Source: a virus. Taken from it: a stretch of 64,000 bases of DNA. Positions within the stretch are counted from its first letter, which is position 1, and the number at the start of each line of letters is the position of its first letter. The position numbers and the translations under genes are program-made. This document shows, one piece after another, positions 1 through 64,000 of this stretch. Where the stretch lies: the IMG/VR virus record IMGVR_UViG_3300017735_002163, positions 1 through 64,000 of that record; one strand, given 5' to 3'. The notes beneath the pieces are model-generated. The model was given only the letters and a program-made list of their open reading frames with translations, did not search any database and was not told where the DNA came from.

Positions 1-6
1 TAATGG

Positions 7-504
7 TTATTTATTGTACTTAGACTTGCGGAGTCTGGATATGCCTGTTGTGTTGTCAGCGTCTTTGTACTTAGCGGCACCATGTGCTATGCCTTGTTTA
101 AATCCTTGTGGTGTACCTAAAACACCTGTATTTTTAGGAGCAGGGCCGCCTTTGAATGCATTCTGGTTACCTGCTTGGGCACCTCTACTTCTTGTTGGTA
201 GGTCAGTAGTTGGTTCCAGTTCATATGCCTTTCTTGCTTGTGACTTATTAGGTTCGGATTTTTTATCTTTATCTCTGATATTAAACCCTTGTTTTTTAAA
301 TGCCATTCTTATGGCTTTTGCTTGATTTTGTTGGGCAGTACTAAAGTAAAATGTTTGGGCATCAATGGTTGCTCGATTGGCATCTAAACCTAAGTAATCT
401 GGGTGTCTCTGACCGCTATTTGCTATAGTAATATCGTCTTCGATTTCTTTTTGTAAATCGAGGGCTATATTCATACTTTCTGTTATAATTTCATGTATTT
501 TCAT
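7..504 (-). CDS. Hypothetical protein, probably head-internal
   Basis: Start refined to MKIHEIITES (ATGA overlap with upstream stop); N-terminus resembles a T4 capsid-targeting/protease-cleaved leader. Confidence 0.6.
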   Translation of the reverse strand: MKIHEIITESMNIALDLQKEIEDDITIANSGQRHPDYLGLDANRATIDAQTFYFSTAQQNQAKAIRMAFKKQGFNIRDKDKKSEPNKSQARKAYELEPTTDLPTRSRGAQAGNQNAFKGGPAPKNTGVLGTPQGFKQGIAHGAAKYKDADNTTGISRLRKSKYNK

Positions 505-1238
505 TTCTTTGTCCTCGAGGCCCAATAATCTGCAATTCTTTTTATGCCGCCTGCACGTTTTTTATCTGGTTGTACACTTGGTGGAGAAACACGTCTGATA
601 ACATCTTTCTTTTCAGCACTGTTAGTATACTTTCTATATTTATACATTTTATTAAACGTTATTAATAACTCGCTGGTTCTACCTGTGCTTTTACCCAGCC
701 TACTCATTTCTTGACCTATTTGATGTAACAGTAATGACTTCTGGATGTCTTTTAAACGTTTCCATTCCAATGCCATTCTACGCCAACGTTTATATCTGCC
801 GTCATTGATATCTAATTGTGCTTCTAATCTAAACAAGTATGATTGTGCTTCACTTGGATCTGCTTTGCCTATAACAATCTTTCTTAAAAATTCAATGTGC
901 TTTCTATCCTGAAATGATAATCTATTTAAAAATGCTTTACTTGGTATTTCATTACGCATTTTTACATAGTCATTGCTTGGATTTTTTATCTGGTATGCTA
1001 ACATGTAAATGTCAGTTGCATGTGTTCTAAATAAGGAATATGTTGAGTACTGTGTTGATGCTCTTGCATAGTCTCTGGCATATCCGGATTGCTTATTGTC
1101 TGAGGAAAATATAAACAGCGATATGGTGTTTAAGTATAATAAGTTTGCTATGTCTTTGCCATCAAGAGTACTAAACTTACGAGTGCCTCTAAACAAACGT
1201 GCTTCGGATAATTCTTGATCTATAAGTTGGAAATCCAT
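501..1238 (-). CDS. Hypothetical phage protein
   Basis: Long ORF; likely start MDFQLIDQELSE just after the upstream stop. Confidence 0.7.
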   Translation of the reverse strand: MDFQLIDQELSEARLFRGTRKFSTLDGKDIANLLYLNTISLFIFSSDNKQSGYARDYARASTQYSTYSLFRTHATDIYMLAYQIKNPSNDYVKMRNEIPSKAFLNRLSFQDRKHIEFLRKIVIGKADPSEAQSYLFRLEAQLDINDGRYKRWRRMALEWKRLKDIQKSLLLHQIGQEMSRLGKSTGRTSELLITFNKMYKYRKYTNSAEKKDVIRRVSPPSVQPDKKRAGGIKRIADYWASRTKK

Positions 1239-1239
1239 A

Positions 1240-2511
1240 TTATGCACCAGGCTTTCCTGATCCAAAGTTTAGTCTGCTAAACTCTAACCTATCAACAAGT
1301 TTTAGTGCATTGCCTACTCTGTCGACAGCAACAAAACCTTCTTCACTGGTTACTTCATATCCATCGCCAGTTTCAACAAATGTATCCATTTGACGTATTT
1401 GTTCTAACTTCTTAACAATAATGACTTTAGACTCAATTAACTTCAAGTACAAATCATACACTGCAACAATACCTGGTACATGCTCTTTGATAAATTTAAC
1501 ACCTTGTACAAGTTTTTCTGTCATTTCGTCTTGCTTTGCTTGAGTCTTGTAACCGTCTATTTTCTTTTGCATAAAATTTATGTACTTTTGTACAAAACCT
1601 TTTGCAAACACAGTTGGATTATCAAACGCTCCTGCTCTGATGTTATTGTTCACATGTGCTTTGAGCTGTTGTAAAAATTCTTTACCTATTAGATCGTTGC
1701 CTTTCTCTAACCAAGCAAATGTTTCAGCGTCAATGCTTTTTAAATATGTAGCCGCTTCTTGTATTGAGTTTTTCATAGCAACACTTTCTTCTTTGGTCAT
1801 AGTGACTGTGCCGCTTAAATCTTTTATTAGTGCATCTCTGTGCCACACACTTGGTGTTTGCCCTAACACACTGCTGTCAAAACCAAACTTTGCTGACGTA
1901 TCTGCCAGTGTTGGACCACCTGCATATTCTGTGTGCCACACAATTCCCATTTCAGCACTGCTGATTTGTCCTGCTAACTCTGAGTTTGAAGGTACAGTAT
2001 AAACAATGGTATTTGGTTTGAACGCAATTACTTCATCACCGTCTATGGTTGTTTTCATTAAGTCTTCTTTGGTGAACAACATATCGCCTTGTGCAACTGT
2101 GTTCCATGTTAATTTACTTAAATGTGTTAATGCACTGATTAACTTTTGCTGTAAGCCTTCTGCAGGGTGATTTTCTTTGATATCTGCTACTGTGAAATTC
2201 ATTTTAGGCTTACGTGCAAACACACCTTTGGTGCCTACAAAGAATTTACCACTTTGCGGATCTCTGCCTGCTATAATGGCAGGAGCACCGTCCCACTTGG
2301 TTGTCATACTTACTGGTGCTTTTGTGTTGCCTTCAAGCATTTCATGTAAACTGTACAAGTAGTCTACTGCTTCCTTGGCGCCTTTATAGCCTTTGTTAAA
2401 AATATTATCTTCGAGATGTTCGAGGTGAGTGTTTTTACCTTCTGCTTCTTGTAGTGCAGACTCTGTGAGTATGCCTGTAACAAGTGGTTTAGAAAGTTCT
2501 ACAAATTTCAT
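1240..2511 (-). CDS. Ligase-like nucleotidyltransferase-fold protein (DUF6267-like) of T4-like phages
   Basis: KNTHLEHLED; TTKWDGAP (KxDG motif I), QGDMLF, EEGFVAVD (motif IV), LKLV (motif V). Confidence 0.65.
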   Translation of the reverse strand: MKFVELSKPLVTGILTESALQEAEGKNTHLEHLEDNIFNKGYKGAKEAVDYLYSLHEMLEGNTKAPVSMTTKWDGAPAIIAGRDPQSGKFFVGTKGVFARKPKMNFTVADIKENHPAEGLQQKLISALTHLSKLTWNTVAQGDMLFTKEDLMKTTIDGDEVIAFKPNTIVYTVPSNSELAGQISSAEMGIVWHTEYAGGPTLADTSAKFGFDSSVLGQTPSVWHRDALIKDLSGTVTMTKEESVAMKNSIQEAATYLKSIDAETFAWLEKGNDLIGKEFLQQLKAHVNNNIRAGAFDNPTVFAKGFVQKYINFMQKKIDGYKTQAKQDEMTEKLVQGVKFIKEHVPGIVAVYDLYLKLIESKVIIVKKLEQIRQMDTFVETGDGYEVTSEEGFVAVDRVGNALKLVDRLEFSRLNFGSGKPGA

Positions 2512-3116
2512 TACTTAATACCTGCTAACAGTTTTAGTTCTTCTAATTCTTTGCTTTGCATTAAGTTACTTTTGCCTGTGGCTAACCAAGCAACTACTAA
2601 CTGTTTTACATCAAAGCCTTGGTCGCGATATTTCATTATGCTTCTTCCTGCAAGTGCATACTGATCTTTGTTTAGTTTTCCAGCCTTAATAGCCTGTTGT
2701 ATTTTAGCAGTTTTATCAGCCGGTAATACGTTAGTTGCAGGAGTTTGACTTTGTTGTCTCAAACGTCCTTTAAGCATACCAATTTGCTTGTCAAGTTCTG
2801 GTTTCTGTGATTGGTCGTATTTTTTATCTGGTGTTGGTGCTACTTTATCAGCAACCCAATCCACTGCGTCTGAGCCGCCTTTCTTTAATTTATTGAGTCT
2901 ATCTGCTGTACTGCTAACTGATTTCTTTATGCGATCAGTTACACTGGCTTTAGGTTCACCTACTTTTCTATCTTTACCGAGAATGGCTTGACCAATTTTT
3001 GATTTAAAATCAAATCGCTCATCGTCCATACCTTTACGAGCATACCCTGATTTGAAGGTATCCCAGGCTTGTCTACGTAGAGTCTGTTGTGTTTTAGGTT
3101 TCTTTGTTTTGGCCAT
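2511..3116 (-). CDS. Basic hypothetical protein
   Basis: 201-aa ORF ending ELKLLAGIK; stop/start overlap with neighbour. Confidence 0.7.
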   Translation of the reverse strand: MAKTKKPKTQQTLRRQAWDTFKSGYARKGMDDERFDFKSKIGQAILGKDRKVGEPKASVTDRIKKSVSSTADRLNKLKKGGSDAVDWVADKVAPTPDKKYDQSQKPELDKQIGMLKGRLRQQSQTPATNVLPADKTAKIQQAIKAGKLNKDQYALAGRSIMKYRDQGFDVKQLVVAWLATGKSNLMQSKELEELKLLAGIK

Positions 3117-3372
3117 CAGTTTTCCCTTGTGATTCTTTAATCACTTTCTTTATACCTCGGGAGAACTTATTAGCATCTTTACCACGTATGCTGTTAATTA
3201 ATCTATTTGTTAGATCTTTAGCAATTTTTTCATCGTAGTTTTTTTCTATCTGCTCAATAAGATTGATTGCACTGTTAATAACATGCTCGCCTCTATTCTC
3301 AACCACAAAATCTTTATTCCTGTCTACAGAAATGCTGTTGAGTTCCTCTAAAATGCTACGTGACCTACGCAT
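3094..3372 (-). CDS. Hypothetical late protein
   Basis: 92 aa; GATAAATA late-type motif about 30 nt upstream. Confidence 0.7.
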   Translation of the reverse strand: MRRSRSILEELNSISVDRNKDFVVENRGEHVINSAINLIEQIEKNYDEKIAKDLTNRLINSIRGKDANKFSRGIKKVIKESQGKTDGQNKET

Positions 3373-3408
3373 ATCAATTCCCTTATTATATAGTACTACG
3401 AGTATTTA

Positions 3409-4788
3409 TCACTTTTTGTTCTTTAAGAAGTCCATCAACTGCAAACTATCAGACACTGTGCCTTGTGCATCATCTGTTTCTGCTTTTATACTGCTTGAAC
3501 GTTTCAGTGAATCCATTAAACTGTTTGTTGTTACTGTCATTGCATCTTCGTCATCTTCGCTGAGATCTTCAATACGCAATGTATCTGGGTCAAATTTTAA
3601 ATCTACTTTACTTCCTACACCACTACTTGAACGTGTTTTCATAAACTGTATTTGATATCTACCACGTTCACGCATAGCATTACTTGTAAAGATACCAACA
3701 ACATTATCTGCTGTATTAATCTTACTAATACCACCTGCAATGTGACTGTGGTCAAATTCTATTTCTTCTACAGCACTTCTGCCTAACTGAGAAGCAGTTA
3801 CTAACAACATATTACGTTCCATTGCAAGGTTACGTAATTCTTCTGATATGTATTTGTCTTTAACAAACAAGTTTTCTGCAGATATCTTTGCACTAATAGG
3901 CATCATTAAGTCCAAGTAATCAACTAACAATGCATCTACCTTTACACCTGATTGTATTTCATACTCTCGTAAAAACGCTCTTATATCATTACAATTAACA
4001 CCACTTGGCATTTGTTTTACTCTAAACTTACCTGCGCCTTTACCTTTCATAACTACTTTTAAATGCACATCATCCATGTTACGCATGATTTCTTTAGCGG
4101 CGTACCCGCTAACCATACCATCGAGCCTCATACTAATAAGTTGTTCACTGAGTTCTAAACTGATGTAAACAACATTAAGTCCTGCTAAACTCCAGTTTAC
4201 ACCAAAGTTTTGTAAGAATAAACTTTTACCTGCTCCTGAGCCTCCTGCGAAAATTGTTATTTCGCCTCTGTTCAGTCCACCGTAAAGTTTCTGATCTATT
4301 CCTTTCCAGCCTGTGCTTACGGCGCCTGCCTGTGCTTTTATCCATTCTAATCGCTCTTTTGGGTTATCAAAGTAATCTAAACCTAAATCTTTTACTAAGC
4401 CTGTCTGTACAGCATCTTTGATCTTTTGTTCTACTGTGCCATAATCTTTTGCTTCAAGCAAATCAGTACTTTCGATGATTGCTTTTTCAAGTGCTTTATG
4501 CCTACAAAAAGTTTCAAACTCATCCATAAACCAATTATGATGATCTGGTGTTACATTTTCGATCAGTTCAAACTTAACTGGACTAATAGCATTAACTTGT
4601 TCTAATGTAGGAACAGCATTATGATTAGTTGCATGACTAATCATTAATTCTACTGCCGCTTTATACTTTAAATTAAAGTGATCAGGGTGTACAATGTTTT
4701 GACATCTTGCAAACAAATCTCCATCGCTTAATAAAAACTTAATAAAAAGTTCTTGTACATCATCTGTATATTGTTTAATGTCTGTCAT
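3409..4788 (-). CDS. 41: Replicative DnaB-like helicase (T4 gp41-like)
   Basis: GGSGAGKS Walker A, YISLEL, VDYLDLM, TASQLGR, KTRSS. Confidence 0.95.
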   Translation of the reverse strand: MTDIKQYTDDVQELFIKFLLSDGDLFARCQNIVHPDHFNLKYKAAVELMISHATNHNAVPTLEQVNAISPVKFELIENVTPDHHNWFMDEFETFCRHKALEKAIIESTDLLEAKDYGTVEQKIKDAVQTGLVKDLGLDYFDNPKERLEWIKAQAGAVSTGWKGIDQKLYGGLNRGEITIFAGGSGAGKSLFLQNFGVNWSLAGLNVVYISLELSEQLISMRLDGMVSGYAAKEIMRNMDDVHLKVVMKGKGAGKFRVKQMPSGVNCNDIRAFLREYEIQSGVKVDALLVDYLDLMMPISAKISAENLFVKDKYISEELRNLAMERNMLLVTASQLGRSAVEEIEFDHSHIAGGISKINTADNVVGIFTSNAMRERGRYQIQFMKTRSSSGVGSKVDLKFDPDTLRIEDLSEDDEDAMTVTTNSLMDSLKRSSSIKAETDDAQGTVSDSLQLMDFLKNKK

Positions 4789-5642
4789 TCTACTGGTGCC
4801 TCTGCTCGTTCATTAATTAAATTTACCCAATTACGTCTCAGTATAATGTTTTTTTCGATCTCATCAGCAAATAATTGCTGTGCTTCTGCTGTATAACTCA
4901 TACCTAAATCAGTTTTAGTAATGTAGTCTAAAATCTCTACAATGTGATAACGTGTTTTAATTAACCCTTCAAAAGTTTTATTATGGCAAGATTCTCTGCC
5001 AACAATCTTATTTGCATCATCGAGCCCACGCAACAACGGATCGCCTGTTAATGTAGCAGTCTTTGATGCTGACAAGAAACAAAAATTATCTAAGTAGCCT
5101 GATCTATATCTCAATGTGTGTTCAAGCAAAATAATATTTTTTAAGAACTCCTGATATACAGTACTTGGAGTATAGAGAGTTTCTCTTAATACGTCTATGT
5201 TTTTTACTTTATCAGTAATAAGTTTTTGGACATCTTTTGATAAGTCCTTGATAGAAATAACCTCACCATCTTTGCATAGTATAATACTGTTATCAGGTTG
5301 TACAAAAATCACAATACCATACGTTTCTTCGTGTAGTTCGATAACATGTGGATCTGGTAATTCAATTAAAAAATACCAACTTAGTCTTTCTTCATGTTGA
5401 TACTCTGGTGAGTTTACTAAGAAGTTTAACACATCTCTGAACACTTGTTGTATACTACAACCAGGAATACTCATGTTCCTAATTCTGCCATTTTTTGTTT
5501 TGCCAATTTTAATCAATTGTGGCCAGGCATACGGACATAGTTTTCTTTTTTCGTTTGTGTGCTTATCTCTGATTGTTGCAAAGTCCTGATTGCCTGATGT
5601 GGCGCTCGAACCATGAACATAAAATTTTATTTGTGGGTCCAT
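4785..5642 (-). CDS. Divergent SGNH-like hypothetical protein
   Basis: N-terminal HGSSATSG, WP, SIPGCS pattern; sits between primase and helicase. Confidence 0.45.
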   Translation of the reverse strand: MDPQIKFYVHGSSATSGNQDFATIRDKHTNEKRKLCPYAWPQLIKIGKTKNGRIRNMSIPGCSIQQVFRDVLNFLVNSPEYQHEERLSWYFLIELPDPHVIELHEETYGIVIFVQPDNSIILCKDGEVISIKDLSKDVQKLITDKVKNIDVLRETLYTPSTVYQEFLKNIILLEHTLRYRSGYLDNFCFLSASKTATLTGDPLLRGLDDANKIVGRESCHNKTFEGLIKTRYHIVEILDYITKTDLGMSYTAEAQQLFADEIEKNIILRRNWVNLINERAEAPVE

Positions 5643-6637
5643 TATATTTTTCCTGTGTCTGTATTTATAAGTTTGGCTTTTACCTGAGCTTTTATTTTGT
5701 TTCCTGTTGCACTGTGCATGATGCTGTATACTGTGGCAAGACGACCATATTTACTAACTGCGTCAGCGGCGTCTTTACAATCTACATGCCATTGCGGAAA
5801 ACTTACTTCCCAACCAAGTGCTAATGCTTGATCAATTAATTCTATGCCTGCTTTGTCTCTATCAGGGCATACTATTACCCTAAGTCCTAATTTATCTATA
5901 AGATGTGCCTGCTCTGGTGTAATAGTGTTACCCATAATGCTAACACCATCTACTAATATTGCATCAATTACACCCTCTGTGATAATCACTATGTCTCTGT
6001 CTGTGTCTACAAATTTGTCTATATTAAACACATACCCTGGTTGTAATTTTTGTAGATACTTTGGAGTTTCTTTATTAGGTGGTGCTACGTGCCTTCCTGT
6101 CCAGCCCACTAATTTATTATCGTACAAGAAAGGTATCATTACTCTTTTTCTGTTTGCAAAGTCTTTGAAATGCATTAACGGATATAAATCTAAAATACCT
6201 CTACTGATTGCATATTGTTTTAGTTCGTTTACATCACTTAAATTTTCTATTAGTTCAGTGCCTTCCGGTAACTCATACTCTTCAAATTTTGCAATATTGT
6301 AAACATAATTATTTAGATCTACATCCTCGAAGTCATCACTGAACTTCATTAGTTCAATTTGAGTATCATGTATTGCTTTTCTATCAGCACCTAATTTTTC
6401 TGCAAGTTCTTTATACTTTTTACCTAAGTAAGGACTCGGACTCCAGCCTGTAGTAAAGTTGCAATTAAAACAATGGAAACTTATCTTAGAACCGTTGGTG
6501 TTTAAACCACCACGTTTACGTTTATCACTACACATAGGACAATCCATGGTAATCCAACCACTTGGAGTCTTTGTAGTTTTTAACGGTAAATGGTCGAGTA
6601 ATAAACTATGTACTGAGCCAACAACTGTTTCTAACAT
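5642..6637 (-). CDS. 61: DNA primase (T4 gp61-like)
   Basis: Zn finger CPMC...HCFNC; GWTGR, PKY; TOPRIM TEGVIDA, PDRD, KDAAD. Confidence 0.93.
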   Translation of the reverse strand: MLETVVGSVHSLLLDHLPLKTTKTPSGWITMDCPMCSDKRKRGGLNTNGSKISFHCFNCNFTTGWSPSPYLGKKYKELAEKLGADRKAIHDTQIELMKFSDDFEDVDLNNYVYNIAKFEEYELPEGTELIENLSDVNELKQYAISRGILDLYPLMHFKDFANRKRVMIPFLYDNKLVGWTGRHVAPPNKETPKYLQKLQPGYVFNIDKFVDTDRDIVIITEGVIDAILVDGVSIMGNTITPEQAHLIDKLGLRVIVCPDRDKAGIELIDQALALGWEVSFPQWHVDCKDAADAVSKYGRLATVYSIMHSATGNKIKAQVKAKLINTDTGKI

Positions 6638-6643
6638 CTATAT

Positions 6644-6672
6644 ATTATACACTATCCTTTTACAAGTGTCAA
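6644..6672 (-). promoter_or_regulatory. Sigma70-type early promoter for primase (leaderless)
   Basis: TTGACA-17-TATAAT with ATG 6 nt after the -10 box. Confidence 0.8.
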
Positions 6673-6678
6673 GTATAA

Positions 6679-7833
6679 TTAGTTTCTCAGTTGTATTTTT
6701 TCTAAGGTTCCTGAAGTAGGCTTAGATACTAATCTTACCCAGTTGCAGTTAGTTTGGAAAGTTTCTGTGACCACGTTTGCATCAGGCTTTTTATATGTGT
6801 CTGCGCCTAACCCTAACTTGGTTACACTGTCGCCGGAAATACCAAAATGCATTCCTGCAAGTTGCAATTGATATGTTTTGGTGTTTGCTATTTCGGACTC
6901 AGTGCTTATAACACTTGCTACAACATTTGCATTTGTGTTAGCACCGTTGTTTATTAAATTTGCAACGTCTAATAATGTGGTTGCACCTACAAAAGATATC
7001 GTTTCTGTTCTATTGTCTGTGTCAATCTTTTCATAGTCAACAATGGTCATAGATGTTAATCCTAACGAAGTAACTCTGCCTGTGCTGGTTTGTATGTTGC
7101 TGTCAGTAACAATAACATTGCCCTTTACCAAATACTTGTCACTGATGTCTATTGTTTTAACTGTGTACCAATCAAAACTATCATCTTCTGTTGAAGGTGT
7201 AGCAGTTAAACTACTTGCTTGTAATTGAACTTGACCAGTGTACTGCTGAGGATATATTGCCACTGTGTGTTGTGCATTGGTAAAGTTTCTGTCTAAGTTA
7301 CCATACATAGCACTTGATACAAAAACATTTGATGCATCACCAGTAGATGTATTCTGCGTTTGGAAAAATGTTTTATCTTCCTGAGTAGGCACAGGTTGTA
7401 CACCAACTTGGTCTGTGACTTCAATGTCAAAACGTAAAGAATTATTTTGGTCTGTGTACACAGGTCTGTCAGTTAACTCATCAACCGAACGTGTGATGAA
7501 TACTTGATATAAACCTGGATCTATTTGAGCAAGATCTCCTTCACTAAGGACCAACTTAACCTTTCCAACTTCACTGGTGTCTTCGAGGATTCGTGTAATC
7601 AATCTCTTCTTGGTAGAAGGATTTACTAAGTATGCTCTCAGTGTTTCAGAAAATACATTTTGTAATTTTCTATCTCTATTTCTTATCTGGAAATAAATAT
7701 CATTAGTTACGCCCTTGTGGGCTTTTAAGTTTCTATTGTTCATTGGTCTGTTATCCACATATAAATCTCCTGCCATTATGACAAGATCTACTACATTTTC
7801 GTACAAATAAAGTCTATTGTCGCCGTTACTCAT
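6679..7833 (-). CDS. Probable virion structural protein (beta-rich)
   Basis: Start refined to MSNGDN, 5 nt after TAAATA; Thr/Ser/Asn-rich beta-strand composition. Confidence 0.6.
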   Translation of the reverse strand: MSNGDNRLYLYENVVDLVIMAGDLYVDNRPMNNRNLKAHKGVTNDIYFQIRNRDRKLQNVFSETLRAYLVNPSTKKRLITRILEDTSEVGKVKLVLSEGDLAQIDPGLYQVFITRSVDELTDRPVYTDQNNSLRFDIEVTDQVGVQPVPTQEDKTFFQTQNTSTGDASNVFVSSAMYGNLDRNFTNAQHTVAIYPQQYTGQVQLQASSLTATPSTEDDSFDWYTVKTIDISDKYLVKGNVIVTDSNIQTSTGRVTSLGLTSMTIVDYEKIDTDNRTETISFVGATTLLDVANLINNGANTNANVVASVISTESEIANTKTYQLQLAGMHFGISGDSVTKLGLGADTYKKPDANVVTETFQTNCNWVRLVSKPTSGTLEKIQLRN

Positions 7834-7838
7834 ACATG

Positions 7839-7862
7839 TATTTATCAGTCGAGTGATAAATA
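7839..7862. promoter_or_regulatory. Back-to-back late promoters (GATAAATA on both strands)
   Basis: tatttatc 7839-7846 and gataaata 7855-7862, each followed by an ATG 5-6 nt later. Confidence 0.75.
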
Positions 7863-7868
7863 TCTTAG

Positions 7869-8234
7869 ATGGTAGAAGCAAATGAATACTCCAACTTTGA
7901 GTTCCTAACTGGTATAACGTACGGTGGCAGAGAATATGTCGGCATAGTAGTTAATCAAGATGGTCAAATCCTCACATTTTACGATGTAGAGCAGATTCCA
8001 ACACCAGAAATAAAGAGAAATTTTTTAGAACTTGGCGAAATATGGTGGTGGGAAAGTAATAGACAATTACCAATTGATGTATTCTTACATTACGAAATGA
8101 AAGCATTCATGCCTTATCTAAGAACATTTGTAATGAAGGACGTGGAAATATTATTTGGTCCTGTGACCAGTTTGCAAAATTTACTAAAGAAAAGAATTAA
8201 ACGAAGAACAATTCAACTTATCAAGAAGACTTAG
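7869..8234 (+). CDS. Hypothetical protein (WWWESNR motif)
   Basis: 121-aa ORF with its own late promoter, convergent with the DnaE-like gene. Confidence 0.75.
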   Translation: MVEANEYSNFEFLTGITYGGREYVGIVVNQDGQILTFYDVEQIPTPEIKRNFLELGEIWWWESNRQLPIDVFLHYEMKAFMPYLRTFVMKDVEILFGPVTSLQNLLKKRIKRRTIQLIKKT

Positions 8235-8802
8235 CAGTCTCAACAATCAAATTCAACTGTACCGCAATAGTTAATGCATAAGCAATAGCATGACTCTTCT
8301 TAAAGAAGTATGTATCATCAGTTGGTCTCAACCATACATCCGATTCAATCTCTGCCCAACTCTTACCAACCAAATGTTTCTTACCTGGTCTAATAATTGC
8401 AAGTATCATTGCTAATTGCTCTACTGATTGCGGCTTATATTCTGCTACTAATTTTGCATAGTTATTAATATGGAATAGTTGCTCTACTATATCGCTATGT
8501 AGCAATAATTCCCACATAGGTTCTTTGCTGAGTAGTTGATTTAAGTGTGCTTCAGATTTAATATCTGTATACACACTATTGTTCAGTACATCAAGTTTAA
8601 ACCAACCATCTTCTTCTGCTGTTTTGTGATCTATGTTGCTGAAGTTTTCAATTGGTTTGAATGGAATATTTTGTAAGTAGACGCCAGTGTTGTGCTTAGT
8701 AAATTTACCATCTTTAACAATACTTGCAGGTATATGCTTGATAAACTTTAACAGTTCATCACGATTAGGCATATCAATGTCTACATCAAAATCAATCTTC
8801 AT
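8221..8802 (-). CDS. Minimal DNA polymerase III alpha (DnaE/C-family)-like protein
   Basis: DFDVDID, HNTGVY, KLDVL, AIIRPG, FKKSHAIAY match DnaE motifs; only 193 aa. Confidence 0.8.
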   Translation of the reverse strand: MKIDFDVDIDMPNRDELLKFIKHIPASIVKDGKFTKHNTGVYLQNIPFKPIENFSNIDHKTAEEDGWFKLDVLNNSVYTDIKSEAHLNQLLSKEPMWELLLHSDIVEQLFHINNYAKLVAEYKPQSVEQLAMILAIIRPGKKHLVGKSWAEIESDVWLRPTDDTYFFKKSHAIAYALTIAVQLNLIVETAKSS

Positions 8803-8809
8803 AATGATT

Positions 8810-8837
8810 ATTATAACACCTATTCATTTAATGTCAA
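8810..8837 (-). promoter_or_regulatory. Sigma70-type early promoter
   Basis: TTGACA-16-TATAAT, 7 nt before the ATG of the DnaE-like gene. Confidence 0.75.
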
Positions 8838-10328
8838 GTAATCAGTAGTGGTGTATATTTCTATATTACCATCTGTTGCAGTTGTTTCGCCAAACACAAC
8901 AACATCAACATAACCATCGCTGTTCATATCGTGTAGATAACCTTGTGCATTGTCCTGTACACCACTGTGACCCGGCATTGGCTCTTCAGCGTTTTCATAC
9001 ATTACAAACTTACTGCCGTTGTTTAAATACACCATTGGCTTACCACCAAATTGTCGCTCACCTCTACTGAACTCTGATATAACCACATCACTTAATCCGT
9101 CGTTGTTAATATCTCCGCATTCAAAGAAGTTTGCATTGTATTGATTAATTTCATTTACAAATGCATCTTCACGTTGTACTAATTTATTATCTACAATATC
9201 AAACACTAATAAGAATCTATGGTCGTCCATATCGTCAACATCATACGTTCCGCCTTCGTACACTTCTACTGTAGGCTTCCATCCATCAAACATAGCAATA
9301 ACAGAAGAGTCGTCCATAACACACATCTGGCTGGCCGCAATACCTAAATACTGCTCGCCATTAACCAACATCACATCCATTGGACCAACATCACCATTCC
9401 AATTGGTAACTGTGATAATAAACTCTGCTGGTGTTAAATAACTATCATCCATTGCCCAGTCTTCGTATTCTGTAAACAAACCAATACCACATGCTGGTGG
9501 TGTGTCATTACTTGTGAAAATACAAGTTGTACCAACAATCGAATCTGTACCAACAGTTTGAAAATCTGTTGACCAATGACTTGCTGGTTGATTTATTCCC
9601 ACAGGATATTCTTGTGTAGTAGATACCCATTCATTGTTTACTAATCTGTATGCCTGAAATTGGTCGCCACAATAGCCTCCAAACAATGCATCATCATATC
9701 CTTGATCGTTTGGCCTCGATTGTACTGCATGTCCCCAACAAGGTTGTCCAAACACACTGATGTCATATGTGTAATTTGCATTACTTAATAACACTGTTGG
9801 TTGAGCATCATACACTGACTCATTGTTTCTACCATCTTCCCAATTGGTTGCAAATGCATAATCATCTACACCATCGTTATTAAAGTCACCTACAGCATAT
9901 TTTCTACTTGCACCACTGATGCTTGGGTAACTCTCACCAAACACATCATAGTTCTCTACAGTAAATCCGCCAATGCCGTCACTAACCTGTGCAACAAGTA
10001 TATTAGGTGTAGCAGTAGTCTTCTCTGAATTAGTTGCTAAGTCGCACCAATAGACAACAATAAAGTCTGTGTACTCGTCATCATTTAACTTTGTGGGTAT
10101 TGCAAACTGTATGCTTGGCTCTAACGTTGTATCAGCAGTACACACATTGCTGTAATATGTATCTGGATCATATGCTACAAGTGGTTCAGCATTGTATAAT
10201 GGTGTTGGAGTTGAGGGTGGTGTAGGTGGTGTGAGTGGTTGTAACCCAACTGCTGGAGATGTCCCACTACCGCCACATGCGGTCAAGAACAATAAACTAA
10301 TACCTACACTGACTTTGCTAAAATTCAT
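8820..10328 (-). CDS. FG-GAP/VCBS-repeat lipoprotein
   Basis: Lipobox LTAC, Pro/Thr linker, repeats GDFNNDGVDD, GDINNDGLSD, DMNSDGYVD. Confidence 0.85.
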   Translation of the reverse strand: MNFSKVSVGISLLFLTACGGSGTSPAVGLQPLTPPTPPSTPTPLYNAEPLVAYDPDTYYSNVCTADTTLEPSIQFAIPTKLNDDEYTDFIVVYWCDLATNSEKTTATPNILVAQVSDGIGGFTVENYDVFGESYPSISGASRKYAVGDFNNDGVDDYAFATNWEDGRNNESVYDAQPTVLLSNANYTYDISVFGQPCWGHAVQSRPNDQGYDDALFGGYCGDQFQAYRLVNNEWVSTTQEYPVGINQPASHWSTDFQTVGTDSIVGTTCIFTSNDTPPACGIGLFTEYEDWAMDDSYLTPAEFIITVTNWNGDVGPMDVMLVNGEQYLGIAASQMCVMDDSSVIAMFDGWKPTVEVYEGGTYDVDDMDDHRFLLVFDIVDNKLVQREDAFVNEINQYNANFFECGDINNDGLSDVVISEFSRGERQFGGKPMVYLNNGSKFVMYENAEEPMPGHSGVQDNAQGYLHDMNSDGYVDVVVFGETTATDGNIEIYTTTDYLTLNE

Positions 10329-10361
10329 GAATATCCTACCTTTCGTAAATTATTAGTGTAT

Positions 10362-10389
10362 ATTATAGCAAATTGTGTGTGTTTGTCAA
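10362..10389 (-). promoter_or_regulatory. Sigma70-type early promoter
   Basis: GGTTGACA-16-(TGC)TATAAT. Confidence 0.8.
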
Positions 10390-10398
10390 CCTGTTTTA

Positions 10399-11151
10399 CT
10401 AATCAACTATGCCGCCTTTACTGCTGTAAAGAGCTTCATATATGGAAATAGATAATTCATAGTGTCCACGTTTTGTGAGTATAGATGTAGGTGTTATTAT
10501 TTTATCTCGATCTTCGGGCTCGAAATCGTCAATCCATCTATTAATGTTCAAACCGTTGTGATCTGTTTCAGCCATTAGCTCGTTGTCATCTAAAGGACAT
10601 ATATGTGCTGATGCAATTATAAACAATGCAGGTACGCCTACTGATTGCAACATCCTAACACATTGAAAATGTCTATTATAAAAAGTGCTGTTGAAATTCC
10701 ACAAGCAATCTCGATTATCCCAAACTGCATTTTCATATGCTTGATGTAATTCTTGGTCTATAACATGATGTTGTTGGTCAGCATGTTCAGGTCTCCATTT
10801 TGTAAACACTGCCATCTTAGAATCATTAAGTATGCCGAGCTCTTCCTTAAAGTCAAAGTTCTTTTGTTCTTTAACACTTAATTCGTTATAGTCGTTTGAT
10901 CTCTCTATGCTGTAAAAATGCTTATGCCACATATTACCATATTGCACAATAACCATATCAGACTTTTCTATTTGGTGTGTTCGAACTTCTTGGGCAATGG
11001 TATCCCAAATATATTCATTTGAAGTGCTATCTGTAACTCTGTTGTCTAAATTTTTGCTCACAGAGGTTGCTAATAGCTCTGGCCAAGATGTTTCATCCTC
11101 GTTGTGGGCACGTGAGAATTCGGAACCAAATGCAATAAGTTTATTTGGCAT
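10399..11151 (-). CDS. SGNH-like hypothetical protein
   Basis: IAFGSEFS, SWP, SNEYI, VIVQY and C-terminal RGHYELS. Confidence 0.55.
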   Translation of the reverse strand: MPNKLIAFGSEFSRAHNEDETSWPELLATSVSKNLDNRVTDSTSNEYIWDTIAQEVRTHQIEKSDMVIVQYGNMWHKHFYSIERSNDYNELSVKEQKNFDFKEELGILNDSKMAVFTKWRPEHADQQHHVIDQELHQAYENAVWDNRDCLWNFNSTFYNRHFQCVRMLQSVGVPALFIIASAHICPLDDNELMAETDHNGLNINRWIDDFEPEDRDKIITPTSILTKRGHYELSISIYEALYSSKGGIVD

Positions 11152-11810
11152 TAAATTTCTTTCCCTTTGAACTCTTCTGCTAATGGAAATATCTCTGCTA
11201 TAACATCTGCTACAGCATGAGCAATATCCATATGCTCTTGTTGTGTGCCATTAGCACCACGTAATTCAATATAATGAATCCAACTACGCAACGTACCGTT
11301 AACGTACAGCCTGCTTAACGTGTTTCCTTCTGGTAGTACTGCTCTTGCCTGCTCTTTGGCAATACCGTTGCTTACAGCGAAGTTATAAGCGTCTGTGGCG
11401 GCTTTAATAACATCTCTTTGTCTGTCTTCCCACTGAGCTTGTAGTATTGTATCATCAGTAGTAATACTGTTCTGTCTGTTCTTAGGATCTTGTAAACGTG
11501 CTTCACGTATTTCAAAGTCCAAGTCCTTTGTCGGGTCAGCATAACGTTGACTAAACTCTTGGAAACTAAAACTTCTATGACGTAACAGTTGCCTTGCTAT
11601 GTCTCTGGTTGTTTCTACTTCTAAACAAACGCTCACCATTTCGAGCGGCGACCAATGTTTGTGTTTCATCAAATACTTCACAAGTTTTTCATTTGTTTCT
11701 GTATTGTTTTGATTACTTGGGTTACTTACTCTGGCACAATATGCCACTAAGTCTAATGCTGACTCTTCGTACATAGGTGCTTGTGAGTGACTAATTAGTT
11801 TTACTTTCAT
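11151..11810 (-). CDS. thyX: Flavin-dependent thymidylate synthase
   Basis: HWSPLE, RQLLRHRSFSFQEFSQRY, KEQARAVLP. Confidence 0.97.
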   Translation of the reverse strand: MKVKLISHSQAPMYEESALDLVAYCARVSNPSNQNNTETNEKLVKYLMKHKHWSPLEMVSVCLEVETTRDIARQLLRHRSFSFQEFSQRYADPTKDLDFEIREARLQDPKNRQNSITTDDTILQAQWEDRQRDVIKAATDAYNFAVSNGIAKEQARAVLPEGNTLSRLYVNGTLRSWIHYIELRGANGTQQEHMDIAHAVADVIAEIFPLAEEFKGKEI

Positions 11811-11841
11811 TACAATCCTTAATTTAGTTGCTACTATTTAT

Positions 11842-12555
11842 TTAAATTTGTGCTGTTTCACATGCATTGCGGATTTCAGTAACCTCTGCAGGATTCTTTG
11901 TAAACACTTTAAGCCAAAACTGAGAATCGATAATGTGTTGTATCATTTTAATTTGCTCATCGCTTAATCGTGTTAACACTTCGGAGCCAGTCTCACTAAG
12001 ATACAATACCCAAGGACTTACTTTGCCTGATCTAATATCATATACAAATCTTGCAGGACTAACTACAGTAAAATATTCTTGCCAATCGCATTCATGTTCT
12101 TCAGACCATTTAGCAAAATGTATAATACTTCTTTCTAACCCTTTCATACCGGGCTCTTTTTTAACATACTCTAATAGCCAATCATCATATACAGCATCCT
12201 TACTCCAGTCCGCTAACTTCTTACCATTCTTAATTAGCCACTCCGCAAATGTTTCAGGCGACAAGTATTCATTGCGAATACAACTTCTACCAAACTTGGT
12301 AAAGCCTTCATAGTATTGACTGCGAATAAAGTCTTCTTGACTTTTTGGTTTGCTGGTTGCAGTATTGATTTCATAGAACATCTGGAATACACGGTATCCT
12401 AATCTAACATGTGTCATATCTTTGTCTGCCCAACGCCTTTTGCGTGGACACATATGAGCGGCTAAAGTTCTATCACTACGAAAACTTTTGTCGCACCATT
12501 TACAAACTTGATCACTTACCGAAGATGTCTTTGATTGTTTTGTCATCGTACCCAT
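11842..12555 (-). CDS. Zn-finger hypothetical protein
   Basis: CKWCDKSF...HMC at the N-terminus; start uncertain. Confidence 0.7.
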   Translation of the reverse strand: MGTMTKQSKTSSVSDQVCKWCDKSFRSDRTLAAHMCPRKRRWADKDMTHVRLGYRVFQMFYEINTATSKPKSQEDFIRSQYYEGFTKFGRSCIRNEYLSPETFAEWLIKNGKKLADWSKDAVYDDWLLEYVKKEPGMKGLERSIIHFAKWSEEHECDWQEYFTVVSPARFVYDIRSGKVSPWVLYLSETGSEVLTRLSDEQIKMIQHIIDSQFWLKVFTKNPAEVTEIRNACETAQI

Positions 12556-12979
12556 AATCTTTTGCTAAGTCTTTTAATTCTTGTTTTGTGTTCATACTCA
12601 ATACCATTTCTATTTCATCTGCTTTTAGATGTGGTAATAAGTCTGCTATAAATTGCTGAGACTTGTTTTTCTTTTTCTTTTGTGTAGGTGGTTTAATATA
12701 CGGATGGAATTCTACTTTGCCTGAACCACATGCACTTAATAACAGCCATTGTAATTCTGGATGTTTGTTAATTGAATAAAAGTCTTGGTTAAACAACTCA
12801 TTGACCATAAAGATATACTGTGGTGCATTCTTACCTTGCACACTACTCGCATATCTCAACATCATCCACAGTCCTAAAGACTTACGTTGTTCAATTGTTA
12901 AGTTGTTATAAAAATTCTTGTCTCTTTTATCAATTGCATGTAGTACTGTTTTAAGTGGTAGTTTAGGCTCCTTTGCCAT
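12512..12979 (-). CDS. Clamp-loader small subunit (gp62-like)
   Basis: WMMLRYASS, MVNE, HPELQW; size and context fit. Confidence 0.65.
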   Translation of the reverse strand: MAKEPKLPLKTVLHAIDKRDKNFYNNLTIEQRKSLGLWMMLRYASSVQGKNAPQYIFMVNELFNQDFYSINKHPELQWLLLSACGSGKVEFHPYIKPPTQKKKKNKSQQFIADLLPHLKADEIEMVLSMNTKQELKDLAKDYGYDDKTIKDIFGK

Positions 12980-13476
12980 TACATTAAATCTCCAACCTCA
13001 ATATTACAAATTTTGTTTTGCTCTTTTACAAAGTATGCACACCGTGGCTTGTCTTTGCTTTCTAAAGGAACAGCCAACATGTGGCCATGCTTTAGTTTAG
13101 GAAAAAACCATTTTACGTCTTGATAGATATTTGTAATAGTAATATCATAACAGTCTGGTATTTTAGTACTTAGTGGATTGGTTGCTAATGCTTTAAATCC
13201 TCTATTGTTTAAACTTGTTAATGGAATAACTTCTACTCCACCATAGTCATCGTCACAGATTAATATACTCCAATCCATTGGCATCTGTATAGATGAATTT
13301 CCTATTTGCAAACATATTGCAGGAGCATGGAAACTCTCTAAAAATATCAATGGCAGGAAGTAAAAGTCTATCTCGTCTTTGTCTGATGCATCAAGTACAC
13401 AATATCGCATGTCCTCAACTTCATCAGGAACCGTATTGAGATCAAATGGCTCGTTTTCTATCGTTAATATTTTCAT
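12979..13476 (-). CDS. Hypothetical protein downstream of uvsW
   Basis: 165-aa ORF with GGA RBS. Confidence 0.75.
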   Translation of the reverse strand: MKILTIENEPFDLNTVPDEVEDMRYCVLDASDKDEIDFYFLPLIFLESFHAPAICLQIGNSSIQMPMDWSILICDDDYGGVEVIPLTSLNNRGFKALATNPLSTKIPDCYDITITNIYQDVKWFFPKLKHGHMLAVPLESKDKPRCAYFVKEQNKICNIEVGDLM

Positions 13477-13484
13477 AGTTTTCC

Positions 13485-14942
13485 TTATTTGTATTCAACT
13501 TTCGTCATAGTGTGTCTGAATTCTTTTTCTTTGTAAAACACTTTACGTTTAGTTAAATGTCTTTTACTATACTTTAGATTGCTTGATATGTCAATCACAT
13601 TTACGTAATCTTTGTCCTCTGCCTTACGAATACCTCTACCGATACTCTGTATGACACGAACAAAACTTTTTCCTGGTTCCAACATAATCAAATTAAATAT
13701 TCGAGGTATGTTGATACCTACTGCCGCTACACCGTATGTAGCAACAATGACCTTGTTATCCATTTCTGATATTTCATCATACTCGGATTGTCTGTCTTTG
13801 ACTTTCATACCACCACTAACAAATGCCCATTCAGGATTCATCTCTGAAAATATATTTCCTGTGGCAATTCTATCTATGAGAACAAGTGTGTTACCTTGTT
13901 GTGCCATTTGGTTAATTATCTGCGATAGATGTTTTAGTCTTGTTTCGTCTGTGGTAAGCCATTTAAGTTCTTGTGCATATCCATTGAACCCAAGTGGACC
14001 ATCTTGCATCTGCAAAATACTAATGTCCAAGTCAGCCAATACACCCATGTCTTGTAACTCTTTACTGCTTAGGCTACCTGTAACAGGTCCTAATGCACAG
14101 GTACATGCTACTGCTTCGTGTTCGTCTTGCGGTATAGTACCTGTTAGTCCCCAACGTATAGGAACATTTTTAAACATACCACTCAACTGGTCACGCAATA
14201 CATCTGCTTTTGCTTTGTGTACTTCGTCAACCATTACACACACAACTTGATCGAGGAATACATCTAAGTCAACTTCGGCTTCGCCTGCCTTTGTTTTCTT
14301 TTCCAGTACTGCAAGACTTTGCCATGTGCATATAGTATGAGTCTTGTCATATTCTTTTCTGTCGCCATAAAGAACACCAACGTCCATACCTAAATTTTTG
14401 TAATCTTTTTCTGTCTGCACAACAAGATCTTTGTTTGGCACAATTACTATAGTCCTGCCAAAGTCCTCACAACGATGACTGAGCACTGCTGTGATAAGTG
14501 TTTTACCGGCTCCTGTTGCCACTTCCTGTAAACACTGAGGATTATCAAGGAATCGATTAATAACTTCTACTTGATAGTCTCTTAAAATAATAGGTAACCC
14601 TGCGGCAGGATGTCTGGGAGGCCATGCAGTATCTTCATAACTGTTTGCCTCAACAGGGTTAAATTTGAAATCCCATGTTTGCCTTTGATCATCAACCTCT
14701 ACATCATAACCTGCCGCGGTTACAATTGGTAGTAGAGTGTCGAGTAAATTCAAATAGGATCGGCCGCCAATGTCGCAAAATCTAACGCAACCATCCCAGC
14801 GGCCTAATTTGTATGCTGGCATATGGTATGCATAAGGTAAAAAGAATTTTACCGAATCAGAAATCTTACGCCTTGTCTTTACATCGAGTCCAACGAACTT
14901 GATGTTTACTTCGTCTCTAATTTCTAAAACTGTTTTATGCAT
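13485..14942 (-). CDS. uvsW: UvsW-like SF2 helicase
   Basis: WDG N-domain, ATGAGKT, DEVH, GLTGT, QSIGRGIR. Confidence 0.93.
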   Translation of the reverse strand: MHKTVLEIRDEVNIKFVGLDVKTRRKISDSVKFFLPYAYHMPAYKLGRWDGCVRFCDIGGRSYLNLLDTLLPIVTAAGYDVEVDDQRQTWDFKFNPVEANSYEDTAWPPRHPAAGLPIILRDYQVEVINRFLDNPQCLQEVATGAGKTLITAVLSHRCEDFGRTIVIVPNKDLVVQTEKDYKNLGMDVGVLYGDRKEYDKTHTICTWQSLAVLEKKTKAGEAEVDLDVFLDQVVCVMVDEVHKAKADVLRDQLSGMFKNVPIRWGLTGTIPQDEHEAVACTCALGPVTGSLSSKELQDMGVLADLDISILQMQDGPLGFNGYAQELKWLTTDETRLKHLSQIINQMAQQGNTLVLIDRIATGNIFSEMNPEWAFVSGGMKVKDRQSEYDEISEMDNKVIVATYGVAAVGINIPRIFNLIMLEPGKSFVRVIQSIGRGIRKAEDKDYVNVIDISSNLKYSKRHLTKRKVFYKEKEFRHTMTKVEYK

Positions 14943-14947
14943 ACTAA

Positions 14948-14976
14948 TATATACCTTAGTTTGATGAGATTGTCAA
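14948..14976 (-). promoter_or_regulatory. Sigma70-type promoter for uvsW
   Basis: TTGACA-17-TATATA just before the ATG. Confidence 0.55.
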
Positions 14977-16554
14977 GAAGTATTTTCTACCACCAGCACC
15001 ATAGCCTGGTGTTACTTCAAACTCATTATCAAATACATCGCGAACAGTAAACGATACTGTGGCTTTTGCAAACTGTCTGCTGAACACAAAATCAAGTGTG
15101 CTTAGGTCATCCAGGCTTGCTCCATCGTAAGGTCCAGGTGCTCTGTCAAACATACCACTATAAATAGTTTTGAATTTTACATCACCAAAACTTGCATAGT
15201 AGCTCAACTGAGTTTTTAACTCTGGTACACGTGGTTGATCACTGTCTGTGTATCCAACCATTACATTAAGACTGCCATACGGTACAGCATAAGCATCTAC
15301 AAATCTAATGCCCTGTGTTTTGTATTCGCCTGAGTTAATGTATGTTGCACTGTTATACACACCTGCATCATCCGTGTAGCCTGATTGGTATTGTATACCT
15401 TGTTCAAATTCATACCTGTACAATGTTATAGCACCAAATGTAACTTCAGCACCCATAGACTCTTCTGCTTCTAAGTCTGCATTGCCTTGTACCCATACGT
15501 CACCATTTTGTTGATACAATGTAGGGTTACGATAACTGGTAGCAAAATTTATAGAAAGCAGTTCTTTGCTGTATCCTACTCTGTAAACAAATGCATCTTC
15601 GTTTACTCTTACGCCGACACCAAATTGGTTTTCAAAGTTAATAGATGCATAACCACTGACATCAGTCTGATCGTTATCCATATATGTTTCTTGATCACCG
15701 GTGATACCCACAATAAGTTCTGCGGCTGGTGTGCCAAGTAGATATTTGGTTTTAGCATCTAAGTAAAGTCTTTCTGCTTCGCTGTCATACGTTAAGTCAT
15801 CTCCAGTAAAATAATCTGCATTATTTTTGTTATAACCTAATGTGATGTTATCATTACGAACACTCACAGCAACTTTATTACCAGTCTGAGTACAATCGTT
15901 TGACTGTGAAAAACTTGCAGTATAGCAGTTGTCATAGTCATAATCGTAATCAGTGTAATTTACATTGATGTCAAATCCACCAACTGTTTGATCAAGCCTT
16001 GCTGTTTTGTTTACATAATTATCTGTTTCATCGTTGTCAGTTCTCACTGAGCCGTTTGATACATCAAAATATGTAACACCAAATCCGCTTTGACTTACAT
16101 CAACAAGTGTATGGTCTGACCCAAGCCTGGATACAAAACCGTCTTGTAGGTCGTCTGTGATAAACACTGAACCACCCAAACTGCCTGAACCATATAGCAC
16201 ACTGTTAGGACCACTAACAATTTTTAATGCTTCTTGTCCAGTAACAATGTCGTGACCAAAGTCATACCATCCTGAGCCTGCATCGTTAACAGGTACACCA
16301 TTCCTAAAAATAGTTGTGTGTTCTGTTTGTGCTCCACGCTCATTATAGCCACTAAAGCCACCAAAGCCTCCGGCTGTGTATGCCATTGCAGGCATTACTG
16401 TTTCTACTAACCCAAAGTCTTCGTTAACGTTTGGAGTAGTTTCAACAATTGTTGCACCGACTACAACAATTTCTTCTATCAAGTCATCTGCATACACGTT
16501 AATGTTTAATAAACATGCAACGGCAAGTAATGACGCTATCTTTCTATTCTTCAT
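14956..16554 (-). CDS. TonB-dependent outer-membrane receptor, BtuB-like
   Basis: Signal peptide, TonB box EEIVVVG, plug RGA...NGVPVND...GPNSVLYGSGSLGG, C-terminal DVFDNEFEVTPGYGAGGR. Confidence 0.85.
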   Translation of the reverse strand: MKNRKIASLLAVACLLNINVYADDLIEEIVVVGATIVETTPNVNEDFGLVETVMPAMAYTAGGFGGFSGYNERGAQTEHTTIFRNGVPVNDAGSGWYDFGHDIVTGQEALKIVSGPNSVLYGSGSLGGSVFITDDLQDGFVSRLGSDHTLVDVSQSGFGVTYFDVSNGSVRTDNDETDNYVNKTARLDQTVGGFDINVNYTDYDYDYDNCYTASFSQSNDCTQTGNKVAVSVRNDNITLGYNKNNADYFTGDDLTYDSEAERLYLDAKTKYLLGTPAAELIVGITGDQETYMDNDQTDVSGYASINFENQFGVGVRVNEDAFVYRVGYSKELLSINFATSYRNPTLYQQNGDVWVQGNADLEAEESMGAEVTFGAITLYRYEFEQGIQYQSGYTDDAGVYNSATYINSGEYKTQGIRFVDAYAVPYGSLNVMVGYTDSDQPRVPELKTQLSYYASFGDVKFKTIYSGMFDRAPGPYDGASLDDLSTLDFVFSRQFAKATVSFTVRDVFDNEFEVTPGYGAGGRKYFLTISSN

Positions 16555-16583
16555 TATTTTCCTTAATGTTAAAGTTAAAATAA

Positions 16584-16607
16584 CTCTACCCGGAAATCCG
16601 GGTAGAG
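16584..16607 (-). terminator. Intrinsic terminator/hairpin after AAA ATPase gene
   Basis: ctctacccgg-aaat-ccgggtagag 10-bp stem followed by TTATTTT on the minus strand. Confidence 0.75.
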
Positions 16608-16638
16608 CGTTGTGTTACAAACAAGTTGTGGGAGAATG

Positions 16639-17667
16639 TTATGCAACACGTTTCATACAGGTTGACTCCGCAAGTTCTTGCCAAGTGTCCGGAGACATCT
16701 GTTTAAGGTCTGCTACCTTAAGAACCATCCTGAGTGAAATTTCACGCAACCTGTTAGCCTTCAAAACCATAAAGTCCACTACTTCCTGGTCTCCTTCTTT
16801 ACCGAAGTTATACTCGTCTAACATACCGTCACGTACAATTTGGTTAATACGTAAGAACCTATCGCTAACACTATTCATCTCAAGGTCAATGTAATGACAT
16901 CTGGACATAAGTGCTGATAAGTGATCCTTGATCTTCTTAGAACGAACGTTTTCAAAGTCAACGTTAGTAATAAAGATACAACCACCTTTGAACTCAAATC
17001 TATCAGGAATACCTTCTCTACGAAGAGCCTGCGATTCTGACTTCCAACTAATAGTTCTTTTCTTGCCTGAGTCAAGTACTGCCTTCAACATGTTCAAGCA
17101 TACTTCATCAAACAATACACTGTCGCAGTCATCAAACACAAGGATGTCACCTTTCTGCGAATTGTTGTATAGTGTCTGATACAGACCAATTGGTGTCATT
17201 GAACCCTTGACTACTTCTGTTCTTGGCGGCTTACTGCTAAGTTTAGCCATAACATCGTATTCGTCAAGTATCTTCTCAACACCAAAACTCTTACCAACAC
17301 CTGGAGGGCCACTTACGATAAGACCTCTAACAACACCGTTTGCCACAGCATCAGTCATCTCATCAAGGATATTAAATCTACGTTTGATTCTATCCATGGC
17401 CTGCTCTTCAGTTTCTTTTACTGCTTTTGCAGGTGCAGTTTCAGTAGACTCAACTTCAGTTGCTGGTCCGTCAACGTATTCTATATCGTTTGGATTTTCA
17501 AGCAATACACGTATTGCTTTCTTGTCTGGACCTAACACCTTGCTGGCGTCTACAGTAATAAATAAACCTTTCTTACCGAAAGTGCTTGGTTTTACTAACG
17601 GAAACACTGTATCAGTGATAGGTGCGTTTCTGTAAGTACCTTGTATAATGCGAACTTGCTTTTCCAT
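16639..17667 (-). CDS. AAA+ P-loop ATPase, early gene
   Basis: GPPGVGKS, VFDDCD, ALMSRC; start refined to MEKQ after GGGAGG RBS. Confidence 0.88.
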   Translation of the reverse strand: MEKQVRIIQGTYRNAPITDTVFPLVKPSTFGKKGLFITVDASKVLGPDKKAIRVLLENPNDIEYVDGPATEVESTETAPAKAVKETEEQAMDRIKRRFNILDEMTDAVANGVVRGLIVSGPPGVGKSFGVEKILDEYDVMAKLSSKPPRTEVVKGSMTPIGLYQTLYNNSQKGDILVFDDCDSVLFDEVCLNMLKAVLDSGKKRTISWKSESQALRREGIPDRFEFKGGCIFITNVDFENVRSKKIKDHLSALMSRCHYIDLEMNSVSDRFLRINQIVRDGMLDEYNFGKEGDQEVVDFMVLKANRLREISLRMVLKVADLKQMSPDTWQELAESTCMKRVA

Positions 17668-17706
17668 AATATTGCCTCCCACAGCAATTAATTAATTTAT
17701 GTACAT

Positions 17707-17734
17707 ATTATAGCAGTTTTTAATGATCTGTCAA
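17707..17734 (-). promoter_or_regulatory. Sigma70-type early promoter
   Basis: GGTTGACA-16-(TGC)TATAAT. Confidence 0.8.
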
Positions 17735-17754
17735 CCGTTTTGGTATGCTGTAAC

Positions 17755-18348
17755 CTATTGATTTGTAACAAGATTGTAAATTTCTTCCCAATTCTTTACT
17801 ACAATACCCTTAGGTTCTACCATATTATGCCCGTGTTCTACCAAAATTCCCTTCAATCCTGCATTGATTCCTGCTTGTACATTCTCAGGCTTATCCTCAA
17901 TCCAGTAATTATCAGTGTACTTGGCACCGTATTCTGCAAGTATTTCATCCTTATCAGCACCAGTATCTAAACAAACAACGTCAATGAATGCATCACCAAA
18001 CAACTTGTTTAAATTACGAGTCCTCAATTCCTTGGCATAAGGATCTAAAGACAGAGATGTTATGGCTATAAACTTATACCCATGTTGCTCAGATAACTTT
18101 TTAACAAAGTACTGTGCATCTCTGAGGGGAGGGAGAAAGCCTATTGCGGCACTCTCGTTAAATACTTTAACAAGTTTATGTCCGTTGTTTCTGGACATGC
18201 CATAGCGATCACCGATGGAATACATAAACTGATATCCATCAACTTTGCTATGACCGTGATGCTCCATCCAGACAGAGAAGCCTTCTTCCCAATCAAGAAC
18301 TACACCATCTACGTCTGTTAAAATTATTTTGTTTTTTCTAATACCCAT
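17755..18348 (-). CDS. HAD-family phosphatase / 5'(3')-nucleotidase-like
   Basis: LTDVDGV motif I, ITS, K, WIEDKPEN; start refined to exclude the tRNA-Arg. Confidence 0.85.
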   Translation of the reverse strand: MGIRKNKIILTDVDGVVLDWEEGFSVWMEHHGHSKVDGYQFMYSIGDRYGMSRNNGHKLVKVFNESAAIGFLPPLRDAQYFVKKLSEQHGYKFIAITSLSLDPYAKELRTRNLNKLFGDAFIDVVCLDTGADKDEILAEYGAKYTDNYWIEDKPENVQAGINAGLKGILVEHGHNMVEPKGIVVKNWEEIYNLVTNQ

Positions 18349-18379
18349 CTTATTAATAATATATACTCCTCTAACTTGT

Positions 18380-18456
18380 TGGCGCGGCTGGAGAGATTCG
18401 AACTCCCGACCCTGTGGTTCGTAGCCACATACTCTATCCAACTGAGCTACAGCCGC
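18380..18456 (-). tRNA. tRNA-Arg(ACG)
   Basis: GCGGCTG acceptor, anticodon arm TGTGG-CT-ACG-AA-CCACA, GTTCGAAT, encoded CCA. Confidence 0.96.
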
Positions 18457-18470
18457 CTACCTATGAAATA

Positions 18471-18498
18471 AGTATAGCATCTTTTAGGTATTTGTCAA
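18471..18498 (-). promoter_or_regulatory. Sigma70-type promoter for tRNA-Arg
   Basis: GGTTGACA-16-(TGC)TATACT. Confidence 0.75.
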
Positions 18499-18499
18499 C

Positions 18500-18754
18500 C
18501 TACATTTCTATTGTTTTAAATTTAGTGAATCCGAGGTCCTCATCGAATGTGAGGATGAATTGTGCAAGTTCTGGATCTGATTGGAACGATAGGTGCAGTT
18601 CGTACCCTACTGTTTTAAAAGAAACTTCTATGCCGTAATTTTTAGCCCATTTGTTAACTGCATTAGATATTCTGCCTCTGTGCATTTGAGCTGGCATACC
18701 GCCACCACCTGAGGGTAAGTTAAATCTGATATATCTACGTTTTGTCCTATCCAT
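18500..18754 (-). CDS. Small hypothetical protein
   Basis: Likely start MDRTKRR overlapping the end of the QueC-like gene. Confidence 0.6.
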   Translation of the reverse strand: MDRTKRRYIRFNLPSGGGGMPAQMHRGRISNAVNKWAKNYGIEVSFKTVGYELHLSFQSDPELAQFILTFDEDLGFTKFKTIEM

Positions 18755-19400
18755 TCCCTGTGTCAACTTTATCCATAGACTCAAATGCCCATGCACGTTC
18801 TTTGCAATGATAACATTTACCACATTTACCAGTCATTGTTTCTGTACAACTATGTGATAGGTTTGATATTTCTTCTACACCTAACTGAAACATAATATCA
18901 ATGGTGTGGCTCTTTTGAGTATGGTTAAAAGGAAAAATCAATGTGCCCGGCATTGGGCCTTCTATCTTTTCGCTTCTGGTGGGAAGTGTAGTATCTAAGT
19001 CTGGATTAGAACGTTGGTCGCCCATGTAAATTTGATCTACATCGTAGTTCTCTAAAGTATGCAATATAGACTCCCAAACTTTTTGTCCATGGAAACGTTG
19101 ATGTAATTGTGTTATCCTAACACGAGTTGTTGACGGTAATTCTATATCAAACTTTTTCTCAACAAACTCTATAAGTGCAGGTGGATATAATTCAGCACCA
19201 TCGGTCTTGGGTATGTTAAACAAATATTTAATAACATCTTTAGGTTGTTTACCCTGTGCAATTATATCCTTACACATACAAGACAACAATACAGAACTGT
19301 CTATACCACCACTTAAAAAGAGACCAATCTTTTTTGTAGTGTCTATGTCTATTGTTACTATTTCTCTATGGTCTTCAGGACCACATTCAAGTTTAAGCAT
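18747..19400 (-). CDS. QueC-like PP-loop ATPase (7-cyano-7-deazaguanine synthase family)
   Basis: LSGGIDS PP-loop, FPF...K, SHSC...CGKCYHCKER Zn site. Confidence 0.85.
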   Translation of the reverse strand: MLKLECGPEDHREIVTIDIDTTKKIGLFLSGGIDSSVLLSCMCKDIIAQGKQPKDVIKYLFNIPKTDGAELYPPALIEFVEKKFDIELPSTTRVRITQLHQRFHGQKVWESILHTLENYDVDQIYMGDQRSNPDLDTTLPTRSEKIEGPMPGTLIFPFNHTQKSHTIDIMFQLGVEEISNLSHSCTETMTGKCGKCYHCKERAWAFESMDKVDTGNG

Positions 19401-19422
19401 ATCTGTATTTATAATTTAATAG

Positions 19423-19497
19423 TGGCGGTCCGACGGGGAATCGAACCCCGAACACCGCCGTGACAGGGCGGAATTATAACCGTTTAACTACCGGACC
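19423..19497 (-). tRNA. tRNA-Asp(GTC)
   Basis: Anticodon arm CCGCC-CT-GTC-AC-GGCGG, GTTCGATT, CCA end. Confidence 0.96.
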
Positions 19498-19510
19498 GGT
19501 TATGTACAAA

Positions 19511-19587
19511 TGGTGGGTGATGACAGGTTCGAACTGCCGACCCTCTCGGTGTAAACGAGATGCTCTACCAAACTGAGCTAATCACCC
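19511..19587 (-). tRNA. tRNA-Val(TAC)
   Basis: GGGTGAT acceptor, TCTCG-TT-TAC-AC-CGAGA, GTTCGAAC, CCA end. Confidence 0.96.
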
Positions 19588-19604
19588 ACATTGCTTTCTA
19601 CTCT

Positions 19605-19706
19605 GGCTCTATTTAGTTTATGTAGGTCCAAGAGCTGTTGACCTGCCATTTGTTTTTGTTGTTTAAAGTCTGTACAAAACGAGCGTCAATACGCAAAAAT
19701 CAGACT
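19605..19706 (-). ncRNA. Putative structured RNA: two tandem H-type pseudoknots between tRNA-Glu and tRNA-Val
   Basis: AGTCTG/CAGACT plus TTTTGT/ACAAAA; AGGTC/GACCT plus GCTCT/AGAGC. Confidence 0.4.
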
Positions 19707-19712
19707 ATAGTA

Positions 19713-19787
19713 TGGTACTCCGTAGGAGGATCGAACTCCTATTGCTGAGATGAAAACCCAGTGTCCTAACCATTAGACGAACGGAGC
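19713..19787 (-). tRNA. tRNA-Glu(TTC)
   Basis: GCTCCGT acceptor, CTGGG-TT-TTC-AT-CTCAG, GTTCGATC, CCA end. Confidence 0.95.
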
Positions 19788-19797
19788 AAAGATAAAT

Positions 19798-19891
19798 TGG
19801 AGGGATGGATTACTGTCGTTACTCTGTCGTAAACGAATTGTGGACTGGTAATCACTTGTAATCCTGTCCCTTACCCGAGTCTCTCGACCCC
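19798..19891 (-). ncRNA. Putative non-tRNA stable RNA ending in CCA
   Basis: GGGACAGGATTAC pairs with GTAATCCATCCC followed by TCCA; internal hairpins; no T-loop. Confidence 0.5.
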
Positions 19892-19893
19892 TA

Positions 19894-20031
19894 TTAAACT
19901 CCACTGGTCATGTGTTCGTATGCTTCATTACATTCTGTAATTTGCTCGCCACATGCACAGGTTTGCTCTTCTTCAAGAGTTGGCGCACCAACTAATGATC
20001 TTATTTGTTCTTCTGTATAATTTTGTTCCAT
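19894..20031 (-). CDS. 45-aa Cys/His small protein (MEQNY...CACG...C...YEHMTSGV)
   Basis: Below the ORF-track cutoff; ATG 6 nt after the TATAAT of a consensus promoter. Confidence 0.65.
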   Translation of the reverse strand: MEQNYTEEQIRSLVGAPTLEEEQTCACGEQITECNEAYEHMTSGV

Positions 20032-20037
20032 GCTACT

Positions 20038-20065
20038 ATTATAGCAAATTAGAAAAGTTTGTCAA
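20038..20065 (-). promoter_or_regulatory. Sigma70-type early promoter for the small ORF/tRNA cluster
   Basis: GGTTGACA-16-(TGC)TATAAT. Confidence 0.8.
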
Positions 20066-20070
20066 CCTGT

Positions 20071-20532
20071 TTATTGAATTACAATATCTTCCATTCCAGC
20101 AGTTCTAAGTTTTGTGATGTGTCCTATTTGCCATTGCTTGACATCTAAGCCTTTCATAATACCTAAGTACCTGTTTCTCAATAGACTGAATTGGTTACAT
20201 AGATGCGTTAGGTCAATAACACTATCTTCACCGTCAACATACTTTTCAGCATCTCTGCTGGACAGTTGTCTATTGTATGTTTCCAAATACTTGCGGAATG
20301 TTTTAGAACGTTCTTTGCGAAGTTCTATGTTTAAGTGTTCGAGGATTGCTTCAATCTCTTGTAACTGATTAAAGCGATGTTCTGTGATGCCGGGTAAGGC
20401 AGAACTGGATTTCTCCAGACTGCCTCTTATCCCAACTTCATACTTGGCTTCCTCAAGTTCGTTTTCAAAGTAATTTACTGAATCAACGATCTCACCTAAA
20501 TTACCAACTACTTTATTATACCAAGTACTCAT
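20071..20532 (-). CDS. uvsY: UvsY-like recombination mediator
   Basis: Helical protein of about 150 aa downstream of uvsX; RDAEKYVDGE, GIMKGLDVKQWQI. Confidence 0.8.
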   Translation of the reverse strand: MSTWYNKVVGNLGEIVDSVNYFENELEEAKYEVGIRGSLEKSSSALPGITEHRFNQLQEIEAILEHLNIELRKERSKTFRKYLETYNRQLSSRDAEKYVDGEDSVIDLTHLCNQFSLLRNRYLGIMKGLDVKQWQIGHITKLRTAGMEDIVIQ

Positions 20533-20534
20533 TT

Positions 20535-20771
20535 TTAATACTCGTACTCGTCGTCTTCATCCTCGTCATCAATGCCTTCGTCAAAATAAGTGACAATGGC
20601 AGTTTTCATGACTTTGTCGAATTCGTTCATGTAAACATTAATATCCTGGATATCAATATTTTCTTCAAACAATCTCAACATGGATTCTGCTACGTGTAAA
20701 CGATCTTTAGCATTGACATGGGTTTTTACAAGTTCCCATGTCTCACTAAGTAATGCTATCTCAGGACTCAT
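20535..20771 (-). CDS. Acidic small hypothetical protein
   Basis: 78 aa between uvsX and uvsY. Confidence 0.7.
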   Translation of the reverse strand: MSPEIALLSETWELVKTHVNAKDRLHVAESMLRLFEENIDIQDINVYMNEFDKVMKTAIVTYFDEGIDDEDEDDEYEY

Positions 20772-21876
20772 CCATCAACTCCTCTATGTTATCAAGTTCA
20801 TCTGGGTCAACATCGCCAAGATCAAGATCTTCTTCAAACCCTGTTGCTTTTGGATTTTGACTCCATTCATCTATAATTACCTGAAGTTTATCTCCAGACC
20901 AACCTTTTCTGAACTCTTTGATTTCTTCACCTGTTACTGGTGAAACATAAGAGAGTTTGTTACCAACTTTATCAACGATGCCACGTGTTTCAAGCATTTC
21001 TAATAGGCCACTATAAGGATCCATGCCTGTTTCATATGGAATCTTGATTTGCACACCTTCAAACGGTTTGCTGTAACGAGACTTAACTACCTTACATGCC
21101 GCTCTAATACCTTGCACTGTAGATACTTTGTTACCATCGAGATCTTCTTTTAATTTAAGTTTTCTCATAGCAACAACAATACTACTTGCATATATAAAGC
21201 CTTGTCCTCCACTTATTTTATCATCTGGATCAAACATGTCCTGTGATGCATAAGTGTGGTTAGTAGCAATTAAGGCAATCGGAAAAGGTGCAATCTGGTT
21301 AACAGTGTTTCTAACCAAGGCTGTTAATGCCTTAGGCTTTCTACCCATGTCACCTTTCATGTCACCTTTTTCAAATTGTGCTACGTCAGTAGGCGTTAAT
21401 AACATACCCAAACTATCAATAACAAATGCTAACTTAGGCATTTCTTCATAGGGGAGATCGCTGTAGTTTGCTTTGTAGTCTTTAACAAATTCACTAATTG
21501 CTTTCGCAACATCGTCAATCATGCTAACACTGATCTTTAATAGTTTCTCTGGTGATGTATCAACGTCAAGTGCTTGTAGCCAATCTTCGTCGAGTGCGTT
21601 CTCTGAATCAAACAACACTACTTGACAGCCCATTTCTTGAGCGTTCTTTACAATGTTGCCTGAACATATAAACGATTTACCAGAACCGGATTCACCTGCA
21701 AATACACTAACCTTTCCTAACGGAATTCCTTTGTTAAAGTCACTACTGATTAAGTAGTTTAGTGTGTAGTTGCCTGTGCTAATCCAATCCTGTGGATCGT
21801 GGAATCCTGCACTAATACCACTAATACTTTTAGTGATACCAGTACGGAACTTACTTAGGTCAAAAGGTTTTTGCAT
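20761..21876 (-). CDS. uvsX: RecA-like recombinase
   Basis: GESGSGKS, FDSENA, IDSLG, TNHTY, SGGQG, KSRY. Confidence 0.95.
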   Translation of the reverse strand: MQKPFDLSKFRTGITKSISGISAGFHDPQDWISTGNYTLNYLISSDFNKGIPLGKVSVFAGESGSGKSFICSGNIVKNAQEMGCQVVLFDSENALDEDWLQALDVDTSPEKLLKISVSMIDDVAKAISEFVKDYKANYSDLPYEEMPKLAFVIDSLGMLLTPTDVAQFEKGDMKGDMGRKPKALTALVRNTVNQIAPFPIALIATNHTYASQDMFDPDDKISGGQGFIYASSIVVAMRKLKLKEDLDGNKVSTVQGIRAACKVVKSRYSKPFEGVQIKIPYETGMDPYSGLLEMLETRGIVDKVGNKLSYVSPVTGEEIKEFRKGWSGDKLQVIIDEWSQNPKATGFEEDLDLGDVDPDELDNIEELMDES

Positions 21877-21887
21877 GATGTATCTCC

Positions 21888-22904
21888 TTACCCGTTGCTT
21901 CTGTTACGAATCATCTGTAAGATGTCATCTGCTGATTGCTTTCCTTTATCTACTTCAGGTGCAGGAGCAGGTGCTACTGGAGCCGCTGTTTCTACTGCTG
22001 GTGCAGGTGCTACTGGAGCCGCTTCTGCTACTGCTGGTGCAGGTGCAGGTGCCGCCGTTGGTGCTACTGGAGCCGCCGCTTGTGCTGGAGCACTTGTGGC
22101 TGGTGTCGCTGTGCTTGGAACTTCTACGCCATATGGCTTGTAAAAGTTACCCCAACGCTCTGGATCATACAACTCACCATCTACTGATGCCGCAAACATT
22201 TCTGTAATTGCTTGGTATCCTTCTGCAGTTGGCTTTGCAGGCAAAAAGTCTGCTAAGTTGTGTAAACCATTTGTGTCTACTGCCGCAAGTTGTACTTCAT
22301 CTAATGCACTCTCTTTACGAGCCCATTTTGATGTACTGTAGTCTGCGTATTGACCTTTGGTTGTTTTTGTGACTCTAAAGTCAGTACCTGCAACATAATC
22401 AGTTGGAATGTTTTCCATATCTGGATCCATAAGTGCTGATTTAATAATGTTGAAGATTTGTGGTGAAATCACAAAACGTCTAATTGGGTTTTCTGGTGAT
22501 TCCTCGTTGAGAGGATTCTCAGTTACAAATCCTTGGAAAATGTATGAACGTTTTTTCCAATACTTTCTGCCCATATCTTCTAAAGATGCGTCTTTGAACC
22601 AAGGACGTACTTCAGTTAGTACTGGACACGAATCGCCGTACATTTCACCGCAAGGTACTTGTACTGTAACTGGTTTGTTTTCTCCACCTTTCACACCTGG
22701 GAAAGTCAAACGAATCATTTGACGTTCTACCCAAAAGAATGTGTTATCTGGATCTGAGTCTGGTAAGAATCTCAATACTGCTGAGGTACCTTCGTCAATA
22801 TTCCAGTGTGGATAAATTGCGTTGTCGCTTTGTGAGTTATTTTTGGAACCGGGTTTGGTTTCCATTGATGAGAGCTTCGCTCTGATTTCTGCTAATGAGG
22901 CCAT
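21888..22904 (-). CDS. 32: Single-stranded DNA-binding protein (gp32-like)
   Basis: LRFLPD, CPVL, YWKKRSY, GTDFRVTK, YADYSTSKW; Ala/Pro-rich linker. Confidence 0.92.
   Translation of the reverse strand: MASLAEIRAKLSSMETKPGSKNNSQSDNAIYPHWNIDEGTSAVLRFLPDSDPDNTFFWVERQMIRLTFPGVKGGENKPVTVQVPCGEMYGDSCPVLTEVRPWFKDASLEDMGRKYWKKRSYIFQGFVTENPLNEESPENPIRRFVISPQIFNIIKSALMDPDMENIPTDYVAGTDFRVTKTTKGQYADYSTSKWARKESALDEVQLAAVDTNGLHNLADFLPAKPTAEGYQAITEMFAASVDGELYDPERWGNFYKPYGVEVPSTATPATSAPAQAAAPVAPTAAPAPAPAVAEAAPVAPAPAVETAAPVAPAPAPEVDKGKQSADDILQMIRNRSNG
21955..22110 (-). repeat. Coding Ala/Pro repeats in the gp32 linker
   Basis: gcaggtgctactggagccgct recurs; encodes AAPVAPAPA units. Confidence 0.8.
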
Positions 22905-22962
22905 GATGTTTCTCCTGTAATTGCCATGTTTGCCATAGTCGTAATCATATGATTACTGGTTT

Positions 22963-22991
22963 ATTATAATTGCCAAGATAGAATTTGTCAA
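22963..22991 (-). promoter_or_regulatory. Sigma70-type promoter for the gp32-uvsX-uvsY operon
   Basis: GGTTGACA-17-TATAAT. Confidence 0.82.
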
Positions 22992-23061
22992 CCGTTTTTT
23001 TACATTGTTTCAAAAAAAACTTTGTTTGTGGAGTTAACTCCTTCTAACAGTTTTATTTATC

Positions 23062-23089
23062 AAAAAACCCGCATATAGCGGGTTTTATT
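23062..23089 (-). terminator. Intrinsic terminator, potentially bidirectional
   Basis: aaaaaa-cccgc-atata-gcggg-ttttattt. Confidence 0.85.
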
Positions 23090-23114
23090 TGGTTAGTTCT
23101 TTTAAAACAGTAAC

Positions 23115-24371
23115 TTACAGGATATCTAATGATTCCATGAATGCTTCAAACTTAGCACTGTGATCTTCTGCTACTGCTTTAATTTGTGGTTGATTAGCAC
23201 TTAGTAAACAACTCTTAATAGTTGCATACTCATGTTGATTAAGTCCTGCTCCACCACCAATCTTTTTACTGATGCCGTTCAAGTAAGTACCTAACATTGG
23301 ATTAGTAGATGATTGACTCATTTGTGATACTTGGTGACTAAGTTTTGCCGCTGGTGAAATAAATTCAACACCGTCATCTTCTGACAACAAGTTCTTGAGG
23401 TTATCAAACTTTTCATTCTGTACTGCTAATGTAATACTTTCTTCAAACTGTGATCTTCTTGACATAGCACTTTTGATACTTGACATAGCATTTGCTACTC
23501 TGTCATCAAAATGTGTTTCTGTGAATTTTGCTTCTAAGTCAATATCATCTTCAAGTACTTCTATTTGACTTCTACCAATAACGCTCTCAGATGTATTTGC
23601 ATAAGTTTTAGCACCTGCAAGTTTCTGTAATGTGTCATTGATACTGTTAATATTTTCAACAGCAATATTTACATACTCTTCGTTGGTTTCATTTACCAAC
23701 CCGCCCTTCTTAACATAACGAACAAACTCTTTTAATGTTCTATGTTCAGCGGCCATTTCAGTAATGCTCTCACCTACTGTGTCATGCATTTCTCCGCCTT
23801 TCTGTATATGGCGTGCCATTGCTCTTGCGGCTTTCAAATTGTTTTCAGCCATTTTAAATCTTTCGTCACCACGTTGTATAAAGATGCTGTGGATATTTCT
23901 GCTTCTTGCTCCACGTACTTCTTCGTTAACTGCTTTCTTGTGTCTCACAACGATTTTGACATTATCAAGTCCTTGGTAACTGGTTTTAGTACTGCCAGTC
24001 ATTGCACCAAATCCTTCTAATACATCTGCCATGTCTTTCTCCTGCTTTTGTGCGATATCAATCATCTCTGATTTAGGTTCTAATCTTCTATCAAACACTT
24101 TAAAGTCAAAGTTTTGTAAATTGTCAGTTGCTAAATCTTTTAACATAGTACGTAATTGCTCTGATTCTTCTGCTGTACTTGTAGCAAACTGAATTGTTTG
24201 ATTAGGCTTGTCATAACGCACAATCATGTTAGGATCCGCTACTACAAATCGTGTTGCGTCCTGTGGATCAATTGTAATCTTGCCTTCGGCACTAAAACTT
24301 TTAACCTCAAGACCGAAGCCTTTCATAAGGTTAAAGATTTTTTCTCCTACTGCATCTGCGTTAACTGCCAT
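23115..24371 (-). CDS. Late hypothetical protein, probably virion-associated
   Basis: 418 aa, late motif upstream, AGGAG RBS, adjacent to terminase. Confidence 0.75.
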   Translation of the reverse strand: MAVNADAVGEKIFNLMKGFGLEVKSFSAEGKITIDPQDATRFVVADPNMIVRYDKPNQTIQFATSTAEESEQLRTMLKDLATDNLQNFDFKVFDRRLEPKSEMIDIAQKQEKDMADVLEGFGAMTGSTKTSYQGLDNVKIVVRHKKAVNEEVRGARSRNIHSIFIQRGDERFKMAENNLKAARAMARHIQKGGEMHDTVGESITEMAAEHRTLKEFVRYVKKGGLVNETNEEYVNIAVENINSINDTLQKLAGAKTYANTSESVIGRSQIEVLEDDIDLEAKFTETHFDDRVANAMSSIKSAMSRRSQFEESITLAVQNEKFDNLKNLLSEDDGVEFISPAAKLSHQVSQMSQSSTNPMLGTYLNGISKKIGGGAGLNQHEYATIKSCLLSANQPQIKAVAEDHSAKFEAFMESLDIL

Positions 24372-24405
24372 TGCTGTTATCTCCTTTAGTACAACTATTT
24401 ATCAC

Positions 24406-25998
24406 TTATAGAAGATCTATTGGCATTGGTCCGTCCCATTCATCTTCATCGCTGTACTCTGATAGCACATCATTGGTGAGATTAGAGTTTACTCGTTCAT
24501 ACACTTCATCTTCAAATGTTGCTATATAATCAATCATACGTACTGCTAATACAAGACTCATTACAAGGTCATCGTGTTCGCCTACTTTAGCGGCAAAACT
24601 GTTACCTTTTGCAACAAAGTTTTTTAACTCTGACATTAGAGGTTTACTTTGAAGTGTAATTTTATCATGTTCAACTAAACGTTTTAGTGATAAACATGAT
24701 TCTACTTTAGACTTGTGACTGGTATAAAAACCACGTCTGCCTTTCTTTCCTGATACTTTCTTTGGTTCGTGTAGCATTTCACCTGGGAAGTTTTCCTCAC
24801 CTGTGTCTCTGATAACAACCAGTGCCGCTTCACCAACTGCATTGCTTTCAACACTCCAGTATATTTGTGCTACTTGTAATTCTTTTAGGTACTGTAGTAT
24901 ATCCATCATAGTACGCATTTGGCCTTCTACAGGTGTTTTATTATGTTGCCATTCTGCTACCTGTGTTAATGTTGGTAACTCTACAACTTGTATTCCAGCG
25001 GCATCGCCGCCTGTGCCTGTGCTTGGATCTAAACTAACTACATAAGTGCAATTAGGATGTGGATGTTTATACCAACGTACTTGACCCATTTGTCTTATAG
25101 GATCTTGTCCACGCAAATTAACAAGTTTTAACGGAGCAATCAGTGTTTCATCATATATAACAAACTCACATTGGTGTTCTCGTCTAAAACGTTCTTCACC
25201 AATACTTGCCCTTTCTTGTGCCGCCCATGCTTCATCTCTGTCTGGGTGTTGATCCCACACAGCCAAATATGGTTTAAAACCATTTACACCAAGGTGCGAA
25301 TCATTACCATATTCATCAAATGTGTTGTTTGCACCAGCCCAAATCATTGCAAACTGATCGTCATCATTGTTTGGTGTGCTTGTTACAATTGCTTTACCAC
25401 CTGTTGCAAGTGTAGGAGATAATGAAGTCCAAAACTCTTTAGCAATGGTATTACGCACAAACGCAAACTCATCACAGTAAACAAGTGTTAAGGACATACC
25501 ACGTCCAGTTGTTTCAGTGGTTGTACTACTTAAAATACGACTACCATTATCAAAAGTTATACTGCCTTTGTTGTACTCGCTTACTCCTGCTCTGATGTGA
25601 TCTGGTACATTCTCATACGCATATCTGATACGTTGCATAATTTCACTTGCACCTGCCGCCTTGTGAGCCGCAACAAGTATTGTACTGTCTGGTTGAAACA
25701 TTGCATACCACAACAAGTAACCTGCGGCTACAGTGGTTTTACCCATCTGTCTGCCCAGCATGTTAATACTATAACGATAGTCGTTGTAATTTTTTATTAG
25801 TTCTAACTGGTAATCAAATGGTATAAACTTTATACCACCTCTGGTAGGATGCTGTATTTTCATAAACTCTGTCATGAAAAATAATGCACCAGATGACAAA
25901 TCGCAACACTTCTGGAATTCTCTTAATTCATCAGGAGTGTAGTCAACTTTAGAATGTGCTGGTTTAACCAGACTGGAATCTGCTGTACCTCTTGCCAT
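24406..25998 (-). CDS. 17: Terminase large subunit (gp17-like)
   Basis: RQMGKT, YCDEFAF, TSTPN, LDPSTG, HDDLVM. Confidence 0.97.
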   Translation of the reverse strand: MARGTADSSLVKPAHSKVDYTPDELREFQKCCDLSSGALFFMTEFMKIQHPTRGGIKFIPFDYQLELIKNYNDYRYSINMLGRQMGKTTVAAGYLLWYAMFQPDSTILVAAHKAAGASEIMQRIRYAYENVPDHIRAGVSEYNKGSITFDNGSRILSSTTTETTGRGMSLTLVYCDEFAFVRNTIAKEFWTSLSPTLATGGKAIVTSTPNNDDDQFAMIWAGANNTFDEYGNDSHLGVNGFKPYLAVWDQHPDRDEAWAAQERASIGEERFRREHQCEFVIYDETLIAPLKLVNLRGQDPIRQMGQVRWYKHPHPNCTYVVSLDPSTGTGGDAAGIQVVELPTLTQVAEWQHNKTPVEGQMRTMMDILQYLKELQVAQIYWSVESNAVGEAALVVIRDTGEENFPGEMLHEPKKVSGKKGRRGFYTSHKSKVESCLSLKRLVEHDKITLQSKPLMSELKNFVAKGNSFAAKVGEHDDLVMSLVLAVRMIDYIATFEDEVYERVNSNLTNDVLSEYSDEDEWDGPMPIDLL

Positions 25999-26023
25999 AT
26001 TAGTTATTTATAGGATTTGAGAC

Positions 26024-26494
26024 TTAGGAAAGAATGTTTTGGAGTTTAGCTCTTAGTGATTTAACAAGTTCTTCTTTGTCTGTGCTGTAAGAAACATCTT
26101 CATATTCCTTTGTACCACCAAAATAGCCGTCATCTTCTTCGCACTCTTCGTCACTGCATTCAGGGTCATCACAACGTGGACAATCTTCTTCTGCAACTTC
26201 GCTGTCTGCAACAACTTCAGGCTCTTCTTCCTTTTCAGGTTGAATTGGGTCTTGATCTGCATTCATACCACTTGGTAATGTTAATCCTGCAAGTTTTAAT
26301 ACTTTTGCAAGTTCTTGCATATCGTCTGCACTTGCTTCTATGCTTACTGAACCTTTATCAGTGTTCTTGTGCTGTTTGAATTCTACTGAACCTGTTACTT
26401 CTGGTTCTGCTGATACTTGTGGCATGCCAAAACTGTTGAAAGAAACTCCTTCCATAATGTTTAATAATTTTTTGTTAAGATCTCTTTCGTTCAT
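26024..26494 (-). CDS. Acidic hypothetical protein, probably head-associated
   Basis: LLNIMEG N-terminus, LKLAGL motif, acidic Cys-containing stretch. Confidence 0.65.
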   Translation of the reverse strand: MNERDLNKKLLNIMEGVSFNSFGMPQVSAEPEVTGSVEFKQHKNTDKGSVSIEASADDMQELAKVLKLAGLTLPSGMNADQDPIQPEKEEEPEVVADSEVAEEDCPRCDDPECSDEECEEDDGYFGGTKEYEDVSYSTDKEELVKSLRAKLQNILS

Positions 26495-26495
26495 C

Positions 26496-27185
26496 TTAGT
26501 TCCTTTTACTGCTCTGAGATATTACATCAACATGCTTTGACTGTTCTGCACCTTGTCCCATATTAGGAGTGTTCATTATAGTATCAAACATAGGTCTTAA
26601 ATTATCGCCCATGATTTCATCTTTTGAAGGGTAACAACGGAAATAGTCTGCACCTTTCTCACTTTTAATTTTCTGTAACTCGTCTAAGAATTTTTTGTTA
26701 AAGTCTTCACCGAAGCCGTAATCTTTGAGATCGTCTTGCTGTGCTTCGTAATGCTCCATGCTCTCATCATTGAGTAAAGCATCTTCTTCTGATACTTGTC
26801 TATCCTCGTCTGCTTCAAGTCTTTCTGATTGCATATCTGCTTCAAGTCTACGTGGTTCGTTAACACCGTAGCATAATACACGTTCATGATCTAAGCCTAA
26901 GTTAATTGCTAACCATACTTCTAATATACGTGGATTGACAGGATACTTAAGAACTATGTCTGTTGCACAAACTTCTGTTACAAGTTTAATACCTTTAGCA
27001 CGGACAAATTCCATTGGGTTTTCTTCGATTGGAGATCTTTTAAAAGGGGCCGCACTAACAAGATTATACTTTGACAAACACTGTTCAAGTGTAGTCATGT
27101 GCTCACTGCCACAGTCTGCCGCAAGTTTTACCCTGTAAGCATATTCTTTGTTAAAACTTTCTGATATAAATTCTTTAAATTGCAT
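26496..27185 (-). CDS. Probable head-internal/structural protein
   Basis: N-terminus MQFKEFISE resembles the T4 capsid-targeting sequence; late motif upstream. Confidence 0.65.
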   Translation of the reverse strand: MQFKEFISESFNKEYAYRVKLAADCGSEHMTTLEQCLSKYNLVSAAPFKRSPIEENPMEFVRAKGIKLVTEVCATDIVLKYPVNPRILEVWLAINLGLDHERVLCYGVNEPRRLEADMQSERLEADEDRQVSEEDALLNDESMEHYEAQQDDLKDYGFGEDFNKKFLDELQKIKSEKGADYFRCYPSKDEIMGDNLRPMFDTIMNTPNMGQGAEQSKHVDVISQSSKRN

Positions 27186-27206
27186 TGCAAAAATCTCCTG
27201 TTACAA

Positions 27207-27707
27207 CTATTTATCTTTTTTATCAGATTTTCCTTCGCCTAAGATTTTTAATAGTTCGTTACGGTCAAAAACATTAGCCTGCGTAGGTATACCACCGGGT
27301 TCTTCACCTTTTGCCGCGGCTCTTTGATCTAAATTTGCCTTCTTAAGCATGAGATCAACTTGTTTTAACTTACGTGTTACCTTACTATCTTTGGCTTCAA
27401 GTGCAATTTTAAGCATGTTAGCGGCATTATTGAACACAGGGCCTGCGGCCATATCCGTCATATTCATGCCTAAACTCATTAATTGTTCATAACTTTCGAT
27501 GGCTTGCTTTGCAATAGTGTCCATTTCGCTATCGTGTGCTTCCATACCTCTAACTTGCTGTAATGCACCATTAATCTTTTCTGATATGCTTAATGCTTCT
27601 TCCACAGATTGTATTGGTAACGAATCCTCAGTAGTTGCAGGAATATTATCGTTATCCATTTCATCCATGTGGGGTAGGTTAAATTCTTCTTCGAGTTTAC
27701 GTGTCAT
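27207..27707 (-). CDS. Probable terminase small subunit (gp16-like)
   Basis: Helical coiled protein ending VFDRNELLK; near gp17; late leaderless start. Confidence 0.6.
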   Translation of the reverse strand: MTRKLEEEFNLPHMDEMDNDNIPATTEDSLPIQSVEEALSISEKINGALQQVRGMEAHDSEMDTIAKQAIESYEQLMSLGMNMTDMAAGPVFNNAANMLKIALEAKDSKVTRKLKQVDLMLKKANLDQRAAAKGEEPGGIPTQANVFDRNELLKILGEGKSDKKDK

Positions 27708-27768
27708 AATACTATTTATGCATACTTAACTGCTGGTAAATGAATATATGATCTTAAAAGATCCTAAT

Positions 27769-28623
27769 TTATTTTTGCCAATGTGGGAATAGTTTTAAGA
27801 AATAAAGAGCTAATGCTTGATGCTCGTTTTCATAAAAATGAGAATATTGCTGACCCCTTGCTTCATCCCAATCATTAATTTTCATATTGTTATCAGATAA
27901 GCATTGTAACGTATCAAAATAATCAAATGTACCAAATTGTGAAAGCGATGATACATAATCTGATGAAAAATTATTTACAAGACATAATTTTATGTTGTTA
28001 GTATTACAATAAGCAATAAGGCTAATAAGATAATTTATCCGGTCACTGAAAAAATTGTGATCCATGCTGGAATGCAAGGCTTGTTTGACACGTTGGTACT
28101 TGTCGTTAGATAAACCATACGTGTGTGGTTCTTTAAATATGTGGCTGATCCAATCACTGCCAATATGCACTAAATGTCTATTGTCCATATCCTGGTTATC
28201 TGTCTCCGATACAACATCAACAAGAATATCTAATTCTTTATGGTAGTGTTCTAAATAATTTGTTGGAACTTTTGGACCTTCTGTTGTGTATGCATGACTG
28301 TTTAATCTATTATACAATGTAGCAACATCATGGTCAGATTTATCAACACCCCACATCAACACTCTATTCCATTCAGTAACGTGGAACATGCAATGTGTAA
28401 TATCTTTATGTTGTTGTAACTTTGCTAATGTGGCAAACACTGTGGTTTTTAAATCGTACCCTGGCATGCCAATACAATAACTATTTGCATTATGTTTATC
28501 TGCAATTAATCTGCTCCAATGAACAAAATCTGGGTCGGGTTTGTTGTAATCGTCCGGTTGTTGAAGAGAATAAAATTCAGTACCAACTTGTGCAAAACTG
28601 TCGCCTGCTATAAGGAATGTCAT
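27769..28623 (-). CDS. SGNH-like hypothetical protein
   Basis: IAGDSFA, HWS, IGMPG, C-terminal SHFYENEH. Confidence 0.6.
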   Translation of the reverse strand: MTFLIAGDSFAQVGTEFYSLQQPDDYNKPDPDFVHWSRLIADKHNANSYCIGMPGYDLKTTVFATLAKLQQHKDITHCMFHVTEWNRVLMWGVDKSDHDVATLYNRLNSHAYTTEGPKVPTNYLEHYHKELDILVDVVSETDNQDMDNRHLVHIGSDWISHIFKEPHTYGLSNDKYQRVKQALHSSMDHNFFSDRINYLISLIAYCNTNNIKLCLVNNFSSDYVSSLSQFGTFDYFDTLQCLSDNNMKINDWDEARGQQYSHFYENEHQALALYFLKLFPHWQK

Positions 28624-28634
28624 AGCAGTATTTA

Positions 28635-29102
28635 TTATTTACGTTTTTTAGAAATACGTTTCTTTGAGTTACGTTTTTTGTTGGTTTGAAATATTTGATC
28701 TTCGTTAACTACTTTGAATCTTATACCTTTACGTTGACACCATTCCTGTGCGGCTGTCCATTTAGCGGCATTCTGTGCTACTGCTAATTGTTGACCTCTG
28801 CCTTTGGCGTTTTCCATTGTAGTTTGATTAGAAGGTTTTATTTCTATGAGTTCTACATTAGTACTGCCGTTTCTATCGGTGTACTGTATCATAAAATCAG
28901 GTACATAATTTGCATACCTGTTTGTTAGTGGGTTCATGTAAGGAATTTTTACGTTTTCGCTGGCCCATTTGTGTATGTTAGGATGGCTATCACACATACG
29001 CATGAATGCTAACTCCCAACTGCTACGATAATAAGGTTTTTTGTTACCTACGTACTTAGTAGGGTTTTCTACAGTGTATTCACCTTGTGCGAATCTACTC
29101 AT
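28635..29102 (-). CDS. 4: Head completion nuclease (gp4-like, TnsA fold)
   Basis: YRSSWE, WASE, IPY, YVPDF, IEIKP, NAAKW. Confidence 0.9.
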   Translation of the reverse strand: MSRFAQGEYTVENPTKYVGNKKPYYRSSWELAFMRMCDSHPNIHKWASENVKIPYMNPLTNRYANYVPDFMIQYTDRNGSTNVELIEIKPSNQTTMENAKGRGQQLAVAQNAAKWTAAQEWCQRKGIRFKVVNEDQIFQTNKKRNSKKRISKKRK

Positions 29103-29530
29103 TTTTGTATTTGTGACTTAAATCTACTTTTGCTGTTAACAACAGGTGAAACTAATCCTATTTTGTTTCCTGCTGGTCGAAGTGTATTCATGACTTCATA
29201 TGTATCAACTGTGAGTTTTAGTGCTTCATCACCAGTAGAAAAATAATCATGAGGACTAACACCTTCTGCTTGTGAAACTTGTATTAGTATTGATGCCATA
29301 GTTTTTGCTTTTGCATCAGCAAAACCTATCTTTTGTAGTCGTGTTGTGATTGTATCAAGTTCTACAGGATTAATGTGTCTTGTATCAGCAAGATTTTCTA
29401 ATATATCAACACTTGCCTCAGGCAAAGGAAACTTAATAGTAGCATTTTCTAAATAAGCAACCAACGTGCCTTGGGTAACTTGATACTTTACTTCGTTACC
29501 AAATGTTGTGTATAAACTTGTGCTTGGCAC
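29099..29530 (-). CDS. Hypothetical protein in the tail gene block
   Basis: GTG start overlapping the upstream stop. Confidence 0.65.
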   Translation of the reverse strand: MPSTSLYTTFGNEVKYQVTQGTLVAYLENATIKFPLPEASVDILENLADTRHINPVELDTITTRLQKIGFADAKAKTMASILIQVSQAEGVSPHDYFSTGDEALKLTVDTYEVMNTLRPAGNKIGLVSPVVNSKSRFKSQIQK

Positions 29531-30792
29531 TATTCACCACCTCCGTCGCTGTCGTTGAATCTTGTACCACGTTCTTGAACTGTTGCGTTTATAACTCTAT
29601 TTTGTACTACTCTAAGTGTATTTTCTTTTACGTTACCGCCACTTATCAAAGAAGTTAATGCTGTATCAAGTATTTCTCCAAATATTCCGCCCGGAGAATC
29701 ATCTTCTGCTAAATCTGCCGCGGATGGCATAAGTGCGGCACTGCCGTATGTAGCCAACAAATTAGGATCATCTCTGTTTAATGCAGTACTAACTACTTCG
29801 GCTGGAGGTGCTTCAGCGGCCTCTTGGCCTGTGCCATCATCAGACTCTGTCTCTGAGCCTTCTTCTTCTACTACTGGCGTACCAGCGTTTGCTTGTACAA
29901 ATGCTGACCTCGGTCTACCTGATAATATAGGATCAAGATCTGTATTGCCTAACTGTGCAAATATTGTGTCTTTGGATTCTGCTTGTTTTTCAAACAACTC
30001 GCCTTTTAGTTGTATTCCTGTTTTGTCAAATCTTTCTAAATCTTGAGGTGACATGTCTTCATTGAATTTACTATATGTTGTAAATCGTTCGTAATCAAAT
30101 GCTAAATCAAATCCCATTGCTTCACTTGATGCATAATCAATTGAGCTTGGTTTAAAACTTGATAACTTAGGATTATGTAAACTGTATTGTACTAATTTTT
30201 GTCCGTGATATAAAACAATATCTATTCTTTCAAAAAAGTGAGGATCAATTTGTGCATTTATGCCTGCTCTATTACTGTCCCATAAACTACCAGCACCAAA
30301 ACCATCGTCATTTACTTCAAATCCTCCACGTCGATCCACACTGCCTTCTATATCTCTGCTTGTACCATCCTGTTTATTTCTCGGATCCATGAAATGATAT
30401 GCAAAGTATTTCATTAGTACAGTGAGCCATTCGTTGCCTATTGTATCAAACACAGTCATGCTAACAGGATTATAAGTTACACCTGTTTGTATAATTTTTT
30501 TCCTGTTGTATGAATTTTTTATTTCTGTTTGAAAGTCAACACTGGGTAGTTCTGCTGTTCTAACAAGACTACTAATGGTAGTACCAAACGCTTTATCTCC
30601 GCCTGGTCCTCCAGAGGGATCATCGATTAAGTTATTGAAAAGAGAACGGTTAAGAATAAAGTTTACATAGCCGTTGAATTGCTGACGAGGGGGGTTTACA
30701 TCAGGCCTAAATCTGTATGCATTTTTAAAGTCTCTTAAAAAATAAGACCCGCCACCGTTATCAAATCCTAATAAGTCTAATATGCCTGACAT
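29530..30792 (-). CDS. Tail-tube-fold protein (tube initiator, gp54/gp48-like)
   Basis: ELPSVDFQTEIKNSYNRK...YNPVSMTVFD...L.NP.L......IDY resembles gp19 fold. Confidence 0.7.
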   Translation of the reverse strand: MSGILDLLGFDNGGGSYFLRDFKNAYRFRPDVNPPRQQFNGYVNFILNRSLFNNLIDDPSGGPGGDKAFGTTISSLVRTAELPSVDFQTEIKNSYNRKKIIQTGVTYNPVSMTVFDTIGNEWLTVLMKYFAYHFMDPRNKQDGTSRDIEGSVDRRGGFEVNDDGFGAGSLWDSNRAGINAQIDPHFFERIDIVLYHGQKLVQYSLHNPKLSSFKPSSIDYASSEAMGFDLAFDYERFTTYSKFNEDMSPQDLERFDKTGIQLKGELFEKQAESKDTIFAQLGNTDLDPILSGRPRSAFVQANAGTPVVEEEGSETESDDGTGQEAAEAPPAEVVSTALNRDDPNLLATYGSAALMPSAADLAEDDSPGGIFGEILDTALTSLISGGNVKENTLRVVQNRVINATVQERGTRFNDSDGGGE

Positions 30793-30806
30793 GTATTGTA
30801 AACCTT

Positions 30807-30839
30807 AAAAAAATATTGAGGGCATTGACCCTCAATATT
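30807..30839 (-). terminator. Intrinsic terminator after the tail tube gene
   Basis: aatattgaggg-cattga-ccctcaatatt stem with T-run on the minus strand. Confidence 0.8.
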
Positions 30840-30853
30840 ATTTATGCGTTATA

Positions 30854-31495
30854 TTATGCGCCGGTACCAGTTGTGATTTCTGGAGTAGACTGAGGCATTG
30901 GGTTGCCGCCTTCTGTTCTACCGTTGATTGAGTTGTCACCATTATAATGTGTTGCATTATCGTAACGAATCTGCATAGTAATAGTAACTGGGTCTGTAGC
31001 CGCATAGTCACTTTCACTGTAATCAACGTTTGTTAAGAAACAGCCTTCCAAGAACCAAACTTCAGTTGCGCCGACATTCACACCATCAAGTATTTCGATA
31101 TGCATATCGAACTTATAGTCTCCGCCTGCGGCTGGAGTTGTTTGTTGGTAGTGATTTAATTGTCGTTGTATCTGAGCACCTACTATGTTTGTTGTTTGGT
31201 TAGTGATATCATCACGTACCATCAACGTAACCTGTTCCCAACTGTGCTTACCTTGAATGTAAGAACGTGAGTTGTAACTATCAAGTATCACTTCTTCATA
31301 AGTAATCTTTGGACGTCCAACGCTCATTACATTTTGGGTCAATACAGTGGATTGTGGTTTACCTGCAAATCCGCCTAACATAGTTACACGGAATCGATAT
31401 TTTAATTTAGGCATTAAAATACCGGAACCAGATGCACTGTTTCCTATAGGCACACCAAATTTGCTTTTGGTTTCAATTGTTTGTATATTTGCCAT
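30854..31495 (-). CDS. 19: Tail tube protein (gp19-like)
   Basis: PKLKYRFRV, GKHSWE, RDD, WFLEGC, IRYDNA; follows the sheath gene. Confidence 0.9.
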   Translation of the reverse strand: MANIQTIETKSKFGVPIGNSASGSGILMPKLKYRFRVTMLGGFAGKPQSTVLTQNVMSVGRPKITYEEVILDSYNSRSYIQGKHSWEQVTLMVRDDITNQTTNIVGAQIQRQLNHYQQTTPAAGGDYKFDMHIEILDGVNVGATEVWFLEGCFLTNVDYSESDYAATDPVTITMQIRYDNATHYNGDNSINGRTEGGNPMPQSTPEITTGTGA

Positions 31496-31550
31496 TGTTG
31501 TTCTCCTACGAACGTTTTAAAATAATAATACTAATTGTATCTTATGCTTT

Positions 31551-31558
31551 TATTTATC
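31551..31558 (-). promoter_or_regulatory. Late promoter for tail tube
   Basis: GATAAATA, variant of T4 TATAAATA. Confidence 0.65.
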
Positions 31559-31601
31559 TGTTTTTGTGAATTTTAATTAACAACTATTATAATACAGCCA
31601 T

Positions 31602-31629
31602 AAAAAAGGGCGATAAAAACCGCCCTTTA
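31602..31629 (-). terminator. Intrinsic terminator after the sheath gene
   Basis: aaaaaa-gggcg-loop-cgccc-ttt. Confidence 0.82.
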
Positions 31630-31650
31630 AAGTTATAACTGACTGTTATA

Positions 31651-34464
31651 TTAACCAGTTTGACCCAATGTGTTTTGTACACGAATCGGAATGTAGATAA
31701 ATTCAACTGATTTGACAGGCTGTATAGCAATGTCAACGTGCAATTCGTTTCTATCTATTCTTGCTGGTGTATTGTTTGATGTATCACAAACTGTTAAGAA
31801 GTCAAATAGACCTCGTTGTGTTACAAGGTTTCCAAGGAAACGATCAACTAATACTTTAGCATTCTGACGTGTTACTTCATCATTTGGTTCAAATAAGAAT
31901 GGCTTAACGATATCGTCAAGTCTTTCTCTAATGTACACAACTAAACGTGCAACATTAACTCTGTCCAACGCACTTGCTGTTGGGTTAAGAGTCTTTTGAC
32001 CAAATACTGCAAGGCCTCTTCCTGGGAAGTTGCCAATTGGGTTAATTTTGTTACTGTAAAGACTGTCTCTTTGACCTTCACTTAAACTAACTGCTGTCCA
32101 CTTACCTGTTGTTGCATCAATGTAACCAACGCCGGAAGCATTTGAAACAAGACCTCTTTGGAAGCCTGCTGGTGCAAACCAAGGGAATGATACCTGGTCG
32201 TTATATGCAATAGTTCTTAAAGCAATATGTGAACCTGGTACTGCAACACTTGAACCGTCTAAGTTAGAAGCAAGACCATGTGGATAGTAAACACCCATGT
32301 AAGGTGAACTTGATAAAAGTCCCTCTTCGCCGTTTTCAAGAGCAACATTACTGTTGTTTGCCCACGCCGCTGTGCTGGATGAATCTGCCGCTAATCTAAA
32401 TGGTGCGTCTGCAACAATAAATGCTGTTTCTTTACGATCTACATTTAAAGCAATCATTTCGTCTGCTAATTCAGGATAACCTGGAGAAGCAATTAGATTG
32501 AAACGATTTGTTTCATTTCTGATTTCTGTGTTAGTGCTGATAGCCGATTGTAAACCTTGTACAACTGCTCTTCTCTGTGCTTTACGCAACATATATGGAG
32601 AACCGTCTGCTTTTTGTCCACTGTAGTCTACCCATCTGTCACCAATAAGTGTTCCGCCTACTGTGTAAGCCACGTTCCACTGCTTAACGTTACCGCCACT
32701 TGCTCTCTTATTCCATGCTAAAATATTAGTTGGATATAAGTCGGCGTTTAGTGCGTCTCCGTCAATTGATGATGATGCTGATGCTCTAAAGTCACCAAAC
32801 ACAATACCTGCGTCACTTACTTGATCAGTGTTGTCAATTGCTACCCATAAAGCAGATGCTCTTTTGTACATCTTAGGATAGTTTTCTAAGTCACTGCTGT
32901 CAACCCAAATGTCGCCGTCTACTAATGCACTTGCGCCATCTGATTGTACTGTTGGCTCACTTGCCGCAACGTTAACATCATATGCCCAAGTAGCCCATGT
33001 GCCACCGTTGTTATATAAAATGTCAATGCTGTCATCTGATACAACACTGTCATACCATAATGTACCGTCAGTTAGTGTACCTGTGATTGCTGTTGCACTT
33101 GCTTCAAAACTTAAGGCTTCCCAGTTACTGTAAGGAGTATCTGCAACAAGATTTAAATCTGTTGGATCAAATCCACCTACATCACCTGCTTTAAGTTCAA
33201 GATCGTAACCTGCACTACTTGTGATAGTGATTTTACCTGCAACGTTAGCCACTGCAACTTTATCAGAGAATGTATCTGCCGCTACTGCTGTGCTTAATGC
33301 TGAGTTAAATCCTGCAACCATTTCGTCAACACTTAGGAATCCGTCTGTGTCTACGTCAAAGTTATGGAATGTTACTGCAATTTCACCTGAAGCACCATTA
33401 ACGTCATCTCTGTCGTTAACAATTAACTTGACTGCTGTAGTACCGTTAGTATGAGCTGTAGCCGATGTTGCTGTATCACTTAATGCCGCTGTTGATTGAG
33501 CAGTAAGAGTTTGTGCGCCGTTGTGTCTTTTAATTGACACTGTAGCATCTGCACTTGAATAATCTACCCAAATGTCACCAGTTGATAATACTGGATAAGC
33601 CGCAAATGCTTGGTAAGAATGTTCTTTACCTTCGACTGTTTCTAACACCCACTGTCCTGTTGAACTGTTGTAAACTTTAACTACAACGTCTGTTCCACTG
33701 TTTGGCTTGTTAGTTTGTAAATATAAATCACCACTTGCTAATGCACCACCACCTGATTTAGTAGTAGGTACTGATGTATGAGGAGCAACTTGGAAATCTT
33801 TTGATCCACTTGCTGTGTCCCATGCTGTGGAACCAATGTGGTACCATGTGCCTGATAATTTATTATATAGTTTGATATCTGCAAGTGAGGCGCCTGCCGC
33901 ATCTTGATAGACAACACAGTAATCGCCGTCAACACCAAATGCCGCTTTAGGCTCTGAGCCTGCTGTTACATCTGCTGGTGCAGGTTGCTTAACTGTTTGC
34001 TTGACCCATGCACTACCGTTGAACTGCTTTAGTCCCCAAACTGTTGATGCTGTGTCTAACCAATACGCTCCATTGTTAGGACGTGATGTAGGTGCTGAAG
34101 ATCTTGCTTCTAATTCACCTAAGTCTACGTCTGCTCTTAAAACGTATGCTCTGTTGGCTAAGCCTAAGAAACTATAAGCGGCCATTAAACCATATTCGTT
34201 TAGTTCATGTCCGTGTAATTGAGTTCCACTGCTTGCCTTGAATGTTGGATTACCATAGTTAGTTAATAGTTCTCTCTGCGAAGTGATAAGTTTTACGTTA
34301 CCTGCTTCTGCCGATGCCGTGAATGCCGCTGTACTACCTGCTGGAGCACTTTTATCTTGTGCTGTAGCGATAATAATAAGTGGAACTGTACCTGTTCCAG
34401 CCGCCGCATAAAAGGATTCGTCAGTGACACTAATGCTAACACCTGGTGATGTTAATTCTGCCAT
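31651..34464 (-). CDS. 18: Tail sheath protein (gp18-like)
   Basis: SPGVS N-terminus, PWFAPAG..RG, INPI, FGQKTL, DRVNVARL, FEPND. Confidence 0.97.
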   Translation of the reverse strand: MAELTSPGVSISVTDESFYAAAGTGTVPLIIIATAQDKSAPAGSTAAFTASAEAGNVKLITSQRELLTNYGNPTFKASSGTQLHGHELNEYGLMAAYSFLGLANRAYVLRADVDLGELEARSSAPTSRPNNGAYWLDTASTVWGLKQFNGSAWVKQTVKQPAPADVTAGSEPKAAFGVDGDYCVVYQDAAGASLADIKLYNKLSGTWYHIGSTAWDTASGSKDFQVAPHTSVPTTKSGGGALASGDLYLQTNKPNSGTDVVVKVYNSSTGQWVLETVEGKEHSYQAFAAYPVLSTGDIWVDYSSADATVSIKRHNGAQTLTAQSTAALSDTATSATAHTNGTTAVKLIVNDRDDVNGASGEIAVTFHNFDVDTDGFLSVDEMVAGFNSALSTAVAADTFSDKVAVANVAGKITITSSAGYDLELKAGDVGGFDPTDLNLVADTPYSNWEALSFEASATAITGTLTDGTLWYDSVVSDDSIDILYNNGGTWATWAYDVNVAASEPTVQSDGASALVDGDIWVDSSDLENYPKMYKRASALWVAIDNTDQVSDAGIVFGDFRASASSSIDGDALNADLYPTNILAWNKRASGGNVKQWNVAYTVGGTLIGDRWVDYSGQKADGSPYMLRKAQRRAVVQGLQSAISTNTEIRNETNRFNLIASPGYPELADEMIALNVDRKETAFIVADAPFRLAADSSSTAAWANNSNVALENGEEGLLSSSPYMGVYYPHGLASNLDGSSVAVPGSHIALRTIAYNDQVSFPWFAPAGFQRGLVSNASGVGYIDATTGKWTAVSLSEGQRDSLYSNKINPIGNFPGRGLAVFGQKTLNPTASALDRVNVARLVVYIRERLDDIVKPFLFEPNDEVTRQNAKVLVDRFLGNLVTQRGLFDFLTVCDTSNNTPARIDRNELHVDIAIQPVKSVEFIYIPIRVQNTLGQTG

Positions 34465-34520
34465 TTTATTTCTCCCATTTTAAATTTAAAATATATGGAC
34501 AAGTATCTCTACTTGGCTAC

Positions 34521-34600
34521 ATGTATTTATGACATTTAGAAGATTTTATGGCGTTTTGAAAGGTATTGACTGATATTAGACGGTATTAGGTAGTATTATT
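34521..34600. repeat. Eight 10-bp-phased A/T tetramers over and upstream of the sheath late promoter
   Basis: atgTATTtat gacATTTaga agaTTTTatg gcgTTTTgaa aggTATTgac tgaTATTaga cggTATTagg tagTATTatt. Confidence 0.6.
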
Positions 34601-34626
34601 TTTAGCAATATAACTAAATACAACGA

Positions 34627-35286
34627 TTAAATAACTTTAAGTTCTCTGAACTCTCCAGTGTCCCAATTCCTTATATTATCCACTTGATGCTGTAAGTCTT
34701 GTAATGTACCATTGTTGTTTATGACATAATCACAAGGATAACCAGCCCAATTCCATTCACTTTCGTGAACATCTTTATAAGTAGTTTCCATTATACGTCT
34801 GCTAACAACGTTAGTTGCTGACGTAGATGCTGTTTCAAACCAGTCTGGTAATTCACCTCGTTGCACCCAAATAATTTTTCCACCCATATTTTTAATAAGA
34901 TCTAACTCATTTGTAAAACGTGCATCACTTATCACAACACAAGGTGCATCAGCACGTTGTTTCATTATGCGATATTCGAGACTGCTTAACCATATGTCTT
35001 CATTGAAATGATTACGCATTACTTCTGTGCCCATTAACTGTAATGCAAGACGTGGAGTAAAATTAGATATACCTAATTTTTTTGTCCAATACATATCTGG
35101 CGTTTCTCTGAAGTCTCTGCTTTCAATAGTATCGCCTGTGAGTAACGATCTTTCCCAACCAAATATTGCTGAACATACATCTTTAAGTGGGGCGGCAAAA
35201 CTGTCTTGCTGACAGCCTTTTTCTACAAACATTTTTGCTACGGTGTCTTTTCCTGATCCTATAAATCCGACTAAGCCTATTAGCAT
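34627..35286 (-). CDS. 1: Deoxynucleoside monophosphate kinase (gp1-like)
   Basis: GFIGSGKDT, SFAAPLK, PRLALQLMGTE, ISDARF, HESE. Confidence 0.93.
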   Translation of the reverse strand: MLIGLVGFIGSGKDTVAKMFVEKGCQQDSFAAPLKDVCSAIFGWERSLLTGDTIESRDFRETPDMYWTKKLGISNFTPRLALQLMGTEVMRNHFNEDIWLSSLEYRIMKQRADAPCVVISDARFTNELDLIKNMGGKIIWVQRGELPDWFETASTSATNVVSRRIMETTYKDVHESEWNWAGYPCDYVINNNGTLQDLQHQVDNIRNWDTGEFRELKVI

Positions 35287-35291
35287 AAATT

Positions 35292-36053
35292 TTATCCTAT
35301 AATAAATCCAAGCGGTAAATTACCTTCTTCCATATTGTGTACTGATTGAATCAGCGACTCTATTTCAGCCTGTGCTTCACCTTTGAGTGTTTCACCGTTA
35401 AGTTGTATTGCGCCGCCGGCTCCTGGTAGTCCTGAAGCATACTTGCTTCTTGCTTCACCTAACATCTGTTTAGCAGATGCTAATGTCCAGTCTGCTAACC
35501 ACTTGCCTGCATACACATCATTTAACAGCATGTGTTCTGGTATGAAATTATACACACCAACTGCTACTTCCTCATCGACTGCTACGTTGCGTAGAATCTT
35601 TAACACCTTAGTGTTCCTGTTCCAGAGGAAATTATATTCGCTACCAAAGATACGACCAATTGTTTCTTTGTATTGTGAGAATGCATCAAAAGTTGCTAAG
35701 CCTCCAATCTGGCCTGCGTTTAGTAGATACATGTTATTGAATGCTACATCAAATGGATCAAAATTACTACCGGATCCACTGTTAGTTCCAACACCTCGTC
35801 GATATAATCTGCGTACTTCCATTACCTCATTAGGTAAGGTATACTCAGTTGTGTTAGGTTGCGTTTGAATAAAGATAACACTCTCTTCTACAGCACCTGA
35901 ACTTAACTGTCTATATTTTTTTAATGCTTGATCAATCGCAACATCGTAATGTTCACGATCTAATTCCACATCAACAACGCCATCAGCAAGACGTAATTGC
36001 GTCTCTTTGATAAGCTCTTCTCTGTTGTTATATCCTATTTGGTCTTTTGGCAT
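35292..36053 (-). CDS. Neck protein (gp13-like)
   Basis: VDVEL, AKQMLGEARSKY, LPGAGG..LNG..L; start refined to the leaderless ATG. Confidence 0.8.
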   Translation of the reverse strand: MPKDQIGYNNREELIKETQLRLADGVVDVELDREHYDVAIDQALKKYRQLSSGAVEESVIFIQTQPNTTEYTLPNEVMEVRRLYRRGVGTNSGSGSNFDPFDVAFNNMYLLNAGQIGGLATFDAFSQYKETIGRIFGSEYNFLWNRNTKVLKILRNVAVDEEVAVGVYNFIPEHMLLNDVYAGKWLADWTLASAKQMLGEARSKYASGLPGAGGAIQLNGETLKGEAQAEIESLIQSVHNMEEGNLPLGFIIG

Positions 36054-36076
36054 AACACTATTTATCACTTATTTGA

Positions 36077-37210
36077 CTAAAAGGTCTTAAGAATGATTGT
36101 GTTTTCGTTAAATCTGCCATTTAATACAGTATCTGTGGTTTTGATGTCGTCGAATGCTTTTTGATACTTTGTTTTAGCATTACCCTTAAACAACTTTAGT
36201 TGCTCTGCTGGTTTACGTAATGTTTTTTGTCTACTTTTAAGAGCATCAAATTCTTGTAAGGTAGTGCCTTTAACACTGATGCCTGTTTTTAATGCTTCAA
36301 CATAGTAAATACCAATCTTTCTTGTTTTAGTATTATAGACCCAAACTTCAGTAGAATCAATTATTTCTGTTGGATTAACACTTGCAATACCTAAGTCACT
36401 GTCGTTAATTTGGTACTTTAATTTGCTGACTATCTTGTCTCTGCTTACTGCTTTTGGCTTACGAGGCTTACGACTTGCTTTACCTGTAGCAATAAATGTA
36501 TCACATGCAGTGTTTATTTTTTCATAGAACTCTAAAAATGCTTTACGTAATTTAGGTGAAAAATTGCTGTATGCTTCTTTGATTTCTTCGTCTTTCCATT
36601 CAGCAACTATCATTGCTTCTGCATATTCATTCTCATACATGTCTTTGATAATCTTTGCATGGTTGGGTTTGATTACACCACCTGCGTATGCTCTCATATC
36701 ATTGTATGGATCAAATTCTTTTAATGTTTTATTACCGTCAATTAAGTCATCTAATAAACCGTCCCATTCCCCACATAAATTTGCAACTTGCTCACGCATA
36801 CGTTCTTGTATGCTGATAACTACTTTTGGTTTCTCTTTTTCCTTTTCTTCTTTTTCTTCGAGAATTGTTAGACCACGTTCATACCATTCAACTTTACGTT
36901 TTTCAATATATGCTCTCATAACCTCTGGCATGAATCCTAACTTAGATTCTAAGTAGACTGCCGTTGCTGATGTGCTCCATGCCCAATCAGGATTTCGCAG
37001 GATAACATCAACCTCTGCCTTTTCCCAACCTGACGATTCTTTCATCCACTTGCGGAAGATTGTATTTTTTAATTTGTCAGAAATTTCAGTACGAGCAAAG
37101 TAGTCGCAATCACGGAATACCTTCTCATGCTTTTCTGGTGGGGTGTCTTTAAAATTTTTCCAGACAGGTTCTGGTGTCAAATAAATATTCTTTGCTTTTC
37201 TTTTTGCCAT
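36077..37210 (-). CDS. Early hypothetical protein
   Basis: 377 aa, basic; sigma70-like promoter TTGACA-16-TATACT at 37242-37269. Confidence 0.75.
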   Translation of the reverse strand: MAKRKAKNIYLTPEPVWKNFKDTPPEKHEKVFRDCDYFARTEISDKLKNTIFRKWMKESSGWEKAEVDVILRNPDWAWSTSATAVYLESKLGFMPEVMRAYIEKRKVEWYERGLTILEEKEEKEKEKPKVVISIQERMREQVANLCGEWDGLLDDLIDGNKTLKEFDPYNDMRAYAGGVIKPNHAKIIKDMYENEYAEAMIVAEWKDEEIKEAYSNFSPKLRKAFLEFYEKINTACDTFIATGKASRKPRKPKAVSRDKIVSKLKYQINDSDLGIASVNPTEIIDSTEVWVYNTKTRKIGIYYVEALKTGISVKGTTLQEFDALKSRQKTLRKPAEQLKLFKGNAKTKYQKAFDDIKTTDTVLNGRFNENTIILKTF

Positions 37211-37255
37211 ATCCTTTACTACTCTTACAATAAACTGCGTTAGTATAACACATCA

Positions 37256-39139
37256 TTATGCTTTGTCAATGATGTTACTTAAATAACCTCTTCTGCGTCT
37301 AAACAAAAGATTGTCCACATGTTCTTTCATGTTTTCCGGGAACATATTTGTTCTGTCACTTACTATATAAGTCGACGGGGTCATGTCAAGTTCAATTTTT
37401 TGGTCTTGTACGTAATCCCAGAGGTTAGTAAAGGTATTTATAGATTCTGAGTTAAAACGTGTGTTTTTGAATTGTTTTATACGTTTTATAGTTATATTTC
37501 TATAATCTGCAAGGATTTGCTCGGGGGTGTCAGGATATTGTTGTTGTGTGTAATCGCTAACACATTGTATAGCATATTCTAATAAGTCTTCGTTTTGCAA
37601 TGTAGACATCAAACTGATAATAATTTGCCAACTGTCAAATTTGTAGTCTTTGCTTTTGAGTGAAAAGTATCCGGTTCTGTGCCATTTGTGTATGCCGTCT
37701 CTGATTCTATCTTCCAGTTGGATAAACACAGGGTTGCGTTTGAACTCTAAAAACAATCCTTCATAAAATTCTTTGTAAGTGGTATTACCCTGTTTAACCA
37801 ATGCTCTCGATATTATATCGGATATACCTTGTGTGTGCAAACCTGTTATGTACCATGCTGTGATAAATGCTTCTATGATATCTGATTCAGACATAGTGCT
37901 GGTACTTTTTATAATAGGCACGTCTTCGTCAGGCACCTTTGAGTTGAAGTCATTGGTTTCGTAAAACATGTCATGTGCAATAAATGTTTCCAATTGATAC
38001 TTTTCAATATCCTGTTGCATTGGTGCATTTTCTAACATGTTTAACAGGAACACGTCGAGCCCACTGTGTAGTCCTGCATCAAGCACATCATAATAAACAT
38101 TCTTAATGGTGTCAAGTGTTTCGGTTGGTAATCCAACAATTATTTCTGTGAGAATAGAGATTTGATTTTTTATTCCTAAGTCTGTGATGTCTCGTATATC
38201 ATTAATACCCATGTTGGTACGTTTAATTGCTTCTAATACGTTTGGGGTAGTTGTTTGTAAACTTAAAGTAAATCCACTTCCTACTCCTGCTTCTTGAAAC
38301 TTTCTAATGATGCCAAACACATCTGCATTACTGTTTTTAGCATAACTCACACTGAGACCTGTTGGAACTGAATACAGTTTTTTAGACTCTACTATTTTAT
38401 CTGCTATGAGATTATCTCTTTCTCTGAACACACCGTAGTTTGCATTTGTGAGATTAATGAAAGGTAGACCGTTTTTGGCAAACCATTCTATTTCAGCAAA
38501 CACTCGATCTAATTTAAATTTAATAATTTTACTGTTAGTTGCACTACCCCAATCACAAAATGTACATCTATAAGGACAACCTCTGTCTGTCTCTAAAGTA
38601 GGCACCCATTCTATATCTGGGTAATCTGTGAGGAAGTGATCGAACACACCATCCAGATAAGGACTGGGTGTTTCTAATTTTTTAAGACGTTCAACAGTGT
38701 GTGTTCGTGGTAGTTCTTTACCGTCTAAAATCATTAATAGCAATTCTTGTACACATACTTCACCCTCACCAATACAAATGGTGTCTATGTAAGGGTGTTC
38801 TATAAAGTAACTTGGACTTGTATGTGCAACTTCGGGGCCACCAATTAAACTTATAACAGCAGGATTAATTTCTTTGACACGTTTTGCTAATTCATAAGTG
38901 TAGTTTTTATTCCACACATATAAACTGTACAACACTACATCACACTTGGCTAACTGCTGTGCTGTTTCTTCAACTGGGTCTCGTCTAAATGCCCAAACGT
39001 CTGCTGAAAAATGTTCTCTTATTTCTTCATTTTGTCTTGCATAGGCCCATAGCACACCAGAAGTGTAGGGCAAGTAGAAAGAATTTAGTATCTTGGGACC
39101 AGTTTGAAAATTTATTTGTGCTAACCCAAGAGAGAACAC
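37256..39139 (-). CDS. Cobalamin-binding radical SAM enzyme
   Basis: N-terminal B12 domain (SLYVWN, IGGPEV, IGEGE) and ETDRGCPYRCTFCDW CxxxCxxC. Confidence 0.92.
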   Translation of the reverse strand: MFSLGLAQINFQTGPKILNSFYLPYTSGVLWAYARQNEEIREHFSADVWAFRRDPVEETAQQLAKCDVVLYSLYVWNKNYTYELAKRVKEINPAVISLIGGPEVAHTSPSYFIEHPYIDTICIGEGEVCVQELLLMILDGKELPRTHTVERLKKLETPSPYLDGVFDHFLTDYPDIEWVPTLETDRGCPYRCTFCDWGSATNSKIIKFKLDRVFAEIEWFAKNGLPFINLTNANYGVFRERDNLIADKIVESKKLYSVPTGLSVSYAKNSNADVFGIIRKFQEAGVGSGFTLSLQTTTPNVLEAIKRTNMGINDIRDITDLGIKNQISILTEIIVGLPTETLDTIKNVYYDVLDAGLHSGLDVFLLNMLENAPMQQDIEKYQLETFIAHDMFYETNDFNSKVPDEDVPIIKSTSTMSESDIIEAFITAWYITGLHTQGISDIISRALVKQGNTTYKEFYEGLFLEFKRNPVFIQLEDRIRDGIHKWHRTGYFSLKSKDYKFDSWQIIISLMSTLQNEDLLEYAIQCVSDYTQQQYPDTPEQILADYRNITIKRIKQFKNTRFNSESINTFTNLWDYVQDQKIELDMTPSTYIVSDRTNMFPENMKEHVDNLLFRRRRGYLSNIIDKA

Positions 39140-40095
39140 TACTTTTGCCTGTTATGTCTTGTATCGTCCTTGAATGGCAAGTTATTTTCTACAATGTTTT
39201 TCCAATCAGCAATAGTCTGATCGAGGCCATCACTAAGGGCAACTTTGGGTTTCCACCCTGTCATCTTGGTTAACTTATCATTTGAACTGTTTAACAGATA
39301 TATTTCGCCTGGACGATCTGGCTTTGTGTGCCAAAACACTTCGCCTGTCCAACCAATCTTATCTGCAATTGTTTGTACATAATCTCTGATGCGTACTGCA
39401 TTGTTAGGACCAAGACAGAAGATTTCGTTAATGCATTTTTCTGGGTTTGCAATTACTGTTTCCCATGCATCAAGTAAATCATCAATGTAAATAAAGTTTC
39501 TGTAAGGTTCGCCGTATCCTAAATTAATCTCATTTGGATTTTTCAACATTTGATAAATGATTTGCTCTGTTACAAAGAAGTTATTGTCCTTTCTACCATA
39601 TGCATTTGTTTGCCTAATTATAGTATAAGGCATTTCATAACAACGTCCTGCATACTCGAGATATTTTTCACATCCGTATTTTGCAACGGCATATGGTGCA
39701 TTTGGATTTGGTTGTGTTTGTTCATCATACGCAGGAATTGTTCCATCGAAGCCCTGCTTGATAACATCACTGATAGGTTGCCAACCGTATACTTCCATTG
39801 TACTTGCAAACACAAAGTTTTTAAAATCTGGTAAGTCTCTGCAACTCTCAATTAAGTTTACTGTGCCAACATAGTTAATTTCACTAAAAGTAGTTTGTTC
39901 GTAAAAACTTTGCTCTACTTCTGTTCTTGCGGCAAGATGGACAACTATTTCAGGATTTGCTTCCTTTACTTGTCTCTTAACCTCATCGTGATCTCTGAGA
40001 TCTGCACGAAGAAAAGTTAGTTCATGATTTGGTGATAGTCTTTCGACCATGTGTTGTCCAATGAAGCCATCGGAGCCTGTAATAAAGATTCTCAT
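39139..40095 (-). CDS. NAD-dependent NDP-sugar dehydratase/epimerase (extended SDR)
   Basis: TGSDGFIG, HLAA, ASTMEVYG, YAVAK. Confidence 0.93.
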   Translation of the reverse strand: MRIFITGSDGFIGQHMVERLSPNHELTFLRADLRDHDEVKRQVKEANPEIVVHLAARTEVEQSFYEQTTFSEINYVGTVNLIESCRDLPDFKNFVFASTMEVYGWQPISDVIKQGFDGTIPAYDEQTQPNPNAPYAVAKYGCEKYLEYAGRCYEMPYTIIRQTNAYGRKDNNFFVTEQIIYQMLKNPNEINLGYGEPYRNFIYIDDLLDAWETVIANPEKCINEIFCLGPNNAVRIRDYVQTIADKIGWTGEVFWHTKPDRPGEIYLLNSSNDKLTKMTGWKPKVALSDGLDQTIADWKNIVENNLPFKDDTRHNRQK

Positions 40096-40634
40096 ATTTT
40101 TAACCTATAATCTATTAGTCCTGTTATTTGCATTGTATACCTTGGTATATAACCTAAGTTTGCAACCGTGTGTATTACGCCAGGGAAAATAAAAGTATAA
40201 TCCCCTTTGTTATAGTTATCAAAAGACTCGTCATCTATATTTAACCAATGTCCGAGTTGATGATCTTGCAAGAATATATTTATTCTAACAAGTTCTAAAT
40301 TTTCTAAAGTATCTTGATTATCTTTCAAGTATTGCTTTAGTCTATACATCGAATCCACATGTGGTGGAATAAATGTTCCTGTTGTTAATTTGTTTAAAGT
40401 AATTTGTTTGTGTTGTACCCAATCAAACTTATTACAAACATCCATAGCCCACTGTGGGCAGTCTTCTCCAAAGCACTGATATAAATGTGCAGAACCTATT
40501 GGATATGTTGGTTCAGGTACATCTAAAGTTTTCCATAAACCGTTTGCTTCATCGGTGTCTGTGCTTTCAGGGAAAACAGTATTGTTAAGCATTTCGTCGG
40601 TGACAAAATCAATATTAACATTACCTTTAATCAC
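40092..40634 (-). CDS. 2OG-Fe(II) oxygenase/cupin-like protein
   Basis: PPHVD...IHTVANLG..PRYTMQITG (HxD...H...R). Confidence 0.75.
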   Translation of the reverse strand: MIKGNVNIDFVTDEMLNNTVFPESTDTDEANGLWKTLDVPEPTYPIGSAHLYQCFGEDCPQWAMDVCNKFDWVQHKQITLNKLTTGTFIPPHVDSMYRLKQYLKDNQDTLENLELVRINIFLQDHQLGHWLNIDDESFDNYNKGDYTFIFPGVIHTVANLGYIPRYTMQITGLIDYRLKI

Positions 40635-41679
40635 AATAACTCTCTAAGCCTCCTCTTCTTCGAAGGTCGAGTGTAGCACAATGTATGCCTCCACTTAAAG
40701 TCATTGCATGTCTAAATTGAACTGGAACACAATCAATATTATGTTTTTCAAGTTCTCTCATTAATGGCTCTTGCCCTGAATCACATATAACTGTGTTAGG
40801 ATCAACACTCAATATGTTCATGCCAATATATGGTGAACAAGGATCTGGATAACCTTTAATTGCATTACCTCTGGTAACACAATCATCAAAGTATATCTTA
40901 TCCCATGACTTAAACATTTCAGGACAGTTGTCAGGTGTTACCCTTGCACTGTTTAATAAAACCAAGCCTGGTCTTAGTGGTATAATAGTGCTGTCAAAAT
41001 GTGCAAAACTATATAGTTCACTGTAATGTAATTTATATCCCATTGGTTCAAGAAAACGTTTTAACCACTTATAGCCTTTCATGTTACCTGAATTACTTAC
41101 TTGGTATAATAAATCTTTGCCTACTCTAACTATGTTAGGTGCATCAAATATGATTTCGTGATCTAATAATGTAGGTTTGCCAATTATATCTTCAAATTGA
41201 TACAAGTCATCATGTAACTTAGGTCTCGGTGCTTGTAACCACATGGCACCATCTTCGAATGCTTCATACATGATGTCTTCGTATAACCTGTTTTCAAAAT
41301 ATCTTGCTCGAACAGGACTTGGTGTTTCAATCAACATGTCACCTAACGGCAATATGCAATCACGTGGACACCAACTATACCAGCCTTTGCTTTTCCAACC
41401 TTGGCCTATGTCGTATTCTACGTTTTCCCAGTCGATAATTTTAGGTCTATGCACTTTAACACCCATTTTTGTGAGTGTGTTTGCAAGACCATCTGCGTCT
41501 TCATTGGCTTCGTCTATTACCCATTGTGGGTAAGGACCTGCCGGAGGTAATTCTTCGGGAGTTAATGTTGCATATCCAAAACTATTAGCACTTCTGTCTG
41601 TTGCTATTCTGCTGTGATGGGCATGTCCAACAATAATTTCTTCTAACGGGTCCCAGTCATTGTGTGTGTTAACTATCAT
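40627..41679 (-). CDS. Amidinotransferase (glycine/inosamine amidinotransferase family)
   Basis: NDWDPLEEIIVG, CPRD, FDA, HFDST, GGIHCATLD (Asp-His-Cys triad). Confidence 0.93.
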   Translation of the reverse strand: MIVNTHNDWDPLEEIIVGHAHHSRIATDRSANSFGYATLTPEELPPAGPYPQWVIDEANEDADGLANTLTKMGVKVHRPKIIDWENVEYDIGQGWKSKGWYSWCPRDCILPLGDMLIETPSPVRARYFENRLYEDIMYEAFEDGAMWLQAPRPKLHDDLYQFEDIIGKPTLLDHEIIFDAPNIVRVGKDLLYQVSNSGNMKGYKWLKRFLEPMGYKLHYSELYSFAHFDSTIIPLRPGLVLLNSARVTPDNCPEMFKSWDKIYFDDCVTRGNAIKGYPDPCSPYIGMNILSVDPNTVICDSGQEPLMRELEKHNIDCVPVQFRHAMTLSGGIHCATLDLRRRGGLESYCD

Positions 41680-41691
41680 GCTACTATTTAT

Positions 41692-42567
41692 TTAACAATC
41701 GCTCATAAAGTCTGAAATACAGACTCTAAAATTACCAGGAACGCCTCTGGAATACATGTAATGTCTTTCTTCGTCACCTAAACCAAATAACAGGGTATCG
41801 GTGTATACTAAATTTTCTGCTTCACACACTCTTTCATATTCTTTGCCGTGTTTATTCCAATTCCAATCAGGATCAAAGTGTTTCATAAAGTGTACACCTA
41901 AGTTCATGCTTGTTTTATTTTGGTAACCAACATCGTTGATCATTGTAACACCGTCATCAGTTGGTTTTCTTGAGAATCGAATACCAACTCTGTGTGTTTC
42001 AAGAGGGAAAAAAGGCTTGCTAAGACTGAATACAACTTCTTCTATGCATGGATATTTGTCTAAGTCTATGTGTATGTTCTTACATATACCCCAATATGCT
42101 AAGTCTAAGCACACAGGTATATCTAATGTACAACATATACGCATCATGCGTTCAAATTCAGGGTGCATACAACCAAAGTCACTAAATGGTGCTGATATAA
42201 TTAATGCATTCAGTCCTCTACCGACAAATCTGTCAGAGTTTACATCATCTATGTAAGCAAAATCTACATGTTTACCTTGGCATGCATGATATTGGAAGTC
42301 GCCAAGTAATGCATTTATTTGTCTTGTTTTACAATGGCGCAAAATAAAATTATCAAAGGCCTGACTTGTGCCTTGTGTATAATGTGCTGTGGGAAAGTTA
42401 TCAAGACCTTCTATAGATTTCATGTCAGTGTAATTAATCCACTCTCTCCATGTGTCTTCATATTCAGACATTGTTACTTCTGCAGGGGTAGTGTTCTCAT
42501 AAAAATCTAAAAGTTCTTTACTGCGTACCGGCCTTGCGCCTTTTTGGTATAACTTGTGTTGCATCAT
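41692..42567 (-). CDS. PLP-dependent (fold type I) enzyme, aminotransferase/decarboxylase-like
   Basis: GTSQAF, ISAPFS..G, LDLAY, FSLSK (PLP lysine), RVG. Confidence 0.8.
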   Translation of the reverse strand: MMQHKLYQKGARPVRSKELLDFYENTTPAEVTMSEYEDTWREWINYTDMKSIEGLDNFPTAHYTQGTSQAFDNFILRHCKTRQINALLGDFQYHACQGKHVDFAYIDDVNSDRFVGRGLNALIISAPFSDFGCMHPEFERMMRICCTLDIPVCLDLAYWGICKNIHIDLDKYPCIEEVVFSLSKPFFPLETHRVGIRFSRKPTDDGVTMINDVGYQNKTSMNLGVHFMKHFDPDWNWNKHGKEYERVCEAENLVYTDTLLFGLGDEERHYMYSRGVPGNFRVCISDFMSDC

Positions 42568-42572
42568 ACCAA

Positions 42573-42616
42573 TATTTATCAGTACTATTTTTGCATGGCG
42601 AAAGTTCTGATAAATA
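42573..42616. promoter_or_regulatory. Divergent late promoters for the enzyme cluster (-) and neck/lysozyme block (+)
   Basis: tatttatc 42573-42580 and gataaata 42609-42616, each 5 nt from an ATG. Confidence 0.78.
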
Positions 42617-42621
42617 GTGTT

Positions 42622-43680
42622 ATGCCTAAATTAAGTTTATGGAATCCGGTTAAAACACATGACTTCAACTTTATCGATAGAATAGTTGGAGAGCATATCT
42701 ATGCCGGAGGAACAGGTGTCCACATACACAAATATATGGGGATTACCGATAGCGATACAACAAATGACCCGACCAGACCAGGTGGAGTAAACACCAATGA
42801 ATTGTTTATACAAGATTTGTTATTTTTGGAAAACAGAGATAGAAAATACAGTAAAGACATTTTTGAACTGCGTGGGCAATATAACTTAGGCGATAATGAT
42901 GCATTTGATCTAACACAGTTTGGTGCCTTTCTTGCAAACGATACACTGTTTATGAATTTTCATACAGAAAGTATGGTAGATGCAATAGGAAGAAAACTAA
43001 TGCCGGGTGATGTTTTAGAATTACCACATTTACGTGATGATTTATTACTGGGCAGTGACGAAGCAATAAATAGATTTTATGTAGTGCAAGAAGGTTCAAG
43101 ACCTGCAGAAGGATATGATCCACGTTGGTGGTCACACTTGTGGAGAGTAAAACTTGGTCCTATAACAGACAGTCAAGAATACAGAGATATACTTGGCACT
43201 GGCGAAGAAGAAGGCGACTTGCGTAACTTAATGAGTAAGTATGCAGATGAAATTATCATCAATGATGCAATACTTACCCAAGCAGAAAGCGATGTGCCAA
43301 GCGATCCGCAGGTTAGAGATACTTCTCATTTATATTATGATGAAGCATCAGGTAAACCTCGTATCGATTTACAATTTGGGGCGGACGGTAATACTCCACC
43401 CAATGGAGCCACTCTGGTAGGCAGTGGCGAAACATTCCCAGTTACAAATATTGCTAACGGTTCATACTTTTTACGTACAGACTTTACACCTAACAGGTTG
43501 TTTAGAAAAGACGGAACAAGATGGATTAAAATTAGTGACGATAATCAACGCTCGTGGGCGGCGGCAAATAGAGCATTAACATCATTTATAAATAACGATT
43601 CAAGTTTTGTTGAAGATGGCGAAATAAGAAACGAAAAAACAAATTTAAGTAAGGTTATTAAACCACGAACAGACGATTAG
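42622..43680 (+). CDS. Neck/head-closure protein (gp14-like)
   Basis: QDLLFLENRDRKY, DLTQFG, PGDVLELP; start refined. Confidence 0.7.
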   Translation: MPKLSLWNPVKTHDFNFIDRIVGEHIYAGGTGVHIHKYMGITDSDTTNDPTRPGGVNTNELFIQDLLFLENRDRKYSKDIFELRGQYNLGDNDAFDLTQFGAFLANDTLFMNFHTESMVDAIGRKLMPGDVLELPHLRDDLLLGSDEAINRFYVVQEGSRPAEGYDPRWWSHLWRVKLGPITDSQEYRDILGTGEEEGDLRNLMSKYADEIIINDAILTQAESDVPSDPQVRDTSHLYYDEASGKPRIDLQFGADGNTPPNGATLVGSGETFPVTNIANGSYFLRTDFTPNRLFRKDGTRWIKISDDNQRSWAAANRALTSFINNDSSFVEDGEIRNEKTNLSKVIKPRTDD

Positions 43681-43688
43681 GAGAAAAA

Positions 43689-44159
43689 ATGTTTTTTGGA
43701 AAAGATACAAAATTAGATAGGGAGGCTGTTTTCGAACAGTTAAAAATAGACGAAGGAGTAGTAAATGAAATTTACCACGATCATCTCGGATATCCGACTT
43801 TTGGTGTGGGTCACTTGGTATTGGAGTCAGATCCTGAGCACGGAGCAGAAATTGGCACTCCGGTTTCAGAAGAAAGAGTACGAGAGTGCTTTGAAAAAGA
43901 CCTCGACACCGCAATTAGCGAGTGTGAATTGCTATACGAAGCAGGGGTATTTGGAGATTTACCAGACGAAGTCCAGCAGATCCTGGTCAATATGATGTTT
44001 AATATGGGCAGGACAAGACTAAGTAAGTTTAAGAAAATGCATGCCGGAATACTTGAAGGGGATTGGAAGGAAGCGGCCAAGGAAGGCAGAGATTCAAGAT
44101 GGCATAAACAAGTTACTAATCGTGCTGAAAGATTAATGGAAAGATTAGAGAACGTATAA
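43689..44159 (+). CDS. T4-type lysozyme (GH24)
   Basis: DEG...YHDHLGYPTFGVGH (E-x8-D-x5-T), NMMFNMG, SRWHKQVTNRA. Confidence 0.93.
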   Translation: MFFGKDTKLDREAVFEQLKIDEGVVNEIYHDHLGYPTFGVGHLVLESDPEHGAEIGTPVSEERVRECFEKDLDTAISECELLYEAGVFGDLPDEVQQILVNMMFNMGRTRLSKFKKMHAGILEGDWKEAAKEGRDSRWHKQVTNRAERLMERLENV

Positions 44160-44342
44160 ATGAGGAGAGGGTCAAAAGTTCGTGACCCAATCGAATATAT
44201 CAACGTAAGAATTGATATGCTTGTTAAAGAACGAACTAAAAACGATAACGAAACTGCACACATGGTAATAGATAAATGTGTAGGTGAGTTAAGTTATGTG
44301 TTAGAACTGTTAGAGAGAAATAAATGTCAGACATCAGAGTAA
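44160..44342 (+). CDS. Small hypothetical protein
   Basis: 60 aa, abuts the lysozyme stop. Confidence 0.6.
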   Translation: MRRGSKVRDPIEYINVRIDMLVKERTKNDNETAHMVIDKCVGELSYVLELLERNKCQTSE

Positions 44343-44446
44343 AAGAACCTCAATTTCCAGAAGAGGGCGAGTATACTTTAGATACGTCTGGCAATCTTGT
44401 ACAGTATGTTAACGGACAATGGATAAAAGCAGACAATGGCAGGTAA
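44324..44446 (+). CDS. 40-aa hypothetical protein (MSDIRVKEPQFPEEGEY...NGQWIKADNGR)
   Basis: Fills the gap between 44342 and 44436 and overlaps both neighbours. Confidence 0.5.
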   Translation: MSDIRVKEPQFPEEGEYTLDTSGNLVQYVNGQWIKADNGR

Positions 44447-45779
44447 AAATTTAGATTACTGGTACGATGAACAGATAAAACGTTATCTAATTCAACTTGT
44501 CAGAGTATTCTCAAACTTTCAAGTAAAAGAAAATACCGAAAATGGTGTTCACTACAATAGAGTTCCTGCACGTTATGGTGACATGAGTAGAATGGTTGCA
44601 CAAATATTGCGTAACAATTCTGAGAATGCAATTAATAATGCACCTCAAATTACTATAGGAATACAAAGCATACAGCCAGCAAGAGATAGAACTGCTGAAC
44701 CGTATCATGTAGACACCACGCAAGTTGCTGAACGTGACTGGAACAAAGAAGACAAACGTTATACAAGTGATCAAGGTAACTTGTACACTACACAACGTTA
44801 TATGCCAGTACCGTATAACTTAAATATACAAGTTGATATATGGACCACTAACACTGATACAAAATTACAAATTTTAGAACAAGTATTTGTATTATTTAAC
44901 CCAAGTATACAACTGCAATCAAATGATAATCCTCTTGACTGGACCAGTGTGTTTGAAGTTGAGATGACTGACATACAGTGGAGCAGTAGAGGTATACCTG
45001 CAGGCGTAGATGAGCAATTAGACATAGCAACATTAACATTTGCTGTGCCAATTTGGATATCACCACCTGCAAAAGTACAAAGACAAAAAATTATACAACG
45101 AATAGTAAATGATATTTACAAAACAACAGACATATCAAACTTAGGGTACAGCGAAGACTATCATGACTTCTTTAGTCAAGTACCAGATGATGCTGTTGTG
45201 GTTGTTGCCCCTGGGGATTACCAAATTCAAATAGCATCTGGTAGTGCAACATTGATAAACTCAGCAGGTGTAGGTCAAAAATGGGCAGACATCATTGAAA
45301 TGCAAGGTGAGTTATCTAATACCAGTAGGATAGAATTAAATTTAGAAGACAATATACAGGACAGAACCAAATTAGTTATAGGTAGCATTTCTAAAAATCC
45401 AATAGCAGAAGACACATTGATATTTAATTTAGATGCAGACACGTTGCCCACTGACACTATTGCTAATGTAGATAAAATTATAGACCCAAGAGCAAGTAGA
45501 CCCGGTGATGTACTGTTAGGTTCAGCACTTGGGCAAAGATATTTACTGTCAGAAGATGTCAGTATCGATTATGTTGAATGGGGCATAGAAGCAAAAGCAA
45601 ACGACATAGTAGAATACGACGGTGCAAAATGGATTGTTGCATTTGACAGTTCAGCAGTTGACAGCGAAGCATTTGTTACTAATGCATACACAAATGCACA
45701 ATTCAAATGGACTGGTACACAATGGATTAGCAGTTGGCAAGGAACATATAATCCAGGGTACTGGAGGTTGATACTTTGA
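44436..45779 (+). CDS. Tail terminator/sheath stabiliser (gp15-like) with C-terminal extension
   Basis: YDEQIKRY, VPARYG, PVPYNL, QILEQV...FNP, WISPP. Confidence 0.8.
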   Translation: MAGKNLDYWYDEQIKRYLIQLVRVFSNFQVKENTENGVHYNRVPARYGDMSRMVAQILRNNSENAINNAPQITIGIQSIQPARDRTAEPYHVDTTQVAERDWNKEDKRYTSDQGNLYTTQRYMPVPYNLNIQVDIWTTNTDTKLQILEQVFVLFNPSIQLQSNDNPLDWTSVFEVEMTDIQWSSRGIPAGVDEQLDIATLTFAVPIWISPPAKVQRQKIIQRIVNDIYKTTDISNLGYSEDYHDFFSQVPDDAVVVVAPGDYQIQIASGSATLINSAGVGQKWADIIEMQGELSNTSRIELNLEDNIQDRTKLVIGSISKNPIAEDTLIFNLDADTLPTDTIANVDKIIDPRASRPGDVLLGSALGQRYLLSEDVSIDYVEWGIEAKANDIVEYDGAKWIVAFDSSAVDSEAFVTNAYTNAQFKWTGTQWISSWQGTYNPGYWRLIL

Positions 45780-46198
45780 CAGTAGCCGCCGGTGTTGTTT
45801 TTCTTGCTAAAGATACGGGAAGATGTATGTTGCAATTACGCGAAGGCAACAAACGTTTCAATCACACATGGGGTTTTTGGGGAGGCATGATTGAAGATAA
45901 AGAATCTCCGTACGAATGCATCCAACGAGAACTAACAGAAGAAATAGGCTTTATTCCAGAACTTAAAAAACTAAATCCTATCGATGTTTACCAAAGCAAA
46001 GACAAGAACTTTTACTATTACAGTTTTGTTTATGTAGTAGAAGAGGAATTTTCGCCAGTATTAAATGGAGAAAGTGCCGGGTATGCTTGGGTAGATGTTG
46101 GGGTATGGCCGAGACCATTACACCAAGGCGCACATATTACACTGAACAAGAACAGAGGCACGGACAAAATACACACTATATTGAACATTAATAGGTAA
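45776..46198 (+). CDS. Nudix hydrolase
   Basis: GGMIEDKESPYECIQRELTEEIG Nudix box. Confidence 0.92.
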   Translation: MTVAAGVVFLAKDTGRCMLQLREGNKRFNHTWGFWGGMIEDKESPYECIQRELTEEIGFIPELKKLNPIDVYQSKDKNFYYYSFVYVVEEEFSPVLNGESAGYAWVDVGVWPRPLHQGAHITLNKNRGTDKIHTILNINR

Positions 46199-46205
46199 GA
46201 GTATT

Positions 46206-46832
46206 GTGTCTAAAATAGTTAATTTTACTTGTCTACGTATTCAAGCAGAGTTAGACAAATATAGCAGAACAAAAACCATTCCACATGATTTATTAGATGG
46301 ACTTTGGACCATTGACGATATAGAGTCCTGTTTAGAACATATGCCAAAACGTTATCAGCGTTGGGGTAAAAAATTAATAAAAGAATATACAGAATTTTTA
46401 GACAGTAATGTTGACGAATTAAAAAAAGCATTACGCAAAGAATACACTGCTGGTATGAAAGCGGCACGAACACGTGATAAACATTTTAGTTTCCCAAGAG
46501 TTCTTAATAGATATCGCCCAGATATAAATCCTATACGTGCATTATATTACGAAGCACGTAATTTAACAAGAGCATACGATTCAGAAGATGAATATCATCA
46601 ATGGCTTGCAGAATTAGTAACTGATAAATCATTTAATAATGCTATGCTTGATGCAATGTCACATGATATAAAACGTTTAGAACGTGTGATACAACGTTAC
46701 TACTGGCCTATGTTAAAATTAGAAGAAGAACAGATACCGCTTGAATTATTTCATGCAAGACAATTGATAAAAGATGCAAGACATTATTACAACTTCTTTC
46801 TTAATTTACAAAACTGGCGACCGGACGAATAA
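46206..46832 (+). CDS. Hypothetical protein
   Basis: 208-aa ORF, GTG start. Confidence 0.7.
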   Translation: MSKIVNFTCLRIQAELDKYSRTKTIPHDLLDGLWTIDDIESCLEHMPKRYQRWGKKLIKEYTEFLDSNVDELKKALRKEYTAGMKAARTRDKHFSFPRVLNRYRPDINPIRALYYEARNLTRAYDSEDEYHQWLAELVTDKSFNNAMLDAMSHDIKRLERVIQRYYWPMLKLEEEQIPLELFHARQLIKDARHYYNFFLNLQNWRPDE

Positions 46833-48890
46833 TTATTTACTTGTAGCAATAAATATTCCATCCCAATCTTTTGGAAGTGTTTGAGTCTTTTGAAATTCGC
46901 AACGCTCAATCCACATATCATAATAACCTTTCATCTTGCCATCAAAATGCGTCTCTAATAATTTACACAATTTAATTGCTCTATCAAACTCTTGGTTTCT
47001 ATAATGTGTATGCATTGCATTATGCATCTCTTTAGACTTAGCATGTTTATCTGCTTTATAATCAAGCACAGTGTATATTTCAATGCCTATTGTTTTACCT
47101 TTAACTGCCAAGTCATCAACTTTTAAATAAAAGAATTCGTTTTTAGTTTTGTGATATGTACTACCACCGACTAATAGTAAGCACCCGTATTCCTTACACT
47201 TAGACTCAATTCGTGCGGCAGTTGATACAGCATCTCCAAGTACATCATAACTATGTCTGCTTGTAGAGCCCATCTCACCGAGATAACCAACGCCAGTGTT
47301 AATGCCAGCCCCCATACCAATTGGAGGTCTTCCTTCTGCTGTGATCTTATCATTAAATTTCTCCACTGCTCTCAGCATATCCAAACCTGTTTGCACTGCT
47401 GAGTGTTCATGCTTTGCATCATCGTTTGGTGCATTGTGTATATGCATACTTGCATCACCTATGTACTTGATAATCATACCGTCTGCATCAAGTACAGGTT
47501 GTGTGATAGCATCCATATAACCATTCATTAGTTTTGTGAGTCCTTGTACATCATCTCCAAAACTTTCACCTAATGGTGTGAAGCCACGCAAGTCTGAGAA
47601 GCATATTGATATCTCTCGCTTCATGCCTTCTTTGATCAATGCAGGATTTTCTTGTAACATACGCACAACTGTGGGTGAACAATATCCTGCAAATTGCTTT
47701 TCTATTTCTTGTCTTAATTTAAACTGTATCCAGAAGTTGTTAAAACTTGCCTGTGTAAATATTAAAAATGTTGCTATTGCAGGATATGTAGCATCAAATA
47801 AAACTAAGTTTGCTGTATAAGAATGTATAGTATAATAAGCAATAGACCCTATAATGCTTATTATACTAAACAATCCTGCCCATACAGGCAACTTGTATAT
47901 TGCTAAAGCAACTAATACCATGCTCAACAACGCACACACAAGCTCTGTAAGCGACGATAATTCTGATCTGGTAATGTTACTCCCATCTATAAAATTCTGT
48001 AGCATGTGTGCTTGTATATGCTGTGGATATATGTTGCCTATCGGAGTGGGCACCGGATTGGCAACACCTTCTGCACTCACACCCACTATGACGAACTTGC
48101 CGCCCATATTCGGTAAACTGTCTGCACCAGTGTATTCTATTTCTTCGAATGTATTATTAAAACGTATGTATGCTGTTCCATCGCCTTGTGTTACTACAGG
48201 AACAAATGGTGGTATAGCAAATTCTTGTATTCCTATCTCACTTGTTTTAATCATGTAACTGGGTTGACCAGTTTGCACTCTTAACATTTCAATTGCAAAC
48301 GAAGGATATATTTTATCCGCTACTGTGATTGCAAGTGGGTATGTTCTTGTTTGATTATCTGGTTGTGGTGCTGATGCATTAATACCAATACCAGATGCTA
48401 CTGTTTCCAACTCTGCTATATTTGTTACCAGATTTTTCCAAGTCAATAAGTGTTGCTGAGCCGGGCTCGGGCCTATTGTACCAGTCCCTATATGCGGGCC
48501 GGAACTCCTCACCCCTTTGGAACTTGGGGTCTGGGATAAAACTATTCCGTTTCCTTTTATCCATGATGCAAAGACTTCGTCTCCTCCAAAACGATCTACT
48601 TCAGGGAACATTAATGTAAAACCTACTATCCCTTGATTTTTTTGTCTTATGTCGTATATCATTTGTGCATAAGACTGCCTGGGAAATGGATACTGGCCTA
48701 AAGCATCTAAACTTTTTTCACCGAGATTAATTATAACTACTTCGTTACTTTGTTTTGTTTCGTCAAGTTGTTGGTAATAATCAAATGTCTGCGAACGCAA
48801 ACTTTGTAGTGGTGTAGGATCTGATATTCTCAAACCAAGTAATAAGCATATTGTTACTGCTACTGCCCAGCCGCTGTATAACCATTTCAT
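46833..48890 (-). CDS. CHASE2-domain class III adenylate cyclase
   Basis: N-terminal TM, CHASE2 (QYPFPR, VPTPIG), 3 TMs, FSDLRGFT, KYIGDA, GINTG, YDVLGDAVSTAARIE. Confidence 0.93.
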   Translation of the reverse strand: MKWLYSGWAVAVTICLLLGLRISDPTPLQSLRSQTFDYYQQLDETKQSNEVVIINLGEKSLDALGQYPFPRQSYAQMIYDIRQKNQGIVGFTLMFPEVDRFGGDEVFASWIKGNGIVLSQTPSSKGVRSSGPHIGTGTIGPSPAQQHLLTWKNLVTNIAELETVASGIGINASAPQPDNQTRTYPLAITVADKIYPSFAIEMLRVQTGQPSYMIKTSEIGIQEFAIPPFVPVVTQGDGTAYIRFNNTFEEIEYTGADSLPNMGGKFVIVGVSAEGVANPVPTPIGNIYPQHIQAHMLQNFIDGSNITRSELSSLTELVCALLSMVLVALAIYKLPVWAGLFSIISIIGSIAYYTIHSYTANLVLFDATYPAIATFLIFTQASFNNFWIQFKLRQEIEKQFAGYCSPTVVRMLQENPALIKEGMKREISICFSDLRGFTPLGESFGDDVQGLTKLMNGYMDAITQPVLDADGMIIKYIGDASMHIHNAPNDDAKHEHSAVQTGLDMLRAVEKFNDKITAEGRPPIGMGAGINTGVGYLGEMGSTSRHSYDVLGDAVSTAARIESKCKEYGCLLLVGGSTYHKTKNEFFYLKVDDLAVKGKTIGIEIYTVLDYKADKHAKSKEMHNAMHTHYRNQEFDRAIKLCKLLETHFDGKMKGYYDMWIERCEFQKTQTLPKDWDGIFIATSK

Positions 48891-48910
48891 AGTTATATTT
48901 ATCGTAAATA

Positions 48911-49627
48911 TCAGTCAGCAAATGCTCGTTCGAGCATGAAGTCGCCCATTTCGCCAGTGTTTCCTTCTTCCCAATTTAAATATGAAAAACGCTCTCTGCA
49001 TTCTTTATTAAGTGAGGGAGAACCGCAAACCATAACAGCATCAGTTTCTTTGGTTAAAGGTGAACCGAGAACTGGTTCAATGTGATTCCAAAACCTGCCT
49101 TGCCTAAAATAGTTTTCTCTGGTTACAGAAGGAATGTATAAAAATGGCATCATACCTGATATATCTTCCATGCTGTCCTTGTATGTAAGTTCTGCTACTT
49201 CTCTTACAGTGTGGAACAAATAGACGTTGTCGAACCTATCGTATGTTGCAGGGTCTTTAGCAATGCTTACAAACGGTGCTATGCCTGTTCCTGTTGCTAA
49301 CATTACTAAATTCTTTTTGGGTAATAAGTAATCACAAACTAAACTACCTGTAGTTTTTGGACCTACTAATATATCGTCACCTATTTTAATATTTTGCAAT
49401 TTACTTGTGAGAGGGCCATCTTGAACTTTAATACTGAGGAACTCTAAGTGGTCATCATAATTAGTGCTTACAATACTGTATGCTCTCATTATTTTTTTAG
49501 GTTCGAGCTCTAATCCTATCATAGCAAACTCTCCGTTTTTAAAACGGAAGGTTTTATCTCTTGTAGTTTTAAAAGAAAATAAGCGATCGCTGTAGTGTGT
49601 GATTTCAGTAACTTGCTCTTTATTCAT
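48911..49627 (-). CDS. fpr: Ferredoxin-NADP+ reductase, bacterial type
   Basis: RAYSIVS, GPLTS, ATGTGIAPF, VTRE, VCGSP, ERAF. Confidence 0.93.
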   Translation of the reverse strand: MNKEQVTEITHYSDRLFSFKTTRDKTFRFKNGEFAMIGLELEPKKIMRAYSIVSTNYDDHLEFLSIKVQDGPLTSKLQNIKIGDDILVGPKTTGSLVCDYLLPKKNLVMLATGTGIAPFVSIAKDPATYDRFDNVYLFHTVREVAELTYKDSMEDISGMMPFLYIPSVTRENYFRQGRFWNHIEPVLGSPLTKETDAVMVCGSPSLNKECRERFSYLNWEEGNTGEMGDFMLERAFAD

Positions 49628-49641
49628 GTAGATATTTATTA

Positions 49642-50160
49642 CTATCTGTTCTTGGAGCATTCTTTTCTGGCACGACTCCAGACATGAAAATTGTTTGCCA
49701 CAATAGCGGCCATAAAATAATTTGCACCAGCGAAATCCTCGTCTGTTAAAACAGTTCGTTTGGTACCGATAAACATAGCCGGTATTATAACTACTGATTT
49801 TAAAAATACTATTTCATGTAACTCAGGCTTTTTATCCAGTAGCGGATTTGCTTCCTCAATACAATCATACTTTACTGCTTCAACTGTGTTGTATATATCT
49901 AACAACTGAAATGCTGTAAACATTGCCCAGGATAATGGCGAAGCAGGTTCTTTCAGTGGTGGTAGATCTAAAGTGATGGCTGGCGGGTATTCGTATTCGA
50001 ATGTTGCTTGTCGAACTTCCGCTAAAACTTCTTTGCTATAGCAACACCCATGGCCATTGTTTATAAAAAATATTTGCTCAGGAGAAAGATTTGCTGGGAG
50101 ATCTGTTGCGTAACAGTTAAGAGAAAGTAGCGACAACATAATCATTGCCGCTAATTTCAT
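49642..50160 (-). CDS. Secreted/membrane hypothetical protein
   Basis: Signal peptide, EEANPLL motif, hydrophobic helices; AAGGAG RBS. Confidence 0.7.
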   Translation of the reverse strand: MKLAAMIMLSLLSLNCYATDLPANLSPEQIFFINNGHGCCYSKEVLAEVRQATFEYEYPPAITLDLPPLKEPASPLSWAMFTAFQLLDIYNTVEAVKYDCIEEANPLLDKKPELHEIVFLKSVVIIPAMFIGTKRTVLTDEDFAGANYFMAAIVANNFHVWSRARKECSKNR

Positions 50161-50279
50161 TATTCGCACTCCTTAGGATTACTCGAACAATAGTCTTTAA
50201 TTTGTTTTATTAACATTTTAATATCATCCTCATTGTCCTGCTTATCTTTGCGATTAGATAACAGGCTTAATCCTTTTTT
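50160..50279 (-). other. Candidate programmed -1 frameshift site and 37-codon extension
   Basis: A_AAA_AAG at 50273-50279, 7-nt spacer, hairpin at 50237-50265, open -1 frame ending in a TAATG overlap. Confidence 0.7.
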
Positions 50280-50551
50280 GGTGCTTCTGGTTCTTTTTGT
50301 AGTTCGTCAGTTTGTTTGTCAACTTCGGTTGCGACAGTTTCTACAACACCTTGTGCAGTGTTAATAGTTACGTCTGCAATTGCTTTTGCATCGTTAGTTA
50401 CTGCAACTGCCATTGTGGCGGCTCCGCCAACAACGCTGTCCACAGTACCTGTGACAATCTCTGTTCCTGCATTCCAGGCCCCTCCAACTGAGGCGCACCC
50501 TACAGTGCCTAAACAAAGTACCGCTACGAAGAACTTAATATGTGTATTCAT
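50267..50551 (-). CDS. Small lipoprotein
   Basis: GGAG RBS, lipobox TVGC, Ala/Val/Thr amphipathic helix. Confidence 0.8.
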   Translation of the reverse strand: MNTHIKFFVAVLCLGTVGCASVGGAWNAGTEIVTGTVDSVVGGAATMAVAVTNDAKAIADVTINTAQGVVETVATEVDKQTDELQKEPEAPKKD

Positions 50552-50611
50552 ATTATCTCCATGGTTAAATAGCATGCCAACTGCAATGCTACACTATTAT
50601 TTATCTGAAAG

Positions 50612-50920
50612 TTAGATGCCGTGGCTGTTAAAAGGACGATCTCCTGCTAAACTGTGTTGATCGTGTAGGTGTAATTCGTAGGCCAAGATATCTTTGGTAT
50701 TTTGGCAGTCGGTAGTGTGCAGTAGTTTTAATATTTCCATTCTGTTTGCTTCTTCTATTTGATGTACTACGTCACACCACATATAAAATACTGCAAATAT
50801 ACTTGGCACAATGATAATATAAAATACTAACCATGGGAAAAAGAAAGTGATAATTAAAACGTGTACGCCTATGACTGATAGTGAATATATCTTGAGACTA
50901 TTGAGCCATTTACTTAGCAT
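50612..50920 (-). CDS. Small membrane protein
   Basis: Two hydrophobic segments. Confidence 0.65.
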   Translation of the reverse strand: MLSKWLNSLKIYSLSVIGVHVLIITFFFPWLVFYIIIVPSIFAVFYMWCDVVHQIEEANRMEILKLLHTTDCQNTKDILAYELHLHDQHSLAGDRPFNSHGI

Positions 50921-51077
50921 CGACCTTCAGGTTTAGTTGTTCTATGTATGCATTGCTGTGCCAATAAGTATCTAACACAATGTCAGCCACAAGAGCAATT
51001 AACACCAATGTTAGTATTACAGAAAGGTATAGGTTTATACCCGCAGATATTTTTAACCACTTAATCATATGCTTCAT
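50910..51077 (-). CDS. Small membrane protein, early gene
   Basis: One TM; promoter TTGACA-17-TATAAT at 51085-51113 directly upstream. Confidence 0.65.
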   Translation of the reverse strand: MKHMIKWLKISAGINLYLSVILTLVLIALVADIVLDTYWHSNAYIEQLNLKVDAK

Positions 51078-51119
51078 AGGATATATTATAGTTGATATTG
51101 TAGGACTTGTCAACCGGTT

Positions 51120-52007
51120 TTAATTGCTACCGTTTACTGTTACTGAACATCCTGCTGTGTTATAACATACACCTGTTATACTGTAACTGCCGGCCGATGA
51201 TGTCATGTTTTGATCTAAGTCAAGTGTGTAAGCACCAGTACCGTATGTTAAATCAATTGCCGCTGTTGCGTTATTGCCACCACGTTGATTAACATCAACA
51301 CTATGCCCGTCACCATCTAACACAATGTCTGCCCATTTAACACCACCGTTGCCTCGTTGATATAACACCACATCATTGTAATCACCTGTTATCTCTATAA
51401 AGCCATCGTGTCCTGATTTGCCTAACTGCCTGTGGTCTACATCATTGTAGTCACCTGTTATAATGTTTGCCAAATGATGAGGACCTGCGTTAGTACCGCC
51501 TGACGATCTGTTAGTATCTGTTTGGCTACTTGCTAAAGTATTGTTGGAGCCATCTATGGTCCAATATGCTTCGTGGCCGCCTTCTTCGTCTATGTCAAGA
51601 TTGCCTGTTAAATGTTTACCTTGCCACACTTTGAGATCATTATTACTACCAGTTGCATCTACTTTTGCAAAGTTATCGTTGCCGCCATTGCCTTGAAATA
51701 AATCAAACGTGTTGTTACTGCCATTTAAGTTACCTTCAAATAAATGACTGTAGCCTTGCTGATAAAATGTTAAGTTATTAGACGCACCAAGTAATTGACT
51801 ATTGATGTCTATGCCTTGGATTACATTGTCGTATCCATCTTGTGTTACCGTTAGAGTAAGATTGTCACCTGCTTGGTCAATGAGAATAATGTTGTCTGCA
51901 TTTGCTGTCATAGGCATTAATAAAAACATGCCCAGTATAATATATCCCAATACTAAAAGAGGGGTATCTTTTGGTTTCATTTCGTTTAGTTTTTTATCTA
52001 TGTTCAT
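51120..52007 (-). CDS. Curlin-like repeat protein
   Basis: Signal peptide; repeated QxGxxN and GxxN units; in an operon with csgFG. Confidence 0.78.
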   Translation of the reverse strand: MNIDKKLNEMKPKDTPLLVLGYIILGMFLLMPMTANADNIILIDQAGDNLTLTVTQDGYDNVIQGIDINSQLLGASNNLTFYQQGYSHLFEGNLNGSNNTFDLFQGNGGNDNFAKVDATGSNNDLKVWQGKHLTGNLDIDEEGGHEAYWTIDGSNNTLASSQTDTNRSSGGTNAGPHHLANIITGDYNDVDHRQLGKSGHDGFIEITGDYNDVVLYQRGNGGVKWADIVLDGDGHSVDVNQRGGNNATAAIDLTYGTGAYTLDLDQNMTSSAGSYSITGVCYNTAGCSVTVNGSN

Positions 52008-52008
52008 A

Positions 52009-53196
52009 TTAACCTTGTGTTTGTCTTATGTATATATTTATACCTGAACAATCATTTACACATATAACGTTAGTTCTATTCTCTATGTCTGTTTCAAGTC
52101 TTGCATTACTGCCAACTGGCACTTTAACACTGATAGTACCATTAACTTCTCTGTAGAACCATATAAATCCAGAACGATCTATTATGGTATTAAATTGTGT
52201 TTTTGGATCAAACCCTGATGCTAATGTACCTGTTATTATATCAACGCCTTGTTGTCCTTCTGTTTTTTCTGACAACACTGCAAGTTTATCTGCTTCGTCT
52301 AATATTTCTAATAAATCCTGTAAAAAATCAACACCTAATATGTCAACATCTAATTCACTGAATTCTAAGTCTATGCTATCTTCATTTTGATCGTCGAGCA
52401 AATTTTCTTCTAAGAAATCTATATCGAGATCACTGAATGCTAAGTAGTCAATGCCCTTTCTTGCTTCTATTTGTTGTTCTTCTGCTTCTGTGATTTCTGC
52501 TGGTTCACTTACAATAAACATGTTGTCTATCATATTTAAATTTAAATCTTGTATAACCACTGGCTGAGTTGGCGGTGTTTCAAACGTGCTTACCATTACT
52601 GCTTGATAGGCTTCTTCTAATACAACTGTTCCGCCATCATTAGTAACTGTGATAGCACCGGACGGTCTACACCCTTCTTCTAATTTTACCTTGTCTGTGC
52701 AATTTGCATCTGGCAATAGTATAACTAAACTCCTGCCTAATTCATCTACTGTGGTTGTAAAATCTGTTCCACGCACACCAATTGTTGCTGTGGGAGTTTG
52801 TATGGCTATGTTTTCTTTTGGTACAAGTCCTAATCCGCCTGTGGCAAATCTTGCTGTGCCTGACACAAAATTCATTGCCATTTTACTTTTGCTTGGATCG
52901 GGGTCGTAGACATACTCATTGATTACTATCAACGTATTTTCTGTCAGACTGACCTGTGTTTTATCTACGAATTCAATTTTAAGTCTACCTGCTGTAGTTT
53001 CTACATTGTCCATACTAACAATTGTAGAATCTAAAACTGCAGACAGTTTTTCACCAGATGTTCGTTCTATACTACCCGGATTTCCAGTCTGCTCAAATAC
53101 GCCGCCTATCCTTTCAGCGGCGCTTGAGTTAGACAAAAACGAAAACAGTACAACAAAACTAATCTTTCTGAGTAATGCTAACTGTTGCGTTTTCAC
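52009..53196 (-). CDS. FecR-domain exported protein
   Basis: Signal peptide; D.VET..GR..I.F.D.T...L.EN, G.ARF, IQTPTATIGVRGTDF; acidic C-region. Confidence 0.85.
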   Translation of the reverse strand: MKTQQLALLRKISFVVLFSFLSNSSAAERIGGVFEQTGNPGSIERTSGEKLSAVLDSTIVSMDNVETTAGRLKIEFVDKTQVSLTENTLIVINEYVYDPDPSKSKMAMNFVSGTARFATGGLGLVPKENIAIQTPTATIGVRGTDFTTTVDELGRSLVILLPDANCTDKVKLEEGCRPSGAITVTNDGGTVVLEEAYQAVMVSTFETPPTQPVVIQDLNLNMIDNMFIVSEPAEITEAEEQQIEARKGIDYLAFSDLDIDFLEENLLDDQNEDSIDLEFSELDVDILGVDFLQDLLEILDEADKLAVLSEKTEGQQGVDIITGTLASGFDPKTQFNTIIDRSGFIWFYREVNGTISVKVPVGSNARLETDIENRTNVICVNDCSGINIYIRQTQG

Positions 53197-53881
53197 TGTC
53201 TATATCTAAATCCATATGACCGTAGCATGAAGTTGCACCAGTGGCACATGTACCGGAACTTTGAATTAAATCAATGTCTCCGCCTGAACCGTCGTATACT
53301 ACTTTCATGTACTGATCTGCACCATCAGTTTGGCTGGTTACAATATCGTTATTATCACCAGTTAGGTCAAAATTCCAAGTTGCATCATCGACTTCAATGT
53401 CAATGTCCCATACGTTGCTGTCACCTAAGATTGCTAAGTCGAAATCTAATCTTTCTGCACTTGCGGCTGATCCTAAGTCAAAGTCAAACGTATTTGAATC
53501 ACCTTGAATTGTAGCGAGTATATTGCCTGTATCGGCTGAACCTGTGTCACCAACTTTGATGTCCCAGATATTACTGCTACCAGTAAAAGTCCAATCGTAT
53601 GTACTGCTGTCTGCAGTTATACTACCAAAAAACTCATTACTGTTACCTATTTGGTCTAAATCGATATTCAATGATGAACCAACTATAGTTAGATCACTAC
53701 TTTGATCTGTATCGCCGGCTATCTTGTTACCAAAACCTTGTTGTAAAATAGTTAAATTCAGTGTGTCACCAACTTGATCAATTAAGATTTCATTATCAGT
53801 TGCACCTGCTGAATAAACTGCTCCACTAAAGGTCATTAACCCTACTACCAAACTTAATGCTGATAAAGTTTTATTCAACAT
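53159..53881 (-). CDS. Curlin-like beta-solenoid repeat protein
   Basis: Signal peptide; IDQVG, QQGFGN, DQIGNSN, GSSN, GDSN repeats. Confidence 0.75.
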   Translation of the reverse strand: MLNKTLSALSLVVGLMTFSGAVYSAGATDNEILIDQVGDTLNLTILQQGFGNKIAGDTDQSSDLTIVGSSLNIDLDQIGNSNEFFGSITADSSTYDWTFTGSSNIWDIKVGDTGSADTGNILATIQGDSNTFDFDLGSAASAERLDFDLAILGDSNVWDIDIEVDDATWNFDLTGDNNDIVTSQTDGADQYMKVVYDGSGGDIDLIQSSGTCATGATSCYGHMDLDIDSENATVSITQKD

Positions 53882-54788
53882 TTGTTTCTCCTATGTTTAA
53901 ATTTTCTACAGGTGGGAGACTTTCAGCATCATTGCTGGTAATCGTCCAGTAACCTCTATCGTCACCTTGTTCGATGAGTGCAAGTACTGCCGCTTCCGTG
54001 GCGCTCCTTACTGCCCATGTCACACTTTCGTTAGAAGTAATTCCTGTTTCTAATTCTAATAATTTTGTATCCATGTCAAGAAAACGAAATACATCTCCTC
54101 CCATGCCTACACTAAGTATTGTCTTGTATGTCTGTACGTTAAGTATAACTTCGCCTGTTAAAGTACTAACAGCACGTAGACTAACAATAATGCTGTCTCG
54201 TCTGTATTGAGCACTTCCGCCGATACCTAAATATCTGGCTCCGTTACCTCCTGTTTCTATGTTACTATCGTACCCAACTATACCGCCTTCAAGTAAAATA
54301 CCCGCAAACAACATTGGTTGTAGTTTTTGGCTCTCTTTACCTGCTTTGGCATAATCGTCTCTGGTACTGCGGATAATTTGTCTTTCTCTGACCAGGTTAT
54401 CCAGACCTACTCCTCTTTCAACAACACGGAACCAAGTACCGTTTGCAGTCTCACCTGCGCCTGCCGCCTTAAGAGCATCAATTAACAATGCTTTTGCACC
54501 CTGCGTTACTGCTGTGCTGAACAATGCTATATTGTCTTTTTGTTTTCTTTGACCTGTTAAGTCAGAGAACTGATATACTGCAACCACAGGCATTACTTCT
54601 GCAGGTGGTAACTGTCTTAATCTTTCATATGTTGGTAATTCGACTTGTTTTGGTTCTTCGACACACTCCATTACATTGTCGTAACACCACTCGCCTGTTA
54701 ATGCATTATTAGGCAATGACATTGATGCACACCCCGACATTATCGTGCTAAAAAGTAGTGTAGCAATTAGCGAACTATAACTTTTCAT
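53871..54788 (-). CDS. csgG: Curli secretion channel CsgG
   Basis: Lipobox MSGC; VAVYQFSDLTGQ, FSTAVTQG, WFRVVER, ERQIIR, GGIVGYDSN. Confidence 0.95.
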   Translation of the reverse strand: MKSYSSLIATLLFSTIMSGCASMSLPNNALTGEWCYDNVMECVEEPKQVELPTYERLRQLPPAEVMPVVAVYQFSDLTGQRKQKDNIALFSTAVTQGAKALLIDALKAAGAGETANGTWFRVVERGVGLDNLVRERQIIRSTRDDYAKAGKESQKLQPMLFAGILLEGGIVGYDSNIETGGNGARYLGIGGSAQYRRDSIIVSLRAVSTLTGEVILNVQTYKTILSVGMGGDVFRFLDMDTKLLELETGITSNESVTWAVRSATEAAVLALIEQGDDRGYWTITSNDAESLPPVENLNIGETNVE

Positions 54789-54794
54789 ATTGTC

Positions 54795-55337
54795 TTATCC
54801 GCCGCCGATGGCAACTCCTACAGGTATATCTATTGTAGTCATTGTTCCGTCTGAGCTTACAATGGTTAGCCTAATTATTTCTATGCCGTCATCTCCAACC
54901 ATTCTTTCGTATGTGACTGTATTTCCTTCGATAGTGAACACACCATAGTCTGCTCCGTCTTCGTTACCGAACATACTGTCTACTAACTGTCTACTAATTT
55001 GACTGTAAATTCTACTTTCTAAATTTCTCAAAAATTTATTAAGTGTTGAATTTTCTTCTTCACGCTGAATTCTTAATAGCTCAGCGTCTATTTGATCTTT
55101 AATTTTGTCTTTACGACTTTTTTGTTGATTCTCAATGGTTAGGTAATGGGCGCCTGTTCCTACACCACTGAAACTTGGATTTTTAAATTTATGTACTAAT
55201 TCGTCTGCTAATGCTAACGGACTCATGAATAATAGTCCTAACATTATACCGAATGCAAATGCTTTGAATAAATCACTACCAGACCATATACGTGGTCCTA
55301 CTTGCGATTTAAGTAACTCCCAATCTTTATCTCTCAT
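54795..55337 (-). CDS. csgF: Curli assembly component CsgF
   Basis: Signal peptide then LVHKFKNPSFSG; FLRNLESRIYSQ; TTIDIPV. Confidence 0.88.
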   Translation of the reverse strand: MRDKDWELLKSQVGPRIWSGSDLFKAFAFGIMLGLLFMSPLALADELVHKFKNPSFSGVGTGAHYLTIENQQKSRKDKIKDQIDAELLRIQREEENSTLNKFLRNLESRIYSQISRQLVDSMFGNEDGADYGVFTIEGNTVTYERMVGDDGIEIIRLTIVSSDGTMTTIDIPVGVAIGGG

Positions 55338-55644
55338 CTGTCTGTACCTCTGACTGTAGTGTGGCAAGAGCCTCTTTTTGCTTGGCTTCTTTTATTACCT
55401 TCTGTCTTTCTTTGTATTCTAAAACTACATTTACTTTTTGCTGTAGTCGTATCATATCCTGATCAAGCATTCGTGTTTGATCAATTACACGTATTAATGC
55501 CATATGCATTGTTTCTAATTCGGGGTCTATTTTCTCACCTATAAACCACCAAACATAATATATAAAATATCCTAATCCTACACAAAGTACTATTGGAAAG
55601 CCAAATGTGTTAATTGCTTCAGCAATTCCATTCACATCTTCCAT
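55327..55644 (-). CDS. Small membrane protein (TM plus coiled coil)
   Basis: INTFGFPIV...GYFIYYVW; similar to the adjacent gene. Confidence 0.7.
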   Translation of the reverse strand: MEDVNGIAEAINTFGFPIVLCVGLGYFIYYVWWFIGEKIDPELETMHMALIRVIDQTRMLDQDMIRLQQKVNVVLEYKERQKVIKEAKQKEALATLQSEVQTDER

Positions 55645-55940
55645 TAGTCTCTCCTTGCATCAATTTTGTTATCTTCTACAAAATTTTCTGCTCGTGCTAC
55701 TCTGTCGATGTCAGGGCTTAGTTCAAGAGCACTACTTACAAGCAAGTCAATTTTCATCATCTCATTGCTCATTGTTCTGGCTCGATTTTCTAAACTATTA
55801 CAAAATATAGTTAGAGTTTTTATTTGCCCTACTATGCCTTCAAGTATTTGTTTGATAACAAGGAATATGAAAAAACCCATTACCATACTGCCGGCAATTG
55901 GTGCTCCAACTTCTGCTATTAATCCAAAAATTTCATTCAT
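55644..55940 (-). CDS. Small membrane protein (TM plus coiled coil)
   Basis: IAEVGAPIA...GFFIFLVIK. Confidence 0.7.
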   Translation of the reverse strand: MNEIFGLIAEVGAPIAGSMVMGFFIFLVIKQILEGIVGQIKTLTIFCNSLENRARTMSNEMMKIDLLVSSALELSPDIDRVARAENFVEDNKIDARRD

Positions 55941-56047
55941 ACAATGTGTACCTGTCTTTGTTGTACTCTTTTTTTAGGTGTTTTGTATGTATGTGTGTTC
56001 TATTATACTATCTGTGTTTTAAACTTACCTATCTCTCCTGTACCTAT

Positions 56048-56055
56048 TATTTATC
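56048..56055 (-). promoter_or_regulatory. Late promoter for the curli-like operon
   Basis: GATAAATA upstream of the first operon gene. Confidence 0.6.
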
Positions 56056-56079
56056 ACATTTGTAACCAAAAATTGTACC

Positions 56080-56107
56080 AAAAAAAAGCACTCCGAAGAG
56101 TGCTTTT
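56080..56107 (-). terminator. Intrinsic terminator with UUCG tetraloop
   Basis: Minus strand GCACTC-TTCG-GAGTGC-TTTTTTTT. Confidence 0.9.
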
Positions 56108-56133
56108 AAAGTTTCTATAATTGTTGTTATAGT

Positions 56134-59100
56134 TTATTGTAAGTTGATTAATGCTTCAACAACACCGTTACCATCTTCGTTTTCGCTAATTGCTTTACCG
56201 ATGATTGTACCTGACTTAACGTTTTCTGGGTCAGCGCCTTTGGCTCTACCTGGAATACCTGATGTTACAAGTAAGTCACCTTTGCCAATTGGACCAACAA
56301 CTTTAACTGGTACCCTTCCGCATAATGCTACTGGAGTTCCACCTGCTAATTCACTGTTCATCAAGTATGCTGGGTCTGTGGAAACAACACCTGCTACACG
56401 GTAATCTTCATCACCTGCACATTCTGTTATTTCTGCATCGCCACCAAACACAACAACTGTACCTGCATCATACACTGCATCTGCTGAATAGTTCTCAGCC
56501 AAATCCGCATATCTTGCCGTTGTTGCTGTTGCACTAACTACGCCAGCACTAAAGTTACCGGAACCGTCTCTGGCAACCACTGTACTTGCTGTATTGGCTG
56601 ATGTTGCGTTAACATTTAATGTAGCACTACCACTTGATGCGCCACCTGTTAAGTATGAACCTGCCACAACTGCTGTAATATCACCTACGTTGCCTGTTAG
56701 TCCACTTATGCGTCCTGTTACGTGATCGTATACGTCATTACCTGTTGGTATTGATGTGCCGCCGTTTGCAACTGCACCAGTAGAAACACTTAATGTAACA
56801 CTACCACTTGAACCGCCGCCACTTAAATGTGTACCTGCTGTAACACCAGTGATGTCACCAACGTTACTTGTCCAACCGGAGTCATTGTTAAACTGACTTA
56901 GTTTAAATTCACCAATTGCTTTCTTTCTCTCAGCGCCTGAATCAAGTAAAATAAGTTCGTCATTAGCACCGCTAACATCTGCTGTCATATCAGTAAGTTC
57001 TGATAAGTCTAAAGTGATGCTTGGTGTACCTGAAGTACCTCCGCCGTCTAAACCTGTACCTACTGTAATACCTGTTAAGTAACCAGTGTCTGTTAAACTA
57101 ATAACACCTGTTGAGCTGTTATATGTAACACCAGTTCCACCACTAACTAATCCTCTAACATGTGAATCGCTTAGTGCTAAACTAACACTACCACTTGATC
57201 CACCGCCAGTTAAACCGTTACCAGCACTTACGTTTGTTATATCACCAACTGTTGTTGAGTAACCGTATGCTTCAATCTTATCAGCAACTGCTTTTGCTGT
57301 CATTAACACTGTGTCTGAATCACTAAATGCTTCTGAACTTAATTGTATTGCCGCTCCAGCAAAGTCACCAACTGTTAAATCTGGTAGTCTTGCACTTGCA
57401 ATAGTACCTGATGCTATTTGACTTGCACCAATTGATATTGAAACTTCGCCACTTGCAGTTAAACGTCCTTTTGCATCAACTGTAAATGTTGATACTGTGC
57501 CAGCGTCACCAAATGATCCAACTGATGCGGCTGTATCTGCTAATGCTAAACTAACACTACCACTTGAACCACCACCTGTTAAACCTGAGCCTGCACTTAC
57601 GTTTGTTATATCACCAACTGTTGTTGAGTAACCATAACTTAGAATTTTATCTTGTACTGCCGCCGATGTCATTAATGTTGTATCGTTATCTGCAAAACTT
57701 TCTGTGCTTAACTGAATTGTTGCTCCTGCAAATTCACTAATTGTTAAACCACTTACGTTTAATGTTGCTGTACCACTTGTAGCACCGCCACTTAAACCAG
57801 TTCCTGCTACTACACCAGTAATAAAGTTTGGATCTGTTAGACTGATTACACCACTTGATAAAGTAATACCAGCACCACCACTAAAGTGATTTCTAACTTG
57901 TGCCGCACTTGGACCTGTGTAACTAATAACACCTGTTGTGCTGTTGTATGCTAATGCACCATCACCACCGTTATCTGTTACAGAGATAGCACCTCTGGCG
58001 TCTGCGTCTGCATACATTGTAGGCTCACTATAACTTATAACACCTGTTGTGCTGTTATATGCTAAGTCACCACTTGCACTAATTGCCGCTCTTGCTCTTG
58101 CAGTTGTATGGTATTGATTAGTACCTTCTGATAAATTACTTGTGCTGTGATTAGCAATACTGCTAACTGTACCAGTTACATCACCAGTTACATCACCAGT
58201 TACATCACCAGTTACATTACCAACTACTGCGCCTCTAAATGTTGTAGCAACAAAATCTGTTGATACTGCCCATCTGTCGTTTGACTCGTCCCATAGTAAC
58301 TGTACATTTGTAGCATCACCACGTTCAATTTCAATACCTGCATTGGCTGTAGGGGAACCTGATGCATTGTTGTTTAGAACGATGATGTTGTCATCAACTG
58401 TTAAAGTTTCTGTATTAACAGTAGTTTGTGTACCGTTAATTGTTAAGTTACCATTAACTATAATGTTGTCACTAAATGTTTTAGCACCTGCTACTGTTTG
58501 AGTACCACTTGTTCTAACTACAGTATTATCTACTGAGAATGAACCGGAACTAACATCTAAGCCGTCACCTGCTGATACATGTGCTCTAACTTGCGCCGCA
58601 CTTGGACCTGTGTAAGTAATTACACCAGTTGAGCTGTTATAAGCAAGACTTCCGTCTCCGCCTGCGTCAGTAACACTAATTGCACTTCTGGCATCTGCAT
58701 CTGCATACATAGTTGGGGTTGTATAAGACATAACACCTGTTGTGCTGTTATATGCTAAGTTGCCACCTGCACTAATTGAAGCTCTTGCTAATGCATCAGT
58801 ATACTGAGTGATAGTTGTTGCAATAGCACCGTCTGTTACAGTAATACCTGTACCAGCACTAATATGAGCTCTTACTTCTGAAGCACTTGGGCCTGTGTAA
58901 GTAATAACACCTGATGTGCTGTTGTATGCCAATGATCCGTCACCACCTGCATCTGTTACACTAATTAATCCTTTTGCATAGCTCTCATCAAGTGATATTT
59001 CGTCTGCATCAACAGTAATACCGTTGCCTTCACCAATGTTTAATGTAACTGCACCTGCTGTGCCGCCACCTGTTAAACCTGATCCTGCGCCTACGCTTTC

Positions 59101-60417
59101 AATGTCACCTGCGTCATTAGTAAAACTAAATACACCAGTTGAGCTATCGTATGCTAAATCGCCACTTGCACTAAAGTGTGCTCTTGTCTCTGCCGCACTT
59201 GGTCCTGTGTAAGTAATTACACCAGTTGAACTATTGTATGCCGCACTACCATCACCACCTGCATCTGTTACACTAATAAGTGCTCTTGCAGTTGAATCTG
59301 TAAGCATGTTTTGATAAGTTGTACCATCGTTTGTAAATGCCCATGAACCTTCTGACTCGTCCCATTTTAGGAATACGTCTGCACTTGAGGCTCTGTCTAC
59401 TTGGAAACCTGTGTCTAATGCACTACCAGTTCCAGCATTTAATAAAATAATTTCATCTGCAATTTCTAATGCACTACCTGAACTTGTTAGTGTACCAGTA
59501 ATTTCCATATTACCTGAGAATGTTTTGTTACCTGCTAACGTTTGGTTACCAGTTGTTCTCATTACAGTACTGTCAACAGCAATTGTACCAGTACTAATAT
59601 CAATACCTGATCCACCGTTAAAGTGAGCTCTTACCTCTGCGGCACTTGGACCTGTGTAAGTAATTACACCATTGTCTAATGCTAATGAGCCATCGCCGCC
59701 TGCATCAGTAACACTTAAGAAAGTTAATGCATCTACATAACCTTTGCTTGCCGCATCACCATCTGCTACTGGAGTAGAGATATTGTTAATATGGTTGCTG
59801 TCTAAATTAACATTTGAACCAAACTTAACACCACCTGCTGAAGTAATTGATTTGTTTGCTGTTAAAACAACATCTGTTTTCAGTTGGATGTCACCACCTG
59901 ATGTTAATTCAATATCACCTGTTCCTGTTGAAACAATGCTAATATTTTGGTTGGCGTCTGCACTAAACTGAATAGTACCTGAGTTATCAGATAATACTTG
60001 TTGTCCGTTAACGTATAAAGATCCCGGACCAACGTATATGTCTCGCCATTGTTTTGTTTCAGAACCTAAGTCGTATGTAACGTCTGCATTAGGTATAATG
60101 TGTCCTGAGAACGCACCTCCACCTAAGAAACTTTGTACACCGCTTGTAAAAGTTGCTGAAGAAGTATCAAGTGCAATAGTGGCCGATCCTGCGTCTGCTC
60201 CACCACTTAAACCTGAGCCTGCTACAACGGCAGTAATATCACCTGTTGCCGCCGCTACTACTTCTGAATTTTTTGCAAGTCTGTGACCACCTGCTGTTGT
60301 ACCATCATGTACTATGACGGTATTGTTAGTTGTATCGATCGTAATCTCACCCGCTAATCCGGTAAAACTACCGTGTTGCGTCGAGGTACCTCGTCTTCTT
60401 TGAATTGCTGTTGCCAT
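56134..60417 (-). CDS. Long repetitive tail fibre/virion fibre protein
   Basis: Mtd-N-like IQRRRGT...HDG.TAGG; repeats VTDAGGDGSLAYNSTTGVITYTGPS and GDIT.V.AG.GL.GGG; C-terminal ADLAE chaperone-like domain. Confidence 0.9.
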   Translation of the reverse strand: MATAIQRRRGTSTQHGSFTGLAGEITIDTTNNTVIVHDGTTAGGHRLAKNSEVVAAATGDITAVVAGSGLSGGADAGSATIALDTSSATFTSGVQSFLGGGAFSGHIIPNADVTYDLGSETKQWRDIYVGPGSLYVNGQQVLSDNSGTIQFSADANQNISIVSTGTGDIELTSGGDIQLKTDVVLTANKSITSAGGVKFGSNVNLDSNHINNISTPVADGDAASKGYVDALTFLSVTDAGGDGSLALDNGVITYTGPSAAEVRAHFNGGSGIDISTGTIAVDSTVMRTTGNQTLAGNKTFSGNMEITGTLTSSGSALEIADEIILLNAGTGSALDTGFQVDRASSADVFLKWDESEGSWAFTNDGTTYQNMLTDSTARALISVTDAGGDGSAAYNSSTGVITYTGPSAAETRAHFSASGDLAYDSSTGVFSFTNDAGDIESVGAGSGLTGGGTAGAVTLNIGEGNGITVDADEISLDESYAKGLISVTDAGGDGSLAYNSTSGVITYTGPSASEVRAHISAGTGITVTDGAIATTITQYTDALARASISAGGNLAYNSTTGVMSYTTPTMYADADARSAISVTDAGGDGSLAYNSSTGVITYTGPSAAQVRAHVSAGDGLDVSSGSFSVDNTVVRTSGTQTVAGAKTFSDNIIVNGNLTINGTQTTVNTETLTVDDNIIVLNNNASGSPTANAGIEIERGDATNVQLLWDESNDRWAVSTDFVATTFRGAVVGNVTGDVTGDVTGDVTGTVSSIANHSTSNLSEGTNQYHTTARARAAISASGDLAYNSTTGVISYSEPTMYADADARGAISVTDNGGDGALAYNSTTGVISYTGPSAAQVRNHFSGGAGITLSSGVISLTDPNFITGVVAGTGLSGGATSGTATLNVSGLTISEFAGATIQLSTESFADNDTTLMTSAAVQDKILSYGYSTTVGDITNVSAGSGLTGGGSSGSVSLALADTAASVGSFGDAGTVSTFTVDAKGRLTASGEVSISIGASQIASGTIASARLPDLTVGDFAGAAIQLSSEAFSDSDTVLMTAKAVADKIEAYGYSTTVGDITNVSAGNGLTGGGSSGSVSLALSDSHVRGLVSGGTGVTYNSSTGVISLTDTGYLTGITVGTGLDGGGTSGTPSITLDLSELTDMTADVSGANDELILLDSGAERKKAIGEFKLSQFNNDSGWTSNVGDITGVTAGTHLSGGGSSGSVTLSVSTGAVANGGTSIPTGNDVYDHVTGRISGLTGNVGDITAVVAGSYLTGGASSGSATLNVNATSANTASTVVARDGSGNFSAGVVSATATTARYADLAENYSADAVYDAGTVVVFGGDAEITECAGDEDYRVAGVVSTDPAYLMNSELAGGTPVALCGRVPVKVVGPIGKGDLLVTSGIPGRAKGADPENVKSGTIIGKAISENEDGNGVVEALINLQ
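58171..58218. repeat. 12-bp tandem repeat (accagttacatc x4, last copy imperfect) encoding [N/D]VTG
   Basis: Directly visible in the sequence. Confidence 0.85.
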
Positions 60418-60475
60418 TACTTTCCCCTAAAAGTATTAGTTTACTATAGATATATTTATCTAAATCTAAAATTTT

Positions 60476-61849
60476 TCACCTTATTAAAACCAGTTCCATC
60501 TCATCTGATAAATCTTTGATCTTTATCCAGTTTTTGTTTAAAACTTGTCCTTTAAAAATAGGTATGGTTCCTAAAACACAAACCATTGCCCATCCCTGTC
60601 TGTCTTGTCTGCCTTCGTATTCTTGTGCATATTCATATGCAGAATTCACTAAAGGTCTTTTCATCTCGTTACCATCTTCGTCTGTTTCTATAATACATGC
60701 ATTCTCTGGTAATGCAAATTTAGGATCAAGTCCGTCTTTATAAAAACTTTTCATTGTAGAAGTTTCTGCTTCCATCCATTCTACAATTTCATATGCCTGC
60801 TCAGCTCGTTTGCCATGCAAGTCTTGAAAATATTTATTTCGCCAATGATTCCATTTTGCATTACTGGCTAATGCTGATCTCTCAACTATCACACCAAGTA
60901 TTGCATCACTGTCATCGTCCGCTACTCTAATTTTTCCTTCCTTTGTAACAGTTACCGTAAATCCGTTCCTGTCTTCGCCTCTGGCATTTCCATCTTCCCA
61001 TTCAAAAAATTCTGAATATCCTGATGCATTATTAAATAATGTGCCTCCTGCAAAAACATCACCTTGTCCGTTGACTTTAAATGTTTCTGTCTTAAGATCG
61101 TTTTCACCAACGTTACTATTAACACTGATTGCTTTCCAACCTTTGTTTTCTCCTGGATTAGCATCAATTTTTAATACTGATCCTGTGAAATCTTTTGACG
61201 GTACTTCTATGTTCATCACATCGCCGTCTGCTTGTTTGTGGTACACACTTAATGTTTCGTTGTTGTTCTTTTTAAACTTGTTAATACCAAGAGAACCATC
61301 ACTAAACACATTAAACCCTTGACGATTCATTCTACTAACTGCTCTTAGAGAAAAACTTTTATCGTCATCACCATCACTTTCAATTAATACACCCCTGGTA
61401 ACGCCATCGCCTACACTGGGCAGTATTGCTTCACTGCTGTAGTTTGCACACTTAAAGTGGGCACTACCTCTACCAAAACTTCTTGGAGCTCTGGTACCGG
61501 AACCTAATTGTCCGTTTTTACCAATCATTAAGATCGGATCTCCTTCTTTAGCAAACATTAATCCATCTAAGTTTGCTTCTATTGAAAACTGGTGTTCACT
61601 GGTAAGTGTAATTTTCTCTCTACGTTGCTCACTTGCAGAATTAATCTTGCCTAATGCAACTTGAAGTTTACCTTCTATCTCACCTGAGAACTTATTCATT
61701 TCAGTTACCATATCGGCAACTTGTTCTGTTAATTGTGCTTCTACCTGCTTTGTAATTTTTTCTGTTACTTCGGCAGTGATTTTTTCTATGTCTATTTTAT
61801 CTACTTTTTGTGCTAACGATAATTCTATATTTTGTTTTGCCTTTGGCAT
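60476..61849 (-). CDS. Virion protein with coiled-coil N-terminus and peptidase G2/intramolecular-chaperone-like C-terminus
   Basis: YSEFFEWEDGN...ILGVI...W..KY..D..G...EYEGR.DR..W..V..LG. Confidence 0.7.
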   Translation of the reverse strand: MPKAKQNIELSLAQKVDKIDIEKITAEVTEKITKQVEAQLTEQVADMVTEMNKFSGEIEGKLQVALGKINSASEQRREKITLTSEHQFSIEANLDGLMFAKEGDPILMIGKNGQLGSGTRAPRSFGRGSAHFKCANYSSEAILPSVGDGVTRGVLIESDGDDDKSFSLRAVSRMNRQGFNVFSDGSLGINKFKKNNNETLSVYHKQADGDVMNIEVPSKDFTGSVLKIDANPGENKGWKAISVNSNVGENDLKTETFKVNGQGDVFAGGTLFNNASGYSEFFEWEDGNARGEDRNGFTVTVTKEGKIRVADDDSDAILGVIVERSALASNAKWNHWRNKYFQDLHGKRAEQAYEIVEWMEAETSTMKSFYKDGLDPKFALPENACIIETDEDGNEMKRPLVNSAYEYAQEYEGRQDRQGWAMVCVLGTIPIFKGQVLNKNWIKIKDLSDEMELVLIR

Positions 61850-61869
61850 GTGTGTGTCCTATTAAAATA

Positions 61870-62820
61870 TTATGAGCTAATAACTGCTCTGTCTGTGATT
61901 CTTCTCCAATCAGTGCCATCGTAAAAAGCCATTGTAGCACCCCCTGTCTCGTTACTTACAAATATCATATCACCTGGATTGATATATGTTAATGCATTTG
62001 CTTCAGCAACTGTGTAACTATCATGAGATGTTGGTTGTCTATCATCGACTGTGACTACACCATAATCAACTACAATGTTTGCCGCTTGTGTAATGCTACC
62101 ATAGTCTTCTACGTGACTAAATGAGCCCATAACATCTAAGTTTGTAACTTGCAAAGTATTTGTACTGTCATCAAATGTAAAATCAGCATCGCCTGATAAT
62201 ACGCCACTCTTATTATATTGTACTTGAGTTGTTGAACCGCCTACGCCGCCTGCATCTGTAAAGGAAAGTGTTCCGCTACCATCTGTTTTAATAACTTGCC
62301 CTGCTGTTCCATCTGCTGTAGGCAAATTGTAAGTATTATTAATAGTGATTGAAGAACCATCTACTTTAAATACCTCAGAGCTATTACTTGCATTGTATAC
62401 TTTAAATATTGGATTGTTGCCGGAGTTGTTATCTACTACTCTGATAACACTGGCTGAGCCGTTGCTGTGTTTTAAATCTAAATAGGCTCCGCTGTATTGT
62501 AAACTTGGGTTGGTACCTAATCTTAAATTACCATTTACAAATAATCTTTCATTTGAACTCGTTGAACCGATGGACACGGTGTCATTGGCTGAGTCAACAC
62601 TTAACGTACCGTTGTCAACTAATAGGGTACTTAAACTTTCTCCTACTGGTTTCCAGCCGCTGTTATATATTTTTAAAGTGCTGTTATCAGAGTCTATCCA
62701 AAGGTCGCCAGCAGATAAATCACTGGATGGTTGTGTGCCTGTAGATATTTTGCTACCACTTGACTTTCCGATCTTAAATTCAGAAGTAGTGGTACCTTTA
62801 AAATTACCAAAAATCGCCAT
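61870..62820 (-). CDS. Virion structural (fibre-like) protein
   Basis: GDLWIDS, LPTADGTAGQVIKTDGSG, QVQYN, YDGTDWRR. Confidence 0.75.
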   Translation of the reverse strand: MAIFGNFKGTTTSEFKIGKSSGSKISTGTQPSSDLSAGDLWIDSDNSTLKIYNSGWKPVGESLSTLLVDNGTLSVDSANDTVSIGSTSSNERLFVNGNLRLGTNPSLQYSGAYLDLKHSNGSASVIRVVDNNSGNNPIFKVYNASNSSEVFKVDGSSITINNTYNLPTADGTAGQVIKTDGSGTLSFTDAGGVGGSTTQVQYNKSGVLSGDADFTFDDSTNTLQVTNLDVMGSFSHVEDYGSITQAANIVVDYGVVTVDDRQPTSHDSYTVAEANALTYINPGDMIFVSNETGGATMAFYDGTDWRRITDRAVISS

Positions 62821-62932
62821 ATTGTCCTCGGTTAGTTCAATGTCTTAAACATTGTCAGTATCACGCGATACTGTCTTCGCCGTTACAAGTATTTATCACT
62901 ATTAAATGATTGCTGTGGGATAGGGTAGAATT

Positions 62933-64000
62933 TTAAACTAAAACTTCAATAATGCCTGGAGCGGCTTCTGTTTTTGTTTCTAAAGCAATTCCAATGATTT
63001 GTAGAGAACTTAAAGAATGTGCCATTGCGCCTACCATTGCATGTCCTGGTAGATCACTTGTAATTAATACATCACCTTTGTTTACGTTGCCAACAACTTT
63101 ACATGGCACTCTACCACGTAATGCTACTGCTACACCTTGTGATTCGGCATTCATTAAATATGCTGGGTCTGTGGAAACAACACCGGCAACTCTATAACTG
63201 CCTGGATTGTCTGTTACTGTTACTTCTGCTTCGCCACCTACTATAACAACTGTGCCTGGATCATAACTGGCATCTGCTGTGTACATTTCTGCCAAATCCG
63301 CATAACGTGCCGCTGTTGCTGTTGCTGTAATAACACCTGCACTAAAGTTACCGCTTCCATCTCTGGCTACAATTTTATTTGCTGTATTGGCTGATGTGGC
63401 TTGAACGTCTATATCGTCTGCATTAACAGTTATATAATCACCTGCGCCAACTGTTAAAGTAACTGCACCTGATGTGCCTCCGCCTGATAAACCGGCACCG
63501 GCAGTTACACTTGTGATATCACCAACGTTACTTGTCCAACCACCATAGTTACCAAGGTCGTTATTAAAGTCACTTAGTGTAATTTCACCAATTAGTTTTC
63601 TTCTTTCTGCGCCATTGTCAAGTAGGATAAGTTCATCTTGTGTACCAACAACTGCCGCTGTCATATCAGTAAGTTCTGATAAATCTAAAGTAATACTTGG
63701 AGTTGTAGTTGCATTACTTACATCTAAACCTGTGCCAACACTTACACTTGTTACTGTGCCTACTGTGTCGGAGTCTGTGAAACTGAATACACCAGTTGAG
63801 CTGTTATATGAAATGTCGCCACTTGCACTAAACAATCCTTTAATATAAGTATCGTCTGTTGTTATCTCGTCTGCCGCTACAGATATACCATTTCCGCCTG
63901 CAACATTAAGTGTTCTTGTTGTGGTTATATCACCACCGCCTGTTAAACCGGCGCCTGCTGTAATGCTTACCGAACTGTGATCAACGTGTTCATTTGCTAC
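62933..64000 (-). CDS. Tail fibre paralogue, 5' end beyond the window
   Basis: Frame stays open upstream of the 63835 TTG; same repeats and ADLAE C-domain as 56134-60417. Confidence 0.85.
   Translation of the reverse strand, partial: VANEHVDHSSVSITAGAGLTGGGDITTTRTLNVAGGNGISVAADEITTDDTYIKGLFSASGDISYNSSTGVFSFTDSDTVGTVTSVSVGTGLDVSNATTTPSITLDLSELTDMTAAVVGTQDELILLDNGAERRKLIGEITLSDFNNDLGNYGGWTSNVGDITSVTAGAGLSGGGTSGAVTLTVGAGDYITVNADDIDVQATSANTANKIVARDGSGNFSAGVITATATAARYADLAEMYTADASYDPGTVVIVGGEAEVTVTDNPGSYRVAGVVSTDPAYLMNAESQGVAVALRGRVPCKVVGNVNKGDVLITSDLPGHAMVGAMAHSLSSLQIIGIALETKTEAAPGIIEVLV

Follow-up and report, generated by a model that had tools for sequence, protein, structure and literature searches.

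A conserved five-gene operon of a marine giant phage as a candidate pathway to a guanidino-bearing, sugar-like unit

Within the window, the 64,000-nucleotide stretch of viral DNA that we analyzed, five co-oriented minus-strand genes (g1 to g5) occupy positions 37256-42567 (Table 1). The operon is situated among neck genes, and its source is an uncultured marine giant phage whose nearest known phages, by tail sheath, are jumbo phages such as PA5oct. A spacer of 12 nt separates g1 from g2, and the genes that follow overlap by 8 nt (g2/g3), 4 nt (g3/g4) and 1 nt (g4/g5); therefore, the initial annotation was right that stops and starts overlap in the last four genes. It had also named five enzyme classes and their catalytic motifs (SLSK; Asp-His-Cys; HxD..H; YxxxK; CxxxCxxC with a B12 domain). 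Profile, PDB and fold comparisons agreed with all five classes, and every one of the motifs was located.

Table 1. Genes and promoter-like motifs of the operon, with the basis of each assignment.
Feature	Coordinates	Strand	Basis
g1, 291 aa, truncated fold-type-I PLP enzyme, class I/II aminotransferase type (predicted)	41692..42567	-	predicted fold, family profile matches
g2, 350 aa, L-arginine-dependent StrB1-type amidinotransferase	40627..41679	-	PDB 1bwd match, triad D179/H227/C334
g3, 180 aa, minimal Fe(II)/2-oxoglutarate oxygenase (H92, D94, H155, R165) (predicted)	40092..40634	-	predicted fold, conserved residues
g4, 318 aa, NAD-dependent extended SDR, nucleotide-sugar epimerase/dehydratase family	39139..40095	-	PF16363, PF01370
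g5, 627 aa, cobalamin-dependent (class B) radical SAM, TokK/CysS/KedN5 type	37256..39139	-	PF02310, PF04055
ATAAATA late-type promoter-like motif	42573..42579	-	5 nt upstream of g1 ATG
Second ATAAATA motif	41685..41691	-	inside 12-nt g1-g2 spacer, 5 nt upstream of g2 ATG

The claim that late motifs precede the first two genes was borne out by the ATAAATA ahead of g1 and of g2. The window holds 38 copies of this motif, of which 16 lie no more than 40 nt upstream of ORF starts, versus 0.8 expected by area, in a placement test that used 65 non-overlapping ORF starts. The full T4 octamer, TATAAATA, showed no overall enrichment (8 observed versus 6.98 expected). Contigs at least 95% alike covered the operon in 4 of 4 marine metatranscriptome libraries examined; as contigs, these are no proof of transcription, nor of its strand or timing. 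Single metatranscriptome contigs span the g5/g4/g3, g4/g3/g2 and g2/g1 junctions.

The g2 protein aligned end to end with StrB1 (PDB 1bwd; E 1.9e-88, residues 2-348 against 3-346), which is 348 aa long, and the Asp-His-Cys triads were in register. The g2 triad lies in FDAPN (D179), AHFDST (H227) and HCATLD (C334) and is invariant among 16 homologues. Further PDB matches were SxtG (1.4e-51), HsvA (4.9e-51) and AGAT (about 1e-48); the StrB1 match scored 300 bits, versus 165-179 for the glycine, polyamine or saxitoxin enzymes. StrB1-type genes of Streptomyces genomes are 43-45% identical to g2. Median identity of g2 across 62 related loci was 81%, and in the same comparison the neighboring 374-aa virion protein, gp15-like gene and 377-aa gene gave 71%, 64% and 51%, respectively.

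Matches of g4 to PF16363 (1.9e-40) and PF01370 (5.1e-40) were accompanied by 47 PDB relatives and by the motifs GSDGFIG (7-13), T99-M-E101 and YAVAK (135-139; Y135xxxK139). Its GxxGxxG, T-x-E, YxxxK, R-x-x-N-x-Y-G and G-x-G-x-x-x-R-N-F blocks, which presumably bind the nucleotide-sugar, align with nucleotide-sugar enzymes and are at least 98% conserved among 39 distinct sequences. The third-best PDB match is 6vlo, a putative dTDP-glucose 4,6-dehydratase that we take to be the Mimivirus R141 protein. The Asp of RmlB-type enzymes is missing from g4, though Thr-x-Glu and YxxxK are kept; its scores against the LegB and dTDP-glucose-dehydratase models (1e-39/1e-37) fall under their cut-offs, and no NCBIfam equivalog cut-off was reached. 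The NDP-sugar enzyme class of the initial annotation holds, and its more specific "dehydratase" is best read as tentative.

The g1 protein itself had no Pfam match and no PDB sequence match, and PF00155 was matched by 43 of the 110 members of its family. By Foldseek, the g1 AF2 model (pLDDT 95.7) found HisC, Pad-1 and C-S lyase at E about 1e-10, and VIA gave Z scores of 22.2-19.6 to 50 class-I PLP enzymes. The SLSK motif (181-184) contains the Schiff-base Lys184, and S181, S183, K184, D155 and R193 are each at least 90% conserved in the family. As judged from its model, g1 falls in the class I/II aminotransferase fold group (HisC, C-S lyases, MalY and the Arg-acting MppP/GntC types). The substrates of these class I/II neighbors are amino acids, histidinol phosphate or arginine, and a DegT-type sugar aminotransferase was not detectable. 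To our knowledge, the DegT family holds all known nucleotide-sugar aminotransferases. The PLP enzyme of the initial annotation was retained, and the ketosugar transamination ascribed to it is something that we only infer, because g1 does not appear as DegT-type.

Similarly, g3 had neither a Pfam match nor a PDB sequence match. Its AF2 model (pLDDT 92.9) gave VIA Z scores over residues 1-180 of 13.2 to PiuC, 12.7 to proline 3-hydroxylase and 10.4 to AspH, and is predicted to fold as a minimal Fe/2OG oxygenase. The HVD at 92-94 is followed by H155, and H92, D94 and H155 are invariant among 48 sequences. Most relatives carry a tandem g3 paralogue.

The radical SAM motif of g5 is CPYRCTFC (188-195), and its B12-binding domain scored 41.1 bits against PF02310 (cut-off 32.1). 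With these two elements and more than 440 aligned residues, g5 resembles its nearest solved relatives, TokK (7kdx, 1.4e-72) and CysS (9n1b, 1.2e-45); its best NCBIfam model is KedN5 (8.8e-65), at 219 bits against a cut-off of 700. TokK/ThnK (carbapenem side chain), CysS (cystobactamid) and KedN5 are cobalamin radical SAM iterative C-methylases. The initial annotation had named a B12-radical SAM enzyme, a class that usually methylates unactivated carbon or phosphorus; the class stood, and P-methylase models scored far lower than the C-methylase type.

Related IMG/VR contigs carry the operon at the same genomic place. Gene order is constant across the 43 loci that are covered in full from g1 to the downstream 377-aa gene, and g2 and g4 are present in all 43, g3 in 41 and g5 in 19. 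The gene set thus co-occurs in related phages, with g5 as an accessory member, and, since the order recurs, the grouping is not due to chance. At 40 of 67 judgeable loci the operon is joined by a family of 367-484 aa, possibly a transferase. No glycosyltransferase had been visible in the window, and none was recognized beyond it: NTP_transferase, GT2, GT1 and DegT were absent at cut-off from the contig itself (G000, 83 kb, CheckV completeness 23%) and a relative (G001, 250 kb, 66%), both fragments. A thymidylate-synthase-like hydroxymethylase and TGT/DpdA were not found in these fragmentary records either. This absence is all that bears on the preference, in the initial annotation, for decoration of virion proteins over DNA modification. 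We found no functional study of the operon in print.

The nearest characterized pathway is the streptidine branch of streptomycin biosynthesis, with which the operon appears to share, beyond StrB1, a logic of oxidation, amination and amidination. However, the phage PLP enzyme is class I/II-like, whereas StsC is of the DegT type; the phage operon, a late one, showed neither a kinase nor an inositol enzyme. A g1- or g3-family gene was absent within 10 kb in all 77 cellular StrB1-type loci examined, and the assembly is therefore phage-specific rather than a piece of host metabolism.

Viral nucleotide-sugar pathways (the Mimivirus R141 dehydratase; chlorovirus and mycobacteriophage virion glycosylation) also place an extended SDR beside an aminating enzyme, but differ in that no glycosyltransferase was recognized here. 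We know of no guanidino sugar from the Mimivirus, chlorovirus or mycobacteriophage systems. Campylobacter phages CP220/CPt10 have an amidinotransferase 24-30% identical to g2. A gene of roughly 170 aa precedes it, and on its flanks lie radical SAM genes together with two nucleotide-diphospho-sugar transferase-like genes. Unlike our operon, the modules of these phages lack an SDR, a g1 homologue (tblastn) and a B12 radical SAM homologue, and have many small radical SAM enzymes instead. In Synechococcus phage S-SCSM2R, ORF305-310 put a 2OG-oxygenase (29% to g3) next to an amidinotransferase (37% to g2), and a PLP enzyme and radical SAM lie close by; however, this is an accessory island rather than a neck-gene locus, annotated glycosyltransferases surround it, and the PLP enzyme in it carries an AHBA-synthase (DegT) type annotation. 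The accessible text of the S-SCSM2R report reads ORF305-310 as antibiotic synthesis and describes no experiments on these genes. The divergent phage versions (L094, L095 and CP220) combine g2 with SPASM radical SAM, AspH-like and TauD enzymes and lack the SDR; therefore, the amidinotransferase does not always work beside a sugar enzyme.

The reading that we favor, tentatively and somewhat short of calling it probable, is of a biosynthetic operon that the clade conserves and that the marine jumbo myophage expresses late to make a guanidino-bearing sugar-type or aminocyclitol-type unit. From the enzyme classes, we infer every step of the following order. A nucleotide- or phosphate-activated hexose would be oxidized or dehydrated by g4 to a keto intermediate, whose ketone g1 would turn into an amine; g2 would then pass the amidino group of L-arginine via Cys334 to this amine, releasing ornithine and forming the guanidino group. 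The product or a precursor might be hydroxylated by g3, joined in most relatives by its tandem paralogue, and g5, where present, could put at least one methyl on an unactivated carbon. We count for this pathway the enzyme identities, the linkage of the genes across loci, selection as read from the higher identity of g2 than of its neighbors, the late motifs and metatranscriptome contigs, and the amidinotransferases beside glycosyltransferases in S-SCSM2R and CP220. Against it we count the fold neighbors of g1, which is not detectably DegT, the negative transferase searches of the two fragments, the SDR-less divergent versions, the g4 scores below every equivalog cut-off and the limits of metatranscriptome contigs as proof.

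It is possible, though unlikely, that the product stays unattached as an aminoglycoside-like or polycationic metabolite, which might target ribosomes, exclude competing phages (superinfection exclusion) or serve the very large packaged genome as a counter-ion. The StrB1-type amidinotransferase, SDR, PLP enzyme and B12 radical SAM mirror aminoglycoside/aminocyclitol logic, no transferase was recognized in either the contig or the 250-kb record of the relative, and the late motif and head/neck-gene position would fit a packaged cation. HsvA, a solved g2 relative among the PDB matches, amidinates polyamines, but g2 is much nearer StrB1. The accessible S-SCSM2R text calls the homologues "antibiotic synthesis genes"; however, export, resistance or kinase genes were not seen in our operon, and the possible transferase family often joins it. 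We consider it rather improbable that the enzymes instead modify an amino acid, peptide or protein, e.g. a virion protein, with hydroxylation, methylation at carbon and the turning of an amine side chain into a guanidine as possible changes. The accessible S-SCSM2R text places another amidinotransferase and a 2OG oxygenase in purified virions, the fold neighbors of g1 work on amino acids (MppP, RohP, GntC and Plu4 on arginine), and among those of g3 are hydroxylases of the prolyl, aspartyl and lysyl types. SPASM radical SAM and Asp_Arg_Hydrox enzymes also abound in related and divergent clusters, which adjoin tail-fibre-like genes (Mosig; Mtd_N in L095). Against this, g4 is a typical nucleotide-sugar-type SDR present in every fully covered locus and g2 is nearest the inosamine-phosphate enzyme; we also know of no amidinotransferase of the g2 family that acts on proteins.

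Hypermodification of the phage DNA, e.g. by a cationic or sugar-type base adduct, appears very unlikely. Guanine is modified in Campylobacter phages whose module likewise pairs an amidinotransferase with radical SAM, and a hint of 7-deazapurine chemistry in the clade comes from a single G001 locus that brings together FolE, GalE, a phosphoribosyltransferase and a QueE-like radical SAM. However, some 120 kb separate that locus from the operon, the G000 fragment does not contain it, the searches of both fragments for the hydroxymethylase and TGT/DpdA were negative, and the late motif would be atypical for replication-coupled modification. We give hardly any weight to unrelated auxiliary metabolic genes that separately tune host arginine/guanidinoacetate/creatine and sugar metabolism: the accessible part of a lake survey lists viral "glycine amidinotransferase" (K00613) as an AMG in a table, and creatine-pathway AMGs are discussed in the accessible text of work on ocean viruses, but the reading frames overlap, their order is fixed, they co-occur in 43 of 43 loci, and g2 resembles StrB1, not AGAT.

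Returning to the guanidino-bearing sugar-type or aminocyclitol-type unit, the phage may well make a positively charged, guanidino sugar-like compound late in infection, and enzymes with genes elsewhere would most likely transfer it to a macromolecule, be it a protein of the virion or the cell envelope.

The ORF coordinates bore out exactly the cluster of five minus-strand genes that the initial annotation had placed at 37256-42567, and all of the motifs that it had named were present in the five proteins. Its description of the last four genes as joined by overlapping stops and starts also held, with overlaps of 8 nt (g2/g3), 4 nt (g3/g4) and 1 nt (g4/g5); the g1-g2 spacer is 12 nt. One flank of the operon, on the opposite strand, encodes a virion structural protein of 374 aa, a lysozyme-like protein, a sheath stabiliser resembling gp15 and a NUDIX protein. 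The other flank, on the operon's own strand, encodes a 377-aa protein without assigned function, followed by a head-tail adaptor, a dNMP kinase and the tail sheath. The NUDIX hydrolase (140 aa; window 45776-46198, plus strand) adjoins the gp15-like gene and has a median identity of 80% across the 65 related loci that carry it; nucleotide sugars are substrates of some NUDIX enzymes.

Coordinates of the operon genes and of ATAAATA motifs close to start codons, with median identities of relatives to the window's proteins (hits covering at least 80% of the query)
Feature	Position	Strand	Length or location	Median identity
g1, PLP enzyme	41692-42567	-	291 aa	59%
g2, amidinotransferase	40627-41679	-	350 aa	81%
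g3, Fe/2OG oxygenase	40092-40634	-	180 aa	43%
g4, extended SDR	39139-40095	-	318 aa	71%
g5, B12 radical SAM	37256-39139	-	627 aa	42%
374-aa virion protein				71%
gp15-like				64%
377-aa gene				51%
ATAAATA motif starts	48902, 42579, 41691, 28635, 27719, 26011, 19412	-	5-6 nt before start codon	
ATAAATA motif start	7856	+	5-6 nt before start codon	

The 83,376-b IMG/VR virus record, of which the window is the first 64 kb, is rated 23% complete (CheckV). The closest cultured relatives of its tail sheath were Pseudomonas jumbo phage PA5oct and phages close to it (51% identity), followed by 349-440-kb phages of Escherichia, Vibrio and Salicola, and a related contig, G001, is 250,519 b long and rated 66% complete. 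Because of these sheath relatives and the size of the related contig, the source is considered an uncultured marine jumbo myophage and not a usual T4-type cyanophage. A nucleotide search with the whole operon against 50,697 phage records gave no match. Elsewhere in the window, a minus-strand gene (46833-48890) encodes a 685-aa CHASE2 sensor fused to an adenylate/guanylate cyclase domain (PF05226, 2.1e-32; PF00211, 1.4e-16).

The amidinotransferase g2 aligned end to end with StrB1 (1bwd; E 1.9e-88, 300 bits), and its scores against other solved enzymes were 179 bits for SxtG, 177 for HsvA and 165-171 for AGAT. The catalytic cysteine, C334 in GGIHCATLD, aligns with GGFHCATLD of 1bwd, and D179 (FDAPN) and H227 (AHFDST) are in register with the Asp and His of the 1bwd triad; all three residues were invariant in 16 homologues. 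The Pfam arginine-deiminase model matched the C-terminus only, below threshold (17.5 vs 22.8 bits). These alignments indicate that g2 is a real amidinotransferase of the StrB1 subtype. Its family is well represented in metagenomes (927 proteins at E <=1e-20 among 1,796 candidates), one relative lies on a 365-kb contig, and relatives were found in 16 cultured phage records (12 Campylobacter, 2 Enterococcus, 1 Synechococcus and 1 marine virus).

The g4 protein has the GSDGFIG motif and the Y135-K139 pair of extended SDRs and matched PF16363 (139.8 bits) and PF01370 (137.8 bits), both at ~1e-40. Among NCBIfam models, those for dehydratases (LegB, 133 bits vs a cut-off of 475; dTDP-glucose 4,6-dehydratase, 128 vs 365) outscored GalE, no equivalog cut-off was reached, and the top PDB match was an epimerase, 4zrm. 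Across 39 distinct orthologues, the blocks TG.dGFIG, FASTMEVYG, PYAVAKY, IRQTNaYGR and GEPYRNFI.IDD were conserved. For the dehydratase label of the initial annotation, the relevant feature is the acid/base pair that follows the catalytic Thr, which is Asp-Glu in RmlB and Ser-Glu in GMD. In g4, T99-M100-E101 is conserved, so that the Glu is there and the RmlB-type Asp is missing, and this Thr-x-Glu together with YxxxK is the arrangement of GMD/UXS-type dehydratases and decarboxylases. By these matches, g4 is assigned as an extended SDR of the nucleotide-sugar epimerase/dehydratase family.

The g5 protein carries CPYRCTFC at residues 188-195 and an N-terminal B12-binding domain (PF02310, 41.1 bits, cut-off 32.1), together with a radical SAM core (PF04055, 40.8 bits, cut-off 29.5). 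Its closest solved relatives were TokK (E 1.4e-72) and CysS (1.2e-45). The top NCBIfam model was KedN5 (219.1 bits); the cut-off of 700 was not reached, and we therefore regard g5 as a relative of the TokK/CysS/KedN5 clade and not as a KedN5-family member. Models of P-methylases scored 32-54 bits, and cultured phages gave a single weak match. Among defence-system models, the sole match in the operon was that of g5 to the PADLOC candidate PDC-M51A (5.6e-25), which probably reflects generic B12 radical SAM likeness. The genome that encodes this cobalamin-dependent enzyme also encodes a 532-aa protein with a TonB-dependent-receptor Plug domain (window 14956-16554, minus strand; PF07715, 1.2e-08).

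Because neither g1 nor g3 had a sequence-level match in Pfam or PDB sequence searches, their structures were predicted. For g1, a search found 392 representative clusters, and an alignment of 110 relatives from the 150 listed was used as input. The resulting model (pLDDT 95.7) matched histidinol-phosphate aminotransferases, Pad-1 and C-S lyases in Foldseek at E ~1e-10, and VIA aligned residues 1-291 with fifty class-I PLP enzymes at Z 22.2-19.6, a tie within ~2.6 Z units. K184, S181, S183, D155 and R193 were at least 90% conserved among the 110 sequences, and g1 has the fold, the SxSK Schiff-base Lys and the pyridine-N Asp of fold-type I PLP enzymes. PF00155 matched 43 of the 110 relatives, but not the window's own g1. 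The DegT model PF01041 matched none of the 110 and nothing in G001 or in the window's 83-kb record (G000), and DegT/DnrJ/EryC1 sugar aminotransferases were absent among the listed Foldseek and VIA matches. By its predicted fold, g1 is thus a shortened class I/II aminotransferase-type enzyme; whether it catalyses transamination, beta-lyase cleavage, decarboxylation or oxidation cannot be read from such a model. The g1 family comprises 348 metagenomic proteins at E <=0.001 among 508 candidates, and tblastn against cultured phages gave only a partial match, to a 'putative aminotransferase' of Pelagibacter phage Mosig.

For g3, which no Pfam model matched, the prediction (pLDDT 92.9) gave Fe/2OG oxygenases over the full length as the top VIA matches, namely PiuC (Z 13.2) and proline 3-hydroxylase (Z 12.7), followed by prolyl hydroxylases (Z 11-12) and AspH (Z 10.4). 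The comparison with 9qn0 gave Z 13.2 and an rmsd of 3.2 A over 153 aligned residues, and that with 1e5r Z 12.7 and 2.8 A over 140; in Foldseek, Fe/2OG oxygenases were mixed with small cupins. The metal triad H92, D94 and H155 was invariant in 48 sequences, so that g3 combines the fold and the triad of Fe(II)/2OG oxygenases. Ten residues after H155, R165 was kept in all orthologues shown and replaced in a tandem paralogue, and R117 was invariant in both.

To examine variation, IMG/VR was scanned with g1, which gave 104 confirmed stretches, and the best 80 loci were kept. Of these, 43 contain both g1 and the 377-aa gene and make up the fully covered set; all 43 interval sequences are distinct. 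Across this set, g2 and g4 occur in 43/43 loci each and g3 in 41/43, and g5, an accessory gene, occurs in 19/43. Only three of the 43 loci share the window's exact layout, g1-g2-g3-g4-g5 without extras. In 35 of the 43, the tandem paralogue of g3 (~164 aa, ~30% identical) lies between g2 and g3, and a 74-81-aa ORF follows g4 or g5 in most related loci. Some loci have an extra 210-aa protein with a faint Stf0-sulfotransferase match (E 0.18) or an extra 198-211-aa protein with no family assigned. At 81%, g2 is at least as conserved as the adjacent structural proteins that were compared over their full length (64-77%). A 3,736-b contig in the assembly of Synechococcus lacustris str. Tous carries g1, g2 (~82% identity), both oxygenase paralogues and g4; it either represents phage DNA in that culture or hints at the host.

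A family of 367-484-aa proteins with an invariant E-K...K-x-P block is absent from the window and recurs elsewhere. Of the 67 loci in which both slots could be judged, 40 have it, either directly upstream of g1 or in the g1-g2 interval. G001 carries five paralogues, the 83-kb G000 fragment has none, and a divergent cluster (L094) contains two copies. In one locus without it (L009), two SPASM radical SAM genes lie between the 374-aa structural gene and g1. The nearest named clusters of the family in the ESM Atlas were GT10, with values of just 0.81 and 0.79. Pfam searches up to E 1 had no relevant match, a PDB profile search was empty, tblastn against phages gave no match, and a profile search of a 5.8-billion-protein set found 23 proteins, none with a Pfam domain. 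The hhalign comparison with the bona fide GT10 protein of phage S-SCSM2R (PF00852, 1.6e-14) gave a probability of 0.5%; the genome search with PF00852 gave no match even in control genomes and is void. The language-model Atlas thus provides a lead, and a lead only, to a GT10-type glycosyltransferase.

Genes for nucleotidyltransferases, GT1, GT2 and DegT were not found in 333 kb of the clade (G000 and G001, both fragments). G001 has a true GalE (301 bits vs a cut-off of 262), which lies ~120 kb from its operon. At that locus (G001:C1:188000-204000; ORFs 5054-9600, minus strand), a weak GT4/GT1-like ORF, GalE, a phosphoribosyltransferase, FolE and a QueE-like radical SAM are encoded, the weak GT4-like ORF being beside GalE; it may represent a 7-deazapurine nucleotide pathway. 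TGT/DpdA was not found in the G001 record, and nothing corresponding to the locus is present in the 83-kb G000 fragment. One 12-kb stretch (G001:C1:164846-176728) accounts for seven of the 12 radical SAM matches in G001; it resembles the radical-SAM-rich Campylobacter phages and contains a paralogue of the 367-484-aa family (173096-173341).

Related modules were found in distant phages. In S-SCSM2R, a g3 relative directly precedes an amidinotransferase, and the genes around them include glycosyltransferases, a PLP enzyme and a radical SAM; in the accessible text of the paper, the homologues are only annotated, as 'antibiotic synthesis genes', and another amidinotransferase is included in the virion proteome (PMC12801897). 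The amidinotransferase of CP220 follows a 173-aa ORF and is surrounded by five radical SAM and two GT-A-like genes, a module that its authors, in the accessible part of their report, remarked on and to which they assigned no function. Pelagibacter phage Mosig has its partial g1 homologue among AspH-like, TauD, MoaA-like and DegT-like genes, beside tail-fibre genes. Two divergent loci lie on phage-like contigs binned with bacterial MAGs. L094 combines a g1 relative, SPASM radical SAMs, AspH-like genes, g2 and a g3-like gene; L095 combines a SPASM radical SAM, an AspH-like gene, g2, TauD, a g5 relative and a g3-like gene, followed by a Mtd_N tail-fibre-type gene. The partner enzymes around the phage amidinotransferase thus include both sugar-type and peptide-type ones and vary from locus to locus.

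As a control for a captured bacterial cluster, we analyzed the best 80 genome-contig loci with g2 relatives. Three were phage-like contigs binned with Synechococcus, Verrucomicrobiales and Puniceispirillum assemblies. In the 77 cellular StrB1-type loci (36-45% identical to g2), profile searches found no g1- or g3-family gene within 10 kb, a g4-like SDR in six and a g5-like gene in one. Capture of a bacterial cluster was rejected on this basis, and since the cellular loci are without the g1 and g3 families, the combination is best explained as a phage invention built around the amidinotransferase. None of the closest systems, i.e., the StrB1/streptidine branch, the TokK/CysS methylases, the CP220 and S-SCSM2R modules and virus-encoded sugar pathways, contains the operon's enzyme set. 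The literature searched yielded neither a functional study of such a phage operon nor a paper testing a phage amidinotransferase.

ATAAATA, which corresponds to the core of T4-type late promoters, precedes the start codons of both g1 and g2 by 5 nt. Of its 38 copies in the window, 16 fall within 40 nt upstream of ORF starts, vs 0.8 expected, and in eight genes it stands only 5-6 nt before the start codon. At T4 late promoters, transcription begins a few bases past the motif; if this phage does likewise, the late mRNAs of the eight genes would be leaderless or nearly so. In 35000-44500, neither sigma-70-like sites (29 vs 35.2 in shuffles) nor terminators (6 vs 5.3) were enriched.

Half or more of the operon's sampled words were present in 16 of the 24 listed seawater runs. 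At least 0.90 of them was held by 14 DNA rows, three of which are possibly the source sample; near-identical operon DNA occurred in runs of 18 studies, and six rows are recorded as RNA. The four best RNA libraries, from four studies, were compared with window 34000-46000. Contigs at least 95% alike were found in all four (37, 16, 21 and 15 records), with depth in 29, 29, 25 and 16 of 30 bins. The intervals 39164-40821, 38722-40342 and 41262-42020 are each spanned by a single contig, so that every gene junction is crossed; such contigs attest that the sequence is present in RNA libraries but do not reveal strand, level or whether there is one transcript. The two thinner of these libraries (X17 and X18) left parts of the operon without cover, which is not evidence of silence. 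Given the near-identical DNA in many seawater studies and the metatranscriptome contigs, the operon is abundant and probably expressed.

A contig end at 34503-34506, which is 39-42 nt upstream of the start codon of the sheath gene, recurs in each of the four libraries, and in two of them this end carries adapter sequence; it (window 34464-34506) is likely the 5' end of the sheath mRNA. Contigs of three studies start at 42635-42644, just beyond the divergent g1/virion-gene junction, and those from the g1 side stop at 42517/42547, a comparison made among RNA libraries only. The shared ends hint that the contigs derive from RNA. Because the GTG listed as the start of the virion gene for the 374-aa protein (42556) overlaps that of g1, its true start is probably farther downstream.

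The data establish the enzyme classes of g1-g5, the close linkage of the genes and their conservation; from these, we hypothesize that g1-g5 make a guanidino sugar-type unit. The SDR g4 would introduce a keto group on an activated sugar-type scaffold, g1 would aminate it, g2 would use arginine to turn the amine into a guanidine, g3, with or without its paralogue, would hydroxylate the product or a precursor, and g5, where present, would carry out C-methylation. This reading is favoured because a nucleotide-sugar-type SDR is always present and g2 is nearest to an inosamine-phosphate enzyme. It is weakened because g1 belongs to the 'wrong' family of PLP enzymes and because no nucleotidyltransferase, GT1, GT2 or DegT was found in the 333 kb, and we put its chance at slightly below even. 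To our knowledge, no guanidino sugar or other amidinotransferase product made by a phage has been described.

The same enzymes could instead modify a protein or peptide, as the peptide-type partners around related amidinotransferases would allow, or could hypermodify DNA; the only data against the latter are that thymidylate-synthase-like and TGT genes were not found in G000 and G001, both of which are incomplete. They could also be unlinked AMGs, an improbable reading that the overlapping genes and the presence of g2 and g4 in 43/43 loci speak against. Alternatively, the product might be a free cationic or aminoglycoside-like metabolite. In its most specific form, an unlikely one in our judgment, widespread marine jumbo phages would make an aminoglycoside-like polycationic guanidino metabolite late in infection, as a counter-ion packed with the genome or for release to block ribosomes or superinfecting phages; if true, this would be the first phage-encoded antibiotic-type pathway with a direct role in the infection cycle.

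Every enzyme class in the operon is already known and their combination is not. Fixed among neck genes, it unites an amidinotransferase of the streptomycin type with a non-canonical PLP enzyme, minimal 2OG oxygenases, an SDR of the sugar type and, optionally, a B12 methylase resembling TokK. Our analysis contributes the assignment of g1 and g3 by fold, the recognition of g5 as accessory, the recurrent 367-484-aa family, the bacterial-locus control and the metatranscriptome cover. Work on the product would also provide new enzymes, among them a PLP partner of the class-I type and a B12 C-methylase from a phage, and the identity of its product would tell apart virion decoration by giant phages, remodelling of the host surface, DNA modification and the production of bioactive small molecules.

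Follow-up and report, generated by a model that had tools for sequence, protein, structure and literature searches.

Organization of the locus

The window, i.e., the whole 64,000-nt stretch of viral DNA analyzed here (positions 1 to 64,000 of IMG/VR record IMGVR_UViG_3300017735_002163), carries a curli-like cassette. The ORF list, Pfam, and PHROGs placed all the named genes on the minus strand (as are all cassette features given below) in the following order: two small membrane proteins, CsgF, CsgG, curlin-like protein A, an FecR-domain protein, curlin-like protein B, five inserted genes, and a CHASE2 class III cyclase. From the first membrane protein to curlin B, the genes overlap or are separated by at most 41 nt. 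The gene set and the tight packing given in a preliminary description of this DNA were borne out by the ORFs, Pfam, PHROGs, hhalign, and a structural model. A terminator-like hairpin (56084–56107) with a 10-pair stem and a T run ends the upstream gene of a 1427-aa fibre-like protein and marks the putative 5′ limit of the cassette transcription unit. After the hairpin, 108 nt upstream of the first gene, lies an ATAAATA motif (56048–56054), which lacks one base of the T4-type late box. The late motif of the preliminary description corresponds to this single heptamer, but the exact TATAAATA late box is absent near the cassette. ATAAATA is common in the window and often merely overlaps stop codons; at this position it is only a candidate promoter.

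The small proteins at the head of the cassette, protein 1 (98 aa; 55644–55940; hydrophobic segment at residues 7–40) and protein 2 (105 aa; 55327–55644), are single-TM paralogues that match phrog_18771 (8e-23 and 1.5e-23, respectively). No Pfam family was found for them (for protein 1, even at E ≤ 5). Protein 1 is encoded by the best conserved gene of the cassette, with 59–86% identity across loci as compared with 44–65% for FecR. The CsgF-like protein (54795–55367; phrog_35372) covers positions 7–132 of the 132-position profile PF10614 (8e-16); its start codon is uncertain, and a hydrophobic signal-like segment is found at residues 33–58. The CsgG-like outer-membrane lipoprotein pore (53871–54788) matches PF03783 (3e-47) and, over residues 52–288, Escherichia coli CsgG (4uv3; 1e-46). 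Sequence reading shows a signal-like N terminus in each of CsgF, CsgG, curlin A, curlin B, and FecR.

The cyclase gene starts 2.2 kb past the end of curlin B, in line with the distance of about 2 kb reported before, and five further genes fill the interval. This variable island encodes a 67-aa membrane protein (50910–51113) and a 102-aa membrane protein (50612–50920), each with homologues in 20 loci; a 102-aa lipoprotein-like protein (50267–50575) with a hydrophobic N terminus followed by Cys and homologues in 25 loci; a 175-aa membrane protein (49642–50169) with a weak DUF5658 match (PF18902, 2.5e-4) below the cut-off; and a cytoplasmic flavoprotein resembling ferredoxin-NADP reductase (48911–49660; PF00175 and PF00970), found near the cassette in 10 loci. 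Homologues of the 175-aa protein (28 loci) usually flank the cyclase gene, often at a distance of 9 bp or less or overlapping its ORF.

Related cassettes in other viruses

The first report of a viral curli region is that of Zaragoza-Solas et al. 2020 (PMC7029224). In SAR11 podo- and myophages, Wittmers et al. 2022 (PMC9599517) described a type VIII secretion (T8SS) cluster with FecR and an adenylate cyclase whose gene order matches that of the window. The region as they present it starts with one or two small genes, followed by CsgF, CsgG, a curlin-repeat protein, FecR, a second curlin-repeat protein, and the cyclase, i.e., the genes and order of the window; according to their accessible text, CsgE, CsgC, and CsgD are missing there, as they are from the window. 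We found the cassette order to be common to the window, Pelagibacter phage HTVC008M (gp011–019), Methylophilales phage Melnitz (gp97–104), and 80 IMG/VR loci, which are metagenomic contigs sampled as the nearest by FecR similarity. CsgG, CsgF, and the small TM genes are present in 61/61 loci with at least 3.5 kb of upstream sequence, and the cyclase is present in all 39 loci that extend 9 kb or more downstream (as a complete ORF in 36 and cut by the locus end in 3). This co-occurrence of csgG, FecR, and CHASE2-cyclase, a check proposed in the preliminary description, shows that the cyclase and csg genes are not distributed independently in these loci.

The cassette itself is already published, and gene content and order make the window almost certainly a new member of it. 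Its proteins are only 27–51% identical to those of HTVC008M and Melnitz, and the five genes between curlin B and the cyclase are insertions relative to the published region. The phage also looks much larger than the published carriers; it is a large uncultured T4-like marine phage of a lineage with genomes of probably ~350 kb. Wittmers et al. label the small upstream genes as histidine kinases, whereas a Pfam search found no kinase domain in those of the window. Moreover, CHASE2 has 0 occurrences in the accessible text of that study, which reads FecR as an iron regulator.

Curlin-like proteins and FecR-domain protein

Curlin-like protein A (240 aa with a signal peptide; 53159–53881) and protein B (295 aa; 51120–52007) are homologous (hhalign probability 99.6%, E 1.8e-23). 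Protein B matches Pfam Curlin_rpt (3e-7) and the profile of a solved curli subunit (8c50; 4.5e-5). Protein A scores only 0.032 against Curlin_rpt, below the cut-off, but its AF2 model of a β-solenoid is confident (pLDDT 83.7), and curli CsgA (8c50, Z 17.8) ranks first among its structural matches. The locus shares with the E. coli curli system (CsgBAC/CsgDEFG) the CsgG pore, its CsgF partner, and secreted curlin-repeat β-solenoid subunits. It differs in being phage-borne, in its longer and more divergent subunits, and in the addition of FecR, the CHASE2-cyclase, and two small membrane proteins. CsgE, CsgC, and GerE-type (CsgD-like) domains were each found in 0/5 viral records (this one and four related records), which agrees with the earlier statement that none of the three genes is recognizable.

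The lack of CsgE, the normal periplasmic gate, in these records would suit a second use of the CsgG/CsgF pair, as a gated pore in the outer membrane that sets the time of lysis in the manner of pinholins or secretins, with the curlin-like proteins as plugs or accessories. This was suggested for Melnitz by Buchholz et al. (PMC9004378). A lysozyme-family gene lies 2.7 kb from the cassette (43689–44159), and lysozyme homologues follow the cassette in two other loci (L084 and L085). However, the families matched by the nearby lysozyme include those of tail/baseplate lysozymes in addition to endolysins, and the proposal, in the accessible part of that article, assumed that fibre genes were absent, whereas the cassette has two conserved curlin-like genes (curlin B in 66/67 loci). 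An outer-membrane pore of such size would also leave the sensor cyclase unexplained, and we consider a lysis pore distinctly unlikely.

The exported FecR-domain protein (395 aa; 52009–53196; phrog_37870) consists of a signal peptide, an FecR β domain (residues ~30–195; PF04773 at 64–156, 6e-12), an acidic low-confidence linker (~200–315), and a small C-terminal β domain (~318–392) that has no recognized fold and is not curlin-like. The AF2 model is poor (pLDDT 56) and gives weak Foldseek matches to the periplasmic domains of anti-sigma factors (4m0h and 6ovk). The periplasmic PF04773 fold is shared with FecR/FecI/FecA iron citrate signaling. By Pfam and TM analysis, however, PF04773 is the only domain behind the signal peptide: no internal TM segment, anti-sigma N-domain, or FecR_C match was found, and the cassette has neither a sigma factor nor a TonB-type (TonB-dependent) receptor gene. 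On these grounds, and because its bacterial kin pair with CHASE2, we reject a role as an iron anti-sigma factor. The same observations bear on the idea, one option raised by Wittmers et al., that CsgG/CsgF serve as a channel through which nutrients or iron compounds enter, while FecR acts as an iron-dependent regulator. The absence of CsgE from the five records would fit import, but such FecR proteins pair in bacteria with CHASE2 sensors and not with iron uptake genes, and this explanation is highly improbable.

Cyclase and exchange of its catalytic domain

The receptor cyclase (685 aa; 46833–48890) contains a TM segment, a periplasmic CHASE2 domain (~24–310; PF05226, 2e-32), a TM bundle (~309–400), and a class III cyclase domain (~420–612; PF00211, 1e-16; CyaB 3r5g, 5e-22). 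Alignment to CyaB places the key residues at D433, K475, D479, D549, S556, and R560. The adenine-specifying Lys/Asp pair noticed earlier is indeed present as Lys475 and Asp549, but Ser556, which replaces the transition-state Asn, had been overlooked. Two output classes are found among the cassettes, the canonical Lys/Ser-Thr/Asn/Arg and the Lys/Asp/Ser/Arg of the window. Because Ser stands in place of the transition-state Asn, the latter class may be slow or make another product; cAMP is the somewhat more probable product.

Two loci, L016 and L018, share 99.3% identity over a stretch of 15.4 kb, and their similarity stops near codon 320 of the cyclase gene. CsgF to FecR are 100% identical between them and CHASE2 is 92% identical, whereas the catalytic domains share 34%. 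Across loci, catalytic-domain distances correlate with those of any other gene at 0.45 at most. This pattern indicates that the catalytic domain is swapped by recombination between copies.

Free exchange of the output domain is what would be expected of a loosely attached regulator, and it thus favors the published hypothesis (PMC9599517, PMC7029224) that fibre production is the whole point of the cassette, serving aggregation, “sibling capture,” or a shield against superinfection. Wittmers et al. proposed such aggregation and superinfection roles, with FecR and the cyclase regulating expression; physical coupling to the pore would not be involved, and only cassette or host expression would be controlled. 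Also in its favor, the cassette holds every part of a minimal T8SS together with two curlin-like substrates. On the other hand, no transcription factor was found in the cassette or in the five viral records, no cNMP-binding domain that could serve as receiver was found in these records (all incomplete), and FecR has neither an anti-sigma domain nor a TM segment. Melnitz-infected cells showed no clumping in the accessible account of Buchholz et al. (PMC9004378). Fibre production as the sole purpose is fairly unlikely.

FecR and CHASE2 in bacteria

In a survey of 151 bacterial genomes of one class, in which CHASE2 and FecR listings were matched by hand, the FecR listing contains a match no more than 10 kb away for at least 30 of the 150 CHASE2 matches listed. 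Small FecR ORFs directly upstream of CHASE2 account for many of these pairs, and Pfam found FecR within two genes of CHASE2 in 11/40 fetched loci. The pairing of FecR and CHASE2 genes is common in bacteria, as the preliminary description had stated. Among the listed matches in the 151 genomes, CsgG adjoins CHASE2 just once, on a phage-like contig. The bacterial pairs and the window have in common that the gene of a CHASE2 receptor is accompanied by that of an exported FecR-domain protein; the bacterial pairs differ in that they are usually adjacent and unlinked to CsgG and that their output may be a kinase, and the phage FecR has an extra acidic linker and C-terminal domain. The Burkholderia “BiofilmReg” operon (PMC5192318), for example, encodes a response regulator, an LysM-FecR protein, and a CHASE2 histidine kinase.

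Sinorhizobium meliloti CyaD1/CyaD2/CyaK are likewise inner-membrane receptors with CHASE2 and a class III cyclase. Their activation requires the outer-membrane β-barrel protein NsrA (PMC7529298, PMC13001267), and the FecR-domain periplasmic protein smc02177 is encoded by a Clr-target gene of the same regulon (PMC5498481). In contrast to the window, the outer-membrane partner is not CsgG, curlin-like substrates are lacking, and Clr is the known receiver, for which the window has no known counterpart. These cyclases answer an external protein signal through the outer-membrane barrel, and bacterial CHASE2/FecR pairs often adjoin secretion parts of several different kinds (T1SS, a Slam-like barrel, and ShlB). 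Both observations would fit a cassette that is an envelope sensor, in which FecR and the curlin-like proteins serve as ligands or baits, in the periplasm or at the surface, that report envelope damage or an incoming second phage to CHASE2, and the cyclic nucleotide alters the course of infection. Against it, the model of curlin A and the profile of curlin B resemble ordinary curli subunits, and we regard this sensor as unlikely.

Co-variation of FecR domains with CHASE2 and CsgG

Among 38 non-redundant loci, the highest correlation of pairwise identities, all of which share phylogeny, was between the FecR N-domain and CHASE2 (Spearman 0.91; partial 0.80 given CsgG, CsgF, and curlin A). Within two clades, CHASE2 follows the FecR N-domain (0.41 and 0.56; 0/1000 permutations each) and shows no relation to CsgF, CsgG, curlin A, or the FecR C-domain (−0.03 to 0.18). 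The FecR C-domain instead follows CsgG and curlin A (0.63–0.85). The CHASE2 alignment favors the FecR N-domain tree over the tree of CsgF, CsgG, curlin A, and FecR C-domain (ΔlnL 177, AU 1e-6). Against coupling, the FecR N-domain alignment favors the tree of its physical neighbors over the CHASE2 tree (ΔlnL 60, AU 0.036), and co-transfer with CHASE2 is therefore not supported. Every tree fits the data of another gene much worse than does that gene's own tree, and the column-bootstrap intervals overlap (0.75–0.90 for FecR N-domain/CHASE2 and 0.66–0.84 for FecR N-domain/CsgG).

The co-variation suggests a link between the secretion pore and the CHASE2 sensor through the FecR protein. We lean slightly toward a functional coupling of FecR to CHASE2, and an additional bridge to CsgG or curlin is conceivable but somewhat doubtful. 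The division between the two FecR domains counts against fibre production with a merely regulatory FecR; the co-variation of the N-domain with CHASE2 would also be expected of the envelope sensor.

Proposed mechanism

Here, we propose that the cassette unites two modules that are unlinked in bacteria, one for curli secretion and the other the widespread sensor pair of FecR and CHASE2, with the FecR protein as the joint. Its N-terminal domain would work with the periplasmic CHASE2 domain and its C-terminal domain with CsgG, curlin A, or both. How much cyclic nucleotide the infected cell makes would then depend on the state of the pore or fibre, or on something that enters through the pore, and the output part (TM bundle plus catalytic domain) would be an exchangeable module of two classes. 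Taken as a whole, this joint reading has about an even chance of being correct, and the absence of clumping by Melnitz-infected cells counts against it as well. As for the trans-envelope module of the preliminary description, the tie between cassette and cyclase is real, and the relay from FecR to CHASE2 is backed indirectly by co-variation, but the idea is largely in print already (PMC9599517); lysis timing and superinfection sensing as cassette roles are guesses. What is added here to the published cassette is the bacterial FecR–CHASE2 pairing, the domain-wise co-variation, the apparent catalytic-domain swap, and the Asp549/Ser556 variant class in the window.

Gene content and published background

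The cassette runs from 55940 to 46833 on the minus strand and consists of 13 ORFs, which were assigned by ORF calls, Pfam, and PHROGs. The first two genes encode small single-TM proteins of 98 aa (55644–55940) and 105 aa, which are paralogues assigned to phrog_18771. They are followed by CsgF (PF10614 at 8e-16, above the cut-off and with the profile nearly full), CsgG (PF03783 at 3e-47; solved Escherichia coli CsgG at 1e-46), the 240-aa repeat protein curlin A, a 395-aa FecR-domain protein (PF04773 at 6e-12), the 295-aa curlin B (Curlin_rpt at 3e-7), a variable island of five genes (48911–51113), and a 685-aa protein with a CHASE2 domain and a class III cyclase domain (2e-32 and 1e-16, respectively). 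The csg, curlin-like, FecR, and cyclase genes named in the preliminary description were all confirmed, and the whole CsgF/CsgG/curlin/FecR/cyclase order lies on one strand of a phage genome, as is characteristic of a viral T8SS-FecR-cyclase cassette. A sequence search with the window CsgF gave no match among solved CsgF chains. CsgE-, CsgC-, and CsgD-type domains had no Pfam match among the cassette ORFs, and CsgE (PF10627), CsgC (PF10610), and GerE-type CsgD-like (PF00196) domains were each found in 0/5 viral records, namely the record of the window and four related ones, all incomplete, which bears out the described absence of recognizable csgE, csgC, and csgD. Four of the island proteins are small and of the envelope type (TM, lipoprotein-like, or signal plus TM): 67-aa and 102-aa membrane proteins, a lipoprotein-like protein of 102 aa encoded by a simple ORF at 50267–50575, and a 175-aa membrane protein. 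The fifth is a ferredoxin-NADP-reductase (FNR)-like flavoprotein.

In the available parts of the published reports, CsgF and CsgG were described in pelagimyophages, that is, in some marine myophages as first stated for this DNA (Zaragoza-Solas et al. 2020, PMC7029224), and a lysis-timing pore was proposed (Buchholz et al. 2022, PMC9004378); the main texts of both papers contain no mention of the cyclase, FecR, or CHASE2. The accessible text of Wittmers et al. 2022 (PMC9599517) reports, from podo- and myoviruses, the series "histidine kinase," CsgF, CsgG, CsgA/B, FecR, second CsgA/B, and adenylate cyclase, describes FecR and the cyclase as foreign to bacterial curli operons, and discusses aggregation, superinfection, and import; CHASE2 does not appear in that text. 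A full-text literature search for CHASE2 together with FecR gave no phage paper among the matches listed. The same genes in the same order are present in Pelagibacter phage HTVC008M (gp011–019) and Methylophilales phage Melnitz (gp97–104), where the cyclase directly follows the second curlin gene, and this gene order is also found in 80 IMG/VR loci. With the window, a known cassette gains a new member that adds little by itself; the interpretation in the preliminary description is partly supported and was largely anticipated in print.

The "histidine kinase" label (PMC9599517) was rejected for the small upstream genes. Pfam gave no match to their 98- and 105-aa products at E ≤ 0.01, and a threshold relaxed to E ≤ 5 brought up no kinase family. 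The two proteins contain neither HisKA nor HATPase_c and have only unnamed viral clusters as Atlas neighbors. Judged by these searches, they are not kinases, and the literature label should be corrected. The 98-aa protein is the best-conserved cassette gene product, with 59 to 86% identity across loci where FecR shows 44 to 65% and the cyclase 32 to 80%.

Curlin-like and FecR-domain proteins

By hhalign, curlin A is a homologue of curlin B (probability 99.6%, E 1.8e-23), and the curlin B profile matches the solved curli subunit 8c50 at 4.5e-5. The confident AlphaFold model of curlin A (pLDDT 83.7, pTM 0.77; alignment of 63 sequences) also had 8c50 as its top match among 48,161 chains (VIA; Z 17.8, rmsd 8.8 Å, 192 aligned residues, 21% identity), in a search in which many unrelated β-helices reached Z 10 to 16, and Foldseek against the PDB returned no match to the model at E ≤ 0.001. 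The two genes were upheld as curlin-like by the A/B homology and the 8c50 matches, and their predicted products have the character of secreted curlin-repeat subunits of the CsgA/CsgB type.

The FecR-domain protein has a signal-like N terminus followed by PF04773 at residues 64 to 156 as its only Pfam domain; beyond it, the AlphaFold model contains an acidic linker and a small β domain. No internal TM segment was detected by hydrophobicity, and Pfam found no sigma factor or receptor gene in the cassette. A FecR-type anti-sigma factor was considered and rejected: the cytoplasmic anti-sigma N-domain, TM segment, C-terminal signaling domain, cognate ECF sigma factor, and TonB-dependent receptor are all missing from the protein and its cassette. 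Since the protein combines a signal-like N terminus with PF04773 only and lacks a TM segment, it is not an anti-sigma factor. From this predicted architecture, the cassette FecR is not an iron regulator, contrary to the literature label. In the FecR model, which is of low confidence (pLDDT 56), Foldseek gave weak anti-sigma matches for the N-domain and none for the C-domain. The C-domain was also considered as a curlin repeat and discarded (hhalign probability below 2%).

Cyclase and its two catalytic classes

The cyclase has the layout of a CHASE2 receptor, with PF05226 at residues 13 to 326 (2e-32), hydrophobic segments at 4 to 22 and 309 to 352, and PF00211 at 424 to 606. It aligns with Pseudomonas aeruginosa CyaB (3r5g) at 5e-22. 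By this alignment, we take Asp433 and Asp479 to be the metal-site residues of class III cyclases, Lys475 and Asp549 to be adenine-specifying, and the Asn and Arg positions to serve the transition state. Asp433 and Asp479 are invariant in 60/60 aligned viral cyclases. The adenine-specifying Lys/Asp noted earlier was recovered as Lys475 and Asp549. At the transition-state positions, Arg560 is present, and Ser556 replaces the Asn carried by CyaB and 48/60 viral relatives. These 48 sequences have Ser/Thr plus Asn at the positions of Asp549 and Ser556, as do all seven bacterial CHASE2 cyclases that aligned. The remaining 12 have Asp plus Ser, the Ser being kept in every Asp-type sequence; they are the window, Melnitz, and the IMG/VR loci L004, L005, L015, L018, L026–29, L051, and L080. 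In a catalytic-domain search of a 5.8-billion-protein set, the best 120 matches were all metagenomic and at least 79% identical, with no named cellular source of the Asp/Ser class among them. The conserved Asp/Ser variant may have other kinetics or make another nucleotide product. A cNMP-binding receiver was not found in five viral records, all incomplete.

The catalytic class varies independently of the rest of the cassette among the 60 aligned viral cyclases. Throughout the window's clade, CHASE2 is 68 to 80% identical to that of the window, and the catalytic domain is either 83 to 88% or 33 to 42% identical. In L080, CHASE2 is 34% identical to that of the window and the catalytic domain 81%. 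The loci L016 (1–15421) and L018 (934–16354) share 99.3% identity across 15,421 bp; beyond about codon 320 of the cyclase gene, which is the CHASE2/TM boundary, they have no nucleotide similarity left. Their proteins from CsgF to FecR are 100% identical, CHASE2 92%, and the catalytic domain 34%. In this alignment, the pair is a clean junction for a putative swap of the TM-bundle and catalytic module. An assembly chimera could account for any one pair, though both classes recur with intact ORFs. We read the cyclase output from these comparisons as an exchangeable module, of which the conserved Asn-to-Ser class is one form.

Linkage across viral loci

An IMG/VR scan with the FecR protein gave 123 relatives, from which 80 loci were kept; L034, with a cut FecR ORF, was left out, giving 79 counted loci. 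All 61 loci with 3.5 kb or more upstream carry CsgG, CsgF, and the small TM genes; curlin B is in 66 of the 67 that have at least 1.5 kb downstream, and the cyclase is in all 39 that extend 9 kb or more downstream (as a complete ORF in 36 and cut by the locus end in three). Because the loci were picked by FecR similarity, these counts are conditional on this FecR and do not extend to every CsgG. Among loci selected in this way and with enough flanking DNA, the co-occurrence of csgG, FecR, and the CHASE2 cyclase in phages, proposed as a check, was complete. Loci differ in the length of the spacer that separates curlin B from the cyclase (–27 to 6343 bp), and this spacer is a variable island, mostly of envelope proteins. 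Homologues of the 175-aa membrane protein occur in 28 loci, usually beside the cyclase gene, which makes this protein a possible additional partner. When the 9.1 kb region was compared with phage records by Megablast, no match was obtained, and its relatives were found at the protein level only.

Carrier phage and upstream region

The rest of the window is that of a T4-like myophage, with helicase, primase, UvsX/UvsY, a gp32-like protein, terminase, tail sheath and tube, and a gp15-like sheath stabilizer. The whole record, an 83,376 bp IMG/VR fragment, is 23% complete by CheckV, a 250 kb relative is 66% complete, and contigs of up to 346 kb carry cyclases whose catalytic-region identity is at least 79%. 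These values point to a jumbo T4-like phage of about 350 kb as the probable carrier. The 1427-aa protein encoded immediately upstream of the cassette (56134–60417), with many ~45-aa repeats and a tail-protein N terminus (phrog_9648), is, by these features, probably a long fiber.

The operon had been placed behind a late motif, and this part of the description held weakly: no exact TATAAATA (T4 late box) was found near the cassette, and a single ATAAATA precedes the first cassette gene by 108 nt, behind a terminator-like hairpin. The window has 38 ATAAATA sites against 25 ± 4.7 in shuffles, with 0/100 shuffles reaching 38. ATAAATA was set aside as a promoter; the sites often fall 6 nt ahead of start codons or on stop codons. 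Many stand a few bases before minus-strand starts, for example those of the terminase, sheath, tube, and fiber genes, and may be either late promoters or stop-codon/AT-rich junctions.

FecR/CHASE2 pairs in bacteria

The FecR alignment was also used to scan 185,579 species genomes with two peptide patterns, by which distant bacterial relatives could be missed. This gave four loci on MAG contigs (L084–L087), all with the whole phage cassette and with four different phylum labels. The MAGs are labeled Rhodobacterales, Sphingobacteriales, Saprospirales, and Synechococcus, in that order. L084 and L085 are flanked by T4-like clamp, clamp-loader, RegA, DNA polymerase, and endolysin genes and are therefore read as phage contigs binned into bacterial MAGs; the L086 flank had no PHROG match.

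The earlier statement that bacterial FecR genes often neighbor CHASE2 genes was supported. In one bacterial class, 67 of the 151 genomes searched have CHASE2, 71 have FecR, and 31 have CsgG. At least 30 of the 150 CHASE2 matches listed have FecR within 10 kb (coordinates paired by hand), a lower bound, as 85 further FecR matches lie outside those compared. The bacterial FecR partner is often a 210- to 310-aa frame directly upstream on the same strand. By Pfam, FecR lies within two genes on either side of 11/40 fetched bacterial CHASE2 cyclase genes, also a lower bound, because the high-GC genes were called by longest ORF and some calls are wrong (e.g., L126 and L134). CsgG was near CHASE2 only once among the matches listed from the 151 genomes, on a phage-like contig of G001. 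Three recurrent bacterial settings were seen: a TPR/Slam-like outer-membrane barrel with a FecR protein and a CHASE2 cyclase (e.g., locus L154); a giant FecR-headed cadherin/RTX adhesin with a CHASE2 cyclase and type I secretion genes; and a FecR protein with CHASE2 and a ShlB-type transporter (e.g., locus L162). In L128, L131, L132, L140, and L155, FecR is the N-terminal head of cadherin/Big_9/RTX adhesin-like proteins of 1000 to 2100 aa and more, whose genes adjoin those of a CHASE2 cyclase and of type I secretion.

In the available parts of the literature, a LysM-FecR/CHASE2 kinase operon of Burkholderia is a published FecR–CHASE2 pair (PMC5192318), and the Sinorhizobium meliloti CHASE2 cyclases respond via the outer-membrane protein NsrA (PMC7529298, PMC13001267) and have a FecR-domain gene within their regulon (PMC5498481). 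The bacterial FecR–CHASE2 pairs, together with the single case of CsgG near CHASE2, indicate that the phage cassette joins two sets. In terms of gene neighborhoods, it is a curli secretion set fused with a FecR/CHASE2 sensor pair.

Co-variation of FecR with CHASE2 and the secretion genes

Pairwise-identity matrices were built from 45 loci with all eight genes complete, of which 38 remained after near-duplicate removal. The FecR β domain (FecR-N, residues ~30–195) and CHASE2 gave the highest Spearman correlation of all pairs (0.91), with a partial correlation of 0.80 given CsgG, CsgF, and curlin A; the value for CHASE2 and the catalytic domain of the same protein was just 0.24. An equal-length column bootstrap gave 0.85 (0.75–0.90) for FecR-N/CHASE2 versus 0.74 (0.66–0.84) for FecR-N/CsgG. 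Within two clades of 14 and 17 loci, CHASE2 correlated with FecR-N at 0.41 and 0.56 (0/1000 label permutations each) and with CsgF, CsgG, curlin A, and the small C-terminal β domain (FecR-C, residues ~318–392) at –0.03 to 0.18, and FecR-C correlated with CsgG and curlin A at 0.63 to 0.85. The change along FecR is a smooth gradient: the highest values with CHASE2 segments (up to 0.52) are those of residues 53 to 146, and residues 348 to 394 give –0.02 to 0.12 with CHASE2 and 0.63 to 0.74 with CsgG and curlin A.

The pattern is interleaved on the DNA, in the order curlin A, FecR-N, FecR-C, curlin B, island, and CHASE2, so that simple linkage blocks do not explain it. Tree topology tests gave a mixed result, disagreeing in direction. 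The CHASE2 alignment favored the FecR-N tree over the CsgF+CsgG+curlinA+FecR-C tree (ΔlnL 177, AU 1e-6), and the FecR-N alignment favored the CsgF+CsgG+curlinA+FecR-C tree over the CHASE2 tree (ΔlnL 60, AU 0.036). The co-variation suggests, and does not prove, that FecR-N is functionally coupled to CHASE2 and FecR-C to the secretion part.

Proposed role of FecR

Here, we put forward tentatively, as a possibility that we hold to be rather less than even, that FecR is a two-headed periplasmic adaptor. The FecR C-domain would physically hold the phage-built curli pore or fiber, and the FecR domain would hold the CHASE2 receptor. The secretion or surface state would then give rise to a cyclic-nucleotide signal inside the infected cell. 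With the CHASE2/TM boundary as the junction, phages would exchange a canonical adenylate cyclase output for the conserved Asp/Ser variant or the reverse, and the same logic would apply to the bacterial pairs.

The additions to the published picture are the CHASE2/FecR reading, the two-headed pattern of FecR co-variation, and the exchangeable output with its Asn-to-Ser class. Ocean phages carry the viral curli cassette widely, and the comparison of about 80 copies yields a testable wiring diagram, in which FecR-N goes with CHASE2, FecR-C with CsgG or curlin A, and the cyclase output is exchangeable. If the two-headed reading is true, the FecR domain would relay information from an export device to CHASE2, which would explain the bacterial pairs beside type I secretion adhesins, Slam-like barrels, and ShlB. 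If this wiring is right, it would also offer a first approach to the signals sensed by CHASE2 domains.

Follow-up and report, generated by a model that had tools for sequence, protein, structure and literature searches.

A lipoprotein gene of uncultured marine T4-like phages with a probable, conserved programmed -1 ribosomal frameshift cassette at its 3' end

The stretch of DNA analysed here (the window, 64,000 nucleotides of IMG/VR record IMGVR_UViG_3300017735_002163) comes from an uncultured marine T4-like phage, and it is genuine phage sequence, since the record includes a T4-type terminase, a sheath and gp15. One of its small genes codes for a predicted lipoprotein and raises the question of whether its product always ends at the annotated stop codon, or whether some of the ribosomes change frame just before it and continue into an open -1 frame. 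Comparison with related viruses makes it highly likely that a conserved programmed -1 ribosomal frameshift cassette lies at the 3' end of this gene. The gene very probably makes a short protein and another one that is 37 residues longer and carries a tail with two cysteines.

The gene and its frame junction in the window

All the features of the cassette are on the minus strand, in window positions 50551-50160. The zero-frame ORF (50267..50551) has 94 codons plus TAA and ends CCA AAA AAG GAT TAA. Its residues 1-19 (50495..50551), judged from the sequence and the family alignment, correspond to a signal peptide with the lipobox-like end TVGC, with cleavage predicted before the cysteine (MNTHIKFFVAVLCLGTVG before the cleavage point and C19ASVGG... 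after it). The slippery heptamer A_AAA_AAG (50273..50279) is in the zero-frame X_XXY_YYZ phase, and the zero-frame stop TAA (50267..50269) is located 3 nt past it, within the 7-nt spacer GATTAAG that separates the heptamer from a stem-loop (50237..50265). This hairpin, which was also obtained with ViennaRNA, has 10 pairs, one bulged G and an 8-nt loop (stem CCTGTTATCT at 50265..50256, loop AATCGCAA, stem AGATAAGCAGG at 50247..50237). The -1 frame is open from GGA (50273) over 37 codons (50163..50273; GLSLLS...DYCSSNPKECE, in full GLSLLSNRKDKQDNEDDIKMLIKQIKDYCSSNPKECE) and its stop TAA (50160..50162) overlaps the next ATG as TAATG. The heptamer, the hairpin 7 nt on, the 37-codon -1 frame and the TAATG had all been described in an earlier note on this DNA and were confirmed on the sequence. 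The gene has what is expected of a programmed -1 frameshift, namely an in-phase heptamer, a coding -1 frame and a 3' structure at a spacing of about 5-9 nt. Among the 89 window ORFs of at least 80 aa, only the lipoprotein gene carries an in-frame X_XXY_YYZ (Y = A/T) whose end is 0-3 nt from the stop. By itself the hairpin of the window is only moderate, with a z of -1.04 for the 91-nt fold, equalled by 25 of 200 shuffles, and -10.0 kcal/mol for the 45-nt fold, as good a value being found in only 7.5% of random windows of the same locus; the significance of the signal comes from its conservation across relatives.

In the proposed mechanism most ribosomes would read ...CCA AAA AAG GAT and stop, giving a precursor of 94 residues and a mature lipoprotein of 76. 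A fraction would stall on A_AAA_AAG, where the hairpin 7 nt downstream would hold them and the nearby zero-frame stop might help, and in this stalled fraction the two tRNA-Lys would slip one base back onto AAA AAA. The slipped ribosomes would then read the -1 frame for 37 codons, to yield a long form of 130 residues as precursor and 112 when mature. Slippage of the ribosome at the heptamer is what the sequence suggests. None of the four tRNA genes of the window is a tRNA-Lys that might tune the slippage.

The homologues of the lipoprotein (n=93) are mostly 92-95 aa long. Cys19 is at least 90% conserved in the family alignment and follows G or S in 31 of 32 aligned sequences, those 31 being the ones that span the N-terminus. 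The signal peptide ends in a lipobox, with a conserved cysteine after a small residue, judged by the general lipobox rule rather than by a predictor, and the protein is predicted to be exported to the envelope and lipidated. Neither the lipoprotein nor the tail has a Pfam or PHROG family, NCBIfam gave only sub-threshold SseD matches (16 bits vs a cut-off of 266) and the best matches among PDB sequences (E 0.83 and 0.68) are no relatives. A lead from the Atlas, DUF6726, scored 0.88, under its own reliability line, is unreported by Pfam and was dropped, as was a CP12-type C-terminal Cys loop, matched over only 11 residues (E 0.68). A cellular origin was also rejected: the 61 pattern matches across 185,579 species genomes include no relative, and the Atlas clusters are 98-100% viral. 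A tblastn search of the lipoprotein against 50,697 phage records gave no match, a weak negative with the low-complexity filter on. The product is predicted to be an exported, non-virion lipoprotein, kept across a broad radiation of abundant marine T4-like phages that have not been cultured.

Heptamer, tail and hairpin in related phages

We surveyed 176 related viral loci in three sets, one of 81 that includes the window, one of 76 from a sister clade and one of 19. An in-frame heptamer 0-3 nt before the stop, together with an open -1 tail ending in [YF]CxxNPxxC, was present at 98 of the 176 loci (A_AAA_AAG at 79, G_GGA_AAG at 16, C_CCA_AAA at two and C_CCA_AAC at one), and 76 loci had neither heptamer nor tail. 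A canonical heptamer therefore accompanied 98 of the 100 tail-bearing loci vs none of the 76 tail-less ones. The earlier note had proposed conservation of the heptamer in homologues as a check, and the Cys pair of the tail that it assigned to the longer form is likewise conserved (YCSSNPKEC in the window, [YF]CxxNPxxC in the relatives).

The distribution follows the sets closely. Both elements were found in 80 of the 81 loci of the first set, window included, and the other locus (L075) has neither of them and carries a terminator after its stop. Of the sister-clade loci, 75 of 76 had neither an in-frame heptamer within their final 30 nt nor a Cys-loop motif, whichever frame was read; the lone exception, L159, has G_GGA_AAG and a tail that ends FYCSNNPEYCDD. 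A_AAA_AAG_TAA plus the tail was found in 17 of the 19 loci of the third set. The zero-frame stop is placed 0 or 3 nt past the heptamer in every canonical cassette (its position was read by eye in L036 and L037). In two of the 100 tail-bearing loci, L167 and L174, the heptamer is broken and it is the +1 frame that carries the tail; the tail has apparently been kept there without the canonical site. This +1 arrangement has been gene-called as a 79-aa ORF, in a cluster of seven members, one of them seen on 24 contigs.

On a quick tree of 94 columns, the well-supported branches force at least five changes for the A types of heptamer and at least four for the G types, with no non-slippery intermediate among canonical tail-bearing loci. 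G_GGA_AAG is described as highly shift-prone in E. coli in the part of PMC5009743 available to us, which also names C_CCA_AAG, absent among the heptamers found here.

The tail is open for 31-71 codons in relatives whose lipoprotein identity to the window is as low as ~30-45% (tblastn). Judging from the differences at the three codon positions of the -1 frame (1017/651/1729, from 139 pairs of 44 distinct tails), it evolves as coding sequence in that frame. It comprises a short patch of hydrophobic residues, a linker rich in charges and an amphipathic stretch, and its C-terminal Cys-x6-Cys loop (YCSSNPKEC) would be closed by a disulfide in the periplasm. The Y, C, N, P and C of the motif are invariant or nearly so, and the best-conserved part, a helix plus YCxxNPxxC, lies beyond the hairpin and has third-position-biased substitutions. 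Gene callers miss this conserved domain of 31-71 residues in these phage genomes. Two database proteins, P0080 (136 aa) and P0106 (88 aa), have the lipoprotein and the tail in one frame; both are single sequences on single contigs of ~1.2 kb and may be assembly errors. A combined alignment of P0080 with the lipoproteins and tails misplaced the tails and was discarded.

Across 46 distinct cassettes, the 45 nt that follow the heptamer have a more stable fold than random windows taken from the same locus (mean z -2.03). For 25 of the 46 the value is in the lowest 5% of random windows, and in 37 pairing begins 4-7 nt past the heptamer. In 15 of the 46 (e.g. L061, L072, L073, L010, L017) the fold did not surpass the best 10% of random windows, and the hairpin is weak or absent in some lineages. 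In an alignment of the stem with 16 distinct sequences, 91.9% of the cells pair vs 76.3% in shuffles (reached by none of 500), six of the 10 stem pairs have changes on both sides (reached by 8 of 500 shuffles) and the covariation score is 0.423 vs 0.182 (none of 500), the alignment being a model-fitted one with 17 matches among 55 sources. Stems slid along the same alignment gave at most 62% pairing and a covariation of at most 0.149. The covariation of the stem in homologues, a further check named in the earlier note, was thus observed, within the limits of a model-fitted alignment.

Other explanations for the tail

The alternative that survives best, although we regard it as very unlikely, is that the tail is a small gene in its own right, read from a start within it or by ribosomes that re-initiate once they have passed the lipoprotein stop, and that its product is not joined to the lipoprotein. 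The window does have an ATG at tail codon 20 (MLIKQIKDYCSSNPKECE) with a GAGG 11 nt upstream, tail-only ORFs of 29-79 aa are called in some lineages (P0099, P0102, P0103, P0107), and L167 and L174 retain the tail without a canonical heptamer, the cluster of the 79-aa ORF called on their arrangement having seven members. But the start is not conserved. In 51 of 53 distinct cassettes no ATG lies 12 or more codons ahead of the Cys motif, that is, early enough to include the conserved helix, in 35 of them there is no ATG, GTG or TTG there, and 10 have none of these codons in the whole tail. A -1-frame stop directly before the heptamer was found in 19 of the 53. The ATG of MLIKQ..., which the earlier note had considered as a possible independent start of the tail, is not conserved. 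A separate peptide would also have no signal peptide, yet its two invariant cysteines suggest an oxidising compartment, and this reading would give no reason why the heptamer marks the very point of the frame change in 98 of 100 tail-bearing loci and in none of the 76 tail-less ones.

Even more improbable to us is a frame change by slippage of the RNA polymerase on the A run (transcriptional realignment) rather than of the ribosome. A_AAA_AAG offers six consecutive A, and poly-A tracts can slip both at transcription and at translation, but transcriptional slippage is described for runs of >7 A in the part of PMC3711429 available to us, a length that the six A of the window do not reach. Besides, the heptamers G_GGA_AAG and C_CCA_AAA/C, used by 19 loci, contain no homopolymer of more than four letters but fit tandem tRNA slippage, and a 3' hairpin that covaries and begins 4-7 nt on is a stimulator of the ribosomal kind. 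Three metatranscriptomic libraries, each from a different study, gave contigs (X15, window positions 49892-50326; X16, 49780-50543; X17, 50124-50543) that bridge the slip site and the tail without an indel, which argues weakly against polymerase slippage since contigs lose rare RNA variants; an RNA library may also hold DNA, and stretches without RNA-contig cover carry no information. A DNA contig likewise bridges the slip site and the tail without an indel. The end shared by X16 and X17 at 50543 was discarded as a transcript end, because X15 has a variant at 50544, which indicates a k-mer branch.

The absence of any recoding, with the region after the stop being a non-coding RNA structure or the remnant of a decaying gene and its open -1 frame incidental, appears exceedingly improbable. 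The pyrimidine-rich 5' arm and the purine-rich 3' arm of the hairpin alone impose FSLF...KEEK on the first tail residues, and stops are rare in A/G-rich sequence, but the best-conserved part of the tail, with its third-position bias, is found beyond the hairpin, 31-71 codons remain open in 98 loci down to ~30-45% lipoprotein identity, and the tail motif is carried by P0111 of Sinimarinibacterium flocculans, a real secreted bacterial protein. An assembly or sequencing error at the A run was rejected, with the same arrangement in 98 independently assembled loci and four heptamers and with base-for-base agreement across the slip site in DNA contig X7 of another study, and a tail assembly chaperone of the lambda type is rejected on the signal peptide and on the gene context, where the neighbouring genes encode membrane proteins, curlin-like and FecR products and a cyclase.

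Genomic setting and comparison with known systems

The lipoprotein gene is part of a phage curli-like csgF/csgG - FecR - CHASE2 cyclase module. Directly upstream of it, on the same minus strand, are two small membrane-protein genes of 102 and 67 aa (50612..51113) that are co-conserved with the lipoprotein; within flanks of up to 2.5 kb, at least 53 of 80 relatives have the 67-aa gene and at least 29 of 80 have the 102-aa one. Downstream, also on the minus strand, is a gene of 172 aa (49642..50160, ATG at 50160..50158), whose product carries a signal peptide and matches DUF5658 weakly. This gene follows the lipoprotein in 24 of 80 and in 19 of 19 relatives. The earlier note had the long form translationally coupled to this gene. 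The TAATG of the window agrees with it, but coupling does not hold as a general feature: the -1 stop overlaps or abuts the next start in only 7 of 54 distinct cassettes, and the 172-aa gene has an AAGGAG of its own (50174..50169), 8 nt ahead of its ATG. Such coupling is a trait of particular lineages.

The cultured relatives HTVC008M and Melnitz, which are pelagimyophages, carry a curli-like (type VIII secretion) operon, according to the accessible text of PMC7029224 and PMC9004378, in which the words lipoprotein and frameshift do not appear. Common to these phages and to the window are two small proteins, CsgF, CsgG, a curlin-repeat protein, a FecR-domain protein, a second curlin-repeat protein and a CHASE2 adenylate cyclase. 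In HTVC008M and Melnitz, however, the second curlin-like gene is followed directly by the cyclase, with no lipoprotein gene between, whereas the window and its relatives insert here two small membrane proteins, the frameshifted lipoprotein, the 172-aa protein and sometimes an FNR-like reductase. The small ORFs before csgF in HTVC008M and Melnitz were considered as candidates and do not belong to the lipoprotein family.

By the logic of lambda gpG/gpGT, the frameshift may provide a set ratio of two envelope lipoprotein forms for the curli-like/FecR/CHASE2-cyclase module, a fixed ratio having also been supposed in the earlier note. A more specific version, rather unlikely as a whole, has it control the stoichiometry of a lipoprotein adaptor in the outer membrane, itself a working part of a phage machine made of a CsgG/CsgF pore, curlin-like proteins, FecR and the CHASE2 adenylate cyclase. 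The shared body would self-assemble or bind one partner and the rare disulfide-looped tail would dock a second one, such as the protein of 172 aa or either of the small membrane proteins conserved alongside. L167 and L174 might reach the tail by another recoding, +1 or -2. If true, the assembly logic of lambda G/GT would have been moved to a device of the host envelope. The two lipoprotein forms and their partners are directly testable, which gives a concrete handle on the unexplained curli-like/cAMP module of these phages.

The frameshift of lambda gpG/gpGT and its analogues in tailed phages were reportedly described by Levin, Hendrix and Casjens in 1993 and by Xu, Hendrix and Duda in 2004. 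As in lambda, the slip would be a -1 one on X_XXY_YYZ, located a few codons ahead of the stop in a small phage gene. The short form would be the main product and the C-terminally extended one the minor product, the two sharing their N-terminal part; lambda's own heptamer, G_GGA_AAG, is the one used by 16 relatives here. Unlike the lambda product, a cytoplasmic chaperone, the lipoprotein has a signal peptide and a lipobox for export, and its gene belongs to the curli-like/cyclase module instead of separating the tail tube gene from the tape measure gene. The two proteins are not similar in sequence, and the lipoprotein cassette has a conserved 3' hairpin. The biology of gpG/gpGT as a tail assembly chaperone is treated in the part of PMC5009743 available to us.

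With E. coli dnaX (tau/gamma) the cassette has in common A_AAA_AAG with a stem-loop stimulator downstream, as described in the accessible part of PMC3711429. The shifted product is longer here and shorter in dnaX, and dnaX uses an upstream Shine-Dalgarno-like stimulator, which is not conserved here: no such 4-mer is present 3-18 nt upstream in the window, and only 14 of 54 distinct cassettes have one, in a purine-rich context. A_AAA_AAG is common in IS elements, and in the IS3/IS911 transposase and the T7 gene 10A/10B capsid protein a -1 frameshift likewise gives some of the molecules an additional C-terminal part. The protein classes differ, being transposase and capsid there and a lipoprotein here. 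A possible parallel is offered by Rz1-type o-spanins, which are also small phage lipoproteins encoded beside small inner-membrane proteins and with periplasmic cysteines. Two-component spanins have a type II inner-membrane partner with a long periplasmic coiled coil and belong to a lysis cassette; no lysis-cassette context was seen here, the gene is conserved within the curli/cyclase module, the upstream membrane proteins have short periplasmic parts and there is no proline-rich sequence.

To our knowledge, nearly all programmed frameshifts with good support in phages belong to tail assembly chaperones, to mobile elements or to a few capsid genes. We found no published description of this lipoprotein frameshift, although supplementary lists of predicted frameshift genes could bear on its novelty. 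The word lipoprotein is absent from the PRFect paper (PMC10885494) and from the first 300,000 characters of the Atkins review (PMC5009743), the accessible passage on frameshifting in PMC8163748 concerns tail genes, and no description of this one was found in the part of bioRxiv 10.1101/2025.10.02.679949 available to us. The mechanism is classical and the setting in a lipoprotein gene is one for which no published case was found; the frameshift would act here on a predicted exported, non-virion lipoprotein, across a wide radiation of marine T4-like phages. The tail-less sister genes without the heptamer, the switching of heptamer type and the covarying stem are natural controls that make this family a clean test case for recoding predictors.

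The probable frameshift cassette and its conservation

The small phage lipoprotein gene (window 50551..50267, minus strand) is a zero-frame ORF of 94 codons beginning MNTHIKFFVAVLCLGTVG-C19-ASVGG... and with the 3' end CCA AAA AAG GAT TAA. The slippery heptamer A_AAA_AAG (50279..50273, minus strand) is in the X_XXY_YYZ phase of the lipoprotein frame and is separated from a stem-loop folded with ViennaRNA (CCTGTTATCT / AATCGCAA / AGATAAGCAGG, 50265..50237, minus strand) by a spacer of 7 nt that contains the zero-frame stop. From 50273 the -1 frame of the minus strand is open for 37 codons, with the C-terminus ...DYCSSNPKECE, and the TAA of this tail overlaps the start codon (ATG) of the next gene, which is 172 codons long (TAATG at 50162..50158, minus strand) and has its own AAGGAG 8 nt 5' of the ATG. 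The earlier note had proposed a programmed -1 ribosomal frameshift here, and its observation was borne out in every element (ORF end, heptamer phase, hairpin, -1 tail and TAATG overlap). Among the 89 window ORFs of 80 aa or more, only the lipoprotein gene has an in-frame heptamer at its end. Judging from sequence comparison, this is very probably a real and conserved cassette for programmed -1 frameshifting at the end of a phage lipoprotein gene.

Homologues of the lipoprotein (93 at E <= 0.01 among 184 candidates) were nearly all 92-95 aa long and came from marine metagenomes. The Atlas clusters of the lipoprotein were 98-100% viral, and of 61 pattern matches in 185,579 prokaryote genomes, one per species, none could be confirmed as a relative. 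No family match was found in Pfam, PHROG or NCBIfam, nor any relative in PDB. IMG/VR contained 168 relatives, the best 80 of which were analysed in a first scan. Heptamer and tail were found together in 80 of these 81 loci (window included), the heptamer being A_AAA_AAG in 62, G_GGA_AAG in 15, C_CCA_AAA in 2 and C_CCA_AAC in 1; in every case 0 or 3 nt separated it from the stop. The -1 ORF had 31-59 codons and a C-terminal [YF]C-x2-[NFQ]-P-x2-C motif (C-x5-C in loci L036 and L037). The sole exception, L075, had neither heptamer nor tail and a terminator directly after the stop. A second scan, with a distant homologue (P0091) as query, retrieved a sister clade of 76 loci. In 75 of them the last 30 nt contained no in-frame heptamer, and a Cys-loop motif was absent from all six frames; the remaining one, L159, has G_GGA_AAG and also a tail, ending FYCSNNPEYCDD. 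A third scan, with protein P0106, gave 19 loci, 17 of them with A_AAA_AAG_TAA and a tail of 58-71 codons. Conservation of the heptamer, a check suggested in the earlier note, thus amounts to 98 canonical in-frame cassettes in 176 loci, with heptamer and tail absent together in 76 and two odd cases.

In these two (L167 and L174, from the third scan) an A>G change breaks the heptamer and one base is absent just after the stop, so that the tail, itself intact, lies in the +1 frame (L167:363-640 and L174:1430-1700). A 79-aa ORF call matching this arrangement falls in a seven-member cluster, of which one member was seen on 24 contigs. The +1-frame arrangement is a real lineage, for which we do not offer a shared slip signal.

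In a quick, midpoint-rooted maximum-likelihood tree (107 distinct lipoproteins, 94 columns), weakly resolved as a whole, 55 of the tail-less sequences fell into one clade with 97% support. The heptamer types interleave on this tree, and well-supported branches force changes (A_AAA_AAG at least 5, G_GGA_AAG at least 4), indicating that slipperiness has been kept while the letters change. In a review (PMC5009743), G_GGA_AAG and C_CCA_AAG are described as highly shift-prone in E. coli, alongside A_AAA_AAG.

Hairpin, tail and route of entry

A hairpin follows soon after the heptamer in all but a few of 46 distinct cassettes, with quite different sequences. Measured against 150 random stretches of equal length from the same locus, the 45 nt after the heptamer had a mean fold z of -2.03; 25 of the 46 cassettes ranked within the lowest 5% and 31 within the lowest 10%. 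In 37 of the 46, pairing started 4-7 nt past the heptamer. The window's own fold has -10.0 kcal/mol (z -1.52, 7.5%). RNAalifold predicted 10 pairs from 11 close relatives, 5 with compensatory changes, and a covariance model trained on these 11 recovered 17 sites from 55 sources, namely the training sequences and 6 others. Stem covariation, also called for by the earlier note, was evident in 16 distinct rows of an alignment fitted to this model: its score was 0.423 against 0.182 in 500 shuffles, none of which reached it. Paired cells were 91.9% (76.3% in shuffles, reached by 0/500), and both-side changes appeared in 6 of the 10 pairs (reached by 8/500), while slid controls gave at most 62.0% paired and a covariation score of at most 0.149. 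The 5' arm of the hairpin codes for an FSLF/LSLL patch and the 3' arm for a K/E-rich stretch, so that the early tail sequence is partly dictated by the RNA. An upstream SD-like element was not conserved (present in 14 of 54 distinct cassettes).

The differences between tails at -1-frame codon positions 1/2/3 were 1017/651/1729 (139 moderately diverged, non-independent pairs from 44 distinct tails), a substitution pattern that, in these comparisons, is that of coding sequence. The residues Y, C, N, P and C vary little or not at all. A disulfide may be predicted from the two invariant cysteines, and the spacing of the conserved hydrophobic residues suggests an amphipathic helix.

The tail could instead be translated independently from its internal ATG (MLIKQ...), the alternative named in the earlier note. 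This ATG exists in the window and is not conserved, relatives having L, I, A, V, T or K at that position. In 51 of 53 distinct cassettes no ATG lies 12 or more codons ahead of the Cys motif; 35 have no ATG, GTG or TTG in that part, and 10 tails have no start codon at any position. A -1-frame stop lies immediately 5' of the heptamer in 19 of the 53. Since there is no conserved start in the tail and conservation begins at the first codon past the slip site (G/V-L/S/T-x-F/L-S/F...), the lipoprotein frame is the only conserved entry route. Slippage of the polymerase rather than the ribosome is described for A runs of more than 7 in PMC3711429; the window has six A, below that length, and 19 loci have heptamers without a long homopolymer.

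Runs from seven studies, none of them flagged as a possible source, contained 0.91 or more of the words sampled from window positions 49700-51100; of these runs, X7 was the one aligned. Contigs of three metatranscriptomic libraries from three studies bridge slip site and tail without indel, as does the DNA contig of X7. The region is present in RNA libraries in the genomic frame, at the level of contigs, which are silent on transcription and rare variants. As a weak observation from contigs only, the four aligned runs had no variant in heptamer, hairpin or tail (50161-50290), with flanking variants at 50100, 50327, 50328 and 50387.

The resemblance to known systems is twofold: as in lambda G/GT, the slip would immediately precede the stop and give a major short product and a minor extended one, and as in dnaX and IS911 the signal is A_AAA_AAG plus a 3' stem. 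The gene belongs to none of these families; it has a signal peptide, an envelope context and no upstream SD, and its predicted shifted product is longer than the unshifted one. In the article text searched, no phage lipoprotein with a frameshift was described. The cassette offers clean natural controls and a handle on the phage curli/cAMP module.

The curli-like module and its phage

The source is a linear IMG/VR virus record of 83,376 bases (CheckV completeness 23%). Pfam matches in the window include a T4-type large terminase, tail sheath, gp15 sheath stabiliser, DnaB-like helicase and fibre domains, and the terminase is closest to jumbo Pseudomonas phages of the PA5oct group (56.7%). There are four tRNA genes, none for lysine. 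Pfam also detected a TonB-dependent receptor plug-domain protein (14956-16554) and a B12-binding radical SAM enzyme (37256-39139).

The lipoprotein gene is part of a curli-like module. The same-strand genes upstream encode, in order, two small proteins, CsgF (E 8e-16), CsgG (E 3e-47), a curlin-repeat protein, a FecR-domain protein (E 6e-12), a second curlin-repeat protein (E 3e-7) and membrane proteins of 67 and 102 aa; the genes downstream encode the 172-aa protein, an FNR-like reductase and a CHASE2 adenylate cyclase. By tblastn on flanks of at most 2.5 kb, which makes the counts lower bounds, the 80 first-scan relatives had the 67-aa gene in at least 53, the cyclase in at least 36, a curlin-like gene in at least 30, the 102-aa gene in at least 29 and the 172-aa gene in at least 24. 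The latter was next after the lipoprotein in all 19 third-scan loci. Tail-less sister lipoproteins have a different site, with the two small proteins and csgF following 0.7-1 kb downstream in 23-25 of 76 loci; the sister clade (L084-L159) lies at the head of the curli-like operon, away from the cyclase.

The cultured relatives HTVC008M (a pelagimyophage) and Melnitz (a methylophage) carry the module and a cyclase (32.6% and 51% identity, respectively), with the second curlin-like gene directly abutting it. Within window 46833-55940, the two small membrane proteins, lipoprotein, 172-aa DUF5658-like protein and FNR-like reductase form an insert between these genes that is absent from both. In the papers describing their operons (PMC7029224, PMC9004378), the function is called a mystery or proposed to lie in lysis timing or aggregation, and the words lipoprotein and frameshift do not appear.

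Tail-like proteins in databases

A profile of the tail searched against 1.84 billion representatives found 16 proteins at E <= 0.001, most of them tail-only ORF calls. Of these, P0106 (88 aa) is a shortened lipoprotein and tail read in one frame, and P0108 (52 aa) has its own signal-like N-terminus. Another in-frame fusion, seen among the lipoprotein homologues, is P0080 (136 aa). We give P0106, P0108 and P0080 little weight because each is one sequence on one contig of 1.0-1.2 kb. In P0095 (176 aa, one 1,286-bp contig) an L181-type tail is in frame behind an unrelated N-terminal part, which could reflect another fusion partner, or an artefact of gene calling or assembly. T4-like cyanophages are known to carry CP12. 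The tail profile (window 50163-50195) matched 11 residues in the C-terminal Cys-loop region of CP12 (PDB 3qv1 chain G, E 0.68), a match that is not significant and was rejected as evidence. The search also found bacterial proteins, predicted to be secreted (P0096, P0104 and P0111), in which 3-5 stretches matched as tandem copies of a [FWY]CxxNPxxCE unit. Neither P0096 nor P0097, the two scanned, had a covering Pfam or NCBIfam family. All four (P0096, P0097, P0104 and P0111) are secreted proteins of 136-151 aa made of 3-5 such stretches, whose unit is the one found in the phage tail; P0111 is a hypothetical protein of Sinimarinibacterium flocculans.
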